NCBI GenBank assembly: GCA_002502095.1
Contig: DAPJ01000005.1
Coordinates: 15,763-79,762, forward strand
Reading direction: 5' to 3'
DNA: 64,000 bases
Origin: Euryarchaeota archaeon UBA62
GTDB lineage: Archaea > Thermoplasmatota > Poseidoniia > Poseidoniales > Thalassarchaeaceae
In this document: one piece after another, positions 1 to 64,000 of the stretch
Position numbering within the stretch: position 1 is the first letter of the stretch
Layout: each line of letters opens with the position of its first letter
Made by a program: the position numbers and the translations under genes
Notes under the pieces: generated by a model
Told to the model about the DNA's origin: nothing
Seen by the model: the letters and a program-made list of their open reading frames with translations, nothing else
Databases searched by the model: none

Positions 1-945
1 AATTCTCTCAGTACCTCTGACATTCACGTCAAAGTTACACCTCCGAACCAATCAGTTGCACATTCATTGACGCATGGGCATTCAATTATCCTAAGCTTCT
101 TCACATCAGGCGGGTACTCTGAAGAGATCAACGTTAAGGTCAGGATACCACAAATCCATGACTTCTCAGTAGTCTCATTAGAACCACTCTACGGAGTTTC
201 TCCGGGTGAAGAAATACAGATACCTCTGCAAATCAGGAACGATGGAAATGGGGACGACAGATTTGAGTTTGATTTCGACGACTCAGAGTTACCCGATGGG
301 TGGGAGAGGACCGGGGCTACTTCTCATTCTCTGCCTCCATTTACTACCACTACTCACAGTATCAATGTGATTGCACCAGATAATGCAACAGGCGAATACA
401 CGATATATGCTGCAGTCACCGACGAAGCAGGAAACTCTTACCCAGAGATAGAGATCAATGTTGCCATATCCAATCCAGTGATATCGATCACATCCCAGCA
501 ACTTCTGTCGGGAGGGGACAACGCAGTTTCCAACAGGGTCAACTCCTGGGTCGTCACTGTTGCCAACGATGGGCTAGTCGACGCGGAGGATGTTGAGCTA
601 AATGCCATACTCTGCAATGACTTGACTTGCCAAAGCGAGGTGATAATGGATACCAAGTTAGGAGATGTTCCATCCAACTCAGTTGTGAACTTCGACATCA
701 CACTGGACCTGGACGGGATCGATCCTGGAAACTACTACCTAAACCTGGAGATCAATGAATCTTCGGTAGACGGCGAAGTGGTCCCATTCGTACCAGAACA
801 GGGAGGAAGCGTCAACCTAGTAGTTTCATCACCTGCAGTGGAGTCCGACTCTAGTTGGATTGGCTATATCCTAGGGGCTCTAATCATTGCCGCACTGGCA
901 ATGCTGACAAGACCCCGCTCAAGAAGGCCAAACGCTCCATTCTGA
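1..945 (+). CDS. Secreted cell-surface protein, 5'-truncated by the window edge. It has a C-terminal TM anchor plus basic tail.
   Basis: The frame is open from nt 1 with no stop before the track ORF at 67. The product is acidic and Ser/Thr/Asn-rich. The C-terminus is the hydrophobic helix IGYILGALIIAALAML followed by RPRSRRPNAPF. Confidence 0.6.
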   Translation, partial: NSLSTSDIHVKVTPPNQSVAHSLTHGHSIILSFFTSGGYSEEINVKVRIPQIHDFSVVSLEPLYGVSPGEEIQIPLQIRNDGNGDDRFEFDFDDSELPDGWERTGATSHSLPPFTTTTHSINVIAPDNATGEYTIYAAVTDEAGNSYPEIEINVAISNPVISITSQQLLSGGDNAVSNRVNSWVVTVANDGLVDAEDVELNAILCNDLTCQSEVIMDTKLGDVPSNSVVNFDITLDLDGIDPGNYYLNLEINESSVDGEVVPFVPEQGGSVNLVVSSPAVESDSSWIGYILGALIIAALAMLTRPRSRRPNAPF

Positions 946-967
946 ACACACTGGTATTTATGCGGCA

Positions 968-980
968 GTTCCACAGGAAC
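968..980. promoter_or_regulatory. Inverted repeat GTTCC-ACA-GGAAC, 8 nt upstream of the subtilase start codon
   Basis: Perfect 5-bp arms with a 3-nt spacer in cagttccacaggaacgaatagaATG. A TATA-like tatttatg lies about 15 nt further upstream. Confidence 0.4.
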
Positions 981-987
981 GAATAGA

Positions 988-2223
988 ATGCCTGCCCTAG
1001 ACAGACTGGAGCTCATGCCTGAGCCGGAGGATCCCAGGCTTCTCACTACCGTGGACCCTAGAGCACCGGGATATCCCGGTTCTGCCTACGGGATGTCCGA
1101 TGAGGAGGCCAGAAGACTACGCTGGCCCTTGGATCCGCTAAAGGAGGCCTTATGGCCATGGGGGGCAGTTTTCTTCTCTATAGGAACCGTCGCGCTTCTA
1201 CTTGCATGGCCTTTTGTAGATTCATACTTGACACCGCTTCTCCCGGATTCCGAGTGGGCATATGAGACCACGGGGATTAGGGAGCTTCAGGACGGGGGAC
1301 TGTCTGGAGAAGGGGTATCAGTCTGTATAGTAGATACGGGCATGGATATACGCCATCCTGATCTATCAGGAATAAATTTGGCGGGTTTCAGAGATTTCTT
1401 TGATGAGGGCAACCAGGAGGTTAAAGACGTAGGATCTGAATTTCACGGTACCATGATGACAGGGATTTTAGCTTCCAACGGTACCTTCCTAGGGGCCGCT
1501 CCCGAAGCTTCCATTTCCATTGCTTTGGCTCTTGGACCGGAAGGATCCTCCGGTCAACAGGACAGGGTCTCGTTAGCAATTAGGTGGTGTAGGATAACCC
1601 AAGAAGCAGATATAATCAGTCTTAGCCTTGGCTCTGATCCAGGACAAGGAATGGGTATCGAAACTGAGACAGTAACAGCAGTTCAAGAGGCGCTGGAGGA
1701 AGGAATATTCGTCATAGCAGCTGCGGGAAATACGGGTGCAGAATCTTCCGATGTATCCGTTCCGGCAAATATTCAGGGCGTAATCGCCGTAGGTGCGTAC
1801 AGAAGCTCGGGGGCTATATGGGGAGACAGTGCTTCGGGTTCCAATATCGATCCTTACAGTGGACAGCCAAGAGAGTATCCTCATCAGAAGCCCGAGATTA
1901 TAGCTCCAGGAGTGAATATATTTTCCACAGCTTCCACAGAACTCGATCCACCCTACGCATACTCGTCAGGAACTAGCGACTCAACCGTCTTTGTAACCGG
2001 GGCCCTGGCTCTTATTTTGGAGGAATATGGGGATGCCATAGCTGGGGAAGACGGAAAAATAGACCTAGAAGAAATGAGTATGGTAAAGAGAGCACTAGCT
2101 AACTCAGCTAACCAAGACCCCTCCTCTTCGGGGAACCATAGCTCTAGATTGGGATACGGGTCCCTGAATTCAGTTGAATGGGCTAACCAACTCTCGTTTG
2201 AGCTGAATATCGACGTTCAGTAA
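988..2223 (+). CDS. Subtilisin-like serine protease (peptidase S8) with an N-terminal TM/signal anchor
   Basis: Catalytic triad motifs are present: VCIVDTGMD (Asp), HGTMMTGILAS (His), GTSDSTVFVTGALAL (Ser). An N-terminal hydrophobic segment WPWGAVFFSIGTVALLLAWPF is present. Confidence 0.85.
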   Translation: MPALDRLELMPEPEDPRLLTTVDPRAPGYPGSAYGMSDEEARRLRWPLDPLKEALWPWGAVFFSIGTVALLLAWPFVDSYLTPLLPDSEWAYETTGIRELQDGGLSGEGVSVCIVDTGMDIRHPDLSGINLAGFRDFFDEGNQEVKDVGSEFHGTMMTGILASNGTFLGAAPEASISIALALGPEGSSGQQDRVSLAIRWCRITQEADIISLSLGSDPGQGMGIETETVTAVQEALEEGIFVIAAAGNTGAESSDVSVPANIQGVIAVGAYRSSGAIWGDSASGSNIDPYSGQPREYPHQKPEIIAPGVNIFSTASTELDPPYAYSSGTSDSTVFVTGALALILEEYGDAIAGEDGKIDLEEMSMVKRALANSANQDPSSSGNHSSRLGYGSLNSVEWANQLSFELNIDVQ

Positions 2224-2310
2224 TGGACGTTACATAATATTGAATGATAATGGATTATGATGACCCAACAATCTTGTTTCCTCTAACATTATATCCGCTC
2301 CCGATACCCC

Positions 2311-5300
2311 GTGGCTATGGCCCGCAGAGATAGATTGAGCTCGACTATTCTAGTAATGTTGATGCTAACCAGCGTTTTCATCGCACTAGTAGGCCCCGCG
2401 TCCCCGGTAGCAGCCTCAAATGAGACCACTTCCGGAACAATCACTGGAACCGAGTACTGGCAAGGAAATCACGTTCTTACAGGTGACGTAGTAATCTCAT
2501 CCGGTGCTAAATTGGTCATCCAGCCCAGTACCAATGTGATTTTTCCCAATGGTACCCATCTGGATGCCAGGGGCAGCCTGTGCATAGGTGTGTCTTCTTG
2601 TGGGGCCAGCGGAAACGCAAATTCTGCTCAGAAAATCACATTTAGCTGGGAGGAGCCTGAGAATTCCAGTGCTCAAGGAGAATGTAATGGGATTTCCCAG
2701 GGACAATTCGAAATTACGATTACCGATCCTTCTTGCTATGAAGGACTCATTATCAGAGACTCAATTGACCTGTCACAATCTGGAATTAGACACACTACCA
2801 TTGATGGCGCATGGGGAATTCCACACTTTGTTGATAACCAAAACGGATTCAAATATGCCGCTCTAGTCCTGGATGGGGCCAGTCCTACACTGACGGAAAT
2901 GGAGTTTATCGATATCAACTCCAGTAGCGTACTAACCACGGGACTCGCTCAACCCGAGTTCATCGGAGGGCAGTATACCGTAGGTAATGATGATGAGAGT
3001 GGAGTGGACGGTCCCGCAGTCCAGATCTACAGCTCTGGAACTCCTATCACTCCACTAATCATGTCTTCTCCAGATCTGATTGGTTCTGATAATGGATGTG
3101 GGAACAATGCAGGTGGTAAGCCAACAGTCTGGGTTGAAGACGCGTTCATAGAGATCGATGATGCAGAAATCGGAGTTGGGGATTATGGAATTTCACTGAG
3201 GTATTCTTCTGGTTCAGTCACTAACTCAGAGATTTCCGTCAACTGTAACGGAATTGATATTTACAGCTTGAAGAGCGTGGGACAGATTGACTACTACAAT
3301 ACAATTACAGGAAACGAGATTGTTACGAATGATAGAACCCCAATCACTGTGTACGGGGGGGCTCATGCTTTTATCAGAGATAACGATCTATCAGGAGCTG
3401 GAAGTGGAAGTGGTATTGCAGTCTTCTCCAGCTATGCTGAGATAACAAACAATGACATCGGCCCAATCGGTGGGTGGAACGGACTTTGGATGTACGGATC
3501 TTTTGATGTAATTGCCGAAAATAACACAATCTTCGATACTAACAGGGAGGCCATTATCGCTGGAGAGTACGGGAGTAACGCTCCCGCCCCTAGCGCGTCT
3601 AGGGCATTCCTCGCAAACAACACCATTTCATCCTCAGGCCAAGGAGACTGCTCTAGTAGCCTCCATTTCAACGGGCAGTTCACCTGCCCTGCTGTGATGG
3701 CATACAGATCTGGACTGACCATGTATGATAACGAGATTAACTCTGGAGGGGAGTCCGATGGAATCAGGTCTATTGGAGCGTTACTTGACATCAGGAGGAA
3801 TACATGGAACGCCGCGGGCTCAGGAGCTGTAATCAAACACTATGATTCAGGATATGCAGGAGACCAGCAATACGGATCGCTAGCTTTCTTCTCTGAGAAT
3901 ACTTGGAACGGCGTGGGTACTACCTACAATATCACGAAGAGCTCAGTAACCGTACAATCCGAATCCATTCCCAGTCCACCCACAGGACAGTTTCCAGTGA
4001 TTCTCTCGTGGCCAGATCAGGAGGCATGGCCAGCCAACGGTTTCCAGAATGGAATCATACCCACAGACGTTCAAGAGTGCTCTAACTGTGATAATCTCAC
4101 TCCTAGAAATTTCCCACTAGCGCTCTCCATGGATAATAACTCCACAGTGATGACATTTGCCGGTCTGGCTAATCTAGATAGGTCGTCCATCTCAATCCAG
4201 ACTCAACCGACCCCCTATGCAGTACAGGTCAGAAGAGCCGAGTTGGTCAAGTTCCAAGCTCTGGTCAACGGAGAGAGGGTACCGGGTGCCAGCATCCTCA
4301 TCGAAGACGCTCTCGGAAACGATATGTATGATATTGATACCCTTTCCGATGGATATACCCCATGGTTTGCCCTCCCTTCAGATTTTCATCTGGACTTCAG
4401 AGGACTGGGAGGGGGCGATAACCCCGATGGATTCGCAGATGACGAATTCGAGGACTCCTGCTCAGATGGAATAGACAACGATGGGGACCTCCTAATGGAC
4501 GCGGACGATACTGATTGTGACTACACTGCGGGTACTAGAGAGCTCTCCCTATACCGATTCACCGCCTATAAGTTCGGATACGGTCTGGATAGCGGACAAT
4601 TCACATTAGATGATTCTTCATATCAAGGAACTGCGAACCTGCTAAATTTAGCTCCCTCTGTATCCATCACACAAGACCAAGGCCACTCTTTCAGAAAGAT
4701 AGTGAATATCACTGGCAACGCCCACGATGGTATTCTAGCCTCATTCTACCCGAGTGATGAAATGGCACAGTGGGATCAGAAAGGATTCGTCCATTCAATA
4801 GAAGTTAGAGACCCATTCACAAGTGATTGGTCAGATGCACAACTGGCCACCGACTCCTCTGGCTCCCAATATGGGGAAGTAACTAGTACTAACCATCCTT
4901 TCAAAGAATGGTACTATGAATTGGATATGTCTCAAATGGCTGAAGGAGACTATGTTTTCCAGTTCCGAGCATTCGACGGAATCGACTACAGCCCGATATC
5001 CACCATCTCTATCAAGCTCAATTCTCAGGCCCCTACAGTTTCAGTAAGCTCTCCAAGTCCATTCTCTACTCACTCTGACGACACTGTTACATTCGAGGGT
5101 GCTGCCTATGATTACTATGGATGTCCTTCACAGTGTGGCAAGGATATTTCTGAGATTTATTTCCAAATCGAGGGTCCTAATTTCCAAGTTGTTACTCCTG
5201 TCTCTGGAGGCACATCCTGGTCATGGACTTGGGACTTCAGCGGTCAGCCCAGAGTTGTGGCGGACTATACTTTCAAGATATGGGCCGCTGACTCGGACTT

Positions 5301-6540
5301 CTGTAATGGTGTGATTGATGAATGCGTTCCCGCGGAGCTTACCCTCACTATAGACAATTCAAACAGCGCGCCCTTCATCAGTATCTCCGAACCAAAGGAG
5401 TCAGACAGAATGCCTGTATCCGAACAGTCTGTTTTCGAGGGCGTTGCCAGAGATAATGACAATGAGGTAACTAGGGTAGATATCGAAGTCCTCGATACAG
5501 CAAACGGAATGATCGAAGTTCACTCAGAATCAGTCATTGAGTTCGATTCAAATGGTGCATTCAGCTCAATATGGGATTCAAGGTCACTTAGGCACAATTC
5601 CGAATACCAGATCAGGATGAGATCATATGACGGATTCGATTACAGTGAATGGAAGACAGTTAATATAATCGCAGACAATCCTCCAGATGCAGGAAATAGA
5701 CAACCCGTTTTCGATCAGTCAGGATGGGTAGAATCAGTAACACTATACTGCGAAGAAAACTCACAATCAGCTGATCGATGTACCACTTTCGAAATCAACC
5801 TACTGGATTTCTTCGCAGACCCAGATCCTAATCAAGAGCTCATTCTATCAGTTTATGATGACGAAGAAATAGCCTCAGATGATGAATATCCAGTGGTTAT
5901 TTCAGTATCTGCAGACGGTGTGGCTAGGTATAATCCGACATCTATGGCTTTCTTCGATCCCGAGATATCTGGTTGGTCAATTAACGATGTAGTATTTGTC
6001 GCATCAGATCAATTCGGGTCGAAGGCAAACTCAGTTCCGATGAGCATCGAAGTCATTGCAATAGATTTCCAGGTTGGTGTACCCCAAGAAACAAGGATTT
6101 CCGAAGATGAAACTGCTATCTTCTCTGGTATCGGTCTTCCAGGGAGAACTGTTACAGCTACAATTGGAGGTGTTCCTGTCAACAATACTGTTGTTTCGGA
6201 CGACTCAACATGGACTATGGGAATACCCGGATCTCGAATATCAAGCTCTGCTACTCCTCAGTTCATGTACGGAGGTCTCGAATATGACGGTTCAAAGATC
6301 ACTGTGAGTGAATCAGACTCATCTAATGCCTCATTCTTGATAATTATCGTGATAATTGTAATTCTGGGAATAGCGGGTTTCGCGTACTTCTTCATCGAAT
6401 TCGAAGACGATTCCGAGCCTGAGAATAATTACAACAAGAAAGAGAGACCTGACGAAGGGGAAAGCAGGTTTGTCAAGGACGATGACCATCCAGGTTGGCT
6501 TTGGGATACAGAAAAGGAAGAATGGGTCGAAGAAAAGTAG
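2311..6540 (+). CDS. Giant secreted surface protein of 1409 aa. It has parallel beta-helix repeats, a DxDxDG-type acidic Ca-binding-like segment, a C-terminal TM helix and an acidic cytoplasmic tail.
   Basis: Signal peptide MAMARRDRLSSTILVMLMLTSVFIALVGPASPVAAS. Repeated NNDI/NNTI/SG-rich beta-helix-like segments. DGIDNDGDLLMDADDTDCD segment. C-terminal FLIIIVIIVILGIAGFAYFFI then EFEDDSEPENN... tail. Confidence 0.7.
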   Translation: MAMARRDRLSSTILVMLMLTSVFIALVGPASPVAASNETTSGTITGTEYWQGNHVLTGDVVISSGAKLVIQPSTNVIFPNGTHLDARGSLCIGVSSCGASGNANSAQKITFSWEEPENSSAQGECNGISQGQFEITITDPSCYEGLIIRDSIDLSQSGIRHTTIDGAWGIPHFVDNQNGFKYAALVLDGASPTLTEMEFIDINSSSVLTTGLAQPEFIGGQYTVGNDDESGVDGPAVQIYSSGTPITPLIMSSPDLIGSDNGCGNNAGGKPTVWVEDAFIEIDDAEIGVGDYGISLRYSSGSVTNSEISVNCNGIDIYSLKSVGQIDYYNTITGNEIVTNDRTPITVYGGAHAFIRDNDLSGAGSGSGIAVFSSYAEITNNDIGPIGGWNGLWMYGSFDVIAENNTIFDTNREAIIAGEYGSNAPAPSASRAFLANNTISSSGQGDCSSSLHFNGQFTCPAVMAYRSGLTMYDNEINSGGESDGIRSIGALLDIRRNTWNAAGSGAVIKHYDSGYAGDQQYGSLAFFSENTWNGVGTTYNITKSSVTVQSESIPSPPTGQFPVILSWPDQEAWPANGFQNGIIPTDVQECSNCDNLTPRNFPLALSMDNNSTVMTFAGLANLDRSSISIQTQPTPYAVQVRRAELVKFQALVNGERVPGASILIEDALGNDMYDIDTLSDGYTPWFALPSDFHLDFRGLGGGDNPDGFADDEFEDSCSDGIDNDGDLLMDADDTDCDYTAGTRELSLYRFTAYKFGYGLDSGQFTLDDSSYQGTANLLNLAPSVSITQDQGHSFRKIVNITGNAHDGILASFYPSDEMAQWDQKGFVHSIEVRDPFTSDWSDAQLATDSSGSQYGEVTSTNHPFKEWYYELDMSQMAEGDYVFQFRAFDGIDYSPISTISIKLNSQAPTVSVSSPSPFSTHSDDTVTFEGAAYDYYGCPSQCGKDISEIYFQIEGPNFQVVTPVSGGTSWSWTWDFSGQPRVVADYTFKIWAADSDFCNGVIDECVPAELTLTIDNSNSAPFISISEPKESDRMPVSEQSVFEGVARDNDNEVTRVDIEVLDTANGMIEVHSESVIEFDSNGAFSSIWDSRSLRHNSEYQIRMRSYDGFDYSEWKTVNIIADNPPDAGNRQPVFDQSGWVESVTLYCEENSQSADRCTTFEINLLDFFADPDPNQELILSVYDDEEIASDDEYPVVISVSADGVARYNPTSMAFFDPEISGWSINDVVFVASDQFGSKANSVPMSIEVIAIDFQVGVPQETRISEDETAIFSGIGLPGRTVTATIGGVPVNNTVVSDDSTWTMGIPGSRISSSATPQFMYGGLEYDGSKITVSESDSSNASFLIIIVIIVILGIAGFAYFFIEFEDDSEPENNYNKKERPDEGESRFVKDDDHPGWLWDTEKEEWVEEK

Positions 6541-6586
6541 TATTTCCTTTGAAGAGCCCCTAAGCTTCCATCACGAACATTATTGA

Positions 6587-9139
6587 ATGGAAGATGTTGC
6601 TAACATAATTATGTCAGTCACACCCGCGCCCAAGCCCGGGGTCCAAGAGAGGATTCTTCTTCACCTCAGGGACTATGTGGACCATGCCGATAAAGTGGAA
6701 GTACCCTTTGCACTTTCGCAGATGGGTATTGCAAATGCAGTTTCCATTGCCAGATCCAATGTCCCTAGGGCTATTTCTGGTCTCAAGGAACAAGGATATC
6801 TGATTGAGAAACAAGCACATGTCACGGGGGTCTCGAGGAAAAGGAAGGCATACTTCCTAACTGACGATGGAGCTAAGCTAGCCGATGACATCTGGTCCAA
6901 GGTCGGGATGCAAGTAGTTCGCGTGATTGGAAGGGATGGAAGAGCGTCAAATATGGAGCTATCACAGGCTCTAGAGGGTACAGAATTACCTCTTAGGCAC
7001 GTTGATGTTATTCGGTATCTGGATGATTCAGGAACCATAGATCTTTCAGTTTTATCTGCTGACTTGATTGAAAGAGACCTGTCAAAGCATATTGAGAAAC
7101 AATTGGTAACCTCATTGAGTGATCTTCCAAGAACTAGGAGATTTTACGGAAGAGAAATGGAACTAGAAAATATGGTTAATCTCTTGGAGCATCAGTCAGG
7201 GTCAATACTTGTTCCCGGAATAGCAGGCATAGGTAAAACCGCACTTTCTGCTAAGCTAATTGAGAGCTTCACACATAGAAGAAATCTTCTTTATCACAGA
7301 TGTCAAGATTGGGAAGGGGCGAGGGCATTCTTAGAGGCTATTTCAGAATGGCTATCTGCAATGGGGAGCGATGATTTATCTGACTATCTCGCATCAACTC
7401 CCGTTCCCCAGCCTCAAATGGCAGTCAATCTAATCTCCGAAGGACTAGAGTCTTCACCATCCCTAATTGTAATTGATGACCTCCACAAGGTTGGTGATGA
7501 GACACTAATTTCAGTACTTAGATCACTTTCATTGAAGATACCAGAGCTAGAAAGTGTAGGGCTGGTAATGTTCTCCCGATCATTCAGGATGGTAGTTCCA
7601 GAATCTGACTCTTCGGGGAGAATAGTGACTCTGGTAATGCCACTCGATGGGCTAGATCAGGAAGCAAGTAGGAAAATACTGACTACAATGCAGGATATCG
7701 AGATGCCTCAATTCCTGCATATCCATAGTCTATCTAGGGGTCATCCACTGGTACTCGAGCTGATAAATAGAGGAAGTGTAGGAGGTACATTCCACGAAAC
7801 TCTCGAGGCATTCGTAGAGAAGGAAATTTTCAGTAGACTTTCTGGTGCTGAAAAGAGATTATTGGGAGCTATAGCGGTATTCAGAGAACCTATGCCCCTC
7901 GAAGCAATATCTGCAATAGACATGGAGACAGATCTTTTGGACGATCTAGTCGAAAAAGGCTTGGCTAGGCAAGCAGACAGCGAAAACTATGATGTTCACG
8001 ATTTAGTCAGGGAGTTCCTCACTAGATCTATGGAAGACTCACTAAAGCAATCGTTACATGCCAATGCGGTTGAATGGTACAGGACTAGGAAAGACGATCC
8101 ATCAGAAAGTATAGAGCATATTCACCACCTTCATGAGTCGGGCGATATTGAGGGGCTTGCCTCGGCATTATCCGAGGAAGGCCACAAGCTAGTCAAGGCC
8201 GGACACATTGAACTGCTTGGTATTCTCAGGGTCCTCGAGGCTAGGTTATTCGGACCTAGGACCCGATTTGTGATACATGAACTCACTGGGGACATACTTT
8301 CTGTCCAAGGAAAGTGGGATGAGGCCGAGGGACAATACGATATGGCACTGCCCATAGCCGTCAAACACAAACTAACTACTCCTCTTGCAAGGATTTACTC
8401 ATCCAGGGCAGATTTAGCGGTTAAGAAGGGAGAAATGGATACTGCACTCTCCCTACACAAGAAAGCGTTGGAGATGCAGATAAAACTCAGAGATGCACAG
8501 GGCGCAGCAAGATCATACAACAATATGGGATATATCTTCAGACGTCAACGAGATAACAAGAGGGCATTAGAAGTCTATGGAAATGTGGAGGAACTATTGG
8601 ATTCCGAAGACTCGTCCGACCTTACAGAGGCAAGAATCAGACTGGCTTCGGCTTTTCTCGAGATGGGTGAGATGGATAGGGCACGCGACCATGCCATGAC
8701 AGCTCACGATGAAACGGCGCAGAACAACCAAGAAAAGTTACATGCCAGGTCAAGGGCTGTTCTAGGCAGATACTATGCAAGGATAAAAGATAATGATTTG
8801 GCCATGCATCATTATTCCGGTGCTTTAGAAATATTATCGGATCAGTCAGACCCGAGAAGCGCGGTCGAAGTAGAGATGCTACTCGGACAAGTACTGAGTG
8901 ATGCAGGCAGATCAGATGAAGCCGCACAGCACTATCTGGACGCTTTATCGATTGCAGAGGCAAACGACTTCAGGATGATGCAAGGGGAGATTCTCTCCAG
9001 GCTGGGGGAAGTGGAGAGTAACAGATCACAGAGGATGGACTACCTACAGAGATCCCTAGTAGTATTCAGAGAGCTCGGTGCAGTCGACAGGATGAGGGAC
9101 GTTCAGAACTCTGTCCATAGGGTAGTCATGGGCCATTAA
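6587..9139 (+). CDS. STAND-type P-loop NTPase with an N-terminal winged-helix DNA-binding domain and C-terminal TPR repeats (putative signal-transducing regulator)
   Basis: N-terminal wHTH-like segment ALSQMGIANAVSIARSNVPRAISGLKEQGYLIEK. Walker A VPGIAGIGKTAL. hhhhDD Walker B-like LIVIDDLH. C-terminal third has TPR-like repeats (ARSYNNMGYIFRRQRDNKRALEVY... AVLGRYYARIKDNDLAMHHY...). Confidence 0.7.
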   Translation: MEDVANIIMSVTPAPKPGVQERILLHLRDYVDHADKVEVPFALSQMGIANAVSIARSNVPRAISGLKEQGYLIEKQAHVTGVSRKRKAYFLTDDGAKLADDIWSKVGMQVVRVIGRDGRASNMELSQALEGTELPLRHVDVIRYLDDSGTIDLSVLSADLIERDLSKHIEKQLVTSLSDLPRTRRFYGREMELENMVNLLEHQSGSILVPGIAGIGKTALSAKLIESFTHRRNLLYHRCQDWEGARAFLEAISEWLSAMGSDDLSDYLASTPVPQPQMAVNLISEGLESSPSLIVIDDLHKVGDETLISVLRSLSLKIPELESVGLVMFSRSFRMVVPESDSSGRIVTLVMPLDGLDQEASRKILTTMQDIEMPQFLHIHSLSRGHPLVLELINRGSVGGTFHETLEAFVEKEIFSRLSGAEKRLLGAIAVFREPMPLEAISAIDMETDLLDDLVEKGLARQADSENYDVHDLVREFLTRSMEDSLKQSLHANAVEWYRTRKDDPSESIEHIHHLHESGDIEGLASALSEEGHKLVKAGHIELLGILRVLEARLFGPRTRFVIHELTGDILSVQGKWDEAEGQYDMALPIAVKHKLTTPLARIYSSRADLAVKKGEMDTALSLHKKALEMQIKLRDAQGAARSYNNMGYIFRRQRDNKRALEVYGNVEELLDSEDSSDLTEARIRLASAFLEMGEMDRARDHAMTAHDETAQNNQEKLHARSRAVLGRYYARIKDNDLAMHHYSGALEILSDQSDPRSAVEVEMLLGQVLSDAGRSDEAAQHYLDALSIAEANDFRMMQGEILSRLGEVESNRSQRMDYLQRSLVVFRELGAVDRMRDVQNSVHRVVMGH

Positions 9140-9140
9140 T

Positions 9141-9938
9141 TCAGGCCGATATCTTCTCCGAATCTATTTGACCTATCCAGTTACTAAACTCTGGTCCGTC
9201 TTGTTTAGATATCGACAAGCTTCCCTTGAAATTATCACAAATCTCCATCAGAACCTCGCTCTCTGCAATATGCGGTAGATTGTTACTCTCAGAAAGATGA
9301 CACAGTACGATACTACTCAGATCTGGATGGACAATCTCGCTAAGTGCTGAAGCGGTCTGGGAATTGGAAAGGTGCCCCCCTCTGCCTGATATCCTCCTTT
9401 TCAGAGAGTCTGGATAGTTCCCCCTCATTAGGCGGTCATGGTCGTAGTTGGACTCAATGGAAATATGGTCGCATTTCCTGAGATGTGAAGACAACTCTGC
9501 GGTGACCTCACCCAGGTCAGTGACTACGGCCGCCCTTCTTCCTTTATCATCACAAGCTATCACTGCTACATTATCGGCATCATCATGTGGCACGGGAATA
9601 GTCAGCAAACTAAGGTCAACACCAGCATCAATTCTTTCCAGCTCGGAGAATACCAAGAGATTCTCGGAGTCCTCCCATTGCATTCTTTTTGCAGTCTCTG
9701 CATTACTGATTAGCCGTGCTCCCCACTTTTTTGCAGCTCTCTTGGCAGACTTAGAATGGTCAGAGTGATGATGAGTCACAATTATGGAGTCTATGTCTTT
9801 TGGATTTACTGATAATTTATCCAATCTGGACTCTGTCTTCTTCAGTGAAAAACCACAATCTACCAGAACATTAGATTCGCCTGTAGACAAGAGAACAGAA
9901 TTCCCCCTGCTCCCACTTCCGAGGTGAGTAATCTTCAT
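9141..9938 (-). CDS. Metallo-beta-lactamase-fold hydrolase (PhnP/YycJ-like, COG1235-type)
   Basis: MKITHLGSGSRGNS...VLVDCG start. HxHxDH motif in IIVTHHHSDH. A later GHLSNSQ motif. The track ORF begins at 9983, but the internal Met at about 9938 gives the canonical MKITxLG N-terminus. Confidence 0.75.
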   Translation of the reverse strand: MKITHLGSGSRGNSVLLSTGESNVLVDCGFSLKKTESRLDKLSVNPKDIDSIIVTHHHSDHSKSAKRAAKKWGARLISNAETAKRMQWEDSENLLVFSELERIDAGVDLSLLTIPVPHDDADNVAVIACDDKGRRAAVVTDLGEVTAELSSHLRKCDHISIESNYDHDRLMRGNYPDSLKRRISGRGGHLSNSQTASALSEIVHPDLSSIVLCHLSESNNLPHIAESEVLMEICDNFKGSLSISKQDGPEFSNWIGQIDSEKISA

Positions 9939-10128
9939 GCCAATGGCTCCGAGCTTGCGGGGATAACGACGACCTTTGAACAAATCCTATGATAATTATT
10001 CTCCAAGCTCATTTATTGATTAATCGACTCTTCCGGAACCATATATTTTGATTCAATGTCCGAACGACGCTCCATCACCATCATAAGTCAACCGAGGACG
10101 TTGGAGGCTACCTAGTTGGGGCTTTAAG

Positions 10129-13100
10129 ATGAGGAGGAAGCAGACAGCGGCCTTTATTGTACTACTTTTACTAAGTAGCCTCGCTTTCGTTTCTCAAACT
10201 AGGCCACAATCCCCGGTCGACTCCACGAATCCTACTGATGCGCAAGGAGGGGCTCCTCCAGCTACCGATGCAGACGAAGATAGAATACCCGATCAATATG
10301 AGTCGATATATGGGGAGGACATAGTTATCGATACTCCCGAAGGAAGCTTCGAGGTACTTGGTTTGGACATGAACAACGGTACTGACAATATGTCCGATCA
10401 TGATAGAGATGGGGCCGTGGCCCTGCTAGAGTACTGTTGGCCGTATACTCTCGACAAATGCTTTACTGACAGACTTTCCTTGACAGGCAAGCCTCCTGAA
10501 TTGACTGAATCAGGAAATAGGGAGTATCTGGACCCCACCTCGTCAGATACAGATGGGGACGGACTTCCAGATGGATACGAGATACACATGTGTACCGAAG
10601 GAGGACTGGGTTACCTCAATGCGACCAATGCATGGACATGCCTCTGGTTCGATCCGCTAGACCCATCTGACAGCACAGAAGATATTGACAGGTGTGAAGA
10701 TTTTAGTTTTGGCTGTGGAGACGGCTTTGATGTCAATAGAGACGGTCATATCGATGTTACCGAGAGATACTCAAACTCAGAAGAATACTCTTTCGGAACC
10801 CCAGAAAACTGGATTACAGAGAGAGACGGGCTTTGGTGCTCAGGTATAATTCCGGGAATGAGTGAAAATGCATGTCAGGAATCAATAGTAAGGCCGACCG
10901 GGGACGATGGGTGGCTAGGAACCGATCCTACACGCTCAGATTCTGACTACTACTCATGGTCTGATCTATTGGCAACCGGACTTGTCATTCCTGGTGATGG
11001 AATTCCAGATGGATGGGAAGCACACTACGGACTTGACCCCAGGAACGCTAGTGATGCGATATTGGATTCTGATAACGATGGTTGGGATGCAGATAGGGAC
11101 GGTTACGTTATCCCCGATACGTCCACCGCTACCGCCGCATGGGGAGAAGCGTTCAGTAATTACGAAGAGTACATGGTTTACTATGACGAAGGGTCCTGGG
11201 TAAAACCAGGAATCAGAGGTACTGCAGGAACCAGTCATGATGGAACCGTACTTACTTTTGATCAATCTACGCAGACCCAATTAGTTGATGCGGCAGTACA
11301 CACCATGATTAAAGACAGCGAGCAACAGAGAATAATTGTCGGTTCAAAATATGGAGTAACTACACTAGATCCATTCGGCGAGATATCCTCTCTTCACAAT
11401 CTTCGCCCTGGTGTGGAGATGACTTCGATGGTCAGGTGGTCTCCCGGTGGGAACTCAGATTTCTTAGTTATCGGAACGAATCTAGGGGTTCATTGCGTTT
11501 CAATGGAAAACGGACTCCCAATAATGTCGTCTCTTTCTGAATCTGAAATAGGCCACGTGGTATCAATGATGGAACTTGATACGGGTAGTGATAATCTGGA
11601 TCTAATGGTTTTCGGGCATCAGAAGGCATGGACTGTAAGCGTATCTGATGAAGGCTCTGGGGGAGATTGTTGGAGCGGAGGAAGATCCGTAAGTGTAGGA
11701 CAAGAAATCCTAAGCTCTCCATTGACCGAGGCTCTATCCGACTCGGAGGTATCGGCCAATGATGCTGTCCAAGTTCCAATACAAGGTAGAGGTCCACTGC
11801 TGATGGTAGCCACTAATTCAGGGCTGATCGCATGGAACACTACAGACGGAGTTACATCTGCGGGCGATCCATGGTGGGTCTTCGACATCGAAGATGCAGA
11901 GACATTCGTGAGAATGGCTGATCTACTAAACGAATCTAAATCCGCGGTCGTCAACGTTTTGGAGCCCGCGGGACCAATTCTGGACAATGGGGAGCTGGAG
12001 GAAGTTACAGGAGTATGGATGGGAACAGCAGGAGGGCTACACCTGATTGACCTGTCTATATTCATGCAGATGCCAAGATCCTCGATAAGTAATGATAGAA
12101 TGTTCAATTCAGAACGTTGGACTGAGGGTGCTAATGATATAAGGTCAGTTATGGCTATCGAGGGAATGGTAGTTCTAGGTTCTAGGGACGGAACATGGTG
12201 CCTCGAAGGAGGACACACAGGCGTCTTGGGCCCCTACATCAATCAAACCAGAATGCCAGGAATGGTCACCAACCTAATTTTAATGGAAAACGGAGACGAA
12301 GATTGGATTTTCTCAGGGTCATCGCCTGGGAGATTCATGAATATCATGCCTATAGACCCATTATCTGACGATTCAGATTTTGATGGAATGCCCGATGGCT
12401 GGGAATATGTTCATGGTTTGGATCCAACGGACCCCTTTGACAGGGAGAGGGATGCCGATGCTGATGGAGTCAGCTTCCCCTTAATTGATGGGACCATATT
12501 TATCCGTGAGTGGAGTAATTTGGAGGAGTTCAGATACGTAAACACTTCACAATTCGGTACAAATGGCACCGATCCAAGAAATATTGACTCCGATGGAGAT
12601 GGCCTTACCGATGGAGAAGAGTACTGGGGTTGGTTTTTGGATTCAACATCATTTTCTTGTCATTATCTGAATGATGACTATGTTTGTGATGACTCATCAT
12701 CACAATCGGAGACCGTCCATCTCGAAGGATGGCTTGGCTCAGGCGCAGGAGGAGGTACAGACGGTCCAACAGACCCCACCAATCCAGATACAGACGGGGA
12801 CGGAATGCCCGATGGCTGGGAGATCGAGAATAGGAGATGGATAGGAGATATCTACACTGGAGGTAATCTCTGGACACTAGATCCAAGGGACCCGAACGAT
12901 GCAGAAGAAGATGCAGATGGAGACGGACTGTCAAATCTATGCGAGTATAAGTGGGGGGAGATAATTGATGATGTCATCAGAGAAGGACTTCCTTCCCATG
13001 GTGAGTCTAATGAGTCGGCACTATCATGGGTGCCCACAGATCCGAATAATGTAGACTCTGACGGGGATACTCTTCCCGATGGCTGGGAGGCGAGATATAC

Positions 13101-15867
13101 TTGCTCTTGGAATAAGGACAACAAGGGAATCAATCCATTGAATGGTTCAGACGCACTCAACAACCCCGACGGTGATGGTTACGATATCAATATGGACGGC
13201 GTACTATCAATGGATGAGCAACTGGTAAATTGGCTCGAATACCATCTGAAAGATCAGATTATATATGCTGATTCAACTGAGTCAGGAATGGAATTCCCAA
13301 ACGGATTCGTCACGAACCTGTCACACTCTTCATGGCAGGGACTCGCTCCAGGCTCCTTTGGAGAGTACACTAGTACTGCATACCTAAGCTTGGTCAATGG
13401 AACTACTGTGGAAGATGTCGGCTCTGGAAATCCACTTTCTTCCGACTCAGACAGAGATGGAATGCCAGATGGTTGGGAATACTACCATTCACGATGGAGT
13501 TTGTTTGATGAAAAATGGACTCTAAATCCAGTAGATGAAAGAGATCAAGATGGCGATCCCGACGGGGATGGAATGAATAACTGGGAAGAATACAATTCAA
13601 TAGATGGAAATCTCAGTGAGACAGACTCTCTTGTTACATCGCCACAATTCTACTTACTGAGCGTAGGAGGGGAACTACTTCCTACTCCATGGCTTTCTGC
13701 AGAGTCAACATACTCTTTCGGACACTTCCTGTCTGAAGATCAGAAGAACCTAACGGGACTGACTGCAGATCCAAATAATCCTGACACGGACGGAGATGGA
13801 CTGTTAGATGGAATTGAATTAATTTTCACAAGATGGAACTCAACCGATTCTGTATGGACTCTAAATCCCTTGGTATCTGGTGATGGATATTATGATTCGG
13901 ATTTAGACGGAATCACCGATCAAGTTGAACTCAACCTTACCAATAATAACCCTGCCAATGGGGGACTCTCTCCTCCAGATGCCCCTAGAATGTGGGAAGA
14001 GGCTGACTCGATTGATCCTTCTGAGGCCAACAACAGAGTCTTCAGGATTCTGTTTGGAAAGGAAGGAAAGGCCCAACTAGCCATGGAGCAATACCAAGAT
14101 TGGCTGTCAGGGAGTCCAGCAAAACCACTCCTATCTGCCCTTCTAGGAATATCAGATCCTAATGACGTGGATACCGATAGAGATGGGATGAGTGATGGGT
14201 ATGAGTATTGGTTCACACAGTGGAACCTAGAGCAAAATATATGGGAGATGAATCCCTTAACAGGAACTGATGTTTCTAGAGATTCGGACGACGACTCGTA
14301 CGACTGTGATGGAAACGGTCAGATTTCAGACTCAGAGTCATTTGATAACTTGGCGGAATATGAGTCTAGAATTTATGGAAAAAAGATAGCTGTGGATACA
14401 ATTCCAAATGAGACAGGTCTGGTTTCATATGGTGCCGACGCGATTAATGCATTTATCGGAGAGGAGGGAATGTCATATGATGCCGCGTTTGGACAGCTGT
14501 ATGATATGTTCAGAAGCAAGAGTCTGGAATCTTCAGATAGAATGGGCCTAATCAATTCTTTACAACCGGATAATTTCAATATCAGCCTAGCCGGAGTGAG
14601 CGATCCTACAGATGATGATTCAGATCTTGATGGGATGCCCGATGGTTGGGAATTTTGCTATTCGATATATGGCGAATTCTTGCCTGTTAATGATTTCAGG
14701 TGGTCTTTAAATCCAATTAATCCATTAGACATAAACTATGATCCCGACTCTGATGGATGGTTCGATAGGGAAATCACTGATGTTCCCGCTCCTCAGGGAA
14801 CATGGGAGTCAAGACAGTTCTCAGAGTATGAACCGGAAGGACAGATCCCCCAAGGAGTCCAGTCTCTACTTTTCTCCAATTTAATGGAGTACAACAACGG
14901 CACACACCCATTAGATGATGATAGCGATGACGATTCCAGTGTGATGAAGCCTGTTTTCACTAATGGTGTAGTCACGTCATATGTCAAGGACTCCAATCTA
15001 TCTGATGGAAGAGAGGTGTTCAAGTACGGTACTAACCCACTGGACAACGATACAGATGGAGATATGATGCCGGACTTCTACGAGTATTACAGAGGTTGGA
15101 ACGAAACAAATGATAACTGGTCTTCCAGACTGCAAATTTCAGTTGTATGGCATCAAGTTACTTCTGTTGTCTGGAAACCAGTACAGGTTTCTAATGGAGT
15201 GATAACTAGGCCTGTTCTAGAATGGGCTTGGTTCACTCACGATCCAACAGATCCCTCTGATGCTGGCCAAGATGCGGATAACGATGGTGCTTGGGACTGC
15301 TCTGGAGGGAGTTGCATTTACCAGCCCTACAACAACTTCCAAGAATACTTCGGAGTAGTCAATGCTTCAATGTCATCTCCTTCTCTGGTCAGAGCATCAA
15401 ATCTTGTTGACTGTTCGGGAGAGCCAGTATCCGAGTGGTGGCAATTAAGGGAGAGCCTCTTAGGGACCTGCTCTGGCAGCTCGTCCATTTCTACTAATTA
15501 TTTCAGAATGAATAAAATTAATGATAATGATAGACTCTATGCGTTGGTAATCAATGACTACGATTTGGACTATGAGAATGTCGATAGTAGCAATGACTTA
15601 ACTTCGCTCAATGGCGAGTGGACGGATACGTTCAACAGGATTGCAGGAGACCAGTATCATCTTCCAAATATTTTCCTCGGAGAGTACGTGTATGGTTGGT
15701 GGATACTCGATATCGATGGCGATCAGATTGCAGACGGTACAGACCCTACCAATTGGGATACCGATGGAGATTGGCTAAACGATCATTTTGAGATTGAGGA
15801 CGATTTACTAGATGGGATAAGGGGGAATAGTGGTTCGCCGATAAGGTACGATGACAGGTCAACCTAG
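10129..15867 (+). CDS. Giant secreted protein of 1912 aa with at least 10 copies of a thrombospondin-type-3-like Ca-binding motif D-x-D-G-D-G-x-P-D-G-W-E
   Basis: Signal peptide MRRKQTAAFIVLLLLSSLAFVSQT. Repeats include DTDGDGLPDGYE, DSDFDGMPDGWE, DTDGDGMPDGWE, DSDGDTLPDGWE, DSDRDGMPDGWE, DTDRDGMSDGYE, DSDLDGMPDGWE, DTDGDMMPDFYE, DTDGDWLNDHFE. The protein is extremely acidic. No C-terminal TM helix was seen. Confidence 0.7.
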   Translation: MRRKQTAAFIVLLLLSSLAFVSQTRPQSPVDSTNPTDAQGGAPPATDADEDRIPDQYESIYGEDIVIDTPEGSFEVLGLDMNNGTDNMSDHDRDGAVALLEYCWPYTLDKCFTDRLSLTGKPPELTESGNREYLDPTSSDTDGDGLPDGYEIHMCTEGGLGYLNATNAWTCLWFDPLDPSDSTEDIDRCEDFSFGCGDGFDVNRDGHIDVTERYSNSEEYSFGTPENWITERDGLWCSGIIPGMSENACQESIVRPTGDDGWLGTDPTRSDSDYYSWSDLLATGLVIPGDGIPDGWEAHYGLDPRNASDAILDSDNDGWDADRDGYVIPDTSTATAAWGEAFSNYEEYMVYYDEGSWVKPGIRGTAGTSHDGTVLTFDQSTQTQLVDAAVHTMIKDSEQQRIIVGSKYGVTTLDPFGEISSLHNLRPGVEMTSMVRWSPGGNSDFLVIGTNLGVHCVSMENGLPIMSSLSESEIGHVVSMMELDTGSDNLDLMVFGHQKAWTVSVSDEGSGGDCWSGGRSVSVGQEILSSPLTEALSDSEVSANDAVQVPIQGRGPLLMVATNSGLIAWNTTDGVTSAGDPWWVFDIEDAETFVRMADLLNESKSAVVNVLEPAGPILDNGELEEVTGVWMGTAGGLHLIDLSIFMQMPRSSISNDRMFNSERWTEGANDIRSVMAIEGMVVLGSRDGTWCLEGGHTGVLGPYINQTRMPGMVTNLILMENGDEDWIFSGSSPGRFMNIMPIDPLSDDSDFDGMPDGWEYVHGLDPTDPFDRERDADADGVSFPLIDGTIFIREWSNLEEFRYVNTSQFGTNGTDPRNIDSDGDGLTDGEEYWGWFLDSTSFSCHYLNDDYVCDDSSSQSETVHLEGWLGSGAGGGTDGPTDPTNPDTDGDGMPDGWEIENRRWIGDIYTGGNLWTLDPRDPNDAEEDADGDGLSNLCEYKWGEIIDDVIREGLPSHGESNESALSWVPTDPNNVDSDGDTLPDGWEARYTCSWNKDNKGINPLNGSDALNNPDGDGYDINMDGVLSMDEQLVNWLEYHLKDQIIYADSTESGMEFPNGFVTNLSHSSWQGLAPGSFGEYTSTAYLSLVNGTTVEDVGSGNPLSSDSDRDGMPDGWEYYHSRWSLFDEKWTLNPVDERDQDGDPDGDGMNNWEEYNSIDGNLSETDSLVTSPQFYLLSVGGELLPTPWLSAESTYSFGHFLSEDQKNLTGLTADPNNPDTDGDGLLDGIELIFTRWNSTDSVWTLNPLVSGDGYYDSDLDGITDQVELNLTNNNPANGGLSPPDAPRMWEEADSIDPSEANNRVFRILFGKEGKAQLAMEQYQDWLSGSPAKPLLSALLGISDPNDVDTDRDGMSDGYEYWFTQWNLEQNIWEMNPLTGTDVSRDSDDDSYDCDGNGQISDSESFDNLAEYESRIYGKKIAVDTIPNETGLVSYGADAINAFIGEEGMSYDAAFGQLYDMFRSKSLESSDRMGLINSLQPDNFNISLAGVSDPTDDDSDLDGMPDGWEFCYSIYGEFLPVNDFRWSLNPINPLDINYDPDSDGWFDREITDVPAPQGTWESRQFSEYEPEGQIPQGVQSLLFSNLMEYNNGTHPLDDDSDDDSSVMKPVFTNGVVTSYVKDSNLSDGREVFKYGTNPLDNDTDGDMMPDFYEYYRGWNETNDNWSSRLQISVVWHQVTSVVWKPVQVSNGVITRPVLEWAWFTHDPTDPSDAGQDADNDGAWDCSGGSCIYQPYNNFQEYFGVVNASMSSPSLVRASNLVDCSGEPVSEWWQLRESLLGTCSGSSSISTNYFRMNKINDNDRLYALVINDYDLDYENVDSSNDLTSLNGEWTDTFNRIAGDQYHLPNIFLGEYVYGWWILDIDGDQIADGTDPTNWDTDGDWLNDHFEIEDDLLDGIRGNSGSPIRYDDRST

Positions 15868-15897
15868 TATCTCAAAAAAACAATCCTGGGAATAGTT

Positions 15898-16371
15898 ATG
15901 GACGAACAAGACGGACAAATACCAAGCAAATCCTCGCCTACAGAGGAAAAGCTTCTGTTCCTTCAAGAGAATATGGTCAACTTCATCAATCAATACGGTC
16001 AACCTGTGATAGAAGTATCATTAGTAATTTCAAAATATATCCGTATTATAGTTAAAGAACTTGAAGAAAAGGCATCGAATACCAATGAGGAGCTTCCCGA
16101 AGACTTACTCTCTCCTCGGCCAGTAGAATCCTCTGATGAAGATCCAGTCATGGACTCATTCCCCTTGGAGAGGATACTGGAATCGGTTGATCAGGATAGA
16201 ATGGATATTCTCGACACAATCATTCGAACCATACTGAACGAGACTGAATTACCCTTCATTCCGGCACTAGCTGTCCTCAGAGATTGGGAGCACATTATCA
16301 GGACACAACTGGTAAAATCAACTAGTCCAGGGCATCTTTTCAGCCCATTACAACTTCCTGAAAATTTCTGA
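15898..16371 (+). CDS. Hypothetical acidic protein
   Basis: 157-aa ORF in a compact coding context. No recognisable motifs. Confidence 0.4.
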   Translation: MDEQDGQIPSKSSPTEEKLLFLQENMVNFINQYGQPVIEVSLVISKYIRIIVKELEEKASNTNEELPEDLLSPRPVESSDEDPVMDSFPLERILESVDQDRMDILDTIIRTILNETELPFIPALAVLRDWEHIIRTQLVKSTSPGHLFSPLQLPENF

Positions 16372-16746
16372 CTATCTAGTTCCGGCGACAATGCCACTAG
16401 ATACCCACCATGCGTCAAATATAGACCAAACGAATAGAACTGGCCAGAGGAAAATAGACAAAATTAATGGAAACTGTATTACGAACCAACCAACTGATTT
16501 TCTATGCTGACGATTGAAGTGCTGTCCAAGGAACAGAAAAGGAACTAGGGATAGCAAAACTGCAACCAGTGGCCTTAATGCTCCCCAAGGACCAACTCCT
16601 CCACTCAACTCCTTCCAGATTACGCCAATTACTCCAATTGCAGTAACCTCATCCTCCTCCTCAGCAGGTAGAATCACCACGTATTCGTGCTCCATCGTTC
16701 GTTGGAAGATGCCAATATGAATGAATGTGACTGCTAATAGACCCAA
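16372..16746 (-). CDS. Small integral membrane protein (hypothetical)
   Basis: 124 aa with 3-4 hydrophobic helices (LVAVLLSLVPFLFLG, WFVIQFPLILSIFLWPVLFVWSIF). Convergent with the upstream gene. Confidence 0.4.
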   Translation of the reverse strand: MGLLAVTFIHIGIFQRTMEHEYVVILPAEEEDEVTAIGVIGVIWKELSGGVGPWGALRPLVAVLLSLVPFLFLGQHFNRQHRKSVGWFVIQFPLILSIFLWPVLFVWSIFDAWWVSSGIVAGTR

Positions 16747-16779
16747 AAAGACAACCGTTGAGACCCGCTCGCCTACTCC

Positions 16780-17766
16780 ATGGAGGAAAAGAGGATTCTA
16801 CTCACAGGCTTCGAACCATTCTCGGGCCTAGATATCAATGAGTCCTCAGAGGTTGTAAAAATAATTTCAAATGCGGGGTTACAAGATATTGAAATCATCT
16901 CTAGTGTCCTATCCGTGGATGAAGGAGGAACTGAATCATCACTGGATATTCTCAAGGCCATGGAATTTGATGCAGTAATCCATTTGGGGCTATCCAGAAA
17001 TTCTGAGAAGATACTGCTTGAGAGATTTGCAACTAATATGATTTCAATGGAACTACCTGATAATTCTGGTAGGATGGTTAAGAAATCTAAAATTCTCGAA
17101 AACGCATCTGAAAGAATCGAGACAACGGTAAGCATACATAATTTCGATGAGGAATTTGAACACGATAAAGATGTTCAATGGAGCTGCAGTGCTGGAAGCT
17201 ACGTGTGTAATGAGACGTATTTCAAGACTCTATCTGCCCTCTCAAATTCTAATATTCCTATACTATTCATCCACCTGCCGAAGATGTCAGAGATTTCCCT
17301 CAATAAGCAGGTAGAGGTTGTCTCAAGAGCAATTAGACTAATGGTTACAAGGCCAAAATTGACAGTGGTCGGCGCCATGATCAGAGATGAGAATGGAAGT
17401 ATATTGGCCTGTATGAGGCCAGAAGGGGACGCATGGTCTGGTTGGTGGGAGTTCCCAGGAGGAAAGGTTGAGGGGAATGAGTCACTCACAGATGCATTAT
17501 CTAGGGAGATTGAAGAGGAGCTAGGCGTTTCAGTCTATCCAAGATCAAAGGTGTGCGAAATCAATCATAGTTACCAAGACAGGGATGTCAATCTCCATAT
17601 TTTTGATTGTGGTATTGTCGATAGGAAAGACATTGTCCTCTTGGAGCACGATGAATCAAGATGGTTGTCACAAGAAGAGCTCTTAGATGTAAAATGGCTA
17701 CCTGCTGATCTTCCTACTATTGAGGTCTGGTATAGAGAAGGAATTCCCAATTCGAGCTCACCCTAA
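16780..17766 (+). CDS. Fusion protein: N-terminal pyroglutamyl-peptidase I-like (peptidase C15) domain plus C-terminal Nudix hydrolase domain
   Basis: N-terminus has LLTGFEPFSG (Pcp-like start), ERFATN (catalytic Glu context), GSYVCNETYF (Cys nucleophile context), FIHLP (His). C-terminus has a perfect Nudix box GGKVEGNESLTDALSREIEEELGV (Gx5Ex7REUxEExGU). Confidence 0.75.
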   Translation: MEEKRILLTGFEPFSGLDINESSEVVKIISNAGLQDIEIISSVLSVDEGGTESSLDILKAMEFDAVIHLGLSRNSEKILLERFATNMISMELPDNSGRMVKKSKILENASERIETTVSIHNFDEEFEHDKDVQWSCSAGSYVCNETYFKTLSALSNSNIPILFIHLPKMSEISLNKQVEVVSRAIRLMVTRPKLTVVGAMIRDENGSILACMRPEGDAWSGWWEFPGGKVEGNESLTDALSREIEEELGVSVYPRSKVCEINHSYQDRDVNLHIFDCGIVDRKDIVLLEHDESRWLSQEELLDVKWLPADLPTIEVWYREGIPNSSSP

Positions 17767-18386
17767 TCGAACCACTCTCTTGGGCTTCCATCTTTGTACA
17801 TTGATAATTCATCTCCAACAGCACGTGGAATCTCTCTTCTGCCCTCATGCCAAGTGGCCGACTCCAACCATTCAATGAGGCCAACTCCAGTAATGGAGAT
17901 ATCAATATCCCCTCCGATCACTCTTTCACCAAGAGTGAACGATACCTTGCCGGCCAATGAAGCCAACCTGGAGATACTGAAATCGCAAATTTGGTCATCC
18001 TCCTCCATTGTCATCGCATCTAACGCGGTATCGAGGATAGATTGATTCCTAATAGCCTCCAGAAAATGATCTATTGACGATGATGTACCATAAATTATCT
18101 CTGGATTATTTTTCGAAGGAAAACCTCTTTCTCTATTAGTAATTTCAGGCGACCAGTCAGGAAACAATGATTTTACAGATTCAATAACCTTGTCTAAATC
18201 CTCGTACGGTTGCAGGGTAGTTGAAATCTCAATCTCCCTAATCATGACTCTTCGAGTACAACGAGGCTGAAAGTTTTGTTCATCCTTGCTCATGTACACG
18301 AATGATTCAAATGAGAAATTTCTAGGGGTCATATATGTCGGAACGCTCTCCTGCAATCTCACTGGCTTTGTTATTCGCACCAACAT
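17763..18386 (-). CDS. Hypothetical protein
   Basis: 207-aa ORF. Its 5' end overlaps the divergent gene at 18335 by about 50 nt, so the true start is probably the internal Met near 18332. Confidence 0.4.
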   Translation of the reverse strand: MLVRITKPVRLQESVPTYMTPRNFSFESFVYMSKDEQNFQPRCTRRVMIREIEISTTLQPYEDLDKVIESVKSLFPDWSPEITNRERGFPSKNNPEIIYGTSSSIDHFLEAIRNQSILDTALDAMTMEEDDQICDFSISRLASLAGKVSFTLGERVIGGDIDISITGVGLIEWLESATWHEGRREIPRAVGDELSMYKDGSPREWFD

Positions 18387-19099
18387 TGTGCGTCGTAGCG
18401 ATTAGATTTGGATTGCCTGCTCTCGAGGAGGTTATCTCCCAAGATTATGTATTGGAGATTTCCATTCACGCACTCGCTCTATCATTGGGTGTACTGATGC
18501 TTTACAGATATCTGAGAGTCGAAGATCATGAGTTTCATAGATCTCGGGCCATTAGGAGATTATCAAAGACTTACAAAAGTGAGGATCGAGGACTTTGGGA
18601 AGAGAAATCAGACCGCGCTTTGCAGAAGCTGGAAATCAAGGCAAACTCATCAAACAGGAGAATCAGTACGAAGGTTAGCAAGAGAATGACTGGAAAGGTC
18701 GGAAGTCTAAACACTGAGATGGATGAATCCGAGGTGGACGATGAGTACGAGGCGGAAGTACGCGTTTCCGGACTTCAGACAATTATTGACGAGGAAAATA
18801 TAGGCCCAATAGGAGAACAAAAAAATCGTATTTCAATATCTAATGCCATCAACTCCTTCCTAGATAGATCCGCCAGTAGGAGACTTCTGAAGATGAAGAG
18901 AAATGAAGAGAAGAAGAGAATAAAAGATCTTCAGAGAACCAAGAAGAGAGCGTCCAAAAATAAAATTTCAGGAAGTCCTTGGGACGACACCCCGTCTTCT
19001 TCAAACATTAGAACAGTCAACAAGTGCAATCATTGCGGGGCGATGAATGATAGTGACTCTCAGTATTGTATCTCATGTGGAAATTACTTGTTATCATAG
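18335..19099 (+). CDS. Membrane protein with a charged linker and a C-terminal zinc ribbon
   Basis: Two N-terminal hydrophobic helices. Lys/Arg/Glu-rich middle. C-terminal CNHCGAMNDSDSQYCISCGNY (CxxC...CxxC). Confidence 0.5.
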   Translation: MSERSPAISLALLFAPTLCVVAIRFGLPALEEVISQDYVLEISIHALALSLGVLMLYRYLRVEDHEFHRSRAIRRLSKTYKSEDRGLWEEKSDRALQKLEIKANSSNRRISTKVSKRMTGKVGSLNTEMDESEVDDEYEAEVRVSGLQTIIDEENIGPIGEQKNRISISNAINSFLDRSASRRLLKMKRNEEKKRIKDLQRTKKRASKNKISGSPWDDTPSSSNIRTVNKCNHCGAMNDSDSQYCISCGNYLLS

Positions 19100-19138
19100 G
19101 GAACGATTCAAATCACCCCTACTTTAGCCATTGACATC

Positions 19139-20278
19139 ATGACGGAGAAGAGGGACTACTACGATGTCCTTGAGATAAGCAGAAATGCTTCCGATGGTGA
19201 CATCACAAAGGCGTTCAGATCACTCGCGAGGAAGTATCATCCAGACAAGAATCCAGATGACACAGAAGCAGAGAAAAAATTCAAGGAAGTCCAAGAGGCA
19301 TACGCAATACTTTCCAATAAAGAAGAAAGAAGGAAGTATGACACCTTTGGTCACAGCGGACCAGGTTCATCCCCATTTGGTCCTGGTGGTTTCCAAGGAG
19401 TCAACATTAGTCTTGACGATTTATTCGGTGGTGGCTTTGATGGTATTTTCAACCAGTTCTTCGGCTCATCTAGAGGGCGGAGGAGGACCAAGGGTGATGA
19501 TCTCATGTACCGTCACTCAGTACCATTCCAAGTAGCAATGGAAGGCTCTGAGGAAGAGATAGAAATCGAAGTTCTAAGAAAATGTAACGATTGTCAAGGG
19601 ACAGGTTCAATGAATCCTTCCGGTGTGAGGGTGTGTCCAAATTGCGAAGGCAGGGGAAGGATAGAGAGGTTAGAAAGACTCGGTCCCTTCACACAAAGAT
19701 CAGTTTCAGACTGTCCATCCTGCAATGGCAGTGGAAAACTTATCTCAGATCCGTGTAAATCATGCAATGGACAAGGCCGTTCTAACCAAACCAAGAGGGT
19801 GAAATTTACCATCCCTCCGGGAGTCTCTTCAGGTGTCAGACTCAGGATGAGGGAGTATGGAGGAGCTCCCGCGAGCGATGATGGAATCCCCGGGGATCTT
19901 TATATCGAGATAGAAATCCAACGTCATCCATGGTTCGAGAGAGACTCTGCGGATCTTTTGATGGGACTTCCAGTTGGATTTTCAGATTTAGCCCTGGGAA
20001 CTAAAATAGAAATTCCTCATATCGATGGAGAGAACCTCGTGGTGAAGATAGATCCAGGTTCTCAACCCGGGGATACAATTGAAATTCGAGGCAGGGGTTT
20101 ACCCTTGCAAGGGAGTAAAAGAAGAGGTTCAGTAATGATTGTTCTGAAACTAGATATGCCAAGAAAACTCTCCAGAAATGAAAAAAAGAGAATTTCTTCA
20201 TTGTCAGATATTTTAGGTTCGGACCATGATGGCATCGAAGAAAGAATCAGGGACGAAGCAGCCAAGAGAAGAAATTGA
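19139..20278 (+). CDS. dnaJ: Chaperone DnaJ (Hsp40)
   Basis: J domain DYYDVLEI...KAFRSLARKYHPDKN with HPD. Four CxxCxGxG zinc-finger repeats (CNDCQGTG, CPNCEGRG, CPSCNGSG, CKSCNGQG). No dnaK or grpE adjacent. Confidence 0.9.
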   Translation: MTEKRDYYDVLEISRNASDGDITKAFRSLARKYHPDKNPDDTEAEKKFKEVQEAYAILSNKEERRKYDTFGHSGPGSSPFGPGGFQGVNISLDDLFGGGFDGIFNQFFGSSRGRRRTKGDDLMYRHSVPFQVAMEGSEEEIEIEVLRKCNDCQGTGSMNPSGVRVCPNCEGRGRIERLERLGPFTQRSVSDCPSCNGSGKLISDPCKSCNGQGRSNQTKRVKFTIPPGVSSGVRLRMREYGGAPASDDGIPGDLYIEIEIQRHPWFERDSADLLMGLPVGFSDLALGTKIEIPHIDGENLVVKIDPGSQPGDTIEIRGRGLPLQGSKRRGSVMIVLKLDMPRKLSRNEKKRISSLSDILGSDHDGIEERIRDEAAKRRN

Positions 20279-20279
20279 C

Positions 20280-22451
20280 CTATTCTCTGTCAAAGGAAAT
20301 AGCCTCTCTAGGAACGGCGGCCAATGGCGCCCCGTGAACCAGACCCGAAACTTCTAGTTCTATCAAAGACGGACTTCCACTAATTTCCAAACTTAGGAAT
20401 CTCTTGGTCTCTGGATCCAATGTATCTAGGAAAATCTCGTTATCTTCAAACATATGCTCCGGACTAACTTTCGTAATGGAGGCAGTTGAGCCCTCTGGAG
20501 AGCTGACGCTAAGAGCTGTTAATTCCCACTTATCTTGAAAGGTTCTGATACCAAGAATCAGAAAGCTACTCTCTGGAATTACCCAGCTACAAATCTCAAT
20601 TTGTTCAGTCATATGTCTCAGTGACGGCTTTCCTAAGTCATACAGGGCATCGTCCCAAGAACTGTCTCCCAACATACTCAGTGCCTTCACTATACCTTCA
20701 GTATCTCCCTCTAAATTTTCACCCTCAAGGGACAGCCTCTCTCTAAGTAGCTCGAGCTTCTTAATTCCATGGATTTCAAAACCAGTCCTAGTATTTCTTT
20801 TCTCCAAAAACATGGACCTATTCCACCACAAGACAACTGCTAGGGGAAGTAACATCAGACCACCTATTAGAACATAGAAATTAGTGAATAGGTGAGACAG
20901 GTCACGATATTCTCCCTCATCGGGAATATTCTCGCCCAGGTAGACCATGTAGAATTCATATTCCACATCTCCAACTATGGGAGAGAGGCCCTCCACTCTA
21001 ATGGCATGAATTCCAGGTGGGACACTGATTACCGTACCATTCGTGTAATTCAGAATTTGCCAGCTATCCTGACTTAGGGTTTGGATCTGATATGTCACTG
21101 GAGACTCGATATCGGACCTGATCATCACCATAGAGCCATTTGAATCAACTATCTCGAAAGGATGAATGTCTATCCTATCTCCAATCCCTAAATTACCTGA
21201 GTAAGGAGTGGTACTAGGCGAAAGTAAGTCCCAGAACTCCGAAGGCCCCGTCTCGAGCCACAATAAATCAGGAGCATCTCCAAGAAGAACTCCATCTCCA
21301 GATACAGGGGAAGCCACCTCAATCTCCCATTCTATTACTTGTTCAGACTTTATTCTGAACTCTACACCAGTGCTGGAAGGACCAGTCTCGATATTATGGG
21401 GGCATTGATCTGAATCATCAACAATCTTCTCTTTCTCACCGTCTAGCTCATGTAGAAGTATTTCCAAGGCCACTTCTCCCGTGAAATGACATAATATTGG
21501 AAGACTAATTTTTGCTCCTGTAGAAATCAGGAGTGAATCCCCAAGATGGTCATTAGAAGATATGTGCCCCCTGTAAAAATCATAAGTTATTGAATTACTA
21601 CTCAATTGAAAATCATACATCCACGGATTTCCAAGCTCTTCTCCTGCAGGGCCTTCTTTTTCATCATCGAACCTGACCAAGTCGAATCTGTAAGGAGAAA
21701 AGTCACTCTCGTCTGAATGTACAATCCGAACCCATAGCTCTGCGTCTTCTGGGTAGTCTAGATACACTGAACTTGATTCACTCGATGAAATTGAGCCTAT
21801 CAGAGTTTTAGAATCCGATCTACTCCAATACTCAATACTGATACTATCGGGACTATGTATGTTAGATATCTTGACAATATCTCCATCATCTCCTTCAATC
21901 AATATCGCATCGTCATCGGCAGAAGTATCGAGAATTCCAACGAAAGAAGCACCTTCTGATAGAATCTCACTCCGATTGCACCTGTTTAGTTGGCAATTAG
22001 ATGAAGCGGATATGGATGCCCATTCACCTTGCTGTCCCGGAGGTGGTACCAAGTCAGGAAGATCTGAATTCTCAATGATATCCGATTGCTCTCCAATGAT
22101 GGACCTCACAGCAAAGTTTTCGATGACTAGAGATGGGTTTGCAAGAAGCTCCCAAGATACCGAACCGTCGACAAAGCCACTCCATTCTACGAGATGAGTG
22201 TCCATAATCCGATATTGAGAGTCATTGGTCCACACAACTAGCTCCATATCCTGACATGTATCTAGCTCACATGAAAACTCTACCCAGAAAGGACCATCCA
22301 CATCAGAATTACCTTGGAAAAATACCTCTGACTCACCATCATCATTAGCACCTACAAGGCCCGAAACCATCAACATTAGTACAGCTACAATCGAACCAAG
22401 TCTCGCCGCGCCCATGATTACCGGAAACAGTCCTGCCTTAGAATCCTTCAA
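20280..22451 (-). CDS. Large type-I membrane/surface protein of 723 aa: signal peptide, ectodomain, one TM, and an ~190-aa cytoplasmic domain
   Basis: N-terminal AGLFPVIMGAARLGSIVAVLMLMVSGLVGA. TM FYVLIGGLMLLPLAVVLWW at about two-thirds of the length. Remaining C-terminal domain is hydrophilic. Confidence 0.6.
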   Translation of the reverse strand: MKDSKAGLFPVIMGAARLGSIVAVLMLMVSGLVGANDDGESEVFFQGNSDVDGPFWVEFSCELDTCQDMELVVWTNDSQYRIMDTHLVEWSGFVDGSVSWELLANPSLVIENFAVRSIIGEQSDIIENSDLPDLVPPPGQQGEWASISASSNCQLNRCNRSEILSEGASFVGILDTSADDDAILIEGDDGDIVKISNIHSPDSISIEYWSRSDSKTLIGSISSSESSSVYLDYPEDAELWVRIVHSDESDFSPYRFDLVRFDDEKEGPAGEELGNPWMYDFQLSSNSITYDFYRGHISSNDHLGDSLLISTGAKISLPILCHFTGEVALEILLHELDGEKEKIVDDSDQCPHNIETGPSSTGVEFRIKSEQVIEWEIEVASPVSGDGVLLGDAPDLLWLETGPSEFWDLLSPSTTPYSGNLGIGDRIDIHPFEIVDSNGSMVMIRSDIESPVTYQIQTLSQDSWQILNYTNGTVISVPPGIHAIRVEGLSPIVGDVEYEFYMVYLGENIPDEGEYRDLSHLFTNFYVLIGGLMLLPLAVVLWWNRSMFLEKRNTRTGFEIHGIKKLELLRERLSLEGENLEGDTEGIVKALSMLGDSSWDDALYDLGKPSLRHMTEQIEICSWVIPESSFLILGIRTFQDKWELTALSVSSPEGSTASITKVSPEHMFEDNEIFLDTLDPETKRFLSLEISGSPSLIELEVSGLVHGAPLAAVPREAISFDRE

Positions 22452-22475
22452 GCGAAATGTTCCCCTCGCAGGCGC

Positions 22476-24254
22476 ATGAGTGACAGGCCATTGTCTAGAG
22501 AAGTCACCTCAAGGAACCGTTTCTCTAGACTTTTTTCACTAGGGGATAGGAGAAATCCTGTCTCTTTGGCGCCAGGTTTGGTTCTATCTGAATTGGACCC
22601 GGAGATTAATCTGGAAATAGCCCCATTCATTTTCCGCAGGGAGTCAACTAAACTCCCCGCAAAACTAAATCTAAGCACTCGTGGAAACCTATGCTTCCCT
22701 TTCGACGGCGAAGATAATTGGGAAGCATCAGAAGGTCTAGTTCTGCCCTCGAGCCTATCGACATCCAATTCCGGAGAATTCGGTTATGGAAATCAATTTC
22801 TACCACTATCGTGGCAGTCTCTCCATCATGATATTTCCCTGCTAGGGTCAGAACTTCAGCCTTCTGTTATAGCGATTACAGATGCTCCTCAATTATCTAA
22901 CTCAAGTGGGAAATTAGTAGAGGCCTTGAATGTAGTCAGGAGGAGATTCCCCTCTTCGCTGATTTGGACTCCTGGAATTTCAGGTCCAGATAATTGTGCA
23001 CTTTTATCTTGGTTAGGAGTAGATCTATTCGACCTCTCAAGATCAAGAATAGCTAACGCGAACGGCCTCCTCCTTACCTCTGATGGACCACGATATGCAG
23101 AAATATCCCTTGGAGAGCACGTGAACATGGATACTCAAATAGATCATTGGAGGTATTCAATCGCATCACTTAGATCAGCAATTAGATCAGGAACTGTAAG
23201 GGAGTTGACTGAGAAGGCTAGTCTTTCGAGCCCAAGATCTGTTGAAAGGCTAAGAAGACACGATACGCTAATCAGGGCTGACAAAGGAAGCTCTACTCTG
23301 ACTGCAGTGGACACCAGTGGAAGAAAGCTGAGGTACAACTCTCCAGTAAGTAGACAAGATCCCTTGGTTAATGATTGGAGAAAGAGAGTCTCAAGCCTAC
23401 ATACTCCTCCTAGTCACCAAGAACAGTTACTGATTTTACTTCCTTGTTCGGCGACTAAGCCATACAGGCTTTCTCAAAGCCATCATCGCTTCCTTAGGAA
23501 TATTCCCAGCAATAGGGCGCATCAAATCATGGTTACTTCTCCTCTTGGGCTAGTTCCAAGAGAACTAGAGGATTTGTGGCCCGCAGCGCACTACGACATA
23601 CCAGTTACCGGCGACTGGGATGCAGACGAACTACAAACGATAAACTCAATGATTTCGGAGGTTTGCCAAAGGGTAGGTTACAGCGAGATAATTAATCATT
23701 CAGGAATGGATATCTCCATCGAGGGAATTGTATGCCATAATACGAGAAGAGGAACGGCGGGATCTAAGGAATCACTAAACGAATTAAGGAAATCTGTTTT
23801 GAAATCTATTGAGGGTATGAATCTGGCAGATAAATCAGAGAAGCAACATAGAATCGAGATAATGAAATCTAGATCCAGATTTATACACGGCACAGACTCT
23901 TGGCTTGAGGGAACTACAGTATCTGGTAGGTTGCCAATACTGAGTATTTCCAGAGATGGCGAGCAACTGGCGAGATGGAACCCACGAGATGGGAGATTCG
24001 CGTTCTCGAAGAGGTCACTCCCACTCCTCCACGATAGTGGATGCTTCCCCTCAGTCAGTATCTTGGAAAACCACGATTGGAAGGGGGACATTTTTCCAAC
24101 AAATCTGGAGTCAGTATCCGGTGAAATTAGATTGGGGGAAGAAATTATGGTTACTCAAGACGGGATACTGATAGGAAGTGCTAGAGCAGTAGCACCTGGT
24201 TGGGAATGGCCATCTGGCCCCGGTAGGCTTGCGAAGGCACGCCATAGATTGTGA
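22476..24254 (+). CDS. arcS: Archaeosine synthase (ArcS)-like protein with a C-terminal PUA-like domain
   Basis: Contains the ArcS signature PC-X3-KPY-X2-S-X2-H (LLPCSATKPYRLSQSHH). Size of 592 aa is typical of ArcS. C-terminal EIRLGEEIMVTQDGILIGSARAV is PUA-like. Confidence 0.65.
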   Translation: MSDRPLSREVTSRNRFSRLFSLGDRRNPVSLAPGLVLSELDPEINLEIAPFIFRRESTKLPAKLNLSTRGNLCFPFDGEDNWEASEGLVLPSSLSTSNSGEFGYGNQFLPLSWQSLHHDISLLGSELQPSVIAITDAPQLSNSSGKLVEALNVVRRRFPSSLIWTPGISGPDNCALLSWLGVDLFDLSRSRIANANGLLLTSDGPRYAEISLGEHVNMDTQIDHWRYSIASLRSAIRSGTVRELTEKASLSSPRSVERLRRHDTLIRADKGSSTLTAVDTSGRKLRYNSPVSRQDPLVNDWRKRVSSLHTPPSHQEQLLILLPCSATKPYRLSQSHHRFLRNIPSNRAHQIMVTSPLGLVPRELEDLWPAAHYDIPVTGDWDADELQTINSMISEVCQRVGYSEIINHSGMDISIEGIVCHNTRRGTAGSKESLNELRKSVLKSIEGMNLADKSEKQHRIEIMKSRSRFIHGTDSWLEGTTVSGRLPILSISRDGEQLARWNPRDGRFAFSKRSLPLLHDSGCFPSVSILENHDWKGDIFPTNLESVSGEIRLGEEIMVTQDGILIGSARAVAPGWEWPSGPGRLAKARHRL

Positions 24255-24323
24255 AAAATAAGCTACCGTATTTACGTAGTGGTTAAAGAGGAAGAGCAGG
24301 TCGCCGCCTTCGGAGATTCTGTT

Positions 24324-24779
24324 ATGTCACGCATGCACTCTGGTGGAAAAGGCTCCAGCGGGTCATCAAAGCCATTCGCAACTGAGGTCCCAAGTTGGTC
24401 GGAATCTGATAAGAAAGTCATCGAGTCCCACATTTTGGATCTTAACAAGGAGGGGCACTCAAATGCTATGATAGGTACAATCTTGAGAGATAGATTTGCA
24501 GTTCCCGATGTCCGTCTAGCAACAGGTGAGAGAATTTCTCAAATTCTCTTAAGAAATGGCATCTCTCCAAATTATCCAGAGGACATGATGAATCTGATGA
24601 GGAGGGCTCAGGGACTAATTGACCACCTTGGCAATAATCCCAAGGATAAGCATAACCGAAGGCAACTAGAGCTATGCGAATCCAAGATAAGGCGTCTAGC
24701 CAGCTACTACAAGGGCGTAAACAAGCTAGATGCAGATTGGCAGTATAAGAGGGATCAGTTGAGACTGATTGTAGAATAA
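24324..24779 (+). CDS. rps15: 30S ribosomal protein S15P/S13e
   Basis: MSRMHSGGKGSSGSSKPF... matches the characteristic archaeal S15P/eukaryotic S13 N-terminus. The track ORF starts 45 nt upstream at 24279; the internal Met is the likely start. Confidence 0.8.
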   Translation: MSRMHSGGKGSSGSSKPFATEVPSWSESDKKVIESHILDLNKEGHSNAMIGTILRDRFAVPDVRLATGERISQILLRNGISPNYPEDMMNLMRRAQGLIDHLGNNPKDKHNRRQLELCESKIRRLASYYKGVNKLDADWQYKRDQLRLIVE

Positions 24780-24818
24780 TCCTCATGGTACAAATCTCAC
24801 AAACTTGTTACGATAGTT

Positions 24819-25679
24819 ATGAGGGACCTCATTTCCACTGACTTATTCGCTGGTGTTGAAAAGACCATCACAACAGGCATATCGCAACTAATGGAACAAG
24901 GTCAAAGAATATCCATAATTTCAGATGCTAATCTTCTGGGGGCACTATCAATAGCGCCTCTCGAGGCCTCATTAATTGACTCTAATTTCCCATACAGGAG
25001 AAGAATCGGTAACATCGATTATACCATTCCTGGAAACTCAATTGTCATTCATAATTACGGTGATACAAAAGGTGTTTTATGGGACAATGAAAAAAAAATA
25101 TTATCGATAAGTGAAACACTGTCGCCCGCATTATCCGGACATCTGGGAGATGACAAGATAGGACCACTTACTACAGTCGCCATGTGTCACTCAATCGCTC
25201 AATTGATATCTCCTTCGGGAGTATTAGTTAGGAAAATTAGGCCATGGGCAATATCTGGTAATTGGATTCATGCTTGCATGGATATGACATATGATCCGGT
25301 CTATTCTTCCTTGAAGGAATTGCTGACTTTAGAGGGTAGCATAAGGGTGATCCCAATACCGGAAGTTCCTAGTCCGAATGTGGATAGTTTGGATTTCATA
25401 GATGGAAACTCGCTGATTGATATTTCAGATAGATGGGGCTCCATGGGTGAGGAAGGAAGGGCAAGATCGCTATCGCACCTCTGTAGAGGTGCTCTCGACT
25501 CTACATCTCCCTCTACATCGAGACTAGAGGAGATCGTATGGAACTGTATCCTAGCTTCTGGTTGGGAAGTCGATTTGGCTAGCCAAATAAGAGCCTCTTC
25601 AATGATCTGGAATAACAAGAATCCCAAGTTGGCCACATCTGAAGCAATAGATAGGCTTCTCAGGTCTGGCAGACTCTAG
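24819..25679 (+). CDS. Hypothetical protein
   Basis: 286-aa ORF with tight spacing to neighbours. No confident motif. Confidence 0.4.
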   Translation: MRDLISTDLFAGVEKTITTGISQLMEQGQRISIISDANLLGALSIAPLEASLIDSNFPYRRRIGNIDYTIPGNSIVIHNYGDTKGVLWDNEKKILSISETLSPALSGHLGDDKIGPLTTVAMCHSIAQLISPSGVLVRKIRPWAISGNWIHACMDMTYDPVYSSLKELLTLEGSIRVIPIPEVPSPNVDSLDFIDGNSLIDISDRWGSMGEEGRARSLSHLCRGALDSTSPSTSRLEEIVWNCILASGWEVDLASQIRASSMIWNNKNPKLATSEAIDRLLRSGRL

Positions 25680-27677
25680 TCACTCTTCTATTCTAATGAC
25701 ACTGTCACAACCACTACAGCTAATCCTTAGGGGACGAACATCTGATTCCACAGCAACGCTCATCCCACATGAGGGGCAACTAATTCGAGGATAGTTGGAG
25801 CCCCTGCTCTCATTACTCCTCAGTTTGGGAGATAGCAGAGAGATTGGTAGTACAAGCAGGAGGCTACATGCAACTACTCCAAGGACCATCTGCATCGGAA
25901 GCCCAAGAAAATAAATCCCAAAAGAAAGCACGCCAAGAGCTGTTACCGTAATCATGGTGGGGAATCTTGATCTATTCCTGGTCATAGTCATTCCCAAGCC
26001 TATGGACAAGCTCAGTACCAATACCATCATCCCGGATCCCAATAAAACACTGAATAGCCCATTTCCCGTCGGTACGAATTCCACTCTAAATGACTCTTCT
26101 ATATCTAAATCCGTACTCTCAACAGATAGGGTTTCAGATACGATCCACCTCCTATGAGAGTAGTCGATTCCACTCGCTGTAACAATTCCTATATCGGTGA
26201 GCATAGATCCCTGCAGAGTGGCATCAACCGAGATTTCTGTCCAGTATTCTTCAGCAGTAGACTTTGCGAAGGTTTCGATTAGTAGTTGTCTGTCTCCTTC
26301 CATAACCGAGTAAGAAGTAGAGATTTTTATCGTTATAGTTTCGGAACTGAAACCACTCGTCCCCCCTAGGTCGATCGATATCTCAGTTGGCCCCAATTCA
26401 ATAGGGTCAACACCAATTACCGACTCAGATTCTATGAATAGTCCATTTGAAAGAAATGATATCAAATCAGCGTTAGACCCTCTCAGATATCCTGTAAGTG
26501 CCATTAACTCGGAACTATCTACCATTTTGTTGTTAAAATCTGAGTCTGGTACGGAATCCGAGTACGAGTTTAGATTTCTCCACCAACTACTGGAGCCAAG
26601 ACTGGAGTTTCCAATATTGTCTAGGCCCCATCTCATCCACTGTGACATAGAGCCATCAAACTCTAGCGAGACCTTCTTTCTAACCTCGCTTCCATCCCAA
26701 TCCGCGTCTATTGAAACTAATATCGCTGACCCGCCCGTTCTAAGGGGCTCACTCGCAGGATACCAGGATCCACCTCCTCCATCGTCATCTCCGGCTTCTA
26801 TGAAATGAGACATGTTGGCACTGATCTGTAATCCATTCTGGGGCTCCAAAATGAATTCAGCTAAGAAAGACCCACTATCTACTCCTGCAGGCAAACTCCA
26901 TACGAATGTTACTTCGACGCCCCGTTCTACTAGTGTGGCAACTGGCTTATCTGTTACCGCAACATTCTGAACCTCAAAAGTACCTAAAGAAGATGACCAC
27001 ATCCTGTCGTCAAATCCAGAAGATAGAAGGATGGGGAAATACACAAGGTTTCCACTTACGCTAGCCTCCTTCATTTCAATCTCCACCAGCGGGAGCTTAA
27101 CCGATATACTGGACGCTTTATCATCGCTACCCCAATGAAAAATTACGCCTGAGTCATCCCCTGGTTGATTGAACCCCAATAACTGAACGATAAGGCTCAC
27201 TTCTACCTCGTCATCCTCTCGAACATCCCCCGATTCCACACTGATTACAGATTGAACGTCTCCTTCGCCGGTAAGATAAGGCTCGATTCCAGAGGTTCCT
27301 CCCTCATAGAAAGACCCACCAATCCTGACCTCAACTGTTATGTTGATATTAACCCCGACCGCACCTTGGACTTCATAATGGATATTGAACTCCCAGTCTC
27401 CAGCGGGATATTCCCCATCAATCCCCCAATCAACTCCCCAAGTTCCAACCTCAACAGGTTGTAGAACTTGGTTCACTAGCTTGGAATCTCCTTCATTGGT
27501 TTCCGACTCAAATGGTGTAAGAATGCCAGAATCTGGGTCTCCTTTCAAAAACAACTCAAAATTTTCTCCTGAGCAACAGCTTCCCTCTTGTGCTGAGACG
27601 TTGATAACCGGTCCCAAAACGGTCAACAAAAAAACCAATACAATAGAGGCTGGGACAAACCTACTGCGTACGCCCAT
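25680..27677 (-). CDS. Surface protein of 665 aa with signal peptide, large ectodomain, about 3 C-terminal TM helices and a cytoplasmic C-terminal zinc ribbon
   Basis: N-terminal RFVPASIVLVFLLTVLGPVINVSA. C-terminal hydrophobic helices. Final CPSCGMSVAVESDVRPLRISCSGCDSVIRIEE. Confidence 0.6.
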   Translation of the reverse strand: MGVRSRFVPASIVLVFLLTVLGPVINVSAQEGSCCSGENFELFLKGDPDSGILTPFESETNEGDSKLVNQVLQPVEVGTWGVDWGIDGEYPAGDWEFNIHYEVQGAVGVNINITVEVRIGGSFYEGGTSGIEPYLTGEGDVQSVISVESGDVREDDEVEVSLIVQLLGFNQPGDDSGVIFHWGSDDKASSISVKLPLVEIEMKEASVSGNLVYFPILLSSGFDDRMWSSSLGTFEVQNVAVTDKPVATLVERGVEVTFVWSLPAGVDSGSFLAEFILEPQNGLQISANMSHFIEAGDDDGGGGSWYPASEPLRTGGSAILVSIDADWDGSEVRKKVSLEFDGSMSQWMRWGLDNIGNSSLGSSSWWRNLNSYSDSVPDSDFNNKMVDSSELMALTGYLRGSNADLISFLSNGLFIESESVIGVDPIELGPTEISIDLGGTSGFSSETITIKISTSYSVMEGDRQLLIETFAKSTAEEYWTEISVDATLQGSMLTDIGIVTASGIDYSHRRWIVSETLSVESTDLDIEESFRVEFVPTGNGLFSVLLGSGMMVLVLSLSIGLGMTMTRNRSRFPTMITVTALGVLSFGIYFLGLPMQMVLGVVACSLLLVLPISLLSPKLRSNESRGSNYPRISCPSCGMSVAVESDVRPLRISCSGCDSVIRIEE

Positions 27678-27755
27678 GATGTCGACATCACGTTGAACAT
27701 CTTGAACTCAACCCTTCTGAGGGCGAAACAAAGTCAATTTTGACCGAACCCAAGG

Positions 27756-29483
27756 CTACCCGTGTAGCCATATCAACGAGACTCCATTAGTTTCTGAAAT
27801 TTCTTCGACCATAGCGAAACCCATCCTCTCAAGCTGAAGACATTGACCAGTGAAAATTTCAATATTTTCGATTACTCCCTCGGCGTAATCAATTTCACTG
27901 TCGCGGGGGACTATCATTCTGGCTTCTGTAGAGTTCTTTGAAGAAACCCAATGGATAATTGGTAGGTTGCCACTTTTTTCCTTAGACACAATAAACGCAC
28001 TATCTCCCTTTATGTCAACATCTGCAAAGTCTTTCAGCCTCACCAATCCCTCTGAATAGTCATTTCCAGAAATAAATATCGATCCAGTGCCCAGGTCCCA
28101 CTCTCTAACTCCCATGTCCGGAATATCTGGATGCCTTCTGATTGAAATCAGCCCCATATCATCTGTGTTTCCGTCTCCTACCAGTTGCAACTCTCTTGGG
28201 ATCTCGATAAATGACCTCCTTTCTGAGTATCTATCAATGATCTTCGAATTCTTAGACTCTATACTTTCCATTGGTATTGAAATATCCTTCTGGGTCAAAC
28301 CTAACTCTATCCAGAACTCTCTCAGCGCCTGAGGGGAGAATCCCCTTCTCCTTAGCGCGGATACAGTAGGTAATCGAGGATCATCCCAACCAGAGAAATC
28401 TCCGTCTTCTATGGATCTCCTGATTGATGAAGTAGAGAACCCGCCAAAACCTAGTAACTTTACCCTTCCCCAGTACAATGTTTCGGGATAATCCCAGCCA
28501 AGGAGTTCGTACAGGAGTGTCTGCTTTCTGGTACTGTCCATTAGGTCCTTTCCCCTAACAATGTGAGTGACTCCTTGTAGGTGATCTTCTACAGCACTCT
28601 GGAAATCTAATAATGGCCAAACCTTGTATCTATCTCCTACTATTGGATGAGTATTATGCTGAATTCGTAATGCAGGCCAGTCCCTTAGTGCAGGATTGGG
28701 AAGCTCAAGATTAGTCTTCACTCTAACTACGGCACCGCCTTCATCAATATCTCCGGAAAGCATAAGTTTCCATTCCTGAATGCTATCTTCAGCCTTCTTC
28801 CCTCTACATTTACAGGCCTCCTTTGAATCTCGAAGCTCTTTGAATTCTGAAGCCGAACACCTGCAGACGTAACAGATACCCTGTGAAATCATCTCCTCAG
28901 CGGATTCTAGATAGGTATCCATTCTAGAACTAGCCCTTATGACTAAATCCGGTTTCGTCCCTGAAATCCATTCAAACTCTTCCTCGATCATTGAATATGC
29001 AGATTCTAACGGTGGCTTAACCTTTGTATCTGTATCATCAAATCGAAGTATGACCTTGCCGGAATACTTTTTCGCAAATTCTGAGTTAATTACAACTCCT
29101 CTTGAATGACCTATGGATAATGGCCCATTGGGGTTTGGGGCAAACCTCAAAATTACCTTTTTTCCGTTCTTGACCTCTAAATCCGGAAGTCCGACCCTCT
29201 TCTTCTGTTTTTCACGGTTTAGAGCTTCTGGATTAGTATCCTCGAGAATCTCCCTAACATGATCTAAGCCGTTATTATTGGCTAACATATTTGCTTCATC
29301 AACCTGCTTGGAAATAATGGGAACAAGCTCTTTGGCATTGCCCCTCAACTCAGGAAATTCTGAAAGTAGTCTTCCCAGTACACTACCAGATTTGCCAGAT
29401 CCATTGTATTCTACTGCGTTCTGTAAAGCATACTTGCGTACAGCAGAGAATATCCCTGGGCCCCACTCATCTTCATCTGCCAC
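27756..29483 (-). CDS. gltX: Glutamyl-tRNA synthetase, archaeal type
   Basis: Class-I aaRS signature PNPNGPLSIGHSRG (HIGH-like). ILRFDDTD motif typical of Glx-tRNA synthetases. Length of 575 aa fits archaeal GluRS. Confidence 0.8.
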   Translation of the reverse strand: MADEDEWGPGIFSAVRKYALQNAVEYNGSGKSGSVLGRLLSEFPELRGNAKELVPIISKQVDEANMLANNNGLDHVREILEDTNPEALNREKQKKRVGLPDLEVKNGKKVILRFAPNPNGPLSIGHSRGVVINSEFAKKYSGKVILRFDDTDTKVKPPLESAYSMIEEEFEWISGTKPDLVIRASSRMDTYLESAEEMISQGICYVCRCSASEFKELRDSKEACKCRGKKAEDSIQEWKLMLSGDIDEGGAVVRVKTNLELPNPALRDWPALRIQHNTHPIVGDRYKVWPLLDFQSAVEDHLQGVTHIVRGKDLMDSTRKQTLLYELLGWDYPETLYWGRVKLLGFGGFSTSSIRRSIEDGDFSGWDDPRLPTVSALRRRGFSPQALREFWIELGLTQKDISIPMESIESKNSKIIDRYSERRSFIEIPRELQLVGDGNTDDMGLISIRRHPDIPDMGVREWDLGTGSIFISGNDYSEGLVRLKDFADVDIKGDSAFIVSKEKSGNLPIIHWVSSKNSTEARMIVPRDSEIDYAEGVIENIEIFTGQCLQLERMGFAMVEEISETNGVSLIWLHG

Positions 29484-29505
29484 ATACTAACGCCATCAGC
29501 CATCC

Positions 29506-30258
29506 CTATTTGTGATTGCCCTCTATCCAATGCTGAATATTAGTTTGAGAAGAAATCCCTTTATTTTCATATCTAGTAGGTACAGACGTACCATGCATTT
29601 CCTGCCAAGCTCTTCTCACAGTAGACCATGTCCATCTCAGGCATTCATGAGGATTTTTTCCAGAAATCAACTCATTTATTGAGGATCTAGTTTTTGGATC
29701 TGAGGGATATCCAGAACCTAAATCAACACCTATCTCACTGGATAATTTTTGCATGGCATTATCCCTAGTCACCTTTGCCACTATGCTGGACGCGGCAACC
29801 AATGAATTAGATGAGTCCATCGAGTGCTCAGATATTATCCTCCAGTCGCTCCACGAAGGCCCCAATTTTGATTTTACGTTGTTACCGAATCTTTCCTGAT
29901 CTACATCACACGCATCTAAAAAAATACTTCCAGACTCACCATTGTCATTGGAATTTTTTATCGCTTCAGAAAATAGAGTAACTTCGAGCTCATTCAGATT
30001 AGAAACAGAACTATTATGATCTATCCTGAAAGGTTCACACTCAACAATCCCTATGTTCCAATTCCTCTCAATTGCCTCCACATGAATTAGTTTGTAGATT
30101 GCCTCTCTCCTACTCTTGGAAAGAGTCTTGGAGTCTCTGGCCCCAATTTCTCTCAAAATGTGGTAATCATTTGAAGGAATGGATATCGCACATACTATCA
30201 GAGGTCCAATTACTGGCCCCCTTCCAGCTTCATCGACACCTATGGAGTACTCGCTCAT
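29506..30258 (-). CDS. rnhB: Ribonuclease HII
   Basis: IGVDEAGRGPVIGPLIV, the canonical RNase HII N-terminal active-site motif. 250 aa. Confidence 0.9.
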   Translation of the reverse strand: MSEYSIGVDEAGRGPVIGPLIVCAISIPSNDYHILREIGARDSKTLSKSRREAIYKLIHVEAIERNWNIGIVECEPFRIDHNSSVSNLNELEVTLFSEAIKNSNDNGESGSIFLDACDVDQERFGNNVKSKLGPSWSDWRIISEHSMDSSNSLVAASSIVAKVTRDNAMQKLSSEIGVDLGSGYPSDPKTRSSINELISGKNPHECLRWTWSTVRRAWQEMHGTSVPTRYENKGISSQTNIQHWIEGNHK

Positions 30259-32369
30259 ATCTCCAAGTCAAAGTCAGAAGGGATTTGATTATCACTGATA
30301 TTTTCTTCAGAAACCAAGTCTTTATCATCAATATCTAAGATTATATTGTCAGGATGAAGAATATCCTGTTCATCGAGTATATCGGCTATTCTCAGGGCCT
30401 CTTCCATGTCGGAATCCTCCTTGGAACGATCTAATAAATCACTAGCTTCGTTAACTATTTTCCCATCGACCGAATTAAAAACCTCGCTCTCAGGCCTACC
30501 TTCTTCACCAAAGAAATCTTTCTCAAACTCCTCAATATTGATCTTAGGACTTTCAATAATCTCTGCAACTGGGGAACTCTTTCTCACAAATTTTGAAATC
30601 CAATCATCGTCTTCTGGGATATTTTGTTCTTTCTCCCGGGGATTGCCTATTTTCAACGCCCATATAACGCCAAACATTCCCACAACTACTACAGCCATTA
30701 TCATGATAGGCTCTAACCAAGTGTTAATGAGAGGGACAATCCAATTTTCCTCAAGAGCTTGCTCCTCATTCTCTGGCAGGGACTCTCCCTGAATAATTAC
30801 TGGAATGGAATCAATAAAAAATATGCTAGGCTGTAAGAAAGACCTCGTCTCTAAGGTAAGGTTTGCCATAGTTTCAGTCGGAGCCGATTCAGGAACTTGC
30901 ATCCATCCGATAATATCCACTGAATCGTTTCTACTTACAGGATATATCTCCAAATATCTACTTGACTCAGAGACAATAATAGAGGAGAATGAATCTGAAA
31001 TTGTAATTCCAAAATCTGTCATAACGCTTGAATCAATAGATGCAGTAAACCCATCAACTCCGTTGCCGAGGTTAGTCATCGTCCATATGGCTGTCAAGTT
31101 TTTATCCTCGTTTAATTGATATGACATTTCCATTTCCCATGAGTATATGGTTCCAGAATTGAGATTAAAATCGACATAACCAGGGGACCAATCATCAATC
31201 ATCAGACGGATGGTAACTTCTGCAAATAAGTCAGAGTAAGCACCCTCATTAACACTGCATGAAATGGTCATGGCTTCTGATGAAGACCCCGGCTGAAGGG
31301 AAAATATATCATTTCGATAATCTACAGTTGCCCAATCTGGAAGATCAATAACATCCAGACTAAACTGTGAATCACCATCCCCCGTGTTTGTAACAACAAC
31401 CTCCATTTCACAATAGCCCCCGGGAAGTACTTCTACCATGGTACAACCATCCTCTGATATCGATATGGTACCGCCAATTCTGGGTACTATGTTTACGATA
31501 TGAGATACCGAGGAAACACTCTCTGGCGAAGCAGGACTAGAAACCCGTATTTCAAAATCTAAAGCGCCATCAACATCTCCCGGAGAGAATATTTGGACCA
31601 TGACAACTCCCGTTGAGTTAGGGTAGAGGTCTGAGACCCTCCAGCTCTCGATTATCGAAGCACTCCAGTTTTCTATCTCGAAGTAGTCTCCAGGAACTGT
31701 AATCATACTCCCGTTCTCGTCCAAGGCTACAATCTCAACATCAAGACTCCTAATGCTATTTCCAGTATTTCTGACGATCGTTTCTAGTGTTAGGACCCCT
31801 CCAGGTACTATCGAAGATAATCCTCCGCCCTGAACAATCTCAACGCCCTCATAATAGCCATACCTCATCGAGAAGTTATACCAGTCAAGTACCTCTCCTT
31901 GGTCTGATACTATCGACATACTCACCACGTGTAGAGAATTTGACAGCGGAAGGCCTTCAAAAACCGACGGAGAAGTAATCGAGAATTGGACCCAGTAAAT
32001 CTGATCAGGCGATACAGCATATTCTCGACCAGCTTCAGGAGTATCTTGTGAATCCCAAGATATATTCCATCCAGAAGGTCCGTCAATCGATATAATGACA
32101 TTTGATTCAATTTCCAAATTACTACTGAAATTAACATTTATGCCGATACTTGAACCCGGATCGATTCCAAAAATTGAACCCGAATCAGATCCAAAAGAAA
32201 CCCCTTGATTAATTTCAGAAGAAGATATTTTTTTATCATCCAGTTGAACAATATCTTGCGGTGCTGATGTGCAGGTAACGAGTAACATTAGAATTGCAAG
32301 TACTCCCAATCGCACATTCACGAGCTTGCTAGTAAGGGGCCACATATTACTTGTGCCCGAAGAATTCAC
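30255..32369 (-). CDS. Large secreted surface protein of 704 aa with a C-terminal TM anchor and a long acidic cytoplasmic tail
   Basis: Signal peptide VRLGVLAILMLLVTCTSA. Ectodomain Ser/Thr/Asn-rich. TM PIMIMAVVVVGMFGVIWAL. About 130-aa acidic tail. Confidence 0.6.
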   Translation of the reverse strand: MNSSGTSNMWPLTSKLVNVRLGVLAILMLLVTCTSAPQDIVQLDDKKISSSEINQGVSFGSDSGSIFGIDPGSSIGINVNFSSNLEIESNVIISIDGPSGWNISWDSQDTPEAGREYAVSPDQIYWVQFSITSPSVFEGLPLSNSLHVVSMSIVSDQGEVLDWYNFSMRYGYYEGVEIVQGGGLSSIVPGGVLTLETIVRNTGNSIRSLDVEIVALDENGSMITVPGDYFEIENWSASIIESWRVSDLYPNSTGVVMVQIFSPGDVDGALDFEIRVSSPASPESVSSVSHIVNIVPRIGGTISISEDGCTMVEVLPGGYCEMEVVVTNTGDGDSQFSLDVIDLPDWATVDYRNDIFSLQPGSSSEAMTISCSVNEGAYSDLFAEVTIRLMIDDWSPGYVDFNLNSGTIYSWEMEMSYQLNEDKNLTAIWTMTNLGNGVDGFTASIDSSVMTDFGITISDSFSSIIVSESSRYLEIYPVSRNDSVDIIGWMQVPESAPTETMANLTLETRSFLQPSIFFIDSIPVIIQGESLPENEEQALEENWIVPLINTWLEPIMIMAVVVVGMFGVIWALKIGNPREKEQNIPEDDDWISKFVRKSSPVAEIIESPKINIEEFEKDFFGEEGRPESEVFNSVDGKIVNEASDLLDRSKEDSDMEEALRIADILDEQDILHPDNIILDIDDKDLVSEENISDNQIPSDFDLEI

Positions 32370-32394
32370 AGAATACGGGCCATCATATTCTCGG

Positions 32395-34149
32395 CTAGTG
32401 GACAGGGTCCTTTACAATCTTCGAAATTACATCAATATCAAATTCGCCAGCGTGGATGGGCGTCCTCAAGCCGAATGAACTCATTACTTCTGGCGAAACC
32501 TCACCGAACTCTCCAATTTCATGATTTTCGATAAGTACTCTCGCACCTCTGCCATCAATCCAAGGACCCCTACCTTCTGCTACAGGCTCAAAGGAAATTG
32601 AAGGAGTCGGGGCGCCTAGGTCCCTCAAAAGTGACTGAACTATTCCTTTGGCTGTTGAGAATCCCGCTCCCGATTCAGCGCAAGCCCAAGAAACTCTTGT
32701 TTTGTTGACCCCTCCATGAACGACCTCCCCAAGTTCGTAAACCCTCTGAGGGAGCTCATGATGTCTATTTGATGCTAGCAGATTCATTAATGATGGGAAT
32801 ATATACTGCCTGAGTACTGTATGATCAACTGTAATTGGATTAGAAATCACTGTGGCTTCTGATATTATGGGCCACCTAGTCTTCTTGAATTGATCCCCCT
32901 CATTAGAAAGAGTCAGACTCTGAATCTCTTGAAGGCCGACCGACCTCATACTCATCCTTATCCTCCTGTGCAGATTGGACGATTTTAGTGGCGAAGCATC
33001 GATATGTACTGAAGATAAAATATCTGGCAGATTTTCATATCCAATTCCTATTGCTATATCTTCTACAATATCAACAGGATGCATAATATCACTGCGCCAT
33101 CTAGGCATGGAGAATACATGCTCTCTTTCTCCCACCACGCAGTCGGACCATCTTTCCGCCCTCTCTGAACCATGGGTGATGGTCCTAGATTCCAGTAATA
33201 TTCCTCCCATTCTTTGAATCGCTCCGCCAATTTCAGAATCACTGAGCTCCATGCCGAGTATTTTCTCAATGAGTCTGTTCGGGACCCTGTAGGTTTTAGC
33301 CCCAAAGTTTGGGGTCACCTTTACTGAACCATCTTTATCCTGTACCTCTACACTTTCGACTACACCTCCCAATTCTGATAAGGATAATGAAACTAATAGG
33401 AGGCAGGTTTCACACGCTATTTCATCAAAACCTGTTACGTCAATGAAGAAATCATTAGTATCTTCACTAACAGTTGTATGATTTCCATTGATGATAGGGG
33501 GGAGCGAAATGACCTCATTATTGGAATCGAGGATTATCGGATATGCGTCCAAGCCATCCATAAGTTTCGAGTATTCAATTCCTTTTGGATGGCTATCCAG
33601 GATTTCAGAGACGCTCATAACATCCTCGGAGGCTAGTGGCTGGAAGGAAAAGTCACTTGAAACGGTCTCATATCTGAATGGATGCTTTAGCTTGGATAAA
33701 TCATGAACTCCAATGGATGCAAGCGACCTCTTCCTCCCCAAGGTCATGTGTAGCTTCTCTTGGTGATCCATAAGGGACTGGATGAAAGAGTCCCTCTCAG
33801 AAGCACTGTTACCGGTATTTACTCCCCTAACTATGGCCCCCATTATTATTGGCCTCACACCCTCTAAATCCCCCTCCACAGTTATTCTGACGCCGCTGTC
33901 GGAGACCTCTACCGGGGATACTTCTGTATCGCCGTCCTGAAATGACCTAACTGCTTTAGCCATGGTTTCATGACTGAGTAGATCCGGACGATCAGGAAAT
34001 ACCTCGATTTCAATATCATCATCATCATTTAATTCGACCGGACAACCCATCTTGGGCAGCAAATCTGACAAATCATTTTTATTATGAATCGCCCCATTGA
34101 TTTCTTGAATCCTCCTCATCATGGAATGACTCAAAGTAATTGTCGGCAT
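32395..34149 (-). CDS. pheT: Phenylalanyl-tRNA synthetase beta subunit (archaeal)
   Basis: MPTITLSHSMM...LLPKMGCPVELNDDDDIEIEVFPDRPDL resembles the archaeal PheT N-terminus (MPxVxxxxx...LxxLGxxxE). Size of 584 aa fits. Confidence 0.75.
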   Translation of the reverse strand: MPTITLSHSMMRRIQEINGAIHNKNDLSDLLPKMGCPVELNDDDDIEIEVFPDRPDLLSHETMAKAVRSFQDGDTEVSPVEVSDSGVRITVEGDLEGVRPIIMGAIVRGVNTGNSASERDSFIQSLMDHQEKLHMTLGRKRSLASIGVHDLSKLKHPFRYETVSSDFSFQPLASEDVMSVSEILDSHPKGIEYSKLMDGLDAYPIILDSNNEVISLPPIINGNHTTVSEDTNDFFIDVTGFDEIACETCLLLVSLSLSELGGVVESVEVQDKDGSVKVTPNFGAKTYRVPNRLIEKILGMELSDSEIGGAIQRMGGILLESRTITHGSERAERWSDCVVGEREHVFSMPRWRSDIMHPVDIVEDIAIGIGYENLPDILSSVHIDASPLKSSNLHRRIRMSMRSVGLQEIQSLTLSNEGDQFKKTRWPIISEATVISNPITVDHTVLRQYIFPSLMNLLASNRHHELPQRVYELGEVVHGGVNKTRVSWACAESGAGFSTAKGIVQSLLRDLGAPTPSISFEPVAEGRGPWIDGRGARVLIENHEIGEFGEVSPEVMSSFGLRTPIHAGEFDIDVISKIVKDPVH

Positions 34150-34158
34150 TATAGAACC

Positions 34159-35706
34159 TCAGTTTCCTAACCACATCGGAAGAGGCCTTTCAAAACCAAT
34201 TAGCCTGAGTCCACTGATTGCCGCAGTCTCCATATCCTTGGCTCTTAATATTCGCCTACCGACATTGTGAAAATTTGATAATCCTGCTTCTTTCATTATT
34301 CCTACAATCTCGGGAATGATAGTTTCTGAAATATCTGAAATTTCGTTCCCCTCATCAATAGGGCCAACGACGAACGAGCATCCAGAAGCTCTGACGATGA
34401 TCAAATCTTCTGCAGAGGGTTGCTTCTCAAGCTCTATGCCTATTATTCTTCCCTGGGTATCCAACCCCATTGCTCTCGAGGCTAATCCAATCCTTGGTAA
34501 TGCCGCGGCTGCTCTTCCTCCTCCAGGAGTTGCCAAGGAGACTATGGCGCCATCTAAATCGAGATCAACTACCAACCTGAAAAGCCCCTCTATCCTATCA
34601 GCCCCATCTCTAAGGAGGATTAGTGATGAGCTACTCAAATGACTCGACAATGAGACCAAAATAGCCTCAATCTCAGCATCATTCATAGGTGGTAAACTCT
34701 GTAAATCTAGAATAATTCCAGAAATCTCTCCGGCATTGTCTGGAAATTCTGCAAGCCCCCCCTCGCCTACTATCAATAGATCGCCCTTTTTCGGTCCCGC
34801 ATCAACAATACTTGGAATTCTAATCTGCCCATCCGGATAAGTAAAGCCACGGGGCGACCTAATAATCCAAGGGACTGGCAATTCCAAAACCCCCTCATCA
34901 GAACCAACTGGAATTATGCTGATGGATGTATCAATTATTGAGTAATCAGGAATTCTATCCGAACTGGATGGACTAATCCCTATTCCATCGAAGCCTTCGG
35001 ATACCCATCTCTTGGGTGTGATACCCCTAATCGAAGACTCCTTGTCTGGAACCAAAACTAATGCATCCTCCTCAAGGGAAAGACCGAGCGGCTCTAGGAA
35101 CTCTTCCAGCTCAATGACTTCTTTATCTGTTATTGATCTCATCGTTGAACCCTTTCCAGGCGGTGGACAACTACCTGCAATAATCACTCTACCTCCCTTC
35201 ATCCCTAAACCTGGATCGGGTCCAACGGAACCCATGACAATCAAAGTTCCCCCTAACATTCCCGATCCAGCACCAGACGAGGCTTGTCCTCTGACTACTA
35301 CTATACCATCATTCATCCCCGCACAGGCATCCTTACCAGCAGAGCCCATAACAGTCACACTTCCCCCATTCATATTCATTGCCAGCCTGTCTCCAACATC
35401 CCTCTCCACGACAACTCTGCCATCAGATTGAAAGGCGGCCAGCATAGACTCGCAACTCCCCTCAATATTCAGCGTACCTCCTCTATTCATCGCTCCAACG
35501 CACTCTCCTAAGTTACCAAGAAGTAGTACCCTAGATCCCTTGGGAAGATGAGTAAGAACGCCGAAGTCACCATCTCTAGGCTTGGTGTCTCCACCGGATC
35601 CATAGCCGATTTTTACCAAGCGATCTTTGTCCATAGCCTCAGGCAACATCCTAGCGATTTCTCTATTGAGTTTGACACTCCTTGCGGTCTGTTCCCTCAT
35701 CGCCAT
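34159..35706 (-). CDS. GltB-like protein: N-terminal GXGXG domain (glutamate synthase domain 3 / FwdC-like) followed by a divergent ~300-aa domain
   Basis: N-terminal 190 aa has the repeated Gly-rich beta-helix pattern (NMNGGSVTVMGSAGKDACAGMNDGIVVVRGQASSGAGSGMLGGTLIVMGSVGPDPGLGMKGGRVIIAGS). The C-terminal part lacks the 3Fe-4S Cys cluster of genuine GOGAT. Confidence 0.5.
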   Translation of the reverse strand: MAMREQTARSVKLNREIARMLPEAMDKDRLVKIGYGSGGDTKPRDGDFGVLTHLPKGSRVLLLGNLGECVGAMNRGGTLNIEGSCESMLAAFQSDGRVVVERDVGDRLAMNMNGGSVTVMGSAGKDACAGMNDGIVVVRGQASSGAGSGMLGGTLIVMGSVGPDPGLGMKGGRVIIAGSCPPPGKGSTMRSITDKEVIELEEFLEPLGLSLEEDALVLVPDKESSIRGITPKRWVSEGFDGIGISPSSSDRIPDYSIIDTSISIIPVGSDEGVLELPVPWIIRSPRGFTYPDGQIRIPSIVDAGPKKGDLLIVGEGGLAEFPDNAGEISGIILDLQSLPPMNDAEIEAILVSLSSHLSSSSLILLRDGADRIEGLFRLVVDLDLDGAIVSLATPGGGRAAAALPRIGLASRAMGLDTQGRIIGIELEKQPSAEDLIIVRASGCSFVVGPIDEGNEISDISETIIPEIVGIMKEAGLSNFHNVGRRILRAKDMETAAISGLRLIGFERPLPMWLGN

Positions 35707-35830
35707 AGTACTCCGAGTCTAGCCAATGGTCTTCATTGTGACGGATATTTTTCATTTGCTGATAAATAATAGCTTCATTGAGTTATCTTGATAGAGCATC
35801 GACTAGAGGATATATTGTTCAGGGGTTAGT

Positions 35831-36871
35831 ATGGCACGAGTGAAAGTAGCTATTAATGGGTATGGGACAATTGGAAAGAGAGTTGCGGATGCAATAGACG
35901 CACAGGATGATATGGAGATCGTGGGCGTTACCAAGACAGGCCCAAGCTTCGGTTGTGAGATGGCAGCTAAGAAGGGATTTGACCTCTATTGCACATCTGA
36001 TGACAAAGATATGATTTCTAGCTTCGAGAACTCTCGTTTTGTTTGCAAAGGTGGACTCAAAGACTTACTTTCCAAATCAGATGTAGTCATTGATTGCTCT
36101 CCGGGAAAAATGGGTGCGGTCAATCTCAAAAAGTACCAAGAGGCTGGAGTAAAGAGTATATTTCAAGGAGGTGAGAAACACTCACTGACCGGACTTTCTT
36201 ACACATCTTGCGCAAATCATTTGGAAAATTTTGGAGCAGAAACAACAAGAGTTGTTTCTTGTAATACCACGGGACTCTCTAGAACATTGGTGCCATTGTA
36301 TGACCTGTGTGGCTCTCTGAAAGTAGAATGTACAATGATCAGAAGGGCGGCGGATCCAGGTGACTCGAATAAAGGCCCTATAAACGCTATAAAACCGGTT
36401 TTGAAGGTACCTAGCCATCACGGCCCAGACGTGATGACAGTAAAGCCAGAAATTGAGATCAATTCACTCGCAGTAGCGGTACCAACAACGATAATGCATG
36501 TCCATGCAATCATTGCCGATCTTCCGGAGAATCACGGCCTCACCACTCAAACAATTCTGGATATATGGAACGAAACTCCGAGAGTTATCGTGATGAACGG
36601 CCAGGGCAATAGGATCACCACTACTGCCGAGGTAATGGAGATGGCCAGAGATATTGGGAGAAAATGGGGAGATTTGCATGAAATTTTTGTCTGGGAGGAT
36701 GGAGTTAGACTAATAGGAAATAGGCTGTATTATTTCCAAGCTATCCACCAAGAGAGTGATGTGATCCCTGAGAACGTAGACTGTGTAAGGGCTCTAATGA
36801 AACTTGAGGAAAGCTGGACCGAAAGTGTCACGAAGACAGACCAAGCAATATCCAGATATTACAATATTTGA
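35831..36871 (+). CDS. gap: Glyceraldehyde-3-phosphate dehydrogenase, archaeal type II
   Basis: KVAINGYGTIGKRVADAI N-terminus. Active-site SCNTTGL. 346 aa. Confidence 0.9.
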   Translation: MARVKVAINGYGTIGKRVADAIDAQDDMEIVGVTKTGPSFGCEMAAKKGFDLYCTSDDKDMISSFENSRFVCKGGLKDLLSKSDVVIDCSPGKMGAVNLKKYQEAGVKSIFQGGEKHSLTGLSYTSCANHLENFGAETTRVVSCNTTGLSRTLVPLYDLCGSLKVECTMIRRAADPGDSNKGPINAIKPVLKVPSHHGPDVMTVKPEIEINSLAVAVPTTIMHVHAIIADLPENHGLTTQTILDIWNETPRVIVMNGQGNRITTTAEVMEMARDIGRKWGDLHEIFVWEDGVRLIGNRLYYFQAIHQESDVIPENVDCVRALMKLEESWTESVTKTDQAISRYYNI

Positions 36872-36896
36872 GCTTTTTCACGGCTTTTTACTCGTT
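36872..36896 (+). terminator. T-rich tract (gctttttcacggctttttactcg) after gap, a probable archaeal oligo-T terminator
   Basis: Two T5 runs directly after the gap stop codon. Confidence 0.4.
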
Positions 36897-36916
36897 ATTG
36901 GTTATGATTATTCTAT

Positions 36917-36949
36917 AATCAGCTTAGGTTAACTGTCAAAAGGCTGATT
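36917..36949. promoter_or_regulatory. Second inverted repeat AATCAGC-N19-GCTGATT overlapping a TATA-like ttctataat box
   Basis: 7-bp perfect arms (aatcagc ... gctgatt) between the gap terminator region and the giant subtilase gene. Confidence 0.3.
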
Positions 36950-36950
36950 A

Positions 36951-36965
36951 GGTTCCGAAGGAACC
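36951..36965. promoter_or_regulatory. Inverted repeat GGTTCC-GAA-GGAACC abutting the start codon of the giant subtilase
   Basis: Perfect 6-bp arms with a 3-nt spacer immediately 5' of ATG 36966. Same core as the 968-980 element. Confidence 0.4.
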
Positions 36966-39900
36966 ATGTATGCAAGGAAATCAACTTTCCTTGTCCTTAC
37001 TGTTTTGTTATTTTCTTCATGGTCGGGAATGGTTTCCGCCTCTCCTCAAGGTACAGATTCGATACATTCTCAGGATCTCGATAATTATCATTTTGAGAAA
37101 TGGGCCTCTCTGGAATTTGCCTCAGAGCACGTACACCAAATCAGGCAAACTTCAGGCCTAATACACTCGCCGTATGGGTCATTTGATCCATTGATGGATG
37201 ACTACCCAATCTTTGGAGAATTAGATACCGGCGATTACAGTTACTCAGATAGGCCAGTCTTTGTGATTCAATCTGATAGCTCTGACATTTCGGGAATATC
37301 ATATTCAGTGGAAGAGGTAGGGGGCGCAATACTCGACTATATGCCCGATAGCGCGCTTCTTGTGAGGCTTCCCCTACACGTTAATGCTGATAATTTCTTA
37401 GACTCTTTAGCCAATGTAAGGTGGTCCGGGCAAATGCCTGATATCTGGAGGGTATCTCCTGAAATCCTAAGTAACATAAATCTCCCTTCATCACAATTAA
37501 ATCTTCAGATTTTACCTGCTAATGACTTAACTATTGAAGAGCTGACCTCCCTAGAGAGGGACCTATCCCTGATTTCCAATTATGATCAATCAACTAATTG
37601 TGACTCGTGGCTGTGTACGATAGAAAGTATTGATTCAATGTGGATTCCTCTCTTATCCAAAGACTGGAGGATTCTGCATATCCAAACCACAAGCACTGCA
37701 TCGGTATACAATAGCGTGGCTAGAGAAATTTCTGGCGTACAAGGTGCATATGAGCAATCATCGATACCTCTGGATGGAACAGGTGAGGTCATCGCTATTT
37801 CGGACACTGGCCTAGACGAAGATCATGGAGATTTCGATGGAAGAATAAGATCAGTATACAGCCAATTTGGGCCAGATAATGATAACTCGGACCTACTTAG
37901 TGGCCACGGAACCCACGTAGCCGCAACGCTCCTAGGAGACGGCTCAGGACAATCATCCGCACTTGGTATGGCTCCTGGAGCAACATTTCACATGTACACT
38001 CACGAGTCTCAAAGTGGCTTCTTCGGTATTTACGGCTCATTGTATGGCCTATTTACACACTCATGGAATCAGAATGCTAGGATACATACCAATAGCTGGG
38101 GCACATCAAACTTAGGTAATTATAGCCAGACATCTTCTAATGTAGATGATTTCGTAAGCGACTATCCGGGCTATATGGTCCTATTTTCAGCTGGCGATAT
38201 TGGTAATACTAATGATACTGGTATCACCCCTCCTGGTACCTCTAAGAATGCTCTAACAGTGGGTGCATCAACAACTGGTTCTTATGGTTCAGAGCCTTCG
38301 GGAAGCGTAGTTTCTTTCTCATCACAAGGATTGACCAATGATGGCAGAATAAAGCCAGAAATTGTTGCACCCGGAGTCCTCATTTGCTCAGCTAGAGCTG
38401 AGGAAGCAACTCTGGTCGATGGACAATCATGCTCCGAATTAACTCACGACGATGGTACTACACCACTCTATGTCGCAATGAATGGGACCTCTATGGCAAC
38501 ACCTGTGGTTGCGGGGGCATCCGCGCTCGTCCGACAGTTTCTGAGGTCTGAAGGAATCAGTGAGCCCAGGTCCGACCTGATTAGGGCAATTCTAATCAAT
38601 GGGGCTGTAGATATCGGAGATAGTAATGTTCCCAACCCCTCTGAGGGATGGGGACAACTCTCACTCGACAACAGCCTCTTTCCAGTCTCAGAAAATGGAG
38701 TGGAAATGGACGTGATGTATGATTATTCAAGAGAGCTTTTTCCAGGTCATGGATTCACCTACACATTCGATGTAAGTCCAGGTGCAGGACTAGATGCTAC
38801 TCTGGCTTGGAACGATCTAAAGGGGTCATCAGTCGCAAATCAATCAGCCTCTCGTTTAGTTAATGATCTCGATCTTTCTGTTACTGCTCCCGATGGGACA
38901 ATTTACCTTGGAAATGAATTCATTTCCGGATTCAGTGTATCTGGCAACTCCATAGATTCCCTGAACAATCTTGAAAGGGTAAAAATTCAGGATGCCTCGC
39001 CCGGTACTTGGACAGTTAGAGTAGGAAACTCAGGAGGGGATACACAGGGCTATTCTCTGGTATTATCTGCTATAGCGAGTGAGATTAGTGAGGCGGATCT
39101 AACTGTTTTCGAAGGTTCTATATCTACTTCAGTGGAGAATCCTTTGCAAGGCGACACTATTCTAATTGAGGCCGCATGGGGAAACCAAGCTACCGCTACT
39201 GCATTAGAATATGATGTGGAAATCCACGATATGACCACTGGGAACTTATTGCATACCTCAAGACGCTCGTCAATTGCAGGAGGCGGACTTGATTCACTCT
39301 CATTCCCCTACTCATTCTCATCAACAGGTGAGCACATACTCAGACTCTCCCTCGACTCATCTTCGGAGGTATTCGAGTTGAATGACGAGGCCAATGGCAT
39401 TAACAATAACATAGCCGAAATGATCGTACAGGTTTCTCAGATAGGAGTGAGAATTACTCCTCTTTTAGAAAGTGGAAATCTGCCATCCAATCCGCTGGAA
39501 TTTGAAGATTCAAGAACTAGAGGTATGAATCCGAGGGAGACCAACTCTGTATACTTCCCTCTCGAACTTAGAAATGAAGGAACTTCAACTATATCCGTCC
39601 AACTCAGCGTTTCTCCTGTAAATATAGTTTCAGAGAATGGGGTATTGCAACCACCATCAGATGAATGGTGGAAAATCCTCAATCAGACAGGACCATGGGA
39701 ACTAGGGCCGATGGGAAGCGAGGGCGATAGGATAGTGGTCGAGCTAAATCTCACCGCTCATCCACGATCCACTTCTTCATCCCTTCCAGGCGAGGTTTAT
39801 GCTCTCCCAGGTACGTTTGTAACCGATTTGAATCTGTTCGATGTAAACGCCCCCACCGTGAATAACGTAATCAGACTCGAAGCAGAGGTAGACAGAATCG

Positions 39901-41705
39901 AGGGGCTGGTCACAGTTCTAGCTGGAGAAGGAGGGGCAGAGGCCGAACCGGGAGACTGGGCCTCTTTCTCTCTTGCAGTAGGAAATGACGGAAACGGCCC
40001 TACTCGATATATTGTATCATGCTCAACTGAAAATTCATGGCCAGTGAATATCTGGGATTCCCAGTCTTCAGAACTCCTTACAGATCCCATAGGTAGGTTA
40101 CTTTATACTACTCTCCCAATAAAAATTAGGGTTCCTAAATTACCGAATGGTGAGCCCGCCGCGGGAAGTATTGAGGATGTCACATGTGTGACTGAATCTG
40201 TTAACGATCCTTCGTTGAGTATTTCTGATACGGTATCTGTACTCGTACTGGCCAATGATGACTTCGGAACAGAAATATTTTCACCTTCTGGCAACCCACT
40301 AGGTCCTTTGGCATTAGCTTCCGGAAGGGCCGTCATAAACGGAGATATGGTGACTACCACATTAGAAGTCAGCAATAATGGCAATATCCCGATGACATTC
40401 GAAGTAGATGCTTTCTCTTCGCTCAACACTTGGCCAATTCAGATTATTCATGAGGAAGAGGAATCAATGGATTCTATTTCTGTTGAAATATTGTCTGGCC
40501 AAGTAGCAGTTTTCCAGATTAATACTCTGGTTCCAATGGCGGCTCAAATGGGAGATTCCAATACAATCACTACGAGAGTGACACAAATTGGAGGAGATGT
40601 GATTTCCAATGGGACCAAGCTAGTTGTCAGAGAACTGGCAGAGCTGGATATTTCTGGGGACTCCTCTATTTCCGCGGCGCCGGGACTAACAGGGGTTGCG
40701 AATATCATGATTCAGAATTCCGGCAATGTTGATTTGGTAGTGTCCCTGACTCTTGGCACCATACCTTCGGATTGGTCTGGCGGATTCATGACTGCTGGAA
40801 GTTTCGCAATGAATATGAATCAGCAGGCAGTCGTTTCTGTCGCTTTAGAGCTACCAGGTGCTATTCCAGCAGGACCTCAGGAAGAATCGATCCCTGTAAT
40901 AATTGAATTTACAACACCTGCCTTCGTGACACATTCCGAAACTGTTTGGCTAGATGTTTTGGTCTTGTCATCCGCATGGCTAGATCTTTCTGTTCCGGAT
41001 GACACCGTGGAAGATGTATCGCCCGGCAATCCCGCTACTTTCGATATAACCTTGCAGAACATTGGTAATTCTCAGACTGAAGTCTCCCTTGAGGTAGTTG
41101 GTGACGAGAATTGGAGATTTGATGTCGACCCATCATCAGCAGGGACGATAGAGCCCGGAGAATCGATTTCTATAGAGGTAGTGGCAGACCCGGGGGGGAA
41201 TGCAGAGTATGGCATTATTGAGTTGGACGTCTTTGCAAATGGTACAGGGGAAATCGAGGTTTCAACTAATGCATACCTAAAATTACAGGTTAGCAAAGCA
41301 AGGGAATCTACAGAAGGACTCATTCCTTCATGGGCCGTAGGATTAATTTTTATTGTCGTAGTTTCAGTATCTGCCATTCTGATTGTTAGGGCGAGAAGGG
41401 CTTCTTCTCTGGCGGCACGCCCCGATGAAGAACTGATTCCCCCCGGATCAGCACTGCTTACTGGCTCCACTAATGAGAGAAGGGCGGCCGCTTTGGAGAC
41501 TAGCGCTTCAGGAGAAGTCCTTACTGGAACCGTATCCGAGCAAGAACTGAATGATGCAATCTCCTCATCATCACTCCCCTCATTAACTATCGAAAAGGCC
41601 CCTGAAGGAGCCCCTCCCTTGCCACTTTCAGGCCTTCCGGAAGGATGGACAATGGAGCAATGGGCCGCTTACGGTAATATGTGGTGGGAACAGAATCGTC
41701 CGTGA
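36966..41705 (+). CDS. Giant membrane-anchored subtilisin-like protease (peptidase S8) of 1579 aa, with a long C-terminal extension
   Basis: Signal peptide. IAISDTGLDEDHGDF (Asp), HGTHVAATLLGDG (His), NGTSMATPVVAGASALV (Ser). C-terminal TM LIFIVVVSVSAILIV plus about 100-aa tail. Confidence 0.85.
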   Translation: MYARKSTFLVLTVLLFSSWSGMVSASPQGTDSIHSQDLDNYHFEKWASLEFASEHVHQIRQTSGLIHSPYGSFDPLMDDYPIFGELDTGDYSYSDRPVFVIQSDSSDISGISYSVEEVGGAILDYMPDSALLVRLPLHVNADNFLDSLANVRWSGQMPDIWRVSPEILSNINLPSSQLNLQILPANDLTIEELTSLERDLSLISNYDQSTNCDSWLCTIESIDSMWIPLLSKDWRILHIQTTSTASVYNSVAREISGVQGAYEQSSIPLDGTGEVIAISDTGLDEDHGDFDGRIRSVYSQFGPDNDNSDLLSGHGTHVAATLLGDGSGQSSALGMAPGATFHMYTHESQSGFFGIYGSLYGLFTHSWNQNARIHTNSWGTSNLGNYSQTSSNVDDFVSDYPGYMVLFSAGDIGNTNDTGITPPGTSKNALTVGASTTGSYGSEPSGSVVSFSSQGLTNDGRIKPEIVAPGVLICSARAEEATLVDGQSCSELTHDDGTTPLYVAMNGTSMATPVVAGASALVRQFLRSEGISEPRSDLIRAILINGAVDIGDSNVPNPSEGWGQLSLDNSLFPVSENGVEMDVMYDYSRELFPGHGFTYTFDVSPGAGLDATLAWNDLKGSSVANQSASRLVNDLDLSVTAPDGTIYLGNEFISGFSVSGNSIDSLNNLERVKIQDASPGTWTVRVGNSGGDTQGYSLVLSAIASEISEADLTVFEGSISTSVENPLQGDTILIEAAWGNQATATALEYDVEIHDMTTGNLLHTSRRSSIAGGGLDSLSFPYSFSSTGEHILRLSLDSSSEVFELNDEANGINNNIAEMIVQVSQIGVRITPLLESGNLPSNPLEFEDSRTRGMNPRETNSVYFPLELRNEGTSTISVQLSVSPVNIVSENGVLQPPSDEWWKILNQTGPWELGPMGSEGDRIVVELNLTAHPRSTSSSLPGEVYALPGTFVTDLNLFDVNAPTVNNVIRLEAEVDRIEGLVTVLAGEGGAEAEPGDWASFSLAVGNDGNGPTRYIVSCSTENSWPVNIWDSQSSELLTDPIGRLLYTTLPIKIRVPKLPNGEPAAGSIEDVTCVTESVNDPSLSISDTVSVLVLANDDFGTEIFSPSGNPLGPLALASGRAVINGDMVTTTLEVSNNGNIPMTFEVDAFSSLNTWPIQIIHEEEESMDSISVEILSGQVAVFQINTLVPMAAQMGDSNTITTRVTQIGGDVISNGTKLVVRELAELDISGDSSISAAPGLTGVANIMIQNSGNVDLVVSLTLGTIPSDWSGGFMTAGSFAMNMNQQAVVSVALELPGAIPAGPQEESIPVIIEFTTPAFVTHSETVWLDVLVLSSAWLDLSVPDDTVEDVSPGNPATFDITLQNIGNSQTEVSLEVVGDENWRFDVDPSSAGTIEPGESISIEVVADPGGNAEYGIIELDVFANGTGEIEVSTNAYLKLQVSKARESTEGLIPSWAVGLIFIVVVSVSAILIVRARRASSLAARPDEELIPPGSALLTGSTNERRAAALETSASGEVLTGTVSEQELNDAISSSSLPSLTIEKAPEGAPPLPLSGLPEGWTMEQWAAYGNMWWEQNRP

Positions 41706-41736
41706 GCGTTATCAGTGTTAGCCGCCTGGCATACCC

Positions 41737-42393
41737 ATGTCTGCAATCTCTAGTCAAGCACATTCCATCATACTATTCGGTCCCCCTGGGGCCGGCAAGG
41801 GAACTCAAGCAGTAAGGATTAGCCAAACTACCGGTAAGCCACAGATTTCGACTGGTGACATGCTTAGAGAAGCAGTGAGAGAGGGCACTGATCTGGGGAA
41901 TGAGGCTAAGGGATATATGAATCGTGGATTACTGGTTCCAGATTCCATAATCATCGGTCTGATATCTGAGAGGCTCAAGCGTTCAGACGCCTCAGGGGGG
42001 GTTCTCTTTGATGGATTTCCGCGAACAATCGCCCAGGCAGAGGAACTATCCGGTATAGCTGAAGTGTCAATGGTAATTATGATACAAGTTCCCGATGAAG
42101 ATATCGTCGAGAGAATAGTTGGAAGAAGAATGGACCCCGAAACAGGAGATATTTACCATATTAAATTCCGACCAGCTCCCTCCGAAATACTCCCTAGGCT
42201 CATTCAGAGAAAGGATGACAATGAGGAAACTGTAAGAAGTAGGCTTAACGCATACCATCAGCAGACAAAACCCTTGTCAGATTGGTATTCCAAACTGTCT
42301 GAAAAGACAAATTTAAGGGTAATTTCAGTAGATGGAAGAGGAAGCATAGATGAGGTTGCAGAATCAATCAACTCAGAGCTAGAGGTGTTTTGA
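41737..42393 (+). CDS. adk: Adenylate kinase
   Basis: P-loop ILFGPPGAGKGTQA. GFPRT motif. 218 aa. Confidence 0.9.
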   Translation: MSAISSQAHSIILFGPPGAGKGTQAVRISQTTGKPQISTGDMLREAVREGTDLGNEAKGYMNRGLLVPDSIIIGLISERLKRSDASGGVLFDGFPRTIAQAEELSGIAEVSMVIMIQVPDEDIVERIVGRRMDPETGDIYHIKFRPAPSEILPRLIQRKDDNEETVRSRLNAYHQQTKPLSDWYSKLSEKTNLRVISVDGRGSIDEVAESINSELEVF

Positions 42394-42711
42394 TTGTCGG
42401 GCAGGTTCCGTAGAAGGCCAAATCCGAAGAAGGCATTAGCTACGGAAGCAATTCAGGATCTACATCACGTTCTGAATGAAAGTAACGAGCAGAGTCTTTC
42501 TGATGCCTCCGCTAGATTAATTCTAAGAATCGGTAAGAAGCACGGAGCTAGAATGAAAAATTATAGCGGTATCGCAATATGCAGGTCATGTAAAGTAGCA
42601 ATGGTTCCCGGAAGGAACTCTACAGTGAGGATTCGTTCCAAGTCAATCAAGTATACATGTGGAATATGCGGTAGAACCAAAACAATGGGCCCTTCGTTCA
42701 GAGGCCGGTAG
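42394..42711 (+). CDS. rnp4: RNase P protein component 4 (Rpp21/Rpr2-like zinc-ribbon protein)
   Basis: ARLILRIGKKHGARM...ICRSCKVAMVPGRNSTVRIRSKS...YTCGICGRT matches the Rpr2 pattern (helical N-terminus plus CxxC...CxxC ribbon). 105 aa. Confidence 0.65.
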   Translation: MSGRFRRRPNPKKALATEAIQDLHHVLNESNEQSLSDASARLILRIGKKHGARMKNYSGIAICRSCKVAMVPGRNSTVRIRSKSIKYTCGICGRTKTMGPSFRGR

Positions 42712-42712
42712 T

Positions 42713-42985
42713 ATGTCTAAAATTCCAACCAGAGTATTAAGGGAGTCTTCTGATTCAGAACTCCCTATAACTGTCAGAATAGGAAAATCAGGAGTGATAG
42801 ACTCAGTGATAGGTGAGCTTAAAGATCAACTTTCAAGTAGGTCTTTAGTCAAGATTAAGCTTAACCGAGGAGTAGCAAAAGGGTCTTCCGAAAGAACGGA
42901 GATTTTTTCCACTTTAGCTACTAAAACGTCATCGGTTGTTTCATTCAGTCGAGGCAATATCGTGGTTCTTTGGTCTGGTAAATAA
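42713..42985 (+). CDS. CRS1/YhbY (CRM) domain RNA-binding protein
   Basis: ITVRIGKSGVIDSVIGELKDQLSSRSLVKIKL...GNIVVLWS resembles YhbY (VQIGKNGLTEGV...LIKVKI...GNTLVLYR). Likely start is the internal Met at about 42713; the track ORF starts at 42659. Confidence 0.6.
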   Translation: MSKIPTRVLRESSDSELPITVRIGKSGVIDSVIGELKDQLSSRSLVKIKLNRGVAKGSSERTEIFSTLATKTSSVVSFSRGNIVVLWSGK

Positions 42986-43031
42986 TCCACGCAAGTCTTG
43001 AATCTGCATCAGTGATATATTTAGGTGTAAT

Positions 43032-44588
43032 TTGTCTCGACGTGTTATGCAGCTTACAAGAGCCCTTGCAGCGACCTCTGATCCAGGAGTATGGACTCCA
43101 GCAGAAATGCCAGAATGGGCTGTCCCTGCGGCATTTGGTATTCTCACCATCGTCTACGCTCTGATAGTTTTCGAAGTAGTCCACAGGGCCCTGGCAGCTG
43201 CCGTTGGTGGAATAGTGGCAGTGATCACTCTTCATATCATTGGAAACGGCCCAGATCTAGGTACTGTGGTAACTTGGATAGATGAAGAGACAATTGGTCT
43301 ACTAATTGGGATGATGGTAATTGTTGATATCCTCGGAAAGACAGGAGTTTTCGAATGGGCTGCGGTCCAGGCATATGCGTTGAGCGGCGGGTCCATCTGG
43401 AGATTATCGATTATACTCTGTACAATAACAGCAGTTTTCTCAGCATTTTTGGATAATGTGACCACGATACTCCTAATCGTCCCCGTTACTATACAGATAG
43501 CTAAGGTTCTAAATCTAGAGCCAATACCCTTGATAATAGCGGAAGTAATGTTCTCAAATATCGGAGGAGCGGCAACACAAATTGGAGATCCTCCTAACAT
43601 AATAATCGGAGCACAACTGTCATCTCAGGCACTTTCCGACAATGTCATTCTTGCAGATCAAGGAATAGCTTTCATTGACTTCATCATCCACGTGGGACCT
43701 GCAGTAGTAATCGCTATGGCACCTTCATTCTGGCTCCTATCCAAGTTGGAATCTGAAGGCCTTTCGGGAGAGAGGCACCGCAATTTAGACCTTCTACGAC
43801 TTAGGTACAATATCAAGGATGCAGAATTATTGAAGAAATCAGGATTCATCCTGATTCTAGTTATTCTGGCGTTCTTCGCCCACTCAAGCTTTCCTCACCC
43901 TCTCTTTACAGTAGCCACCATAGCGCTTGGCGGGGCCGTCCTCATGCTGCTAGTAACCTCTCCTCATCATGTTGAAGAGCAGCTTGATGCGGTGGAGTGG
44001 ACAACCATTATTTTCTTTGCAGGTCTGTTCATTATGATTCATGGTCTAGAGTATATGGGCCTCATTGATGCAATAGCTACTGGTATTTCCGATGCTATTT
44101 CCCAAGCCTCAGAGGAAAATAGGCTGATGGTCGCCGTCCTTCTGCTCCTATGGGTATCGGCAATTGCGTCTGCCTTTATTGATAACATACCGTATACGGC
44201 AACTATGGTACCAGTAGTAATCGAGCTTGCAAGTGATCCAGAACTCAACTTACAACTAGGCCCACTGGCATGGGCACTAGCCCTTGGAGCGTGTCTGGGA
44301 GGAAACGGTACGATCATCGGCGCCTCAGCTAACGTTGTGGCGGCAGGACTGGCCGAAGAAGCAGGTCATGATATCTCATTCAATAGATTCTTCAAGACAG
44401 GTTTCCCGATAATGCTGCTAAGCGTAGCACTTGCTACTGTATATGCTGTGGTCAGGTATGCTGTAGACTGGCCAAATGAGATGGTCAAATGGGTAATCAT
44501 AGTTGCAATGATGATAGCATCACTTTCACTACTGCCATCGATTTATGGAAACGCTCCAACAGAAGGCGCGCACTATGAGGCAGAGTAG
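43032..44588 (+). CDS. Ion transporter of the ArsB/NhaD/CitMHS (IT-superfamily) permease type
   Basis: 518 aa with about 12 TM helices. Contains the typical ...IGGAATQIGDPPNIIIG... loop motif of this family. Confidence 0.55.
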   Translation: MSRRVMQLTRALAATSDPGVWTPAEMPEWAVPAAFGILTIVYALIVFEVVHRALAAAVGGIVAVITLHIIGNGPDLGTVVTWIDEETIGLLIGMMVIVDILGKTGVFEWAAVQAYALSGGSIWRLSIILCTITAVFSAFLDNVTTILLIVPVTIQIAKVLNLEPIPLIIAEVMFSNIGGAATQIGDPPNIIIGAQLSSQALSDNVILADQGIAFIDFIIHVGPAVVIAMAPSFWLLSKLESEGLSGERHRNLDLLRLRYNIKDAELLKKSGFILILVILAFFAHSSFPHPLFTVATIALGGAVLMLLVTSPHHVEEQLDAVEWTTIIFFAGLFIMIHGLEYMGLIDAIATGISDAISQASEENRLMVAVLLLLWVSAIASAFIDNIPYTATMVPVVIELASDPELNLQLGPLAWALALGACLGGNGTIIGASANVVAAGLAEEAGHDISFNRFFKTGFPIMLLSVALATVYAVVRYAVDWPNEMVKWVIIVAMMIASLSLLPSIYGNAPTEGAHYEAE

Positions 44589-44635
44589 AAGAATTACTGC
44601 GACAGCATCAAGGGATGATGCCTTAAGCCACTATT

Positions 44636-44989
44636 ATGAGGGTGTGCGAGGTATGTGGTATGGCCACTCGTTCTGGCATTTGTCTGACCTGCGGAACCGA
44701 AGAAAATGAAAAAAATATTTCTGGCGTAACAAAGAAAACACATAATCAGGAATCCCAGAAAACTACACTCCCATTCGATCTTCAAGAGTCTAACAGGAGG
44801 AAACTCGAAACTCCTGTTTTTGGACTTGAAGCCTCCCCTGAATATATTCAGACAGAGAAAAATGCAGAAAACAGTGAAAAATCAACCTTTATTGATAATA
44901 TTCCCTTTGGAATCGATGATGCTCCAAAAACGACTCTTCCAGGAGGGCTAATATTTGGACTCTCAGATACTCCAGATAGTGAAGAATAA
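44636..44989 (+). CDS. Small zinc-ribbon protein (hypothetical)
   Basis: N-terminal CEVCGMATRSGICLTCG. Low-complexity acidic C-terminus. It lies immediately upstream of the 23S rRNA leader. Confidence 0.35.
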   Translation: MRVCEVCGMATRSGICLTCGTEENEKNISGVTKKTHNQESQKTTLPFDLQESNRRKLETPVFGLEASPEYIQTEKNAENSEKSTFIDNIPFGIDDAPKTTLPGGLIFGLSDTPDSEE

Positions 44990-45269
44990 CCGTGCTACTG
45001 AGAGATGTTTTAGCCAGCTAATGAAAGCTAACTATCCCGGTTACTTCATATACCGAATGTAGGTCGCCGAGATGCTTTGTGTGCTCCTTGGTACAGTCGT
45101 GTATCAGGGTAAGAAGGTTGAGACCGCTTCGCCCTGCGGGGAGACGTAGTGGTCAGAGAAACCTGAATTGATATGCCTGGAATACCAGAGGAATCGCCTC
45201 TTCACTTGTGGAGGGGCGATTAAAACTCACACAGGTGGGTATGTGGAATCACAATGATGCTACAACCCG

Positions 45270-48138
<2,869 letters not shown>

Positions 48139-48218
48139 ATCAAGAATTCACATATTAAGCCCTGTGTGGGCCTCTGTTCAATCAAGCATATCAATTCACA
48201 CATTCGAAAGAAAGTTGT

Positions 48219-48334
48219 GCACGGCCACAGCGGAGGGGTAATACCCGGTCCCATATCGAACCCGGAAGTCAAGACCTCCTGCGTCGATTCCTGTACTGTG
48301 GTGCGAGAGCCCACGGGAACGATCGTCGCTGTGC
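48219..48334 (+). rRNA. rrf: 5S ribosomal RNA
   Basis: GCACGGCCACAGCGGAGGGGTAATACCCGGTCCCATATCGAACCCGGAAGTCAAGACCTCCTGCG...GTGCGAGAGCCCACGGGAAC...GCTGTGC. The terminal helix 5' gcacggc pairs with 3' gctgtgc. About 80 nt downstream of the 23S gene and followed by a T-rich tract. Confidence 0.85.
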
Positions 48335-48335
48335 C

Positions 48336-48352
48336 TTCTTTCTTTCTCATAA
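48336..48352 (+). terminator. T-rich tract (cttctttctttctcat) downstream of 5S, a likely archaeal oligo-T terminator
   Basis: Pyrimidine/T-rich run immediately after the 5S 3' end. Confidence 0.4.
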
Positions 48353-48427
48353 GTTCTGGAAACAGTTCTTTATCCCCGCAAAAAATTATTCATAAAGGAC
48401 CTGTGAGGAAAAATACGGAGTGGTAAA

Positions 48428-49096
48428 TTGGGAATTTCCACTGGCGATATTCTGGGTCACAGCCAAGTTGGCGTTTACTTATCTGTAATCGGTGATGTAT
48501 TATTCGTTCCAAGATCCCTTGGCGCAGAGGCCGTAGAGGAAATCGGAAGTGCTTTCGGTATCGAAACATATCCGTTCATGGTAGGAGGGTCCTCTTTGAT
48601 TGGGAGTCTTTTGAAGGGAAATAGCAAGGGTATCGCTGTAGCTGATATTGCCACAGAAGAAGACCTTGATGAGCTAACAAGCTTTGGTGACGTTGTAGTA
48701 ATGCAGAGCGGTGTAAATGCCGCAGGAAACCTAGTCGAATGCAATGAAATAGGTGCGATTGTAAGTCCAGTGGTCCCTCCAGGGAAAGACGGCGTTGAAA
48801 TGATAGGAGAAGTATTGGGTGTGAATGCAATAAGAAGTAAAGTTGCAGGACATGATACAGTAGGCAGTATGCTAGTAGCGAATTCTAACGGAGCTTTGGC
48901 TCATCCAGATATTACAACAGATGAGGCAAAGCTCATCGAGAATACCTTAGGCGTTCCAGTTATGGTGGGGACAGTCAGTTTCGGATCTCCCTTTATTGGT
49001 GCGGGTTGTGCCGCCAGCGATACCCATGCAATGGTAGGTACAGGTTCAACCGGTCCTGAGATGAATAGGATAGAAGACGCTCTGGGACTAATTTGA
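48428..49096 (+). CDS. eif6: Translation initiation factor 6 (aIF6/eIF6)
   Basis: Five-fold pseudo-repeat with GVYLSVIGD..., GNSKGIAVAD..., SGVNAAGNLV..., NSNGALAHPD..., VGTGSTGPEMNRIEDALGL. The frame opens only after the stop at 48404-48406, and the first start is TTG at 48428. Confidence 0.85.
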   Translation: MGISTGDILGHSQVGVYLSVIGDVLFVPRSLGAEAVEEIGSAFGIETYPFMVGGSSLIGSLLKGNSKGIAVADIATEEDLDELTSFGDVVVMQSGVNAAGNLVECNEIGAIVSPVVPPGKDGVEMIGEVLGVNAIRSKVAGHDTVGSMLVANSNGALAHPDITTDEAKLIENTLGVPVMVGTVSFGSPFIGAGCAASDTHAMVGTGSTGPEMNRIEDALGLI

Positions 49097-49345
49097 TCAG
49101 ATTGCCGTTGGAGCAACGTGATCATCGCCCTTTTCATCGGCTTCTCTAACTCTGTTCCAAACCGATTTCATCAATTCATCATGGCATTTATCACAATAAG
49201 TAAATCTCTTGTAAGCCTCTCTGAATGAGTATGCCTTATTCCCCGTAGCAACAAGGAATCCTTTGGGTGATAATCGACTAACCACACTTCCCTCAGAGGA
49301 GCACTGGGGAAAGTCGCATTTTACCATACATAAGCCTGCAGGCAT
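49097..49345 (-). CDS. Small Cys-rich (putative zinc-binding) protein, co-directional with the carboxylase genes upstream
   Basis: 82 aa with C6/C10/C15 and a C-terminal CDKCH cluster. Sits immediately downstream of BCCP on the same strand. Confidence 0.4.
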   Translation of the reverse strand: MPAGLCMVKCDFPQCSSEGSVVSRLSPKGFLVATGNKAYSFREAYKRFTYCDKCHDELMKSVWNRVREADEKGDDHVAPTAI

Positions 49346-49362
49346 TCTCTATTGAAACCTCT

Positions 49363-49830
49363 CTATTTAGAATCGTCAATAGCGGGTTCAATTACCATTA
49401 GAGGAGAATTTGCTTCGATGCTATCTCCTGGTTCACAATTCAACTCAGTAATTTTCCCAGAAATAGGGGCCTGAATTTCATTCTGCATCTTCATGGCTTC
49501 TAATATCATTATGACGTCCCCTTCGGAGACAAGCTCATCCTGTCTCACTGAGATGGAGATAATTTTTCCTGGGATTGATGACGACACTACTCCTGATCTC
49601 TTAGCCTTTCGAGCTCCCTTCTTTTTCCTGGGAGAGGGTGACCCGCGTTTACTGCCATCTACTTTGATAGAGAATACTCTACCTTCTACTTCGACCTTCC
49701 AAAAATCTCCTTCTTTCTCCATAGAGACTTCAAAATCTTCTCCATCGACATTTACTTTTCTTTTGTCGTTCATTAGATCACCTGGAAGAACTCCTCTTCG
49801 ATTTAGCTCTGAACAGATTCCTTCTGCCAA
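49363..49830 (-). CDS. Biotin carboxyl carrier protein (biotinyl domain subunit of acyl-CoA carboxylase / methylmalonyl-CoA decarboxylase)
   Basis: Biotinyl-lysine motif ILEAMKMQNEI inside a lipoyl/biotinyl-type hammerhead (GDVIMILEAMKM...GKITEL). The start may be the internal Met near 49773. Confidence 0.8.
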   Translation of the reverse strand: MAEGICSELNRRGVLPGDLMNDKRKVNVDGEDFEVSMEKEGDFWKVEVEGRVFSIKVDGSKRGSPSPRKKKGARKAKRSGVVSSSIPGKIISISVRQDELVSEGDVIMILEAMKMQNEIQAPISGKITELNCEPGDSIEANSPLMVIEPAIDDSK

Positions 49831-49981
49831 TAATTACTCTTCGATGGTCTCTAGCCCACTCCTTTCCCCTGTTTCTCTGTGAAGAGGGTTGGATAAAATC
49901 TCCTCCCTCCTCTTCTAGAATAACAGCAACCATCGCTACTACTTTTAATTTAAGCAATCTACTATCGTCCAAAAAAACACC

Positions 49982-51535
49982 TCAAAGCGGAATATTACCA
50001 TGTTTTCTAGCTGGCCTAACCTCTTCCTTTTCAAGCAGCGCACCGAGTGCTTTGACCATGACGATCCTCGTCTCACTTGGTTGAATTACATCATCAAGAT
50101 ATCCAAGAGAGGCAGCACGATATGGGTTTGCAAAAGTATCTTCATAGTCATCTACTAGTCTCTCCCTCTCCTGTTCAGGGTTTCCAGAAGAGGCGATCCT
50201 CCTTCTATGAATAATTTGTACCGCTCCCTCTGCTCCCATAACTGCCAGCTGTGCAGAGGGCCACGCAACGTTGTAATCTCCCCTGATGTGTTTGGACGAC
50301 ATTACATCGTAAGCGCCCCCATATGCCTTCCTGGTAATCACAGTCAATTTAGGGACCGTCGCTTCGGCATATGCATAAAGTAACTTAGCGCCATGTCTGA
50401 TTATCCCTCCCCACTCTTGGCTAGCACCTGGAAGAAAACCAGGAACATCTACAAAGGTTAGAAGAGGAATATTGAATGAATCACAAAATCTTACGAATCT
50501 AGCCGCCTTAATGGATGCATCAATATCCAAGCACCCGGCAAGAAAATTAGGCTGATTAGCAACCACTCCAATAGTATGTCCTCCTAGTCTGGCAAATCCG
50601 ACTACTATATTCATTGCATATTCTGACTGAACCTCTAAGAATGCCCCATCATCTACTGTTTCTTCTATTGCCACAATGATATCATACGGCTCTTTGGGGT
50701 TATCTGGAACTAAACTTTGCAACCTGTCACAGGCCCTATCTATCGGATCCATAGTAGGTAAAACGGGAGCTTTCTGTAGATTATTCGATGGCAACATACT
50801 AATGAGCTCCCTTGTCAACTCTAAGGCCTCTTCATCGTCATCTGCAGTAAAGTGAGTCACACCAGACTTTCTAGCATGAGTCGAAGCCCCTCCCAAGTCC
50901 TCAAAGGAAACCTCTTCGTTAGTTACTGTCTTGATTACTTCCGGTCCGGTGATGAACATATGGGAGGTCCCATCCACCATAATTACAAAATCAGTAATCG
51001 CTGGAGAGTAGACTGCTCCTCCTGCACAGGGTCCCATGATGACTGAAATTTGTGGTATGACTCCACTTGCTCTGACGTTCCTGAAGAATATTTCCGCATA
51101 AGAACCAAGACTAGCTACGCCCTCCTGTATCCTTGCACCCCCGCTGTCATTTAGTCCAATGACAGGAGATCCAGTTTTGAGGGCCATGTCAAGAATCTTG
51201 CAAATCTTCAGGCCATGCATCTCCCCGAGGGAGCCACCGTATACTGTGAAATCCTGAGCAAAGCAGTACACTGTCTTCCCTCCTATGGTGCCATGCCCAC
51301 ACACCACACCGTCCCCAGGGATTACATTCCTATCCATATCAAAGTCTCTGCATCTATGCTCTACCAACGGATCCACCTCCATGAAAGATCCATCATCTAA
51401 GAGTAGATCTAACCGCTCTCGTGCCGTTAATTTTCCCTTGGAGTGCTGTGCTGATACTCTCGCCTGACCGCCTCCTGCTATGGCTTGTGCCTTACGCCTC
51501 CGAAGCTCTTCAACGCGTACGTCATCTGCACTCAT
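49982..51535 (-). CDS. pccB: Acyl-CoA carboxylase carboxyltransferase subunit (propionyl-CoA carboxylase beta / methylmalonyl-CoA decarboxylase alpha family)
   Basis: [22 protein letters not shown]-terminus. [16 protein letters not shown] motif. 517 aa. Confidence 0.85.
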
Positions 51536-51638
51536 GTACCTCCATATGTTGGGACGTCAATATGTCTTACTAATGAAAACGTGAAAATATGGCCTGCGGT
51601 TGCTTCAAGGAGGGTCACCGGTTCGCCTATTCGATACT

Positions 51639-52076
51639 ATGAAGATAGTAATGGCCAAACCGGGCCTTGACGGCCATGATCGAGGTGCAAAAGTAATAGC
51701 CAGATCACTTAGAGATGGAGGTCATGAAGTCGTGTATACTGGCCTTAGGAGGACTCCTGAGGAGATTTCAAGAATTGTAATGGATGAAGACGCAAATGCT
51801 CTTGGACTCTCTACATTATCAGGAGCTCATGACGTTTTAGTGCCACGAATTTGTGAACTTCTCAGGGAGACAGGAATGGGCAATGTAATGGTTTTCCTGG
51901 GAGGGATAATACCCGATAGAGATCATGAAAGTATGTTCTCCAGTGGCGTGAGGGCAATATTTGGACCGGGATCAAGAACAGATGAAATCCTATCTTTCTT
52001 AGATGAGGCTAATTCAAGAGTGGAGTCAGGTGCCCCCATTGGAGTCGGTGATGAAGATGGGTGGCGTTGGAATTGA
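51639..52076 (+). CDS. Methylmalonyl-CoA mutase small subunit, the B12-binding domain
   Basis: MKIVMAKPGLDGHDRGAKVIARSLRDGGHEVVY contains the DxHxxG cobalamin-binding motif. About 145 aa. The track ORF starts at 51600; the internal Met is preferred. Confidence 0.85.
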   Translation: MKIVMAKPGLDGHDRGAKVIARSLRDGGHEVVYTGLRRTPEEISRIVMDEDANALGLSTLSGAHDVLVPRICELLRETGMGNVMVFLGGIIPDRDHESMFSSGVRAIFGPGSRTDEILSFLDEANSRVESGAPIGVGDEDGWRWN

Positions 52077-52948
52077 TTGATCAAGACTCCCTCCTAAAAT
52101 CAGCAGCCGATGGTAACAGGAGGGACTTGTCAAGATTGCTAACTTACCTAGAAAAGGGTATAAAGCTCAATTTTCCTGAAAATACCCCTCCAAGGAAATC
52201 ATCGGTTATGGGAATAACCGGTCCTCCAGGAGTCGGAAAATCATCTCTAATAGGGAGAATAATCAGTTATTGGAATTCTAGAAATCAGAACGTAGCTGTT
52301 CTGGCTATTGACCCCTCGTCTCCAAGGTCAGGTGGGGCACTGTTGGGGGATCGAGTAAGGATGGACTCAGCTGACTCAGGAGAGTTGGTTTACGTGAGAT
52401 CTCTTTCTACTGGGGGCCAGCCAGGTGGAATGTCATCATCGTTGATTTCAATGATTGAATTACTGTCCTACTGTGGATGGGAAAATATTGTGATAGAAAC
52501 CGTTGGATCGGGCCAGTCGGAAATTAAAATAGTTGCATTCGCAGATAAAATAATTTTAGTTGATGGCCCAGATAGAGGCGACATAATTCAAGCCGAGAAA
52601 GCAGGCATTATCGAGTTAGCAGATATTATTGTGATTAACAAATCAGACCTTCCGGGGGCTATCAAAGCTGCCGAATCAATACGTTCTTCTCTCTCATTTG
52701 CCGACGGAAAGAAATCCCCGGATGTTGTCCTCGTCTCTGCACAGATGAACGAGGGAATAGATGAAATGATGGAGTTAGTGCAAAACTGTGATTCTCCGGA
52801 TTGGAGAGAGAAGATAAAAATACAAGAAAGATTGATCTCACTGTGGGATTCTCGTCTACTATCGTCTCCCAATTTGAATCGGGTCATAAACGAATTACAA
52901 ACCGGAAGTATTTCACTTGATGATGCTCTGGACGATTTAGCTAGGTGA
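52061..52948 (+). CDS. meaB: MeaB/ArgK-type GTPase (methylmalonyl-CoA mutase-associated G-protein chaperone)
   Basis: P-loop GITGPPGVGKSSLIGRI. NKSD (NKxD) motif in VINKSDL. Overlaps the preceding B12-domain gene by 16 nt. Confidence 0.85.
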   Translation: MALELIDQDSLLKSAADGNRRDLSRLLTYLEKGIKLNFPENTPPRKSSVMGITGPPGVGKSSLIGRIISYWNSRNQNVAVLAIDPSSPRSGGALLGDRVRMDSADSGELVYVRSLSTGGQPGGMSSSLISMIELLSYCGWENIVIETVGSGQSEIKIVAFADKIILVDGPDRGDIIQAEKAGIIELADIIVINKSDLPGAIKAAESIRSSLSFADGKKSPDVVLVSAQMNEGIDEMMELVQNCDSPDWREKIKIQERLISLWDSRLLSSPNLNRVINELQTGSISLDDALDDLAR

Positions 52949-52952
52949 ATGA

Positions 52953-53597
52953 ATGGACGACCCCCTCAAGCCATTTGATACAGATCATGTCAAGCACTCC
53001 ATTGGGGGATTCACAGGACACGCACTCAGAAGGGCCACTCATATGGTAATGGCATTGATCCCACTCATATACTATGCAAGAGGAGTTGAAATTTCGGATT
53101 ATTTTGGGATGAATCCAGATCAATTAGTTAGTACCATAATTATCACTCTCATAATTATAGAAGCCCTGAGAATAAAGATGGGAATTGTGGTAATAGGTCA
53201 ACGTGAATACGAGGCTAAACAGATTTCTGCACTTGCGTGGGGTGGGTTTGCAGTTGCACTAGCCCTGTTGATTGCTCCAGACAATGGAAAGACCGGCCTT
53301 GAATCTGGACTCTACGGCATTCCATTGATATTTGGTCTGACCTTTGTCGATCCTATAATGGGTGAGATAAAGAGAAAGAAGCAGGATCTAAAATTAGCAA
53401 TTTGGGCAGGAATGTTAACCTCATATGCCGTTTGGATAGGGTGTTACTTCTGGCTTGGAACGCCATTAGTTATCTCACTACTTCTGGCCCCACTAACGGT
53501 TTTAGGAGAAGTACCTTCGCTGAAGTATATTGACGACAATGCGACGATGGTCCTCATACCTCTGGCGGCACTAATGATTTTACTTCCCATAATTTGA
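52953..53597 (+). CDS. Polytopic membrane protein, possibly of the CTP-dependent kinase / cytidylyltransferase type (dolichol kinase/CarS-like)
   Basis: 214 aa with about 6 TM helices. FVDPIMGEIKRKK loop weakly resembles the Dx4GxxKR-type motif of that superfamily. Low-confidence assignment. Confidence 0.3.
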   Translation: MDDPLKPFDTDHVKHSIGGFTGHALRRATHMVMALIPLIYYARGVEISDYFGMNPDQLVSTIIITLIIIEALRIKMGIVVIGQREYEAKQISALAWGGFAVALALLIAPDNGKTGLESGLYGIPLIFGLTFVDPIMGEIKRKKQDLKLAIWAGMLTSYAVWIGCYFWLGTPLVISLLLAPLTVLGEVPSLKYIDDNATMVLIPLAALMILLPII

Positions 53598-53709
53598 ATC
53601 ATGTCCAGATGGGTATATTTACATTCAAAACTATCCTGGGATATTCATGGCCGAGCCAGATGAAGATGAATTGAAGCAGTCTACCTATCTAATGGTCTGG
53701 GCAGTTGCC

Positions 53710-54021
53710 TCACTTGCATCTCTGGCCATATTCATCATTTATTTCTGAGTGCTTGAATCCCTCCTCTTCGAGCATTCGGAGTTTTCCCTCTGCCCCTCCT
53801 AGGCCAGAGTAACCACCGACTCTTCCATCCGAACGAATCACTCTATGGCATGGAACAAAGGGAGCATACGGATTTGCTGCACATGCATTGGCAACTGCTC
53901 TCGATGAGCCAGGTTTCCCAATAGCATCAGCAATCTGCTTGTACGTCCTAGTTTCTCCAAGGGGGATAGAAAGCAACTCCCTCCATACTAGTTTCTGGAA
54001 GGAAGTTCCATTCATTTTCAC
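53710..54021 (-). CDS. ogt: Methylated-DNA-protein-cysteine methyltransferase (Ogt/MGMT), a stand-alone C-terminal catalytic domain
   Basis: Active-site PCHRVIRSDGRVGGYSGLGG with the catalytic Cys. Only 103 aa, so it lacks the usual N-terminal domain. Confidence 0.85.
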   Translation of the reverse strand: MKMNGTSFQKLVWRELLSIPLGETRTYKQIADAIGKPGSSRAVANACAANPYAPFVPCHRVIRSDGRVGGYSGLGGAEGKLRMLEEEGFKHSEINDEYGQRCK

Positions 54022-54305
54022 GGCTCTTCCTCTTCCAATCCGGATGGACGATATCCCTCATCCATTCCCACTATCTCGTAATTTGAGGGAAAAAGGGCTA
54101 TTGCCACACCTCCGATCATACACCCAAGGCCAAGTAAGAACTGCCCAGTTATCATCATTTCAAGAGCTATGGCAACTAAGATTAAACCTCCGATATTGGA
54201 TACCCAAACCAAGTTTTTGAATGTCGATAATGATACTCCTGTGGTCCTCTCTGTCCTCTTGGGACCAAATTCTGCACCGAATCTAATTGGGTCTTCATCA
54301 CTCAA
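54018..54305 (-). CDS. Small two-TM membrane protein
   Basis: 95 aa. Hydrophobic segments LILVAIALEMMITGQFLLGLGCMIGGVAIALF. The 4-nt ATGA overlap with ogt suggests co-translation. Confidence 0.45.
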   Translation of the reverse strand: MSDEDPIRFGAEFGPKRTERTTGVSLSTFKNLVWVSNIGGLILVAIALEMMITGQFLLGLGCMIGGVAIALFPSNYEIVGMDEGYRPSGLEEEEP

Positions 54306-54309
54306 AATA

Positions 54310-54642
54310 TCACCTGTCTATCATTAGTATTGCATCTGTTGGGCAAGCAAGAACGCATAACTGGCACCCAGTACAAGGGTCTCTCAGAATCTTCGCTTTC
54401 CTGTTTACCTCGATATTTAGGATGGGACTGGCAAGCGGAGTATCATACAGCTCTATGGCATCATCATCACAAACAATCGTACATTGATCGCACCCGATGC
54501 ACTGCTCTTCCTTGACCCACGCGACAGCATCTTCTCCTCCCTTCAATTTAGCCTGATCTTCAGACCTTCTAGCATCTAGAAGAATCTTAATTCTCCGTTG
54601 CTCAGATTTTCTCCGTGCTATCAGATCTTTGATGTCCGTCAC
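54310..54642 (-). CDS. 2x[4Fe-4S] ferredoxin
   Basis: Two cluster motifs: CIGCDQCTIVCDDDAI and CTGCQLCVLACPTDAI. Confidence 0.85.
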   Translation of the reverse strand: MTDIKDLIARRKSEQRRIKILLDARRSEDQAKLKGGEDAVAWVKEEQCIGCDQCTIVCDDDAIELYDTPLASPILNIEVNRKAKILRDPCTGCQLCVLACPTDAILMIDR

Positions 54643-54721
54643 AAAAAACCCTCCATGCTCCTTCTTCTCAATGCTACGGTCTAAACATCACTAATTTAAC
54701 CATGTTTCGTTAGCAAGTAAC

Positions 54722-54985
54722 ATGGAAGCCTATGAGGGACCCTGGATATACGATCCTATGTGTTGGATTGGCTTGACACAGGGCATATTGATTTGGGTGT
54801 TGATGACAATGTATATTTCTCCTCAGATAGCATGGATTTCATTTGCTTGTGGAGGACTAATTGGCTTCTTCATTTGGCTTACTGCACTCGGCTATCGCCG
54901 AATACAAGTTGCGAAATTCACTTTGTATGGCATAGCAATAAATGCATTATTGGCTGTATTTTCAGGTTGGTTAGCTTTCGGTTAG
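54722..54985 (+). CDS. Possible small membrane protein (uncertain)
   Basis: 87-aa ORF with 2-3 hydrophobic helices. It lies in a 346-nt gap between minus-strand genes. It could instead be a non-coding leader or intergenic region. Confidence 0.3.
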   Translation: MEAYEGPWIYDPMCWIGLTQGILIWVLMTMYISPQIAWISFACGGLIGFFIWLTALGYRRIQVAKFTLYGIAINALLAVFSGWLAFG

Positions 54986-54988
54986 AGC

Positions 54989-57772
54989 TCACTGACTCTT
55001 CCCTGCCTCAACCTGCCTGGCTAGGAAGCTAACGACATCCAATATTTCGAAGTCATGTCTTGGGTCCCCTTCGAACTTTAGGCACTCGAAATGGGAGACA
55101 CACTTTGGACAGGATGTCAGCATGATGTCAGCCCCAGTTGCGTTTACCTCTTCGAATCTCTGGACTCTCAAAGCTCTACTATTCTCATTACAGCTCATCA
55201 TACTGGAAACACCACAGCAAAGTGCATCTTCGCCATGATGCTCCATCTCTACTAGGTTAACTCCTTCTACGTTGGATATGAGGTCCCTTGGCTGGTCATA
55301 GATATTCATCTGCCTCCCTAGTCTGCATGGGTCATGGAAAGTGACCGTAACATCGTCATCCGATTGTAGATTCATGTCAAAACCATTCTCTACCAGGAAT
55401 TCAGTGGTATGCATCACCTTCATGTCCTCCAACTCATAGTCCAGGGCGAATGTTCTGAAGCACTCGGCGCAAGATGTCACTAGGGTGTCAATCCCACTCT
55501 CTCCTAGTTTCTTCTGATTGTACGCCTTGAGCTTCTCAAAGACTTCTGTCATTCCTTGCCATTTCTGATCATGGCCACAGCACTTCAAGAAATCCCTACC
55601 AAGGTAAGTGACATCTTCACCCATCTCTTCGAATAGCGTGAATGCGGAAGTTGTAGCATCTCCTAGATTCATGGAACCTTCGTTGACGTGACTGAAAATC
55701 ATTTCTTGATCCAGGTAGTCGACACATCCTGGGTAGTATCCGATGTTCGAATCAATTGGATACTCATCAATCGACATGAAGTATCCGTCAGCATCCTCCT
55801 CTGCTTCAGCAGCTAGGACCGCCTGTAATACAGTATGAGGAATTTCAGTAGCAGGAGGGCCGCCGACTATCATATTCCTCCTGATGTCAACATATGAATC
55901 ATAATCCACTAGTTGGGGACAGGCATTGGTACAAGCAGAGCACGTCAGACATGAATACAAAGGAACCCCGTCGTCCTCATTGTTCCAAGTATTGTAGATG
56001 ATGTTCAGCTTATCTCCAGAGTTGAATAGCCTCACTGGACAAGCGTCATCACAAAGATCGCAGCCGTAGCACTTGTTCATCTCGTATTCGTATCCTCTCG
56101 CCATGCTCCTCATGAGCATGAATACCAAAGCACCGACTCCCAGACAAGGTATGAATAACGAATATATCAATTTCGCATCAAGACTCTTCGGATTCTTGTG
56201 ATACGTTGGATTCTTCAAGTACATTGCCGACATGGTCTCTAGATCCAGAGTCGACTCTGACCTGACTAGTGAAGTGCCATCATCATTCAACAGTAGGGGC
56301 TGGTATGCTACCACAGACAAGCTCGTGATTACCTCTACAGACTCGTTGATTCCTTGCGATGTGGTCATGTAAGAAACACTGTAAGTATTCCCCGCATCTA
56401 GGTATATGGTTTCCGAAACACACCCTTCCGTACTCCAAATTTCATCTCCTGACGAGTCACTTAGAACCAAACTCTGAGAATGGACACCTGCTCCTCTGAC
56501 TGTAGTCCTGAATAGACATCCAATATCCGCTGGAACTTCGGAAACTCCCAGGTCTTCTACTTCGAATGTCATACTTACTTCGTATGTAATCTCAGATCCA
56601 TCTGCAGTCCCGGGGAAAGATGTTTCATCCTCGGCCGAATTTCTACCTGTGGCACTGTCGGCATGTCCATTATCACCTGCAAAGTCAATTATCTTGAATT
56701 TCGTAGGTTGGAAAATACCCCAATTAGACCAATGCGTCGCGGCAATGACACACCAATCAGAGGGATCTTCTTCTGATGACAATCCATTCCATGCAGCCAG
56801 TGTTGAGCTTTCCTCATAAGGTATGCATTCGTCTTCCCAGTCAGCCCAAACATTCCCTTCCTCTACGTGTACAAGGGTGTCAGAAGGCTGTGCCCTGAGG
56901 GAATCCAAGTCTTCGACATCGTCCATGGCACCGAGCCCACCATAGTCCCAGAAACCATTCTCATACACAGGCCATGTGACAACAGATATGAGTACAGCGG
57001 CAATTAGAGATCCTACAGCAACCTGACGACCAATCCTTGGGGTAACTCTGGAACCTACTGAGCTAAGCAGGAATTTCCTGGTAGGGAAATATATGACTGC
57101 GAATAAGAAAATTCCAGTAAGTATCCACGGAACCGCATTGAAAACCTCAGCAGTCCAGGGGGCTTGTCTTCCACACATTAGTTCAGAATGAGAACCAGTA
57201 AAGCAATAGTCACTACGATCTTTGGCATACAAGTCTAGGAATATATTGATCGAGAAAACCGATATGAACCAGACATGGGCTAAATAAACAGCTCCCGCAG
57301 TTGCAAACCATGGATCTTCAACCCCTCTCTTTTCTCTACCGGGTAGGAAGGGGGGAAGTGCGAGAATACCAACAGGAAGTCCTGTAATTGCGGCTCCCCA
57401 CCAAGCAGCGTTCCAATCGATAACAGGAGTTCCGAAGAACTCTCCGATAGGGCCTGCTGGAATCACAAATTGAGGAAGATACTCGCCCCATCTTAGGTAT
57501 CCGTATGAAAACAGAACGTACCAATCGGGGAATACGAAACCAGCTTGCGCGAATGGATCAGCCGCACTATGCAGTGGGGGAGGTATCAGCCAAGAGTAGA
57601 ATGCTATGGTCATGACAATCGAGGCAAAAATTATCGTATCTCGAAGTACTTCAGTAGGCCAGAAAGGATGTCCAGTAAACGTCCTCCTCCTCTCGGTATC
57701 AGCTTCCAAAAGCTTGTTTCTCTCGCTGATGTATGTATCAGCAATTCTACCAAATCTATCCATCATCCCCAT
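54989..57772 (-). CDS. Fusion protein: cytochrome b6f subunit IV (PetD)-like quinol-site domain, large acidic ectodomain, one TM, and a cytoplasmic HdrD/GlpC-like module (2x[4Fe-4S] plus 2 CCG domains)
   Basis: N-terminus YGEPAWP-like HPFWPTEVLRDTIIFASIVMTIAFYSWLIPPPLHSAADPFAQAGFVFPDWYVLF has the PEWY-equivalent PDWY. C-terminal CYGCDLCDDACP and CLTCSACTNACP ferredoxin motifs. Two CCG motifs LKCCGHDQ...DPCRLG and ALCCGVSS. Confidence 0.8.
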   Translation of the reverse strand: MGMMDRFGRIADTYISERNKLLEADTERRRTFTGHPFWPTEVLRDTIIFASIVMTIAFYSWLIPPPLHSAADPFAQAGFVFPDWYVLFSYGYLRWGEYLPQFVIPAGPIGEFFGTPVIDWNAAWWGAAITGLPVGILALPPFLPGREKRGVEDPWFATAGAVYLAHVWFISVFSINIFLDLYAKDRSDYCFTGSHSELMCGRQAPWTAEVFNAVPWILTGIFLFAVIYFPTRKFLLSSVGSRVTPRIGRQVAVGSLIAAVLISVVTWPVYENGFWDYGGLGAMDDVEDLDSLRAQPSDTLVHVEEGNVWADWEDECIPYEESSTLAAWNGLSSEEDPSDWCVIAATHWSNWGIFQPTKFKIIDFAGDNGHADSATGRNSAEDETSFPGTADGSEITYEVSMTFEVEDLGVSEVPADIGCLFRTTVRGAGVHSQSLVLSDSSGDEIWSTEGCVSETIYLDAGNTYSVSYMTTSQGINESVEVITSLSVVAYQPLLLNDDGTSLVRSESTLDLETMSAMYLKNPTYHKNPKSLDAKLIYSLFIPCLGVGALVFMLMRSMARGYEYEMNKCYGCDLCDDACPVRLFNSGDKLNIIYNTWNNEDDGVPLYSCLTCSACTNACPQLVDYDSYVDIRRNMIVGGPPATEIPHTVLQAVLAAEAEEDADGYFMSIDEYPIDSNIGYYPGCVDYLDQEMIFSHVNEGSMNLGDATTSAFTLFEEMGEDVTYLGRDFLKCCGHDQKWQGMTEVFEKLKAYNQKKLGESGIDTLVTSCAECFRTFALDYELEDMKVMHTTEFLVENGFDMNLQSDDDVTVTFHDPCRLGRQMNIYDQPRDLISNVEGVNLVEMEHHGEDALCCGVSSMMSCNENSRALRVQRFEEVNATGADIMLTSCPKCVSHFECLKFEGDPRHDFEILDVVSFLARQVEAGKSQ

Positions 57773-57782
57773 TTATCACACC

Positions 57783-58649
57783 TCAATGTGGCTCCGCTAT
57801 ACCTTGTGCCCAAACAATGAACAAATGTGCAAGAATGAGCGAAGTAACTACTACTGGAAGTATGAAGACATGAAGGAAGTACATTCTGGTAACCGTCTGT
57901 CCTGAGATTGTAGTACCGGCGAACATAGCGGTTGCAACCCAACCTCCAATCAGAGGGGTACTATTTGCCATGTTGATTCCAATAGTTGCAGCACCGAATG
58001 CTAGGCTATCCCATGGGAGGAGGTATCCTGAATAGCCAAAGAAAATTGTGAAGAACATCAGTGCGACTCCAATCAACCAGTTTAATTCCCTAGGATTCCT
58101 GTAAGCACCGGTGAAGTAGACCCTACACATGTGCAGGAATACAGCAGCGACCATGAAGTGCGTAGTCCAGTGATGTATGGATCTGATGATGTATCCGAAA
58201 GGAAGTTGTGTCATTATGAATTCCATGCTACTATACGCAGGAGTTGGATCTCCCTCTCCACCCGGTACGTAGTATAGTCCTAGAACAGTACCTGTCAGAA
58301 CTAGGATTACGAATGCCAAGAAGGAAATCCCACCTAGGCAGTATAGGGGATACCAATACCAAATTATTCTGAGCTTGTATTTCTCAGCATGAGTCATGGG
58401 CATTTGCCTGTGCATGCCGTAGTACGCATCCCTGCTCATCCCCCAGTAGTCCTGAATTCTGAATCTTGTATCTAGCCACGAGAATGCCCACAGGAATGAC
58501 TTTTCTGCTAGACCCATGCTACTAGCACTAGTCTCGACCGCTCGCAGTATTTCTTTCCTCGGCATCTCCTCTCTTTCTTTCCTCAGTGTTAGAGCTACTA
58601 TTACTACAACTAAGGTTATGAAGACCCATAGAAACCAGAATTGAATCAT
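57783..58649 (-). CDS. petB: Cytochrome b6-type cytochrome b (N-terminal 4-helix haem domain)
   Basis: SIHHWTTHFMVAAVFLHMCRVYFTGAYR...PRELNWLIGV...GYLLPWD. Haem His pairs spaced 14 (helix B) and 15 (helix D) as in b6. Confidence 0.85.
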   Translation of the reverse strand: MIQFWFLWVFITLVVVIVALTLRKEREEMPRKEILRAVETSASSMGLAEKSFLWAFSWLDTRFRIQDYWGMSRDAYYGMHRQMPMTHAEKYKLRIIWYWYPLYCLGGISFLAFVILVLTGTVLGLYYVPGGEGDPTPAYSSMEFIMTQLPFGYIIRSIHHWTTHFMVAAVFLHMCRVYFTGAYRNPRELNWLIGVALMFFTIFFGYSGYLLPWDSLAFGAATIGINMANSTPLIGGWVATAMFAGTTISGQTVTRMYFLHVFILPVVVTSLILAHLFIVWAQGIAEPH

Positions 58650-58658
58650 TTTCTCACC

Positions 58659-59513
58659 TCAGTCGCAATATGTGTACCAGTCTTTGAAATCAGGCAGAGC
58701 CTCTATCAAATCTCCGTTAAGAACGAATGGAATCAATGGCATCCCCATTGGTGCCGGACCTCCGGCCCTCTTAATCCCAATGAAATCAAATTCAGCACCA
58801 CTTGATCTATTTCTGGCCCTATTCTTCTCTATGACAGTAGGGTCGAACCTAGACGAGTGACAGATACAGAACAGCTTACTTCCCCCAGAGTCAGTTCCAC
58901 TTGGAACCCACTGGTCTTCGGTAAATTCGTTAGTAACCAGTTGCCACCCCGGGATGCAACAAAGGTGCGTACACCTTGAAAATATTAGTATCAGGTTGTC
59001 ATGTATGGAAAGAGACTGATATTGGGGATCTTCATCTAGCTCGTATCCAGAGCCAACATATGAGCCATCTGCCGTGTATCCATCCATAAATTGAAATCGA
59101 GGCTTATCCTCAATGAGGGCACTACCCTTATTCTCTTCATGAGGTACATACACTGCATTTACTGGCATTCCCGACCATACTCCCTGGGCTGCTGACATCC
59201 CCGTGGCGGAACTGGCGGCCGCATCGACGAACGATTGGTATGTCATGGGCTCCAAGTGCCTATCTCCGTACCATACACTATCCTCTGCCCCCGTCGGTAC
59301 CCAGTATCTCACAGCAGTGTCTCCTCCATCTGCTTCTGCCTGCCCCATTAGTAAGGATGCGAACCCAACACTCCCAATGCTGGCAACGGTAATGGCACCA
59401 GCGGCGGTATTGAACGAGTGCCTCATGAACTCGCGCCTGTCTATCAGGTGCCCCTCTCCGGACGAATCCTCCGAGCTTGAAGAACTATCTCTGAGCGTGA
59501 ATTTTCTTGCCAT
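58659..59513 (-). CDS. petA: Rieske [2Fe-2S] iron-sulfur protein with a twin-arginine (Tat) signal
   Basis: Tat motif DRREFMRHSFNTAAGA. Rieske box I CTHLCCIPGW and box II LFCICHSSRFD. Confidence 0.85.
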   Translation of the reverse strand: MARKFTLRDSSSSSEDSSGEGHLIDRREFMRHSFNTAAGAITVASIGSVGFASLLMGQAEADGGDTAVRYWVPTGAEDSVWYGDRHLEPMTYQSFVDAAASSATGMSAAQGVWSGMPVNAVYVPHEENKGSALIEDKPRFQFMDGYTADGSYVGSGYELDEDPQYQSLSIHDNLILIFSRCTHLCCIPGWQLVTNEFTEDQWVPSGTDSGGSKLFCICHSSRFDPTVIEKNRARNRSSGAEFDFIGIKRAGGPAPMGMPLIPFVLNGDLIEALPDFKDWYTYCD

Positions 59514-59515
59514 AC

Positions 59516-59965
59516 TTACACCTCATATTTCTTCCATGATTCAGGATCTTTCGTAGTGATATACTTGTTTCTCCTGCTCTTCACGATTACTATGTCAGGC
59601 ATTACATACTTCATGTATATCATTCCCAGTATTATTACAGTAAGCAATAACATCCCTAAGAAGAAAGACAACATCTGTTGATCCCATTTATTGTAAAGCC
59701 CATATGAAAGTGAACCAGCCCAGTAAAGTGACCAAACTATTCCCCAAAGGCCTACTAAAATTATTAGCCATGAATCTCCAGAAGGAGAGACGCTGGCTCT
59801 AACAATAGACCCTGCAGGGGCCTCATTGAAAACCCCGTGTTCAATCGCAGTCTCATAAGCCTCCTCTGTGAGAGATATTCCATCAAGGGCCTCCCTGGCG
59901 TCTTCCACGCTCACCTCTCCCGATGCTACCTGCCTGAGCATCTTCATTACTACGTCATCCCTCAT
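59516..59965 (-). CDS. Small membrane protein: about 60-aa soluble N-terminus plus 2 TM, co-transcribed with the Rieske/cyt b genes
   Basis: 149 aa. Hydrophobic helices WLIILVGLWGIVWSLYWAG and FFLGMLLLTVIILGMIYM. 2-nt gap to the Rieske gene. Confidence 0.5.
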   Translation of the reverse strand: MRDDVVMKMLRQVASGEVSVEDAREALDGISLTEEAYETAIEHGVFNEAPAGSIVRASVSPSGDSWLIILVGLWGIVWSLYWAGSLSYGLYNKWDQQMLSFFLGMLLLTVIILGMIYMKYVMPDIVIVKSRRNKYITTKDPESWKKYEV

Positions 59966-60783
59966 TACTGATCACCCCTTCTCTGGTGCTTAATCCTCAG
60001 TCTCAGAAGATTACTCCTGCCCTCATAATGTCTTGAGAATCCATACCTCAACATCAATCCACAAAAGATAATCACGATAACAACAGCGGCGAAGCCGAGC
60101 AGCCCTAGCCAATGCGCCCTCATACCAGCTCCCATGTGGTGTAGGTCCACCCCTTCTTCCACAGGTGCCGGTGGCTCTATGTCACCATTTCCTACGAATA
60201 CAGTCCTCGTCCCTCCAAATTCACCTTCATCTATAGACGCACTTAGCCTGTTCCACCTGTCCAGTTGCGAGGGAATCCCGTCTCCATTAACCGAGTTCCC
60301 AGCCAACCAAATCGTAACAACACCAGTACCTTCTTCTGGAGCAGTCCATGTGATATGCCAAGTTCTGTCAGAAACCTTCGATCCAGAATTGCTGTGAGTG
60401 AGTGTAGAAAGATCGTCTTCCCAGTTGTACATCAAGGACTCAAATCCAGCCGAGGCGGTGAGGGTACCTTCGCTAACCCTCATGGAAAATCCACCGGTAT
60501 GGGAAGTCGTATCTGCCACAGGACCCCCAATGATTTGAATTGACATTTCATAGGAATCTCCTGGTTGGTAACGATGGGGGACATCGGTCAATATTAGAGT
60601 GACAGAATTATCCGGCTCCTCGGCGTGACATGTGCATCCTGCAAGCGCCACATCTCCCTCATTATTCGCATCGCCACCTATGCCTGTGGGATTGGCCTGT
60701 GACCCACCAGCCGTCAGCACAGCGACAATAGTGATAGCCAGTACCTTCCTTACGGTGAGCACACTCGACGCCATCCACAACAC
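59965..60783 (-). CDS. Secreted, C-terminally anchored protein encoded by the first gene of the Rieske/cyt b operon (putative redox partner, unknown cofactor)
   Basis: Signal peptide VRKVLAITIVAVLTAGGSQA. About 200-aa ectodomain with GCTCH and a His/Met-rich HHMGAGMRAHW segment. TM WLGLLGFAAVVIVIIFCGLML plus basic tail. Confidence 0.5.
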   Translation of the reverse strand: MLWMASSVLTVRKVLAITIVAVLTAGGSQANPTGIGGDANNEGDVALAGCTCHAEEPDNSVTLILTDVPHRYQPGDSYEMSIQIIGGPVADTTSHTGGFSMRVSEGTLTASAGFESLMYNWEDDLSTLTHSNSGSKVSDRTWHITWTAPEEGTGVVTIWLAGNSVNGDGIPSQLDRWNRLSASIDEGEFGGTRTVFVGNGDIEPPAPVEEGVDLHHMGAGMRAHWLGLLGFAAVVIVIIFCGLMLRYGFSRHYEGRSNLLRLRIKHQRRGDQ

Positions 60784-60872
60784 CTTGGTGTAGTGGCCAC
60801 CAGAAAGGGGGCTATTAACGTTGCATTACCCCACTGTCAGTATGCCACACTAAACAGGCCATTTCTGATAGC

Positions 60873-61223
60873 ATGCCGTCACACCAAACTAATATGCCAA
60901 GTCTAAGAGGAAGTGATATGTCAGGGCCCGTTTGGAGGAATGTGTACAGTCTTAACGAGGATCAAATATCGAAACTTGACGAGGCCGAGGACCATATGGA
61001 GATGATGAGAATCGGTCCCGCTGAAAAAATACTCATCGAACTTCTCGAGCAAGAACCAGAGTGCGTTCCGGTCCTGAACGTCATGGCACACCTCCAGGGA
61101 AGGTATTTATCAGACTTCGAGAAAGCTGTAGAATTCTATGATAAGGTACTTGCTATAGAACCAGATAATGCATGGGCAAGAGATGAGAGAAGACGTTACA
61201 CAAGATATTCCAGTTATGATTGA
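60873..61223 (+). CDS. Small TPR-like protein (hypothetical)
   Basis: 116-aa ORF. ...YLSDFEKAVEFYDKVLAIEPDNAWA is TPR-like. Overlaps the start of the following ftsZ-like gene by 8 nt. Confidence 0.4.
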   Translation: MPSHQTNMPSLRGSDMSGPVWRNVYSLNEDQISKLDEAEDHMEMMRIGPAEKILIELLEQEPECVPVLNVMAHLQGRYLSDFEKAVEFYDKVLAIEPDNAWARDERRRYTRYSSYD

Positions 61224-62163
61224 GCAATTCTATACGCCTACCCCATACTCGAGGTTCGTGAACGACGGAGAGGTCCTAATAGCCGGAGTCGGAGGCTTGG
61301 GTTGTATATGGGCTATTGAGGCTCATTCAAGATGCTCAGAATTATCCGAGTTACTGTTAATCGATGCCGATGAAAGCTCCTTCGAAGGAGCTAACGAGGC
61401 TAATTGCTTGTATCTCGATGCAGGAGGGGAGGGCAGAGGCGCAGCAGCTCTTCCTTCAATGGCAACACACAGGCTGAGAAATGGTATTGACTCAATTTCT
61501 TCTCTACTTGAAGGGGCCGAGGTGCTCATCCTATTGACTGGTTTGGGGGGAGGAATGGGATCTGGTGCTTCGGGGGAACTGGCAAGGATAGCAAATCAAC
61601 ACGGTTGCATGGTTCTTTCTATCGCGGGCCTTCCCTTTGCAGAACAGCCACTAAGGTGTTCGATTGCAGAGGCAGCAATCCCTTCATTAGAAGTAAATTC
61701 CAGCGTGTGTATCAGAGTCAGTATGGAGAGATTAGCTTGGCAGTCTAGGAGCAGGAAGACGAATTGGATGACAGGTTCAGGTTGGATAGCGGAACTCGTT
61801 GAAGGACTTGTTACGACCCTAGCTAGTGTGGGAAGAATAAATCTAGATTTAATGGATATGAGAGCAATAATAAACAAAGAAGGAAATGCTACTTTGATAG
61901 TTGGAACGGGTGTATCTGAGAATCCTAAATCAGTAGTTGAGATGGCTAGAAACTCACCTCTAAATGACATTCCAGTAGAAGGCGCCAAGGGTTGTATGAT
62001 TCAGGTCGAAGGAGGCCCAGATATGACTCTAGCACACCTGACAGAATTAACAGACTCATTCGTATCATCCATGGACCCAGACTGCCAGGTCATCATGGGA
62101 GCCAGAGTTAGTGATGAGATGGTCGGTAAGCTCAGGCTCGTCGCAGTAGTTAGTGGGATTTAG
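61216..62163 (+). CDS. Divergent FtsZ/tubulin-superfamily GTPase (short, about 315 aa)
   Basis: T1-like LIAGVGGLGCIWAI. T3-like DAGGEGRGAAALP. T4 signature altered to GLGGGMGSGASG (canonical GGGTGSG). T7-like GRINLDLMDMRAI. C-terminal domain pattern ...GNATLIVGTGVSE...ARNSPL...GAKGCMIQVEGGPDMTL...LRLVAVVSGI parallels the FtsZ C-domain. Confidence 0.7.
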   Translation: MIEQFYTPTPYSRFVNDGEVLIAGVGGLGCIWAIEAHSRCSELSELLLIDADESSFEGANEANCLYLDAGGEGRGAAALPSMATHRLRNGIDSISSLLEGAEVLILLTGLGGGMGSGASGELARIANQHGCMVLSIAGLPFAEQPLRCSIAEAAIPSLEVNSSVCIRVSMERLAWQSRSRKTNWMTGSGWIAELVEGLVTTLASVGRINLDLMDMRAIINKEGNATLIVGTGVSENPKSVVEMARNSPLNDIPVEGAKGCMIQVEGGPDMTLAHLTELTDSFVSSMDPDCQVIMGARVSDEMVGKLRLVAVVSGI

Positions 62164-62198
62164 GCTTCATTAATTAACTGAAATCCCCTCTCAGACTC

Positions 62199-62495
62199 AT
62201 GGCTAAGGTCAGTAAGGCCAGAAGGGGTAAAAATAGATGGATAGGCCTGCACATCTATCAGAAACCAATTACTAGGACATTATTAGAGGATAATTTAGGA
62301 AAGATAATGGGCGATATCGACTGGAAATTATTTGATTTGTTCGACGACGAAATTCATACTCTAGCAATTCTGAGGACATCACTTGAAGATAGCTTGGAAG
62401 CAAAGAAAAAAATTAATTCTATTGACGGTATGGCGACTCTAACCACATCAGGTAAGATTAGGCTCGTAAGGCAGAGATTGGGCATCCATAAATAG
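62199..62495 (+). CDS. rnp2: RNase P protein component 2 (Pop5-like)
   Basis: KARRGKNRWIGLHIY (cf. Pop5 RRRKRWIAVRV). Internal ILRTSLE (cf. LRCSHK). C-terminal TSGKIRLV (cf. VSGTIKKL). 98 aa. Confidence 0.5.
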   Translation: MAKVSKARRGKNRWIGLHIYQKPITRTLLEDNLGKIMGDIDWKLFDLFDDEIHTLAILRTSLEDSLEAKKKINSIDGMATLTTSGKIRLVRQRLGIHK

Positions 62496-62499
62496 CTAA

Positions 62500-63858
62500 T
62501 TAGGGATAATTCCATTCCATCTTTTGAGCATCCGAAACCAAGACTTCACTGCCATCGACTTCTATGCACAAGAATCCATCATTGTCTAGTCCAATAATCC
62601 TGACCCTTTCATTCTCAATCTCAGCTACTACGCCTCTAGAAAGACTGGATGACAATGCCTTCCAGCTAGAAATTTCCAGCGACCTTTGATCAAGATCTGG
62701 TACCATTTCGAGTCTTTCAAGAATTCCAGAGACCCCACTGTCCACCATACTGAACACTTCTTCTAGGGAAACGTCGCCAATGGTATCGCTCCACCCAAGG
62801 CAAGGAATTCCATTAACCACCCTTGGTGATGAATTAATTCCAATCCCTATCCTAAAGCCAGGATTAGAACTATTCGCTTCAATCATTATCCCCCCTATTT
62901 TCTCCCCACGGATGGAGATCAGGTCATTGGGCCACTTCAGTTCACAACTTAGTGACTTCGAAACCGCGGCGCCAATCCCTATCTGTAGCATTCCAGGGGT
63001 GGAAATCTCGGTTGGCTCTCTGTTGATTTTCCACGATGCCAGTAAATCTCCAGGAATAGACTCCCATTTTGATCCTCTTCTCCCTCTGCCAGAAAGCTGG
63101 TCTCCTACAATCAGTCTCTGCCACCCCTCGTCCGGCAAATGAATCACTCCATCCATTGCAGAATCACATATTTCCTCTCTCTTTTCCTTTGACCCTGAAC
63201 CAGTCCTCCACATAGCAAAGACCTCCAATCTCTCATCGCCAATCCTCTTCATTTCCAATGATCTGCAAGACCACCCAGACATTAACCAGACAGAAGGGCT
63301 ACTGGGACTAATTGGGTCCGTTCTAAATAGAAGAACGACCGTCAAATCATCATTGTTCCTAACTTTCAGACTTTTCAATAACTCTTCTGACCAGCCACCA
63401 TCTCCCAAATCAGTCAGTGACGCCTCCTCGATAGGCTCCAATACCGGCCCATTAGGGTCTGGGGGATTGAGATATGGTAGATTCCATACAATCAACTTAG
63501 TTCCATCTGGTATGCCCCATCCATCCTCGCCAACCCCACCTTCTCTAACTATTACATTTCTCTCAAATCCATTTCTTTCTATGTTAGCTCTAGAACAGGC
63601 TACAGCATATGGATTGACATCATATGATAAAACACTCCAGCCGAGAGCAGAAAGTGCCATGGAGACCACGCCCGTGCCACATCCTATCTCTATTGCATTC
63701 GATGCATTCCCCTCCAGTCTTGAAATCGCCCTGCAGAGCAATTCAGTGTCCTCACGAGGAGGATAAACTGTCGGAGCCACATCAATTTCCCAAGGGCCGA
63801 AGTTTTCCATTTCAAATATCATCCTCTTCATATAAATCATCACCCGCTCAGTTCTCAA
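62500..63858 (-). CDS. Fusion protein: Mtq2/HemK-like class-I SAM methyltransferase (N-terminal) plus biotin-[acyl-CoA-carboxylase] ligase BirA catalytic and C-terminal domains
   Basis: N-terminus VYPPREDTELL...IEIGCGTGVVSMALSALG...YDVNPYAV...IVWNLPYLNPP (SAM motif I plus NPPY-like motif). C-terminus QLSGRGRRGSKWESIPGDLLASW (BirA GRGRRGR-W-SP-G-L signature) plus an SH3-like tail. Confidence 0.75.
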   Translation of the reverse strand: MRTERVMIYMKRMIFEMENFGPWEIDVAPTVYPPREDTELLCRAISRLEGNASNAIEIGCGTGVVSMALSALGWSVLSYDVNPYAVACSRANIERNGFERNVIVREGGVGEDGWGIPDGTKLIVWNLPYLNPPDPNGPVLEPIEEASLTDLGDGGWSEELLKSLKVRNNDDLTVVLLFRTDPISPSSPSVWLMSGWSCRSLEMKRIGDERLEVFAMWRTGSGSKEKREEICDSAMDGVIHLPDEGWQRLIVGDQLSGRGRRGSKWESIPGDLLASWKINREPTEISTPGMLQIGIGAAVSKSLSCELKWPNDLISIRGEKIGGIMIEANSSNPGFRIGIGINSSPRVVNGIPCLGWSDTIGDVSLEEVFSMVDSGVSGILERLEMVPDLDQRSLEISSWKALSSSLSRGVVAEIENERVRIIGLDNDGFLCIEVDGSEVLVSDAQKMEWNYP

Positions 63859-64000
63859 AACATCGATTTTTCATCAGTAAACCTTATTTGTTGGCCTCAT
63901 AAATTAATCTTGCTTCCGTCCATACGGGAGGGGACCCGGCCACCGCTAGCCTTGCTCTTGCCGGTAGGTTCAAAAATACCCCCTCGGTCCGAGGATAGCC

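Follow-up and report, generated by a model that had tools for sequence, protein, structure and literature searches.

Cytochrome b6f complexes, including the PetB/PetD/PetC versions of Firmicutes and Heliobacteria, contain a split, four-helix cytochrome b with a 14/15 histidine spacing and a CxGG motif, a separate subunit IV with a P[D/E]WY Qo motif, and a Tat-type Rieske protein. Their heme cn has been proposed as an electron acceptor from ferredoxin (PMC5600118). A second group, made up of HdrDE, DsrMK, HmeCD, and TmcBC, carries a cytoplasmic 2x[4Fe-4S]+CCG module on a membrane heme-b protein that serves a quinone or phenazine pool; this membrane partner is a cytochrome b of the NarI/HdrE type, with neither a Rieske protein nor a Qo site. 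A third group, represented by EtfD of mycobacteria and EMO of Syntrophus, unites in one polypeptide an N-terminal transmembrane (TM) part, two cubane clusters, and two CCG-type sites. In EtfD, the cubane pair connects this module to menaquinone and to a heme b in the membrane (PMC13083937), and a preprint on EMO describes the distal cluster as variable in ETF-dependent enzymes.

Some cytochromes b of the bc type are likewise tied to a cytoplasmic module, of the Fe-S, MvhD, or flavin kind. Kao & Hunte 2014 (PMC4122944) reported bacterial examples in which cytochrome b is fused to 4Fe-4S/MvhD domains; these PDWF-FeS proteins have no Rieske partner and a motif different from the one discussed below. 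In the anammox Rieske/cytochrome b complexes, NAD(P)-oxidoreductase subunits are present as flavoproteins on separate subunits, and a low-potential output has been proposed for them (PMC12954380). Neither case has CCG domains fused to subunit IV. Regarding archaea, Tully 2019 (PMC6336850) described the Poseidoniales as aerobic heterotrophs, and reported a complex III specific to Marine Group II (MGII) along with an orphan RnfB. In one sentence, Diamond et al. 2022 (PMC9038741) mention hdrD-like and rnfB-like genes beside complex III of Angelarchaeales (Thermoplasmata), independently suggesting that ferredoxin electrons enter there; the description does not say that either gene is fused to subunit IV, and a plastocyanin-like protein serves there as p-side partner.

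The locus considered here lies in a stretch of 64,000 nucleotides (the window) from an archaeon of Marine Group IIb (Thalassarchaeaceae, Poseidoniales), and most likely encodes this organism's complex III, into which a cytoplasmic electron wire is integrated. It shares with b6f the cytochrome b, subunit IV, and Rieske features listed above, but a c-type cytochrome (cytochrome f/c1, CxxCH) is absent throughout the operon, and subunit IV resembles bc1 in having a fourth helix and is prolonged by 690 residues that include a cytoplasmic Fe-S module. Additional subunits are a DUF7318 protein, a Reeler-like protein, a ferredoxin, and a 95-aa protein (orf95), and the host is an archaeon devoid of photosynthetic reaction centres. 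With HdrDE and its relatives the locus has in common the type of cytoplasmic module, which is instead mounted on a bc/b6f scaffold through a covalent link to subunit IV, in a host that is neither a methanogen nor a sulfate reducer; no mcr or coenzyme genes occur within the window, and no HdrE-like gene (NarI-type di-heme cytochrome b) at the locus. The layout of the polypeptide is that of EtfD and EMO, whereas its TM domain is unrelated to theirs, being homologous to subunit IV and the C-terminal half of cytochrome b, and subunit IV lacks heme ligands. Like Angelarchaeales, the organism has a Thermoplasmatota Rieske/cytochrome b locus with hdrD-like and rnfB-like genes, but the Poseidoniales form differs by an inserted ectodomain and by having only a small ferredoxin. 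The arrangement, of which an earlier note on this DNA knew no description, is therefore not wholly undescribed, because hdrD-like and rnfB-like genes beside complex III (PMC9038741), an MGII-specific complex III and an orphan RnfB (PMC6336850), and bacterial cytochromes b with fused 4Fe-4S/MvhD domains (PMC4122944) are on record; for the covalent fusion, no description was found in the literature.

Gene order and the Rieske/cytochrome b core

Positions 54310-60783 of the window hold six minus-strand genes in the list of open reading frames, not the seven counted earlier, and the intergenic gaps in the operon measure -1, 2, 9, and 10 nt instead of at most 2 nt each. The first gene (59965-60783, minus strand) encodes a 272-aa ectoprotein with a signal peptide and a C-terminal TM helix, which matches the NCBIfam choice-of-anchor V domain at 1e-27. 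Next is the gene for a small membrane protein of 149 aa and two TM helices (59516-59965, minus strand), assigned to DUF7318 by a match to Pfam PF24002 of 28.5 bits against a cut-off of 27. This gene was found in 76 of 87 loci, and it occupies the equivalent position in loci from Thermoplasmata, Halobacteria, Geothermarchaeales, and others; its product is a predicted conserved accessory subunit of an archaeal Rieske/cytochrome b clade.

The Rieske [2Fe-2S] protein (58659-59513, minus strand, 284 aa) has the twin-arginine sequence RREFM and the CTHLCC and CICHSS boxes, in agreement with the Tat-exported protein of the earlier note. As a single sequence it gave no Pfam match at E<=0.01, so that PF00355 was not reached, and its match to NCBIfam TIGR01416 (2e-10) falls under the model cut-off. 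A profile built from the orthologues retrieves solved bc-type Rieske proteins from the PDB, with the Thermus Rieske at 8e-13. Residues C181, H183, C186, C216, C218, and H219 are all six invariant, and both boxes and the twin-arginine motif are retained among the orthologues.

Cytochrome b (57783-58649, minus strand, 288 aa) matches PF00033 at 7.5e-42, and its best solved match is cytochrome b6 1q90_B (1e-41). The heme ligands H159/H173 and H260/H275 align to H86/H100/H187/H202 of that structure, giving the b6-type 14/15 spacing that had been read from the sequence before. The protein has the four canonical helices plus one extra TM helix at the N-terminus. Within the stretch CLGG, C104 aligns to the heme-cn Cys35 of b6, and the CxGG motif is kept in 84 of 86 orthologues; on this alignment, C104 in CLGG is a putative heme-cn attachment motif.

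The fusion of subunit IV to an HdrD-like module

The following gene (54989-57772, minus strand) encodes a 927-aa protein, in which a PetD-like subunit IV indeed continues into an HdrD-like region with two [4Fe-4S] and two CCG motifs, as proposed, and both profile and Pfam searches recover these domains. What had been overlooked are two extra TM helices after subunit IV, an acidic beta-sandwich ectodomain, and a return TM helix, all of which precede the Fe-S part.

Residues 1-240 (57053-57772, minus strand) resemble subunit IV: they cross the membrane four times (helices E-H) and carry PDWY, the Qo motif, at aa 82-85, which is present in 19 of 19 relatives examined. A profile of this N-terminal region matches bc1 cytochrome b over residues 230-362, in its C-terminal half, at 6e-13, and PetD, the subunit IV of b6f, at 2e-9; phmmer links this part to b6f subunit IV at 0.002. 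Among the Pfam families suggested at the outset, PF00033, Fer4, and the CCG family PF02754 were all detected, but PF00355 and PF00032 were not reached by the window proteins; shorter relatives of the fusion protein do reach PF00032.

Residues 241-557 (56102-57052, minus strand), delineated by hydropathy, charge, and an AF2 model, comprise TM helix I, the ectodomain, and TM helix J. The ectodomain has 265 aa and is markedly acidic (11 K+R versus 48 D+E), and residues ~370-500 are modelled as an all-beta sandwich with a pLDDT of about 90, for which the fold search returned weak matches to GOLD domains. The single-chain model of the whole fusion is of moderate confidence only (pLDDT 70, pTM 0.40). 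The insertion is present in the long (~920-940 aa) forms of Poseidoniales; the ~540-800 aa forms of other lineages have no space for it, and in them helix H runs directly into Fer4.

The ferredoxin-type domain (aa 558-640, 55853-56101, minus strand; Fer4_9/8/10) gives a Pfam Fer4 dicluster match at aa 564-620, starts ~12 residues past TM helix J, and contains CxxCxxCxxxCP twice, at 568 and 608. All eight of its cysteines are invariant among 36 fusions whose identity to the query is 33-91%. The HdrD/HdrB-like domain (aa 641-927, 54989-55852, minus strand) matches PF02754 in two stretches (4.7e-23), at odds with the possibility, raised earlier, that CCG domains might be missing. It contains two complete motifs, C683-x47-CC-x35-CxxC and C816-x35-CC-x34-CxxC, and nine of these ten cysteines are invariant in the same 36 fusions, with C732 kept in at least 90%. 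The CC pair of a CCG motif is usually preceded by 31-39 residues, as compared with 47 in the first motif here. The order of the motifs, two [4Fe-4S] followed by two CCG (CXnCCXnCXXC), is that of HdrD. The best PDB match by sequence is M. smegmatis EtfD 9ojn (2e-22), and fold matches include EtfD (best, 3.8e-13), LutA, and HdrB; the closest NCBIfam model is the thiol-using TfrB (2e-31), with weak matches to DsrK, TmcB, and HmcF.

Loops rich in K+R fall on the predicted n side of the fusion, and by this positive-inside criterion the Fe-S module is cytoplasmic, as the earlier note also had it. Among 19 relatives, the number of TM helices before Fer4, as estimated with a crude hydropathy window, is even in 13.

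Neighbouring genes and relatives in other archaea

The 346-nt gap after the fusion gene is followed by the gene for a 2x[4Fe-4S] ferredoxin of 110 aa (54310-54642, minus strand), which matches Pfam Fer4_21 at 9e-13 and, under the cut-off, NCBIfam rnfB TIGR01944 as its best model (49 bits). This protein, found in 81 of 87 loci, is probably the orphan RnfB reported for MGII, and it is a candidate for the cytoplasmic partner of the Hdr-like arm. The gap contains an 87-aa membrane ORF on the opposite strand (54722-54985, plus strand), convergent with the fusion gene with stop codons 3 nt apart. It has no Pfam family, and tblastn finds it in 51 of 87 loci at 32-86% identity, 44 times on the opposite strand. 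Because this conserved ORF lies in between, the ferredoxin gene here is probably a separate transcription unit; the gene predicted earlier is real, but probably not a member of this operon. In loci without the ORF the ferredoxin gene is close behind the fusion gene, e.g., 4 nt after it in an MGIIa locus (L087), and a ferredoxin-like gene also comes after the fusion gene in loci L083 and L086. Directly after the ferredoxin gene, in 76 of 87 loci, is orf95 (54018-54305, minus strand), whose 95-aa product has one to two hydrophobic segments by hydropathy and no Pfam or NCBIfam match, and is possibly a membrane anchor or accessory subunit.

Homologues of the fusion number 481, the best 120 being full-length, 926-936 aa, and 76-96% identical. 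The fusion is full length in 224 species-level genomes, and this, together with the conserved cluster cysteines, indicates that it is real and under selection. The order of the genes is identical in 80 species-level Poseidoniales loci, which is far beyond chance, and a related design occurs in a complete genome of a Thermoplasmata archaeon (L086), where it is of the Angelarchaeales type. Databases annotate the fusion only as "Fe-S oxidoreductase" or "heterodisulfide reductase subunit D", and not as part of a known Hme/Dsr complex, another outcome that had been envisaged.

The clade can be defined by the combination of DUF7318, Rieske, b6-type cytochrome b, and a PDWY subunit IV fused to a cytoplasmic Fer4 dicluster, with or without CCG. 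Its gene order is found in the window and the other Poseidoniales loci, as well as in Thermoplasmata (L086), Halobacteria (L088), Geothermarchaeales (L089), and MAG loci L081-L083. The subunit IV-Fer4-CCG proteins of other archaea have 543-798 aa and are encoded in DUF7318-Rieske-cytochrome b operons, and in distant archaea such operons also have versions that carry Fer4 without the CCG domain. The shorter fusions adjoin polyferredoxin/MvhD or HdrA/FrhB genes, and downstream of the distant ones are a polyferredoxin, a polyferredoxin-FlpD, an HdrC-HdrB-HdrA-FlpD set, or FrhB-HdrA-FlpD, from which the partner appears to be always a cytoplasmic low-potential electron-transfer module.

Direction of electron flow

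The complex probably exchanges electrons with the cell interior besides the quinone pool. We regard it as somewhat better than an even chance that this Rieske/b6 complex oxidises menaquinol and has, on the n side, an Fe-S wire between a cytoplasmic partner and heme bH/cn at the Qi site, with input into the complex favoured. Since the first cubane cluster follows the last TM helix by ~12 residues, it would sit at the n-side membrane surface, where heme bH/heme cn at the Qi pocket would be possible partners for electron exchange; that electrons pass between these hemes and the Fe-S module, and in which direction, is what we infer. The complex would then run a Q-cycle and, in addition, couple the quinone pool to a cytoplasmic redox partner. 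For input, electrons from a low-potential cytoplasmic donor would pass via the CCG clusters and the two cubane clusters to heme cn/bH, and from there reduce quinone at Qi. Ferredoxin, acting through the 110-aa protein, or a thiol or flavoprotein docked on the CCG domain are possible donors; no donor enzyme is encoded within the window, and this, like the probably separate transcription of the ferredoxin gene, counts against the explanation. The preference for input follows the logic of EtfD/EMO, HdrDE, and the postulated route from ferredoxin to heme cn in b6f, and it is the weakest step of the explanation. Both CCG motifs are complete, as in HdrB/HdrD, unlike EtfD, whose first motif is short of one cysteine of the CC pair; this leans towards genuine thiol/disulfide chemistry over a simple electron relay, and so counts against the input relay that we prefer.

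The same completeness, along with the conservation of both motifs as in catalytic HdrB/HdrD, the degenerate or variable distal site of ETF-dependent enzymes, and the thiol-using TfrB as closest model, speaks for the opposite direction. Electrons would leave by quinol-based bifurcation, in which menaquinol is oxidised at Qo, one electron goes to Rieske and oxygen, and the other passes through bL/bH and the Fe-S wire to a disulfide at the CCG domain or to the 110-aa ferredoxin, with no recycling at Qi. A glutamate-cysteine ligase gene lies near an MGIIa operon, and the NAD(P)H output proposed for the anammox complexes (PMC12954380) is comparable. We nevertheless judge output unlikely: across lineages, the operon shows no link to a disulfide substrate or to a thiol pathway, related loci carry HdrA/FrhB/MvhD, which in known systems are donors to Hdr-type clusters, and the Fer4-only variants do without the CCG domain. 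An aerobic heterotroph on 2-oxoacid oxidation should, moreover, have reduced ferredoxin in surplus and not in deficit. A bolder form, which we consider less likely still, combines an oxygen-pulled Qo bifurcation, with the second electron leaving via the Hdr-like arm to a cytoplasmic disulfide or ferredoxin, with a first subunit that is a cytochrome f-like redox protein. If true, an archaeal group that ranks among the most abundant in the surface ocean would have an aerobic, quinol-driven source of low-potential reductant, and, if the first subunit is cytochrome f-like, the complex would be the closest non-photosynthetic relative of b6f.

The similarity to EtfD, the best solved match in both sequence and fold, raises the question of whether the locus is an ETF:menaquinone oxidoreductase of the EtfD/EMO type built on complex III, with the CCG domain docking the ETF of fatty-acid or amino-acid beta-oxidation and the electrons going to quinone at Qi. 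EtfD and EMO are membrane heme-b proteins that take electrons from ETF through an equal Fer4+CCG module, and MGII have been described as protein and fatty-acid degraders with acyl-CoA dehydrogenases (Tully 2019, PMC6336850). Against this, etfAB was not found within about 8 kb in the loci examined, the conserved neighbours are proteins of the ferredoxin, MvhD, or HdrA type, EtfD has a membrane part of non-homologous origin, and the distal CCG site, reduced in EtfD, is complete, which together leave this reading improbable.

The long linker and ectodomain that set the parts of the Poseidoniales protein apart would suit an Hdr-like arm outside the electron path of the b hemes, i.e., an independent enzyme, redox sensor, or assembly/regulatory domain merely anchored by subunit IV. 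In 18 of 19 relatives, however, Fer4 starts ~15-50 residues past the last predicted TM helix, and the fusion has come about or been kept in several lineages far apart, each time within a Rieske/cytochrome b operon. All 18 cluster-binding cysteines are conserved (17 of them invariant), and solved relatives use exactly such a module as a wire to a membrane heme, so we hold a separate arm to be improbable. An artefactual fusion, a frameshift or misassembly joining petD-like and hdrD-like genes that are separate in relatives, can be dismissed, since intact homologues (917-942 aa) are present in MGIIa as well as MGIIb and recur across hundreds of independent assemblies, among them single-cell genomes and long-read contigs, one of 698 kb, and shorter fusions exist in other lineages.

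For the biology of these organisms, the finding means that abundant marine archaea, those of Marine Group II, have a respiratory complex akin to b6f in which subunit IV carries, by fusion, a cytoplasmic Fe-S module of the heterodisulfide reductase type.

The operon and its conservation

At 54310-60783, on the minus strand, an operon encodes a Rieske/cytochrome b complex together with a module that resembles heterodisulfide reductase (Hdr), and the description given in the earlier note is right in substance when set against the ORFs, the Pfam and NCBIfam matches, and the orthologue profiles. The note counted seven genes where there are six co-directional ORFs, with intergenic gaps of -1, 2, 9, 10, and 346 nt, and the spacing of 2 nt or less that it reported applies to the gaps of -1 and 2 nt but not to those of 9 and 10 nt. 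The first gene (59965-60783) encodes a 272-aa protein with a signal peptide, a C-terminal transmembrane (TM) helix, and an NCBIfam "choice-of-anchor V" domain (1e-27). It is followed by genes for a 149-aa protein with two TM helices (Pfam DUF7318), a Tat-type Rieske protein of 284 aa (motifs RREFM, CTHLCC, and CICHSS; identified with an orthologue profile), and a cytochrome b of 288 aa (57783-58649; PF00033 at 7.5e-42). The fifth gene (54989-57772) encodes a protein of 927 aa, here called the fusion, in which a subunit IV-like part is joined to an HdrD-like arm with a Fer4 dicluster (residues 564-620) and two CCG stretches, the latter found by the HMM check with PF02754 at 4.7e-23. The sixth encodes a 2x[4Fe-4S] ferredoxin of 110 aa.

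A frameshift or misassembly as the origin of the fusion is ruled out by full-length homologues across the genomes of different species. A search of 5.8 billion proteins gave 481 homologues, and the best 120 of these are almost all full-length (926-936 aa, 76-96% identical) and come, where the organism is named, from Thalassarchaeaceae, Poseidoniales, or Thermoplasmatota. When one genome per GTDB species is considered, a relative of the fusion is encoded in 224 genomes; the best 80 are all of the marine Poseidoniales type, many being labelled only Euryarchaeota, Methanobacteriota, or Thermoplasmatota, and among them are single-cell genomes and a long-read contig of 698 kb. The version found in Poseidoniaceae (Marine Group IIa, MGIIa) has 920 aa. 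The synteny check by tblastn of the window proteins, covering 87 loci, shows that the operon order is kept: gene 1, DUF7318, Rieske, cytochrome b, fusion, ferredoxin, a 95-aa membrane protein (orf95), and ogt, with cytochrome b the most conserved of these (82-99%). The fusion operon is real and strongly conserved, and it encodes an unusual form of complex III in archaea that are abundant worldwide.

The gap before the ferredoxin gene has the 346 nt given in the earlier note, but it contains a conserved opposite-strand ORF (54722-54985, plus strand), which encodes an 87-aa membrane protein of no family and lies 3 nt from the fusion stop codon. By tblastn this ORF is matched at 51 of the 87 loci, and at 44 of those 51 it lies on the opposite strand. 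In the loci without it, the ferredoxin gene starts about 10-100 nt past the fusion gene, or only 4 nt past it at L087, an MGIIa locus. Since the ferredoxin gene adjoins the fusion gene wherever the ORF is absent, the ancestral state would be a single operon including the ferredoxin, and the ORF looks like a lineage-specific insertion that splits it. TATA-like boxes, as judged by eye, are present upstream of gene 1 and of the ferredoxin gene, and in the window the ferredoxin, orf95, and ogt are probably under their own promoter. These three genes are kept together in most loci: orf95 (54018-54305, minus strand) always comes directly after the ferredoxin, and its last 4 nt overlap the beginning of ogt (53710-54021, minus strand), which codes for a short O6-alkylguanine-DNA alkyltransferase of 103 aa, reduced here to the C-terminal domain; the product in L087 has 169 aa. 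The best NCBIfam match of the 110-aa ferredoxin is rnfB, below the cut-off, and for this reason the protein is probably the orphan RnfB of Marine Group II (MGII).

Both flanks of the respiratory operon belong to a propionyl/methylmalonyl-CoA gene neighbourhood, which also occurs at L087. On one side (49363-52948) there are genes for a biotin carboxyl-carrier protein, a carboxyltransferase, the B12-binding subunit of methylmalonyl-CoA mutase, and MeaB, and on the other (62500-63858) a gene for a methyltransferase fused to a biotin-protein ligase-like domain.

Anatomy of the complex

The Rieske protein, the subunit IV-like part of the fusion, and the gene 1 product were all missed by single-sequence Pfam searches, and orthologue profiles were needed to identify the first two. 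Among solved structures, the Rieske profile matches bc-type Rieske proteins at 8e-13; six residues (C181, H183, C186, C216, C218, and H219) are invariant among the orthologues. Regarding cytochrome b, its closest solved relative is cytochrome b6 (1q90_B, 1e-41), and the alignment with this protein confirms the b6-type histidine spacing read earlier: H159, H173, H260, and H275 align with the four heme ligands of b6, at spacings of 14 and 15. Moreover, C104, within a CLGG motif, aligns with Cys35, the residue of b6 that bears heme cn (also termed heme ci), and this cysteine is kept in 84 of 86 partner cytochromes b. The protein also has an N-terminal extension of about 100 residues, with one extra TM helix (residues 4-22) ahead of the canonical helix A.

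The fusion has six TM segments by hydropathy, at about residues 42-63, 122-140, 157-179, 210-232, 251-269, and 535-553. Residues 1-240 are subunit IV-like: phmmer matches them to b6f subunit IV at 0.002, and a 12-sequence profile of the N-terminal region matches the C-terminal half of bc1 cytochrome b (6e-13), actinobacterial QcrB over four helices, and PetD (2e-9). The motif of the quinol-oxidising Qo site is PDWY (residues 82-85), found in 19 of 19 relatives examined and associated by Kao and Hunte with menaquinol and low-potential Rieske proteins (PMC4122944). The earlier note had subunit IV continuing into the HdrD-like domain; the fusion is indeed present, but a large insertion between the two parts had been missed. 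Past helix H, a fifth helix leads to a very acidic segment of 265 aa (K+R 11, D+E 48), followed by a return helix. This TM hairpin with its ectodomain (56102-57052, minus strand; fusion residues 241-557) occurs in the long Poseidoniales fusions (~920-940 aa), and the AlphaFold model makes the acidic segment a confident beta-sandwich (pLDDT about 90 for residues 370-500) with weak GOLD-domain similarity. Positively charged residues (Lys and Arg) are concentrated in the N-terminus and in loops F-G, H-I, and post-J, a distribution that puts the N-terminus and the Fe-S module in the cytoplasm and leaves the PDWY loop, like the ectodomain, on the outer side.

The Fer4 motifs (CxxCxxCxxxCP) begin 12-15 residues past the return helix. 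No cysteine is missing from either CCG motif (C683-x47-CC-x35-CxxC and C816-x35-CC-x34-CxxC). Across 36 aligned fusions that share 33-91% identity with the query, the eight Fer4 cysteines never vary, and neither do nine of the ten CCG cysteines; the tenth, C732, is kept in at least 90%. Foldseek searches with the 927-aa model returned Hdr-like domain and generic beta-sandwich matches only, the TM part being too poorly modelled to match subunit IV; matches to glutamate/aspartate racemases, with low TM-scores and high rmsd, are probably spurious.

In the AlphaFold model (pLDDT 76), the gene 1 product is a beta-sandwich with a long TM helix after it, which is the topology of cytochrome f, and Foldseek ranks F-spondin Reeler domains first (2e-6). 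An invariant motif, G-C50-T-C52-H53, sits some 20-23 residues past the signal-peptide cleavage site predicted by eye; the counterpart in mature cytochrome f is C21-x-x-C24-H25. A cytochrome c occupies the operon position of gene 1 in other lineages (loci L081/L082 and L088), and in Angelarchaeales a gene for a plastocyanin-like protein lies upstream of that for the Rieske protein (Diamond et al., PMC9038741). However, the motif is CxCH and not CxxCH, an HMM of the gene 1 product had no match in the PDB, and a local-mode hhalign comparison with cytochrome f sequences aligned from 15 plastid loci did not reach significance (E 0.11, probability 0.5%). Homology with cytochrome f is not claimed on these grounds, and a cytochrome f-like gene 1 product is a lead and not a finding.

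Overall, the architecture of the complex is firmly supported. It agrees with b6f-type Rieske/cytochrome b complexes in four of the five sequence-level features compared, the difference being that it lacks a CxxCH cytochrome, and from its sequence it is predicted to work like them.

A wider clade of fusions

Shorter fusions were revealed by an exhaustive HMMER search with fusion residues 1-560, which found 147 proteins, mostly fragments. Among these are proteins of 543-789 aa that combine Cytochrom_B_C, Fer4, and two CCG domains, and others of 336-458 aa with Cytochrom_B_C and Fer4 only. A second search added dozens of short fusions (539-798 aa); among the sources that carry a name are "Candidatus Geothermarchaeales" and "Thermoplasmata archaeon".

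The loci that encode them share a core and vary downstream. L086, from a complete genome labelled "Thermoplasmata archaeon", has DUF7318, Rieske, a Big_5-cytochrome b, a fusion of 598 aa, and a polyferredoxin-FlpD/MvhD protein, while L083 has a Reeler-domain protein, DUF7318, Rieske, cytochrome b, a fusion of 789 aa, and a polyferredoxin. At both of these Thermoplasmatota-type loci, cytochrome b carries a large N-terminal extension including the Big_5 domain, in place of the ectodomain insertion of the fusion. L081/L082 encode a multiheme cytochrome c, a DUF7318-like protein, Rieske, cytochrome b, a fusion of 543 aa, HdrC-like, HdrB-like, and HdrA-like proteins, and FlpD. L089 (Geothermarchaeales, 3707-10710) has DUF7318, Rieske, cytochrome b, a fusion of 563 aa, FrhB, an HdrA-like protein of ~1000 aa, FlpD, a second HdrD-like protein, GcvH, and a GlcD-like protein. 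L088, from a Halobacteria MAG, has a cytochrome c, DUF7318, Rieske, cytochrome b, and a subunit IV-Fer4 protein. What these loci have in common is a Rieske/b6 core whose subunit IV bears a cytoplasmic Fe-S extension, and this extension is coupled to a low-potential partner for electron transfer in the cytoplasm. The genes downstream at L089 and L081/L082 suggest flavin-based bifurcation coupled to a bc-type complex. At L089, GcvH is lipoyl carrier-like and the GlcD-like protein is a flavoprotein, and the substrate at loci of this type is possibly a protein-bound dithiol.

An unfused protein of the same kind is found in Methanoperedens (L084, 8001-17011), where a free HdrD-like protein of 336 aa heads an hdrC-hdrB-hdrA-flpD-hdrA-flpD-frhB cluster with no Rieske gene nearby. 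It is 47-50% identical to the Hdr part of short fusions (L081) and is likely an unfused relative of the module later attached to subunit IV.

The earlier note knew of no description of the arrangement. This holds for the covalent subunit IV-HdrD fusion: for it, its ectodomain insertion, and the wider clade, no description was found in open-access full text. Passing mentions do exist, as an "MGII specific (complex III)" and an orphan RnfB were mentioned by Tully in 2019 (PMC6336850), and hdrD-like and rnfB-like genes proximal to complex III were noted in Angelarchaeales by Diamond et al. (PMC9038741). In addition, Kao and Hunte (PMC4122944) defined, in bacteria, a "PDWF-FeS" clade of cytochromes b that have no Rieske partner.

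A probable electron wire and its direction

The cytoplasmic arm is like HdrD. Nevertheless, the complex is not a member of the HdrDE, DsrMK, or HmeCD systems because its membrane partner is not a NarI/HdrE-type cytochrome b, nor of the EtfD/EMO group because the TM domain is unrelated. The closest solved analogue of the module is EtfD from M. smegmatis (2e-22 by sequence, 3.8e-13 by Foldseek), with LutA and HdrB next (target-normalised TM-scores 0.65-0.78). In EtfD, two CCG-type and two cubane clusters form a wire, with steps of 7-9 Å, to the membrane heme b and menaquinone (PMC13083937), and EMO from Syntrophus has the same kind of wire (preprint). By analogy, the fused module would link a cytoplasmic partner with heme bH/cn and the quinone of the Qi site, its Fe-S chain being in electron-transfer contact with the hemes on the cytoplasmic side (n-side); in b6f, heme cn has been proposed as the receiver of electrons from ferredoxin (PMC5600118). 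The cofactor-binding motifs, membrane topology, conservation, and gene context are established from the sequences, and the function of the Fe-S arm as a wire is probable.

As for the direction, electron input to quinone from a ferredoxin, thiol, or flavoprotein is favoured because, to our knowledge, all the characterised relatives of the module on a membrane heme b transfer electrons between the membrane pool (quinone or phenazine) and a redox couple in the cytoplasm, and because HdrA, FrhB, and MvhD, the neighbours at related loci, normally deliver electrons to Hdr-type clusters. Ferredoxin input was likewise suggested for Angelarchaeales by Diamond et al. (PMC9038741), which adds to the preference. 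The less likely alternative is output, in which the low-potential electron of the Qo site would pass to a cytoplasmic disulfide or ferredoxin. Here thiol/disulfide chemistry is favoured by the completeness of both CCG motifs, EtfD lacking one cysteine of the first CC pair. According to the EMO authors, the distal cluster is variable in ETF-dependent enzymes (preprint). The donor or acceptor enzyme is not identifiable from the window, whose remaining 50 kb hold housekeeping genes, peptidases, and methylmalonyl-CoA pathway genes.

At the MGIIa locus L087, a glutamate-cysteine ligase gene (PF08886, GshA; 11962-13197) lies just downstream of the operon on the opposite strand, a hint that these archaea may have a thiol of the gamma-glutamylcysteine type; the window has no such gene at the corresponding position.

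Rieske/cytochrome b complexes are usually regarded as closed Q-cycle machines that give electrons to periplasmic carriers alone. If the proposed wire is real, the n-side (heme bH/cn and Qi) can act as an electron port. The proposals of a ferredoxin-to-b6f route in cyclic electron flow and of low-potential outputs from anammox bc complexes both hinge on such a port, which is unproven, and the complex described here would offer a tractable system for testing it. The wider clade ties bc-type complexes to HdrA/MvhD/FrhB modules and suggests quinone-coupled flavin-based bifurcation on a Rieske/cytochrome b scaffold. Finally, the fusion operon would account for two loose ends of MGII genomics (a complex III called "MGII-specific" and an "RnfB" described as an orphan), and it bears on models of respiration and of ferredoxin or thiol turnover in a globally abundant group of plankton.

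Follow-up and report, generated by a model that had tools for sequence, protein, structure and literature searches.

A 927-residue protein encoded in a genome of the Marine Group II (MGII) archaea joins, in a single polypeptide, a cytochrome b subunit IV domain and an HdrD-type iron-sulfur module, and sequence comparison identifies it as the subunit IV (PetD equivalent) of the only Rieske/cytochrome b complex of MGII. The HdrD-type module probably provides this complex III with one more electron port, opening towards the cell interior. In the literature we found no description of a subunit IV-HdrD fusion beyond one sentence in the accessible part of Diamond et al. 2022. The gene lies in the window, by which we mean the whole stretch of 64,000 nucleotides that was analysed, and its parts are as follows.

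54989..57772, minus strand: whole reading frame, 927 aa, comprising subunit IV, an insertion with an ectodomain, helix H and the HdrD-like module (re-translation, full-length homologues)
57227..57682, minus strand: residues 31-182, cytochrome b C-terminal/subunit IV core with helices E, F and G (hhalign, phmmer)
57518-57529, minus strand: residues 82-85, ef loop PDWY (sequence)
57173..57205, minus strand: residues 190-200, P-side loop C190-x4-H195-x4-C200 (alignment)
56966..57160, minus strand: residues 205-269, additional transmembrane hairpin made of TM 210-228 and 251-269 (hydropathy, AF2)
56171..56965, minus strand: residues 270-534, acidic ectodomain with an alpha/beta subdomain ahead of an eight-stranded beta-sandwich (AF2)
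56111..56170, minus strand: residues 535-554, last TM segment, equivalent to helix H of compact relatives, which would lead the chain back to the cytoplasm (alignment, hydropathy)
55853..56095, minus strand: residues 560-640, 2x[4Fe-4S] ferredoxin-like domain (Pfam Fer4_8/9/10)
55073..55747, minus strand: residues 676-900, two CCG domains (Pfam CCG, E 4.7e-23; Foldseek)

Integrity and conservation of the reading frame

The preliminary description had read the gene as encoding one polypeptide, and the intact frame and its homologues bear this out. Re-translation gave a single ATG-started frame, with the stop codon of the b6 gene 10 bp upstream, and recovered PDWY, both Fe-S motifs, both CCG motifs and the returning TM segment. 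More than 100 homologues of 908-969 aa, with 59-96% identity, were found in independent assemblies. A one-genome-per-species collection yielded 224 matches to the fusion protein, and the best 80 of these span residues 1 to ~925 except where contig ends intervene, so that the full-length fusion is conserved in at least 80 Poseidoniales species genomes. At 80/80 species loci the frame was continuous, as it was in over 200 clusters that stem from independent assemblies. Because the full length is kept across these species, a frameshift or mis-assembly merging separate petD and hdrD genes is almost certainly not the explanation, and we rejected it. Hydropathy analysis identified six TM segments (46-64, 125-143, 161-179, 210-228, 251-269 and 535-553), and a topology with the ectodomain outside fits the positive-inside rule.

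The subunit IV domain

With the fusion protein, Pfam gave no match to PF00032 even at E 10, the gathering score not being reached, and the N-terminal 281 aa alone gave nothing useful; homology to subunit IV was therefore established through relatives and hhalign. Compact relatives that align with the fusion protein pass PF00032 (for example P0212, 48.7 bits). In hhalign, residues 29-179 of the family profile matched residues 241-379 of unsplit cytochrome b (99.3%, E 2e-20), and the core matched a QcrC-like subunit IV-dihaem c protein (98.2%). Searches with phmmer detected b6f subunit IV structures in the PDB (E 0.002) and, with residues 1-560, unsplit cytochrome b at a whole-library E of 3e-7. 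The protein has a PEWY-type Qo loop and is encoded directly after cytochrome b6. PDWY was unchanged in 54/54 representatives, P82-D83-W84 in 78/78 sequences, and the core as a whole is 83% conserved across MGII representatives. These results agree with the earlier view that the N-terminal part is the quinol-site half of cytochrome b, and we conclude that residues ~29-182 are a genuine cytochrome b C-terminal/subunit IV domain. The alignment to subunit IV had been extended over residues ~30-270; it stands for ~29-182 (helices E-G), and residues 183-269 belong instead to a lineage-specific insertion.

The HdrD-type module

Helix H (LIYSLFIPCLGVGALVFMLM, residues 535-554) is the returning TM segment that had been reported, although it lies about 10 residues earlier than first placed. 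The first Fe-S cysteine follows 14 residues beyond it. A 4Fe-4S dicluster domain was detected by Pfam at 564-620, and it contains two CX2CX2CX3CP motifs, CYGCDLCDDACP at 568-579 and CLTCSACTNACP at 608-619, all eight cysteines of which were invariant in 78 sequences. The CCG motifs at residues 731 and 852 are both complete with five cysteines, which are C683, C731, C732, C768 and C771 in the first domain and C816, C852, C853, C888 and C891 in the second; CCG and CAEC were present in 54/54 representatives. Foldseek matched the CCG domains to EtfD, LutA and HdrB, and the fold resembled HdrB with a target TM-score of 0.61-0.67. The protein thus has the motif set of HdrD, two CX2CX2CX3CP motifs and two five-cysteine CCG domains, and we assign residues 560-927 as an HdrD-type module with two cubane [4Fe-4S] sites and two Hdr-type CCG sites, much as had been proposed for residues ~570-927.

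An HdrD score at the equivalog level was not reached among NCBIfam models, the best of which was TfrB (109 bits against a cut-off of 385), and the DsrK, TmcB and HdrC models scored far under their cut-offs. In place of an HdrE partner, the membrane part is subunit IV beside b6 and Rieske. A true HdrD of an HdrDE enzyme was rejected on these grounds. The complete, catalytic-type CCG motifs hint at thiol/disulfide chemistry, since a mere wire needs no complete Hdr-type CCG pair.

The operon and its products

The genes of the operon other than the fusion gene are listed below.

59965..60783, minus strand: choice-of-anchor V protein, 272 aa, invariant AGCTCH, C-terminal TM anchor (NCBIfam NF041895)
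59516..59965, minus strand: DUF7318 membrane protein, 149 aa (Pfam)
58659..59513, minus strand: Rieske-type protein, 284 aa, twin-arginine motif, CTHLCC and CICH boxes (sequence)
57783..58649, minus strand: cytochrome b6-like subunit, 288 aa, four haem-ligand His (profile and PDB matches)
54310..54642, minus strand: RnfB-like 2x[4Fe-4S] ferredoxin, 110 aa (Pfam, NCBIfam)
54018..54305, minus strand: conserved two-TM protein, 95 aa (present in 75/80 loci)

The order anchV-DUF7318-Rieske-b6-fusion-ferredoxin-TM95 was kept in 72-80 of the 80 species loci, and the fusion gene directly followed b6 in 79/80. The b6-like gene is the most conserved of the operon (median identity 90.6%). Its product found b6 as the best PDB match (E 1e-41); the haem-ligand histidines align with b6 His86/100/187/202, and Cys104 (YCLGG) aligns with Cys35 of b6, the haem ci/cn cysteine. 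The Rieske-type protein matched NCBIfam TIGR01416 under the cut-off (E 2e-10) and is homologous to the Rieske genes of the relatives. The complex therefore has the Rieske 2Fe-2S boxes, the four histidines and the cysteine for covalent haem ci/cn that mark the b6f type, and no c-type cytochrome, f and c1 included, is encoded in the operon.

The choice-of-anchor V protein, which scored 96.9 bits with NF041895 (cut-off 42), is a candidate P-side electron acceptor. Neither a solved relative, by sequence or profile, nor a Pfam family was found for it; its anchor is homologous to those of a cytochrome c (locus L086) and a cupredoxin-like protein (locus L087) encoded at the same operon position. The DUF7318 gene occupies the same position across the relative loci L083-L090, which identifies it as a conserved subunit gene of the archaeal Rieske/cytochrome b family.

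The RnfB-like ferredoxin gene was present in 75/80 loci and directly adjacent to the fusion (<100 bp) in 25/75; in about two thirds of the loci a small opposite-strand ORF lies between the two, and a homologue was found downstream in L087. We consider this ferredoxin a candidate cytoplasmic partner of the fusion protein. It is called RnfB-like only, because its TIGR01944 score (49 bits) is below the cut-off of 68.7, no hydrophobic N-terminus was seen in its 110 aa, and other Rnf subunits are absent from MGII (Tully 2019, PMC6336850). The 95-aa two-TM protein is a possible small subunit. Genes for propionyl-CoA carboxylase and methylmalonyl-CoA mutase adjoin the operon. None of the ten other large ORFs annotated in the window was linked to the fusion.

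Archaeal relatives

Whether the PetD and HdrD halves are separate genes elsewhere has a mixed answer. Compact archaeal relatives of 543-790 aa are subunit IV-Fer4-CCG fusions without an ectodomain. L087 has a CCG gene of its own beside a subunit IV-Fer4 protein, in L086, from a Halobacteria MAG, subunit IV-Fer4 stands without a CCG part, and L088 (relative P0195) has subunit IV only. P0189 and P0218 are likewise subunit IV-only, one of them lying on a short contig without neighbouring genes. This distribution argues that the PetD-HdrD fusion is older and wider than MGII and that the archaeal Rieske/cytochrome b family has long had the Fe-S extension as a modular part. Downstream genes in the relatives encode HdrA-like flavoproteins, FlpD/MvhD, polyferredoxins and FrhB-like proteins, and in a Geothermarchaeales relative the genes a few places downstream encode GcvH, another HdrD-like protein and a GlcD-like FAD oxidase. 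L087 and L089, with a V-type ATPase neighbour and a cupredoxin acceptor, look like the Angelarchaeales type.

Direction of electron transfer

At about even confidence, we favour a reading in which the fusion provides, on the n-side, an Fe-S port through which electrons from the cytoplasm reach haem bn/cn and the Qi site, the ectodomain being non-redox. Since the Fe-S module starts so soon after helix H, it would sit on the n-side face, beside haem bn/cn, and give the complex a third port for electrons. As the low-potential cytoplasmic donor, the RnfB-like ferredoxin would receive its electrons from ferredoxin-dependent oxidoreductases. Electrons would most probably move inward, from ferredoxin through the CCG sites and the cubane clusters to haem cn/bn and quinone at Qi, and complex III would double as a ferredoxin:quinone entry point.

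The inward direction is suggested by neighbouring genes, by EtfD and by published proposals: downstream genes of the relatives encode donor-type modules, a ferredoxin gene lies downstream in both MGII and L087, and in the EtfD structure Fe-S clusters of an HdrD-like module link a cytoplasmic donor to haem b and menaquinone (PMC13083937), EtfD being also the top hit of the fusion in both structure and sequence. The same ferredoxin entry point was proposed for Angelarchaeales complex III in the available text of Diamond et al. 2022 (PMC9038741), and Tully 2019 reported for MGII an orphan RnfB and an "MGII-specific complex III" (PMC6336850). Against an inward wire, both CCG motifs are of the complete Hdr type, with CAEC instead of the EtfD CPHC and its extra His ligand, and the opposite-strand ORF that often parts the ferredoxin gene from the fusion also counts against such a port. 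Archaeal complex I without NuoEFG may already oxidise ferredoxin, a further point against it.

The reverse direction is unlikely, yet it retains some weight. In this case quinol would be oxidised at Qo, one electron passing to Rieske. The second, rather than going back to the quinone pool, would leave by way of bL, bH/cn and the Fe-S wire for the cytoplasm; there the CCG clusters would reduce a disulfide or ferredoxin, and the complex would act as an HdrDE/DsrMK-like quinol:disulfide reductase driven by Qo bifurcation in place of a Q cycle. HdrDE and DsrMK themselves transfer electrons from quinol to a disulfide. The five cysteines are all kept in both CCG motifs, as in catalytic HdrB and unlike EtfD, and HdrA, HdrB, HdrC and MvhD-like proteins are co-encoded in the relatives. 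For anammox Rieske/cytochrome b complexes such a bifurcation mechanism has long been proposed and, to our knowledge, never shown; a similar idea appears in the accessible part of a further source on these complexes (PMC12954380). However, MGII are described as aerobic heterotrophs and heterodisulfide metabolism is not known in them (PMC6336850), the electron would have to travel against the membrane potential, and the complex still has the haem cn cysteine that a working Qi site typically shows. Furthermore, because relatives with a plain subunit IV exist, the Fe-S module looks like an accessory rather than a replacement for Qi. If this direction were true, complex III would directly supply low-potential reductant to an archaeon that is aerobic and bears proteorhodopsin.

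Catalytic-type CCG motifs would also suit an input in which these clusters oxidise a cytoplasmic dithiol or persulfide carrier and pass the electrons to Qi, the ferredoxin being incidental. Examples of such a carrier are a lipoyl/GcvH-like or a DsrC-like protein, and the GcvH, second HdrD-like and GlcD-like genes of the Geothermarchaeales relative are in line with this idea. We nevertheless judge it improbable: the MGII operon has no candidate thiol-carrier gene, and the conserved neighbour in MGII and L087 is a ferredoxin.

There is a smaller chance that the protein is an EtfD-like ETF:quinone oxidoreductase, whose HdrD module would take electrons from ETF during fatty-acid or amino-acid oxidation. 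Among solved structures EtfD gives the best match (phmmer E 3e-22, Foldseek E 1e-12), although no other fused HdrD-type protein has a solved structure. MGII are predicted to degrade fatty acids and protein (PMC6336850), and the propionyl-CoA carboxylase and methylmalonyl-CoA mutase genes beside the operon are compatible with such a role. The hallmarks of EtfD are nevertheless lacking, and no etf genes were found within the region of the window examined. An EtfD orthologue was rejected since KCCGHD and SCAECF stand in the fusion at the positions of CTG and CPHC in EtfD; nor does the fusion have the NarI-like haem-b TM domain of EtfD, its TM domain being subunit IV.

The MGII insertion and the ectodomain

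Since compact relatives have the subunit IV-HdrD fusion without an ectodomain, the novelty of MGII is confined to an insertion of ~350 aa between helices G and H, made up of the Cys-His-Cys loop, a two-helix hairpin and the ectodomain. The loop (190-200) is unchanged in 54/54 MGII-type representatives, and compact relatives have neither it nor the hairpin, which AF2 models as helices 205-242 and 245-265. Residues 270-534 are hydrophilic, with a net charge of -37 and four cysteines, in keeping with the acidic, presumably extracytoplasmic stretch first noted at residues ~270-545. They contain two strictly covarying Cys pairs, and N-X-S/T sequons are five-fold enriched. This middle part is best explained as extracytoplasmic because of the positive-inside rule, the Cys pairs and the sequons, and it is probably disulfide-bonded and glycosylated. 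The absence of a recognisable family was confirmed: Pfam gave no match with the ectodomain alone or with expanded ectodomains of 673-686 aa, and AF2 predicted, with confidence, a generic beta-sandwich whose Foldseek matches were GOLD, PPC and CBM-like sandwiches, none of them redox proteins.

The P-side location of the ectodomain, in a complex without a cytochrome c1/f gene, and its conserved His370 (93%) and His525 (85%) could suggest a redox partner of the Rieske centre in place of cytochrome f/c1. This is very improbable. Neither CXXCH nor a cupredoxin Cys-His-Met motif occurs in the ectodomain, its conservation reaches just 40% and its length ranges from 232 to 686 aa, compact relatives do without it, and a separate anchored protein already holds the acceptor position. 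We therefore rejected it as a redox subunit; in the favoured reading it would be a structural or docking decoration on the P-side.

Comparison with known systems

The b6f and Firmicute b6c-type complexes share with MGII the gene order Rieske-b6-subunit IV, the four His haem ligands and the haem cn Cys, a PEWY-type loop (PDWY in MGII) and helices E-G of subunit IV. In contrast to these, the MGII subunit IV adds an eighth helix, a 370-aa cytoplasmic Fe-S module and the P-side insertion, DUF7318 is an additional subunit gene, and a choice-of-anchor V protein stands in the position of cytochrome f/c1. HdrDE, like the MGII complex, combines an HdrD-type module with a membrane b-type cytochrome that reacts with a quinone-like carrier; however, its HdrD is a separate subunit and its membrane partner is the NarI-like HdrE instead of Rieske/b6/subunit IV. 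QmoC of sulfate reducers joins a quinone-reactive membrane module to cytoplasmic Fe-S/flavin modules, and its cytochrome b is HdrE-like and does not belong to a Rieske/b complex. The QmoC and anammox concepts are set beside the MGII family, whose relatives carry HdrA-like and FlpD genes, by description only, and in the available part of the source the anammox complexes, compared in the same way, have separate cytoplasmic flavoprotein subunits of the NAD(P) type and no subunit IV fusion (PMC12954380). The HdrDE substrate CoM-S-S-CoB is not expected in MGII, which are described as non-methanogenic aerobes (PMC6336850).

The haloarchaeal halocyanin-Rieske/cytochrome b cluster has a split cytochrome b whose second subunit carries an eighth helix (Baymann et al. 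2012, PMC3509893). It resembles MGII in this helix, in the haem ci cysteine, in lacking cytochrome c1, in its swapped P-side acceptor (PMC3509893) and in the DUF7318 family. The Fe-S extension is not described there (PMC3509893), whereas the Halobacteria MAG relative has subunit IV with Fer4. In Angelarchaeales, a sister lineage, "hdrD-like and rnfB-like genes" beside complex III were noted in the accessible part of Diamond et al. 2022 (PMC9038741); as in MGII, complex III, an HdrD-like gene and an RnfB-like gene occur together with a proposal of ferredoxin entry. In that part of the paper the hdrD-like gene receives one sentence, as a neighbour, and is not described as subunit IV itself (PMC9038741). 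Unlike MGII, Angelarchaeales have no ectodomain. Mycobacterial EtfD (PDB 9OJN; PMC13083937) is, like the fusion, one polypeptide with TM helices, Fer4 and two CCG domains. Its TM domain, in contrast, is NarI-like with a haem of its own, its first CCG motif is C-T with a linear [3Fe-4S] cluster, and its second cluster has a His as the completing ligand (PMC13083937).

Implications

In the surface ocean, few archaea are as abundant as MGII, and their "MGII-specific complex III" and orphan RnfB were open puzzles (PMC6336850) that the fusion locus joins: what is annotated "heterodisulfide reductase subunit D" is the missing subunit IV, and next to it the RnfB-like ferredoxin is encoded. The archaeal complex family is highly modular, in that the P-side acceptor swaps among cytochrome c, cupredoxin and choice-of-anchor V protein, helix G can be followed by an inserted ectodomain, and Fe-S and flavin modules are gained and lost on the n-side. 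With inward transfer, the MGII complex would be a natural model for ferredoxin electron injection (stromal or cytoplasmic) at Qi/haem ci, which is debated for cyclic electron flow through b6f; with the reverse direction, if true, it would be a model for the export of low-potential electrons by Qo bifurcation.

Results

A cytochrome b domain, an ectodomain and an HdrD-like module in one polypeptide

The preliminary description had read the following ORF as a single polypeptide that joins the quinol-site half of cytochrome b to an HdrD-type half through an acidic ectodomain.

54989-57772, minus strand: fusion ORF, a single uninterrupted frame of 927 codons

Re-translation recovered all the motifs that had been quoted: PDWY at residues 82-85, the hydrophobic segment LIYSLFIPCLGVGALVFMLM at 535-554, CYGCDLCDDACP at 568-579, CLTCSACTNACP at 608-619, and CCG at 731 and 852. 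Pfam assigned residues 564-620 to a 4Fe-4S dicluster domain and found two CCG domains (E 4.7e-23), but matched neither the N-terminal 281 nor the middle 253 residues, and NCBIfam gave only sub-threshold matches (TfrB, LdhH, GlpC, DsrK and similar proteins). A hydropathy scan located six TM segments (46-64, 125-143, 161-179, 210-228, 251-269 and 535-553), and the charge distribution predicts that the N-terminus and the C-terminal Fe-S module lie inside and residues 270-534 outside. The latter carry a net charge of -37, in keeping with the acidic ectodomain that had been proposed.

More than 100 full-length relatives (908-969 aa, 59-96% identity) were found in independent marine assemblies, and those that are named bear the labels Thalassarchaeaceae, Poseidoniaceae, Poseidoniales or Thermoplasmatota. 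A one-genome-per-species collection held 224 stretches encoding a relative of the fusion, the best 80 of which all cover residues 1 to ~925, except where a contig end cuts them. A frameshift or assembly artefact is thereby effectively ruled out, and the claim of one polypeptide stands. The relatives show that the source is a Marine Group II (MGII) archaeon and that the fusion is fixed across the order.

The N-terminal domain corresponds to cytochrome b helices E-G

A phmmer search of solved structures gave a weak direct match, placing fusion residues 31-94 on b6f subunit IV residues 25-89 (E 0.002); the indirect evidence from relatives is strong. When residues 1-560 were used in a HMMER scan, only 147 proteins matched among 1.84 billion representatives, and these included P0233, which is an unsplit cytochrome b (E 3e-7), and P0267, a subunit IV-dihaem-c protein, each carrying PF00032. 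With hhalign, the family profile aligned to P0233 at 99.3% probability (E 2e-20; window residues 29-179 on cytochrome b 241-379) and to P0267 at 98.2%. P82, D83 and W84 are invariant across 78 aligned sequences. On the strength of the profile alignments, the PF00032 relatives and the invariant P82-D83-W84, we assign residues ~29-182 to cytochrome b helices E, F and G, and by homology place the fusion in the cytochrome b C-terminal/subunit IV family, although it falls below the Pfam threshold itself. The homology to subunit IV described for residues 30-270 thus holds, but its extent does not, being limited to ~29-182.

An MGII-specific insertion between helices G and H

In an alignment of the window protein with compact relatives (archaeal subunit IV-HdrD fusions lacking the ectodomain), the latter follow the window protein to helix G (~179), and jump straight to the last TM segment (~535), from which GYEYEMNKCYGC leads on into the Fe-S module. 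We therefore read the event specific to MGII archaea, from the alignment, as an insertion of ~350 aa that separates helices G and H. It comprises an additional pair of TM helices, the ectodomain, and a loop with invariant C190, H195 and C200.

57173-57205, minus strand: C190-x4-H195-x4-C200 loop, residues 190-200, P-side, after helix G

The three residues are invariant in 54/54 MGII-type representatives and absent in compact relatives. AlphaFold2 drew the loop as a beta-hairpin with low confidence; it could bind a metal or serve as a disulfide staple close to the Qo/Rieske side.

AlphaFold2, run with the 78-sequence alignment, gave pLDDT 85-97 over residues 260-550, and the ectodomain modelled alone (pLDDT 87, pTM 0.80) opens with a small alpha/beta part that leads into an eight-stranded sandwich. 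Its structural matches were generic (collagen-binding, pre-peptidase C-terminal, carbohydrate-binding modules, toxin and haemagglutinin domains), Foldseek agreed, and no cupredoxin, cytochrome or other redox fold was among the matches; the ectodomain, blank in Pfam, has no recognizable family, as had been noted. It is the least conserved part of the fusion (40%, versus 82-91% for the Fe-S module). Its length is 232-289 aa among representatives and 673-686 aa in three MGII relatives of 1334-1349 aa (P0327, P0362 and P0379), where the enlarged ectodomain occupies the same insertion site and contains no Pfam family. Conserved Cys pairs were also found: Cys316/Cys341 are both present in 27 representatives and both absent in 27, and Cys419/Cys451 occur together in 51 of 54. 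The ectodomain has N-X-S/T sequons at 5 times the density seen in the rest of the fusion. The low conservation, variable length, Cys pairs and dense sequons fit a disulfide-bonded, glycosylated extracellular decoration, for which we infer a structural, shielding or docking role.

The Fe-S module is of the Hdr type

The eight cubane-site Cys residues are conserved in 78 sequences; of the ten CCG-site Cys residues all but C732 are invariant, and at least 90% of the sequences have C732. The best solved match of the module was Mycobacterium smegmatis EtfD (phmmer E 3e-22, Foldseek E 1e-12), followed by LutA and HdrB, with target TM-scores of 0.61-0.76. The conserved Cys residues, the two CCG domains and these matches bear out the HdrD-type C-terminal half. 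In EtfD, the CCG and cubane clusters form a wire along which electrons from a cytoplasmic donor reach haem b and menaquinone (PMC13083937). Unlike EtfD, the window protein has CC rather than CT in the first CCG motif and CAEC rather than CPHC, so that it lacks the extra His ligand of EtfD; these differences rule out an EtfD orthologue. By these motifs the clusters would thus be of the Hdr type, which is catalytic in HdrB, leaving room for thiol/disulfide chemistry in the window protein. The protein is HdrD-like by architecture, and is neither the HdrD of the HdrDE enzyme nor an EtfD orthologue.

The operon and a candidate P-side acceptor

The fusion gene lies in an operon whose gene order recurs in 72-80 of 80 species loci.

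59965-60783, minus strand: choice-of-anchor V domain protein (NCBIfam NF041895), 272 aa, C-terminal anchor, upstream of the fusion
Upstream of the fusion, same strand: DUF7318 membrane protein, 149 aa
58659-59513, minus strand: Rieske-type protein, 284 aa, twin-arginine motif, CTHLCC/CICH boxes, upstream of the fusion
57783-58649, minus strand: cytochrome b6, 288 aa, upstream of the fusion
Downstream of the fusion: RnfB-like 2x[4Fe-4S] ferredoxin, 110 aa
Downstream of the fusion: two-TM protein, 95 aa

Among solved structures the cytochrome b6 best matches b6 from chloroplasts and cyanobacteria (E 1e-41); its four haem-ligand His residues all align, and Cys104 (YCLGG) falls on Cys35, the covalent haem ci/cn ligand. 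It has an N-terminal extension of ~100 aa with an extra TM helix, and no other protein of the operon is as well conserved (median identity 90.6%, 79 loci). In relatives its N-terminus is fused to Big_5 (loci L084 and L090) or to a cupredoxin and Big_7 (L089).

The Rieske protein contains both cluster-binding boxes, yet Pfam PF00355 did not recognize it at all and its NCBIfam match was below the cut-off. In box II (CICHSSRF) Ser is retained and Phe stands where high-potential Rieske proteins have Tyr, which may influence the potential of the protein. MGII have been described as having cytochrome b and Rieske genes, no canonical bc1, and an orphan RnfB (Tully 2019, PMC6336850); all these elements (cytochrome b, Rieske and RnfB-like) are found in this operon.

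What lies upstream of the DUF7318 gene differs between lineages: L086 has a monohaem cytochrome c, L087 a cupredoxin-like protein (YCFPHKGDKM; sub-threshold Pfam match to Copper-bind, E 0.002), L082 a multihaem cytochrome, and cultured haloarchaea have halocyanin (PMC3509893). At its C-terminus the MGII choice-of-anchor V protein carries an anchor that shares homology with those of the L086 and L087 proteins (E 2e-5 and 1e-4). The protein has an invariant AGCTCH motif, and there is hardly any variation in its TM anchor or in the basic tail at its C-terminus (LRYGFSRHY.GRSNLL.LRIKH.RRGDQ); no solved relative was found. Position and anchor probably make it the P-side acceptor of the Rieske centre.

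An 87-aa hydrophobic ORF (54722-54985, plus strand) lies in the 346 bp that separate the fusion gene from the ferredoxin gene. About 50 of 75 related loci have a gap of 300-390 bp with an opposite-strand ORF of 80-120 aa, and in 25 of 75 the two genes are <100 bp apart; the ORF is thus a small gene that a subclade has gained by insertion, or else part of a conserved spacer.

Next to the operon, at 49363-52948, are look-alikes of biotin carboxyl carrier protein, propionyl-CoA carboxylase beta, MeaB and the methylmalonyl-CoA mutase B12-binding domain, which, judged by reading the sequences alone, look like a cluster for propionate/odd-chain and amino-acid catabolism. Other large ORFs of the window are as follows; the last four had no Pfam match at E 1e-5.

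2311-6540: beta-helix protein, 1409 aa
36966-41705: S8 subtilase, 1579 aa
10129-15867, plus strand: 1912 aa
20280-22451, minus strand: 723 aa
25680-27677, minus strand: 665 aa
30255-32369, minus strand: 704 aa

Modular evolution of the family

The compact form, with subunit IV, Fer4 and two CCG domains in 543-790 aa, occurs in MAGs from other archaea, of which one is named Geothermarchaeales. L087 encodes subunit IV with Fer4, then a separate CCG protein that is 44% identical to window residues 640-925, as well as a homologue of the 110-aa ferredoxin; L086, from a Halobacteria MAG, has subunit IV and Fer4 only. L088 has subunit IV only, and its end (...YE..LN..Y..R) falls exactly at the Fer4 start of the fusions. 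In the plain subunit IV relatives (P0204, P0195 and P0200; locus L088) YE..LN..Y..R aligns with GYEYEMNKCYGC and lacks the Cys residues, suggesting loss, or a precise point of gain, of the Fe-S module. P0204 carries a laminin-G domain after helix G, at the same site as the MGII ectodomain. As to whether relatives encode the PetD and HdrD halves separately, some have the CCG half as its own gene or lack it, and some lack Fer4, but no intact separate HdrD beside a plain PetD was found among the loci examined.

In 5/5 of the compact full-fusion loci examined (L082, L083, L084, L089 and L090) a FlpD/MvhD-like protein is encoded immediately downstream, together with a mix of HdrA-like flavoproteins, polyferredoxins, and HdrB/C-like and FrhB-like proteins. 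L083 additionally has GcvH, a GlcD-like oxidase and further HdrD-like genes downstream. In L082, L083, L089 and L084/L090 the Rieske/cytochrome b complex may be coupled to a flavin-based bifurcating module.

Discussion

The analysis establishes the identity of the domains, the operon, its conservation and the modular evolution of the family, and it predicts the topology; the mechanism proposed here goes further. The first cubane cluster follows helix H by 14 residues, so the Fe-S module should sit against the b6/subunit IV core on its n-side, close to haem bn/cn, where it would form a third electron port. We favour an inward flow: ferredoxin-type donors would feed electrons into the CCG and cubane clusters, which would hand them on to haem cn/bn and to quinone at Qi. 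This direction is preferred because a ferredoxin is the conserved neighbour, the genes downstream in relatives encode flavoprotein and FlpD modules of the donor type, EtfD offers a structural precedent, MGII are aerobic heterotrophs without Rnf, and Diamond 2022 (PMC9038741) suggests likewise for Angelarchaeales. The main rival is outward flow, driven by bifurcation at Qo and reducing a disulfide or ferredoxin; the catalytic-type CCG motifs of the window protein and the Hdr genes of relatives speak for it, and we consider it unlikely. Thiol-oxidizing and ETF-accepting versions of inward flow are lesser rivals to flow from ferredoxin-type donors.

The literature searched mentions hdrD-like and rnfB-like genes with archaeal complex III once, in Diamond 2022 (PMC9038741). 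It contained no recognition that this "HdrD" is the missing subunit IV, and no description of the haem cn link of the subunit IV-HdrD fusion, of the wider family with split and truncated forms, or of the MGII-specific ectodomain insertion. The host organisms are abundant, and the fusion could be a natural test case for n-side electron entry or exit in b6f-type complexes.

What the first reader, a model, noticed from the sequence alone, without database searches (positions are those of the whole stretch)
61216..62163. Short, divergent FtsZ/tubulin homologue with an altered T4 GTP-binding loop (GGGMGSG)
Both the N-terminal GTPase and C-terminal FtsZ domains are recognisable (T1, T3, T7 and C-domain patterns). 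However the protein is only about 315 aa, lacks the C-terminal linker and tail peptide, and replaces the invariant Thr of GGGTG(S/T)G by Met. It is preceded by a small overlapping TPR-like ORF and followed by Pop5. It could be a non-canonical FtsZ paralogue (FtsZL/CetZ-like) rather than the division FtsZ.
Basis: seen in the sequence. Interest (0 to 1): 0.6.

Follow-up and report, generated by a model that had tools for sequence, protein, structure and literature searches.

The report
Tail-less divergent FtsZ2-like protein of MGII archaea
This gene encodes a stripped-down, fast-evolving relative of the cell-division protein FtsZ. It occurs only in Marine Group II archaea, sits beside a small TPR partner gene, and exists in addition to a normal FtsZ1, so it is a lineage-specific variant and not the standard division FtsZ.

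Summary
A complete FtsZ core with the T4 loop GGGMGSG is encoded here. The true gene is 61258..62163 (GTG start, 301 aa). It does not overlap the upstream TPR gene.

It belongs to a family found in at least 432 species-representative Poseidoniales (Marine Group II) genomes. Every member ends at or within about 10 residues of the last strand, so the family has no linker and no SepF-binding tail. The T7 catalytic loop and the glycine loops are invariant, but the base-contacting residues are replaced. The Thr-to-Met change is sub-lineage noise: that position is M, T, V, S or I within the family.

Poseidoniales also encode a canonical FtsZ1, shown here in the same MAG (GCA_002712285.1), and SepF. 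My NJ tree and a published ML tree place the family on a very long branch on the FtsZ2 side. There it is sister to the more ordinary FtsZ2-like protein of Marine Group III.

A 101-aa two-repeat TPR gene with the same taxonomic range always lies 8-45 nt upstream. Both genes show dN/dS of about 0.03.

Best reading: a diverged, core-only FtsZ2 descendant that still polymerises and is recruited through the TPR partner instead of a tail. I rate it a new variant of a known kind, of moderate interest.

The parts
61258..62163 (+). Coding sequence of the divergent core-only FtsZ ('FamX'): 301 aa, GTG start, stop codon included.
   Evidence: Pfam Tubulin plus FtsZ_C. Start fixed by the alignment of ten loci and by homologue N-termini. 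AF2 model pLDDT 88.3, FtsZ fold at TM 0.87. dN/dS 0.025-0.032.
61285..61311 (+). T1 loop, GVGGLGCIW (canonical GxGGAGNNT). Gly10, 12, 13 and 15 and Trp18 are invariant in the family; the two Asn are lost.
61360..61380 (+). T2 region, IDADESS (canonical INTDxQ). Asp36 and Asp38 are invariant in the family.
61432..61455 (+). T3 loop, GRGAAALP (canonical GLGAGGxP).
61546..61566 (+). T4 signature loop, GGGMGSG. Met100 (61555..61557) replaces the canonical Thr. This position varies within the family (M/T/V/S/I).
61633..61656 (+). T5 loop, PFAEQPLR (canonical PFxxE[GR]xxR). P126, F127, Q130 and R133 are invariant in the family.
61765..61785 (+). Helix H7 base-contact stretch, WMTGSGW (canonical AFxxxDxx[IL]). 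W170, G173 and W176 are invariant. There is no acidic residue where canonical FtsZ has the guanine-binding Asp.
61840..61857 (+). T7 synergy loop, NLDLMD. N195, D197 and D200 are invariant (canonical NxDxxD).
60918..61223 (+). Partner gene: a 101-aa protein with two TPR repeats and a capping helix. Its C-terminus EPDNAWARDERRRYxRYxxYD is invariant.
   Evidence: It lies directly upstream on the same strand in all 80 genome loci that reach that far and in distant members. It has 529 homologues, nearly all with Poseidoniales-type names. AF2 pLDDT 90.2. TPR fold. dN/dS about 0.03.
61224..61257 (+). Non-coding spacer between the TPR stop and the FamX start (34 nt here, 8-45 nt in relatives). It contains GAGGT just before the GTG.

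Best explanation
The gene 61258..62163 encodes a 301-aa 'core-only' member of the FtsZ family.

Origin. It belongs to a clade restricted to Poseidoniales (Marine Group II archaea). That clade descends from the archaeal FtsZ2 lineage and went through a burst of divergence. Its counterpart in the sister order MGIII is a fairly ordinary 348-aa FtsZ2-like protein with N- and C-terminal tails. Poseidoniales keep a canonical FtsZ1 with a C-terminal peptide, plus SepF, elsewhere in the genome.

What is shown:
- a complete FtsZ fold;
- invariant glycine-rich phosphate loops (T1, T4);
- an invariant T7 loop N-x-D-x-x-D;
- strong purifying selection;
- near-universal presence in the order.

What I infer from that. 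The protein still binds a nucleotide and assembles head-to-tail into filaments, in which the T7 loop of one subunit activates hydrolysis in the next. It works in the division ring in the FtsZ2-type (constriction) role, alongside FtsZ1.

What it has lost:
- the N-terminal extension;
- the C-terminal linker and the peptide that binds SepF;
- the base-recognition residues: both T1 Asn, the T2 Asn-Thr, the T6 Asn and the H7 Asp. Family-invariant Trp residues appear in their neighbourhood.

Its nucleotide preference or kinetics probably differ from canonical FtsZ, and it cannot be tethered through a tail. I infer that the co-transcribed 101-aa TPR protein, which has the same taxonomic range, is its adaptor to the membrane, the divisome or FtsZ1.

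The Thr-to-Met change in T4 is a neutral or minor sub-lineage variant at a position this family no longer constrains.
For: Family and fold:
- Pfam Tubulin and FtsZ_C both pass their cut-offs.
- The AF2 model has pLDDT 88.3 and superposes on FtsZ at TM 0.82-0.87.

Distribution:
- 432 confirmed copies in GTDB species-representative genomes. The best 80 are all Poseidoniales or Thalassarchaeaceae apart from one likely mis-binned record.
- There are 538 protein clusters.

Separateness from canonical FtsZ:
- Scores drop from 177 bits for the most distant family member to about 130 bits for any single-domain canonical FtsZ.
- The family scores below the TIGR00065 cut-off.

A canonical FtsZ1 exists in MGIIa and MGIIb:
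- Examples are EHR75921.1, MBD18563.1 and MBN16930.1, with VIPNERL, PFxSEG and the tail NRHIEFVN.
- Co-occurrence in one assembly, GCA_002712285.1, is shown.
- SepF is listed in 4 of 5 Poseidoniales genomes.

Placement in the tree:
- HMM scores run FtsZ2 > FtsZ1 ~ bacterial for every member.
- In the NJ tree the family is monophyletic at 100%, and the split FamX + MGIII clade + FtsZ2 versus FtsZ1 + bacteria has 96% support.
- In the published LG+R10 tree the same clade (PXF22034.1, MBA88363.1 and others, identified by sequence) sits on a stem of 1.87 substitutions per site, sister at UFBoot 70 to the MGIII clade inside the Thermoplasmatota FtsZ2 region.
- The MGIII gene has the FtsZ2-typical upstream RHH-like ORF, though the match is weak.

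Catalytic anatomy is given.

Selection and rate:
- dN/dS is 0.025-0.032.
- FamX is 37-46% identical between MGIIa and MGIIb, against 60-66% for FtsZ1.

Partner gene:
- TPR-FamX adjacency holds at 36-100% FamX identity while the downstream genes change.
- The TPR family is confined to the same lineage.
- Its fold is confirmed.
Against: - No experiment exists, and no nucleotide binding or polymerisation has been shown.
- The FtsZ2 placement rests on a very long branch and is unstable. In two other published trees the clade attaches to Methanocella (support 83) or Nanopusillus (support 58) long branches. My FamX + MGIII grouping (79%) may be long-branch attraction.
- Several base- and ribose-contact residues are replaced, so the pocket could bind something else, or bind weakly.
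- The TPR link is inferred only from conserved adjacency and co-distribution, in a lineage whose local gene order is conserved in general. The divergent cytochrome b cluster is equally conserved next to the pair.
- A further FtsZ paralogue in some Poseidoniales is not excluded. The UBA557 contig labels do not match, and UBA196 is listed with three FtsZ genes.
Confidence: 0.55

Rival explanations
1. FamX is an additional, lineage-specific cytoskeletal paralogue with a job outside cytokinesis, for example cell shape, envelope or organelle-like positioning, in the way CetZ works in haloarchaea. It would act together with the TPR protein.
For: - Extreme divergence and loss of the SepF-binding tail.
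- A changed nucleotide pocket.
- A new operon partner instead of the FtsZ2-typical RHH gene.
- Poseidoniia also lack the Arco division-site system.
- Possible extra FtsZ genes in UBA557 and UBA196.
Against: - It has FtsZ_C and the FtsZ-type T7 loop, and no CetZ-like features.
- The tree places it as the MGII counterpart of the MGIII FtsZ2-like gene, with no MGII sequence in the MGIII clade and none of MGIII in the MGII clade.
- Named PosZ-type proteins are only 'Ca. Poseidoniia archaeon', never Poseidoniales.
Confidence: 0.22
2. FamX is a non-polymerising regulator or end-cap of FtsZ1 filaments. It keeps the T7 face to dock onto and stimulate the GTP of an FtsZ1 subunit, but its own nucleotide site is too altered to extend the filament.
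For: T7 is invariant, while the T1, T2, T6 and H7 base contacts are replaced. There is no tail for independent anchoring.
Against: In a family only 35% identical overall, these pocket residues are invariant: the glycines of T1 and T4, D36 and D38, P126, F127, Q130, R133, W170 and W176. That indicates a ligand-binding pocket under selection, not a dead site.
Confidence: 0.12
3. It is simply the (divergent) division FtsZ1 of this organism.
For: The best PDB sequence hit is M. jannaschii FtsZ1. It lies near informational genes: a possible Pop5, then rpoH-rpoB-rpoA.
Against: A separate canonical FtsZ1 exists in MGIIa and MGIIb, and in the same MAG. Support for FamX + FtsZ1 is 0%. FamX scores lower against FtsZ1 HMMs than against FtsZ2 HMMs.
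Confidence: 0.02
4. It is a decaying gene remnant or an annotation artefact.
For: Short length, lost tails and replaced 'invariant' residues.
Against: There are 432 species-level copies. dN/dS is about 0.03. The reading frames are intact, and the predicted fold is confident and complete.
Confidence: 0.01

Closest known systems
Archaeal FtsZ2 (e.g. Haloferax volcanii HVO_0581) and the FtsZ2-like protein of Marine Group III (e.g. MBN65140.1 / P0310 family, ~348 aa)
   Same: - Same two-domain FtsZ fold and the T7 loop INLD-x-x-D.
- Highest HMM scores are against FtsZ2.
- It lies on the same side of the FtsZ1/FtsZ2 split.
- It is sister to the MGIII clade in a published ML tree.
   Different: - Identity is only 21-30%.
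- It has no N-terminal extension and no C-terminal linker or GID-type peptide.
- T1 NN, T2 NT, T6 N and H7 D are replaced.
- The upstream gene is a TPR protein, not an RHH/CopG-type protein.
Archaeal FtsZ1 (M. jannaschii MJ0370, PDB 1FSZ/1W5A; Poseidoniales EHR75921.1)
   Same: Closest solved structure by sequence (E 3e-29) and a close fold match (TM 0.86).
   Different: It is a separate paralogue present in the same genomes. Identity is 24-32%. FtsZ1 keeps the VIPN(E/D)(R/K)L and PFxxEG motifs and a C-terminal tail.
CetZ (haloarchaeal tubulin-like shape proteins)
   Same: Both are additional, non-canonical FtsZ/tubulin-superfamily proteins in Euryarchaeota.
   Different: No CetZ chain appears among the PDB sequence hits at E<=0.01 or the top 50 fold hits. 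FamX has the FtsZ_C domain and groups with FtsZ proper.
FtsZL1 / Tubulin_2 (PF13809) proteins of Makarova and Koonin 2010
   Same: Both are divergent members of the superfamily.
   Different: FamX matches Tubulin PF00091 and FtsZ_C, not Tubulin_2. FtsZ-like proteins lack FtsZ_C and carry large extensions.

Membership tests
FtsZ family (Pfam Tubulin PF00091 + FtsZ_C PF12327) | Both domains score above the Pfam gathering cut-offs. | tested here: met
   47.5 bits against 33, and 61.3 bits against 27. Fold TM 0.82-0.87 to FtsZ structures.
FtsZ family | Tubulin signature GGGTG(S/T)G in T4. | tested here: inconclusive
   The window copy has GGGMGSG. Family members have T, M, V, S or I at the fourth position. 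The glycines are invariant.
FtsZ family | T7 synergy loop N-x-D-x-x-D. | tested here: met
   NLDLMD. N195, D197 and D200 are invariant in A1, and the two Asp are invariant across A2.
FtsZ family | GTP binding, GTPase activity and polymerisation. | not testable with these tools
   Only sequence conservation of the loops is available.
Canonical cell-division FtsZ (NCBIfam TIGR00065 equivalog) | Score at or above the curated cut-off of 295.2 bits. | tested here: not met
   123.8 bits.
Archaeal division FtsZ (FtsZ1 or FtsZ2) | C-terminal linker plus a conserved GID-type peptide that binds SepF. | tested here: not met
   The protein ends ...VVSGI. 198 of 210 members have at most 2 residues after the last strand and a few have 7-10. 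The motif is defined.
Archaeal FtsZ1 | Groups with FtsZ1 in phylogeny and is the FtsZ1 of its genome. | tested here: not met
   0% bootstrap support. A separate FtsZ1 is present in the same MAG.
Archaeal FtsZ2 | Groups with FtsZ2 in phylogeny. | tested here: inconclusive
   The NJ split has 96% support and the HMM preference is for FtsZ2. In the published ML tree it is sister to the MGIII FtsZ2-like clade at UFBoot 70, but its position changes in two other trees. The stem is a long branch of 1.87.
Archaeal FtsZ2 | Frequent neighbourhood with an RHH/ParD-type gene. | tested here: not met
   The upstream gene is a TPR protein. The MGIII relative has a weak RHH_1 ORF upstream. The feature is described.
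CetZ | Closer to CetZ or tubulin than to FtsZ. | tested here: not met
   No CetZ among the 49 PDB sequence hits or the top 50 Foldseek hits.
FtsZL1 / Tubulin_2 | Tubulin_2 (PF13809) domain, no FtsZ_C, large extensions. | tested here: not met
   Only PF00091 and PF12327 match.
TPR repeat proteins (the partner gene) | Helix-turn-helix TPR hairpins. | tested here: met
   The AF2 model has 5 helices at pLDDT 90.2. Foldseek gives rmsd 1.0-1.5 A to consensus TPR and to Hsp90-peptide-binding TPR domains. Pfam TPR_19 scores 25.2 bits against a cut-off of 25.

The most novel reading that the evidence does not exclude
Marine Group II archaea run a tail-less FtsZ system. A core-only FtsZ2 descendant would have a remodelled base pocket (guanine-specific Asp and Asn lost, invariant Trp residues gained) that has changed its nucleotide specificity or turned it into a slow, stable polymer. 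It would be coupled to the membrane or divisome not by a C-terminal peptide and SepF but by a dedicated two-repeat TPR adaptor.
Probability: 0.15. Interest if true: 0.75.

Novelty: new variant of a known kind. Interest (0 to 1): 0.5.

Why it matters
Marine Group II archaea are among the most abundant planktonic archaea and have no cultured representative, so their cell biology is known only from sequence.

This work shows that they pair a normal FtsZ1 (and SepF) with a radically diverged FtsZ2-type protein. That protein has no tail, has a changed nucleotide pocket and has a dedicated TPR partner. This gives a concrete, testable picture of how their divisome differs from the haloarchaeal model.

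It also offers a natural 'minimal core' FtsZ for asking which features of FtsZ are needed for assembly and anchoring.

Practically, it explains why annotation pipelines call this gene 'hypothetical protein'. It also warns that FtsZ1/FtsZ2 censuses may mis-count it.

Tried and rejected
1. The 348-aa canonical FtsZ family reached through P0137 first looked like the second Poseidoniales FtsZ. Its member MBN65140.1 turned out to be Marine Group III, and its named members are only 'Ca. Poseidoniia archaeon'. It is therefore the MGIII counterpart, not a paralogue in MGII.
2. The tandem-FtsZ proteins P0127, P0128 and P0131 scored above single FtsZs only because two canonical domains add up. They are not relatives of the family.
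3. The long ORF starts at 61168 and 61216 were rejected.
4. Literature searches for FtsZ with Poseidoniales, MGII or Marine Group II found no discussion of this protein. Only supplementary tables and trees contain it.
5. Counting paralogues per genome from the published tree failed, because that dataset was filtered for redundancy.
6. No second FtsZ lies in the window or in any fetched locus.
7. Testing the 98-aa ORF as Pop5 gave essentially nothing.
9. A TPR-FamX complex prediction was not attempted, because the tool returns no interface measures.
Full report
**What is there.** The protein hits Pfam Tubulin (47.5 bits) and FtsZ_C (61.3 bits), both above their cut-offs. It reaches only 123.8 bits against the NCBI ftsZ equivalog TIGR00065, whose cut-off is 295.2. 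All 49 PDB sequence hits are FtsZ, and the best is M. jannaschii FtsZ1 at E 3e-29. The T4 loop is GGGMGSG at 61546..61566.

**Gene model.** Ten homologous loci align on an invariant ATG/GTG that corresponds to GTG 61258. Between it and the TPR stop codon lies a spacer that varies in length and sequence. Distant homologues and NCBI gene calls start at M-x-x-G-x-(I/L)-L-I-x-G. The 'conserved' N-terminal extension MHGQEMRED of the long ORF is the other reading frame of the TPR protein's invariant NAWARDERRRY. The gene is therefore 61258..62163 (301 aa), separated by 34 nt from the TPR gene 60918..61223 and not overlapping it.

**Family and distribution.** A search of 5.8 billion proteins found 538 relatives of 299-332 aa. 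Named ones come from Candidatus Poseidoniales, Thalassarchaeaceae and Thalassarchaeum, usually annotated 'hypothetical protein'. Against 1.8 billion 50%-identity representatives the family extends down to 35% identity (P0121, P0124, P0125, P0126). Scores then fall to about 130 bits and 24-32% identity for every single-domain canonical FtsZ, whether bacterial, FtsZ1-like or FtsZ2-like. A scan of one genome per GTDB species found 432 confirmed copies. The best 80 are all Marine Group II MAGs or SAGs, apart from one likely mis-binned record.

**What else these organisms have.**
- Pende et al. 2021 (PMC8178401, Suppl. Data 1) list 1-3 FtsZ homologues, usually two, in five Poseidoniales genomes, plus SepF in four of the five and no ESCRT-III.
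- The supplementary alignments of Santana-Molina et al. 2023 (PMC9871819) contain a canonical FtsZ1 from MGIIa and MGIIb: EHR75921.1, MBK30505.1, MBD18563.1 and MBN16930.1. These carry GGAG(C/N)N, NTDAQ, PFxSEG, (I/L)PN(E/D)(R/K)L, VNLDFEDL and a C-terminal tail ending ...NRHIEFVN.
- FtsZ1 MBD18563.1 is from GCA_002712285.1. The family member P0280 is encoded on PATC01000030.1 of the same assembly. The two proteins therefore co-occur in one MAG.
- A 348-aa canonical-looking family that I first took for the second MGII FtsZ belongs to Marine Group III. It was reached through P0137, and its tail reads ...LGxxIPMVN. Its member MBN65140.1 is labelled MGIII CG-Epi1.
- MGIII also has its own FtsZ1 (OIR21645.1).

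**Phylogenetic position.**
- Profile HMMs built from labelled sets score every family member higher against archaeal FtsZ2 (130-180 bits) than against FtsZ1 (107-156 bits) or bacterial FtsZ (85-151 bits). Haloarchaeal FtsZ2 was recognised by the published N- and C-terminal peptides.
- My NJ tree used 300 columns and 200 bootstraps. The family is monophyletic at 100%. It joins the MGIII clade at 79%. The split {family + MGIII clade + FtsZ2} versus {FtsZ1 + bacteria} has 96% support.
- Mean corrected distance to any canonical group is 1.8-2.0, against 0.9-1.4 among the canonical groups.
- The same clade is already in the published LG+R10 tree. I identified it there by sequence: PXF22034.1 of Thalassarchaeum betae also has GGGMGSG, and MBA88363.1 of MGIIa-K1 has GGGTGTG. 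It sits on a stem of 1.87 substitutions per site, sister at UFBoot 70 to the MGIII clade, inside the region holding other Thermoplasmatota FtsZ2 sequences.
- In two other trees of that paper the clade attaches to other long branches: Methanocella at support 83 and Nanopusillus at support 58. The FtsZ2 affinity is therefore likely but not secure.
- The paper's text does not discuss the clade.
- Within Poseidoniales the family is 37-46% identical between MGIIa and MGIIb, where FtsZ1 is 60-66% identical.

**Anatomy.** The AF2 model (pLDDT 88.3, pTM 0.88) is a complete FtsZ globular core with nothing before strand S1 and nothing after the last strand. It superposes on B. subtilis, S. aureus, M. 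jannaschii and E. coli FtsZ at TM 0.82-0.87 with 22-25% identity. The table compares each nucleotide-site element with canonical archaeal FtsZ.

| Element | Canonical FtsZ | This family | Notes |
|---|---|---|---|
| T1 | GxGGAGNNT | GVGGLGCIW | Four Gly and the Trp invariant; both Asn lost |
| T2 | INTD | IDAD | Both Asp invariant |
| T3 | GLGAGGxP | GRGAAALP | |
| T4 | GGGTGTG | GGG[M/T/V/S/I]GSG | |
| T5 | PFxVE(R/G)xR | PFAEQPLR | P, F, Q, R invariant |
| T6 | Asn | Met or Leu | |
| H7 | AFxxxDxx(I/L) | (N/D)WxxGxxW | Stacking Phe becomes invariant Trp; guanine-binding Asp becomes Ser, Ala or Gly |
| T7 | INLDxxD | INLDLMD | N, D, D invariant |

The phosphate-binding and catalytic elements are kept, and the base-recognition elements are rebuilt and then conserved. 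Of 210 unique members, the fourth T4 residue is M in 122, T in 76, V in 7, S in 3 and I in 1. MGIIa FtsZ1 itself has Ser at that position.

**The partner.** A 101-aa ORF lies on the same strand 8-45 nt upstream in all 80 genome loci that reach that far. The same holds in members only 36-40% identical, where the downstream genes differ. Its 529 detectable homologues are essentially all 101-aa proteins with Poseidoniales-type names, and its C-terminus EPDNAWARDERRRYxRYxxYD is invariant. The AF2 model (pLDDT 90.2) has five helices, that is two TPR hairpins and a cap. Its closest structures are consensus TPRs and peptide-binding TPR domains of Hsp90 co-chaperones, at rmsd 1.0-1.5 A. dN/dS against close relatives is 0.025-0.032 for the FtsZ-like gene and 0.029-0.033 for the TPR gene. 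In MGIII the FtsZ2-like gene is instead preceded by a 131-aa ORF with a weak RHH_1 N-terminus. That is the association published for ftsZ2.

**Most likely mechanism.**
- Shown: a conserved, selected, complete FtsZ core with an intact T7 loop and intact Gly loops, no tails, a canonical FtsZ1 and SepF elsewhere in the genome, and an obligatorily adjacent TPR gene.
- Inferred: it binds a nucleotide and forms T7-activated head-to-tail filaments. It fulfils the FtsZ2-type role at the division ring beside FtsZ1. Because it cannot bind SepF through a C-terminal peptide, it is positioned through the TPR protein or by association with FtsZ1. Its altered base pocket changes nucleotide preference or turnover.
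- I put 0.55 on this package. The weakest steps are the FtsZ2 orthology and the adaptor role of the TPR protein.

**Rivals.**
- An extra paralogue with a non-division cytoskeletal role (0.22).
- A non-polymerising cap or regulator of FtsZ1 (0.12). The invariance of the pocket residues argues against this.
- A divergent FtsZ1 (0.02, refuted by co-occurrence).
- Gene decay or annotation artefact (0.01, refuted by selection and distribution).

**Comparison and novelty.** The protein is a member of the FtsZ family in the broad sense: the domains, the fold and T7 were all tested and met. It fails the equivalog score, the exact T4 signature in this copy, and the C-terminal peptide. It is not FtsZ1, CetZ or FtsZL1. 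Its FtsZ2 membership is inconclusive. The sequences are public and sit unremarked in published trees and counts. I found no description of the clade, its tail loss, its pocket remodelling or its TPR partner. I rate it a new variant of a known kind.

**Open points.**
- Pende's table places the two FtsZ genes of UBA557 on contigs DARI01000017.1 and DARI01000018.1, whereas this family's copy is on DARI01000013.1. A third FtsZ gene in some genomes is therefore not excluded.
- The 'Pop5' identity of the 98-aa downstream ORF is unverified. That ORF is not adjacent in distant members.

Noticed in passing
window 45250-48147 (+) and 48217-48337 (+): A 23S rRNA gene followed by 5S rRNA, with no 16S rRNA next to them and no tRNA gene anywhere in the 64 kb. 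This is an unlinked rRNA arrangement.
   Followed up: partly
window 54989-60783 (-): A conserved respiratory-type cluster, always divergently adjacent to the TPR-FtsZ-like pair in Poseidoniales. It comprises a 272-aa protein, a 149-aa DUF7318 membrane protein, a 284-aa protein, cytochrome b (288 aa) and a 927-aa CCG/4Fe-4S protein. The 284-aa protein has a Tat-like RREFMR and Rieske-like CTHLCC...CICHS motifs but no Pfam hit.
   Followed up: partly
Its invariant motifs are RGKxRW(I/V)G and SGKI(R/K)LVRxR. The window copy has no Pfam or PDB match, and one of 11 homologues hits Rpp14/Pop5 at E 0.025. The identity stays open.
   Followed up: yes
window 62500-63858 (-): A fusion protein with an N-terminal PrmA/MTS-type methyltransferase domain and a C-terminal biotin/lipoate protein ligase domain. 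It is conserved in all related loci, between the FtsZ-like gene and rpoH-rpoB-rpoA.
   Followed up: no
window 2311-6540, 10129-15867, 36966-41705 (+): Three very large proteins: 1409 aa with a beta-helix, 1912 aa with no Pfam match, and a 1579-aa subtilase with an NPCBM-associated domain. Smaller CARDB and subtilase genes lie at 67-2223. They look like surface or secreted proteins.
   Followed up: no
L084 5602-5997 and L002 8683-9081 (Marine Group III contigs): The MGIII FtsZ2-like gene is preceded, with a 4-nt gap or a 1-nt overlap, by a 131-132-aa ORF. In the L084 copy the N-terminus weakly matches RHH_1 (E 0.01); the L002 copy has no Pfam hit. This fits the published ftsZ2-RHH association.
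   Followed up: partly
Published sequences EHR75921.1 and MBK30505.1: The canonical FtsZ1 of MGIIa has GGGSGTG in T4, with Ser instead of the 'invariant' Thr. MGIIb FtsZ1 has GGGTGTG.
   Followed up: no
L081 (UBA557, DARI01000013.1): The contig carrying this family's gene in UBA557 is not one of the two FtsZ contigs that Pende et al. 2021 list for that MAG. Either there is a third FtsZ-family gene or the contig labels differ between sources.
   Followed up: partly
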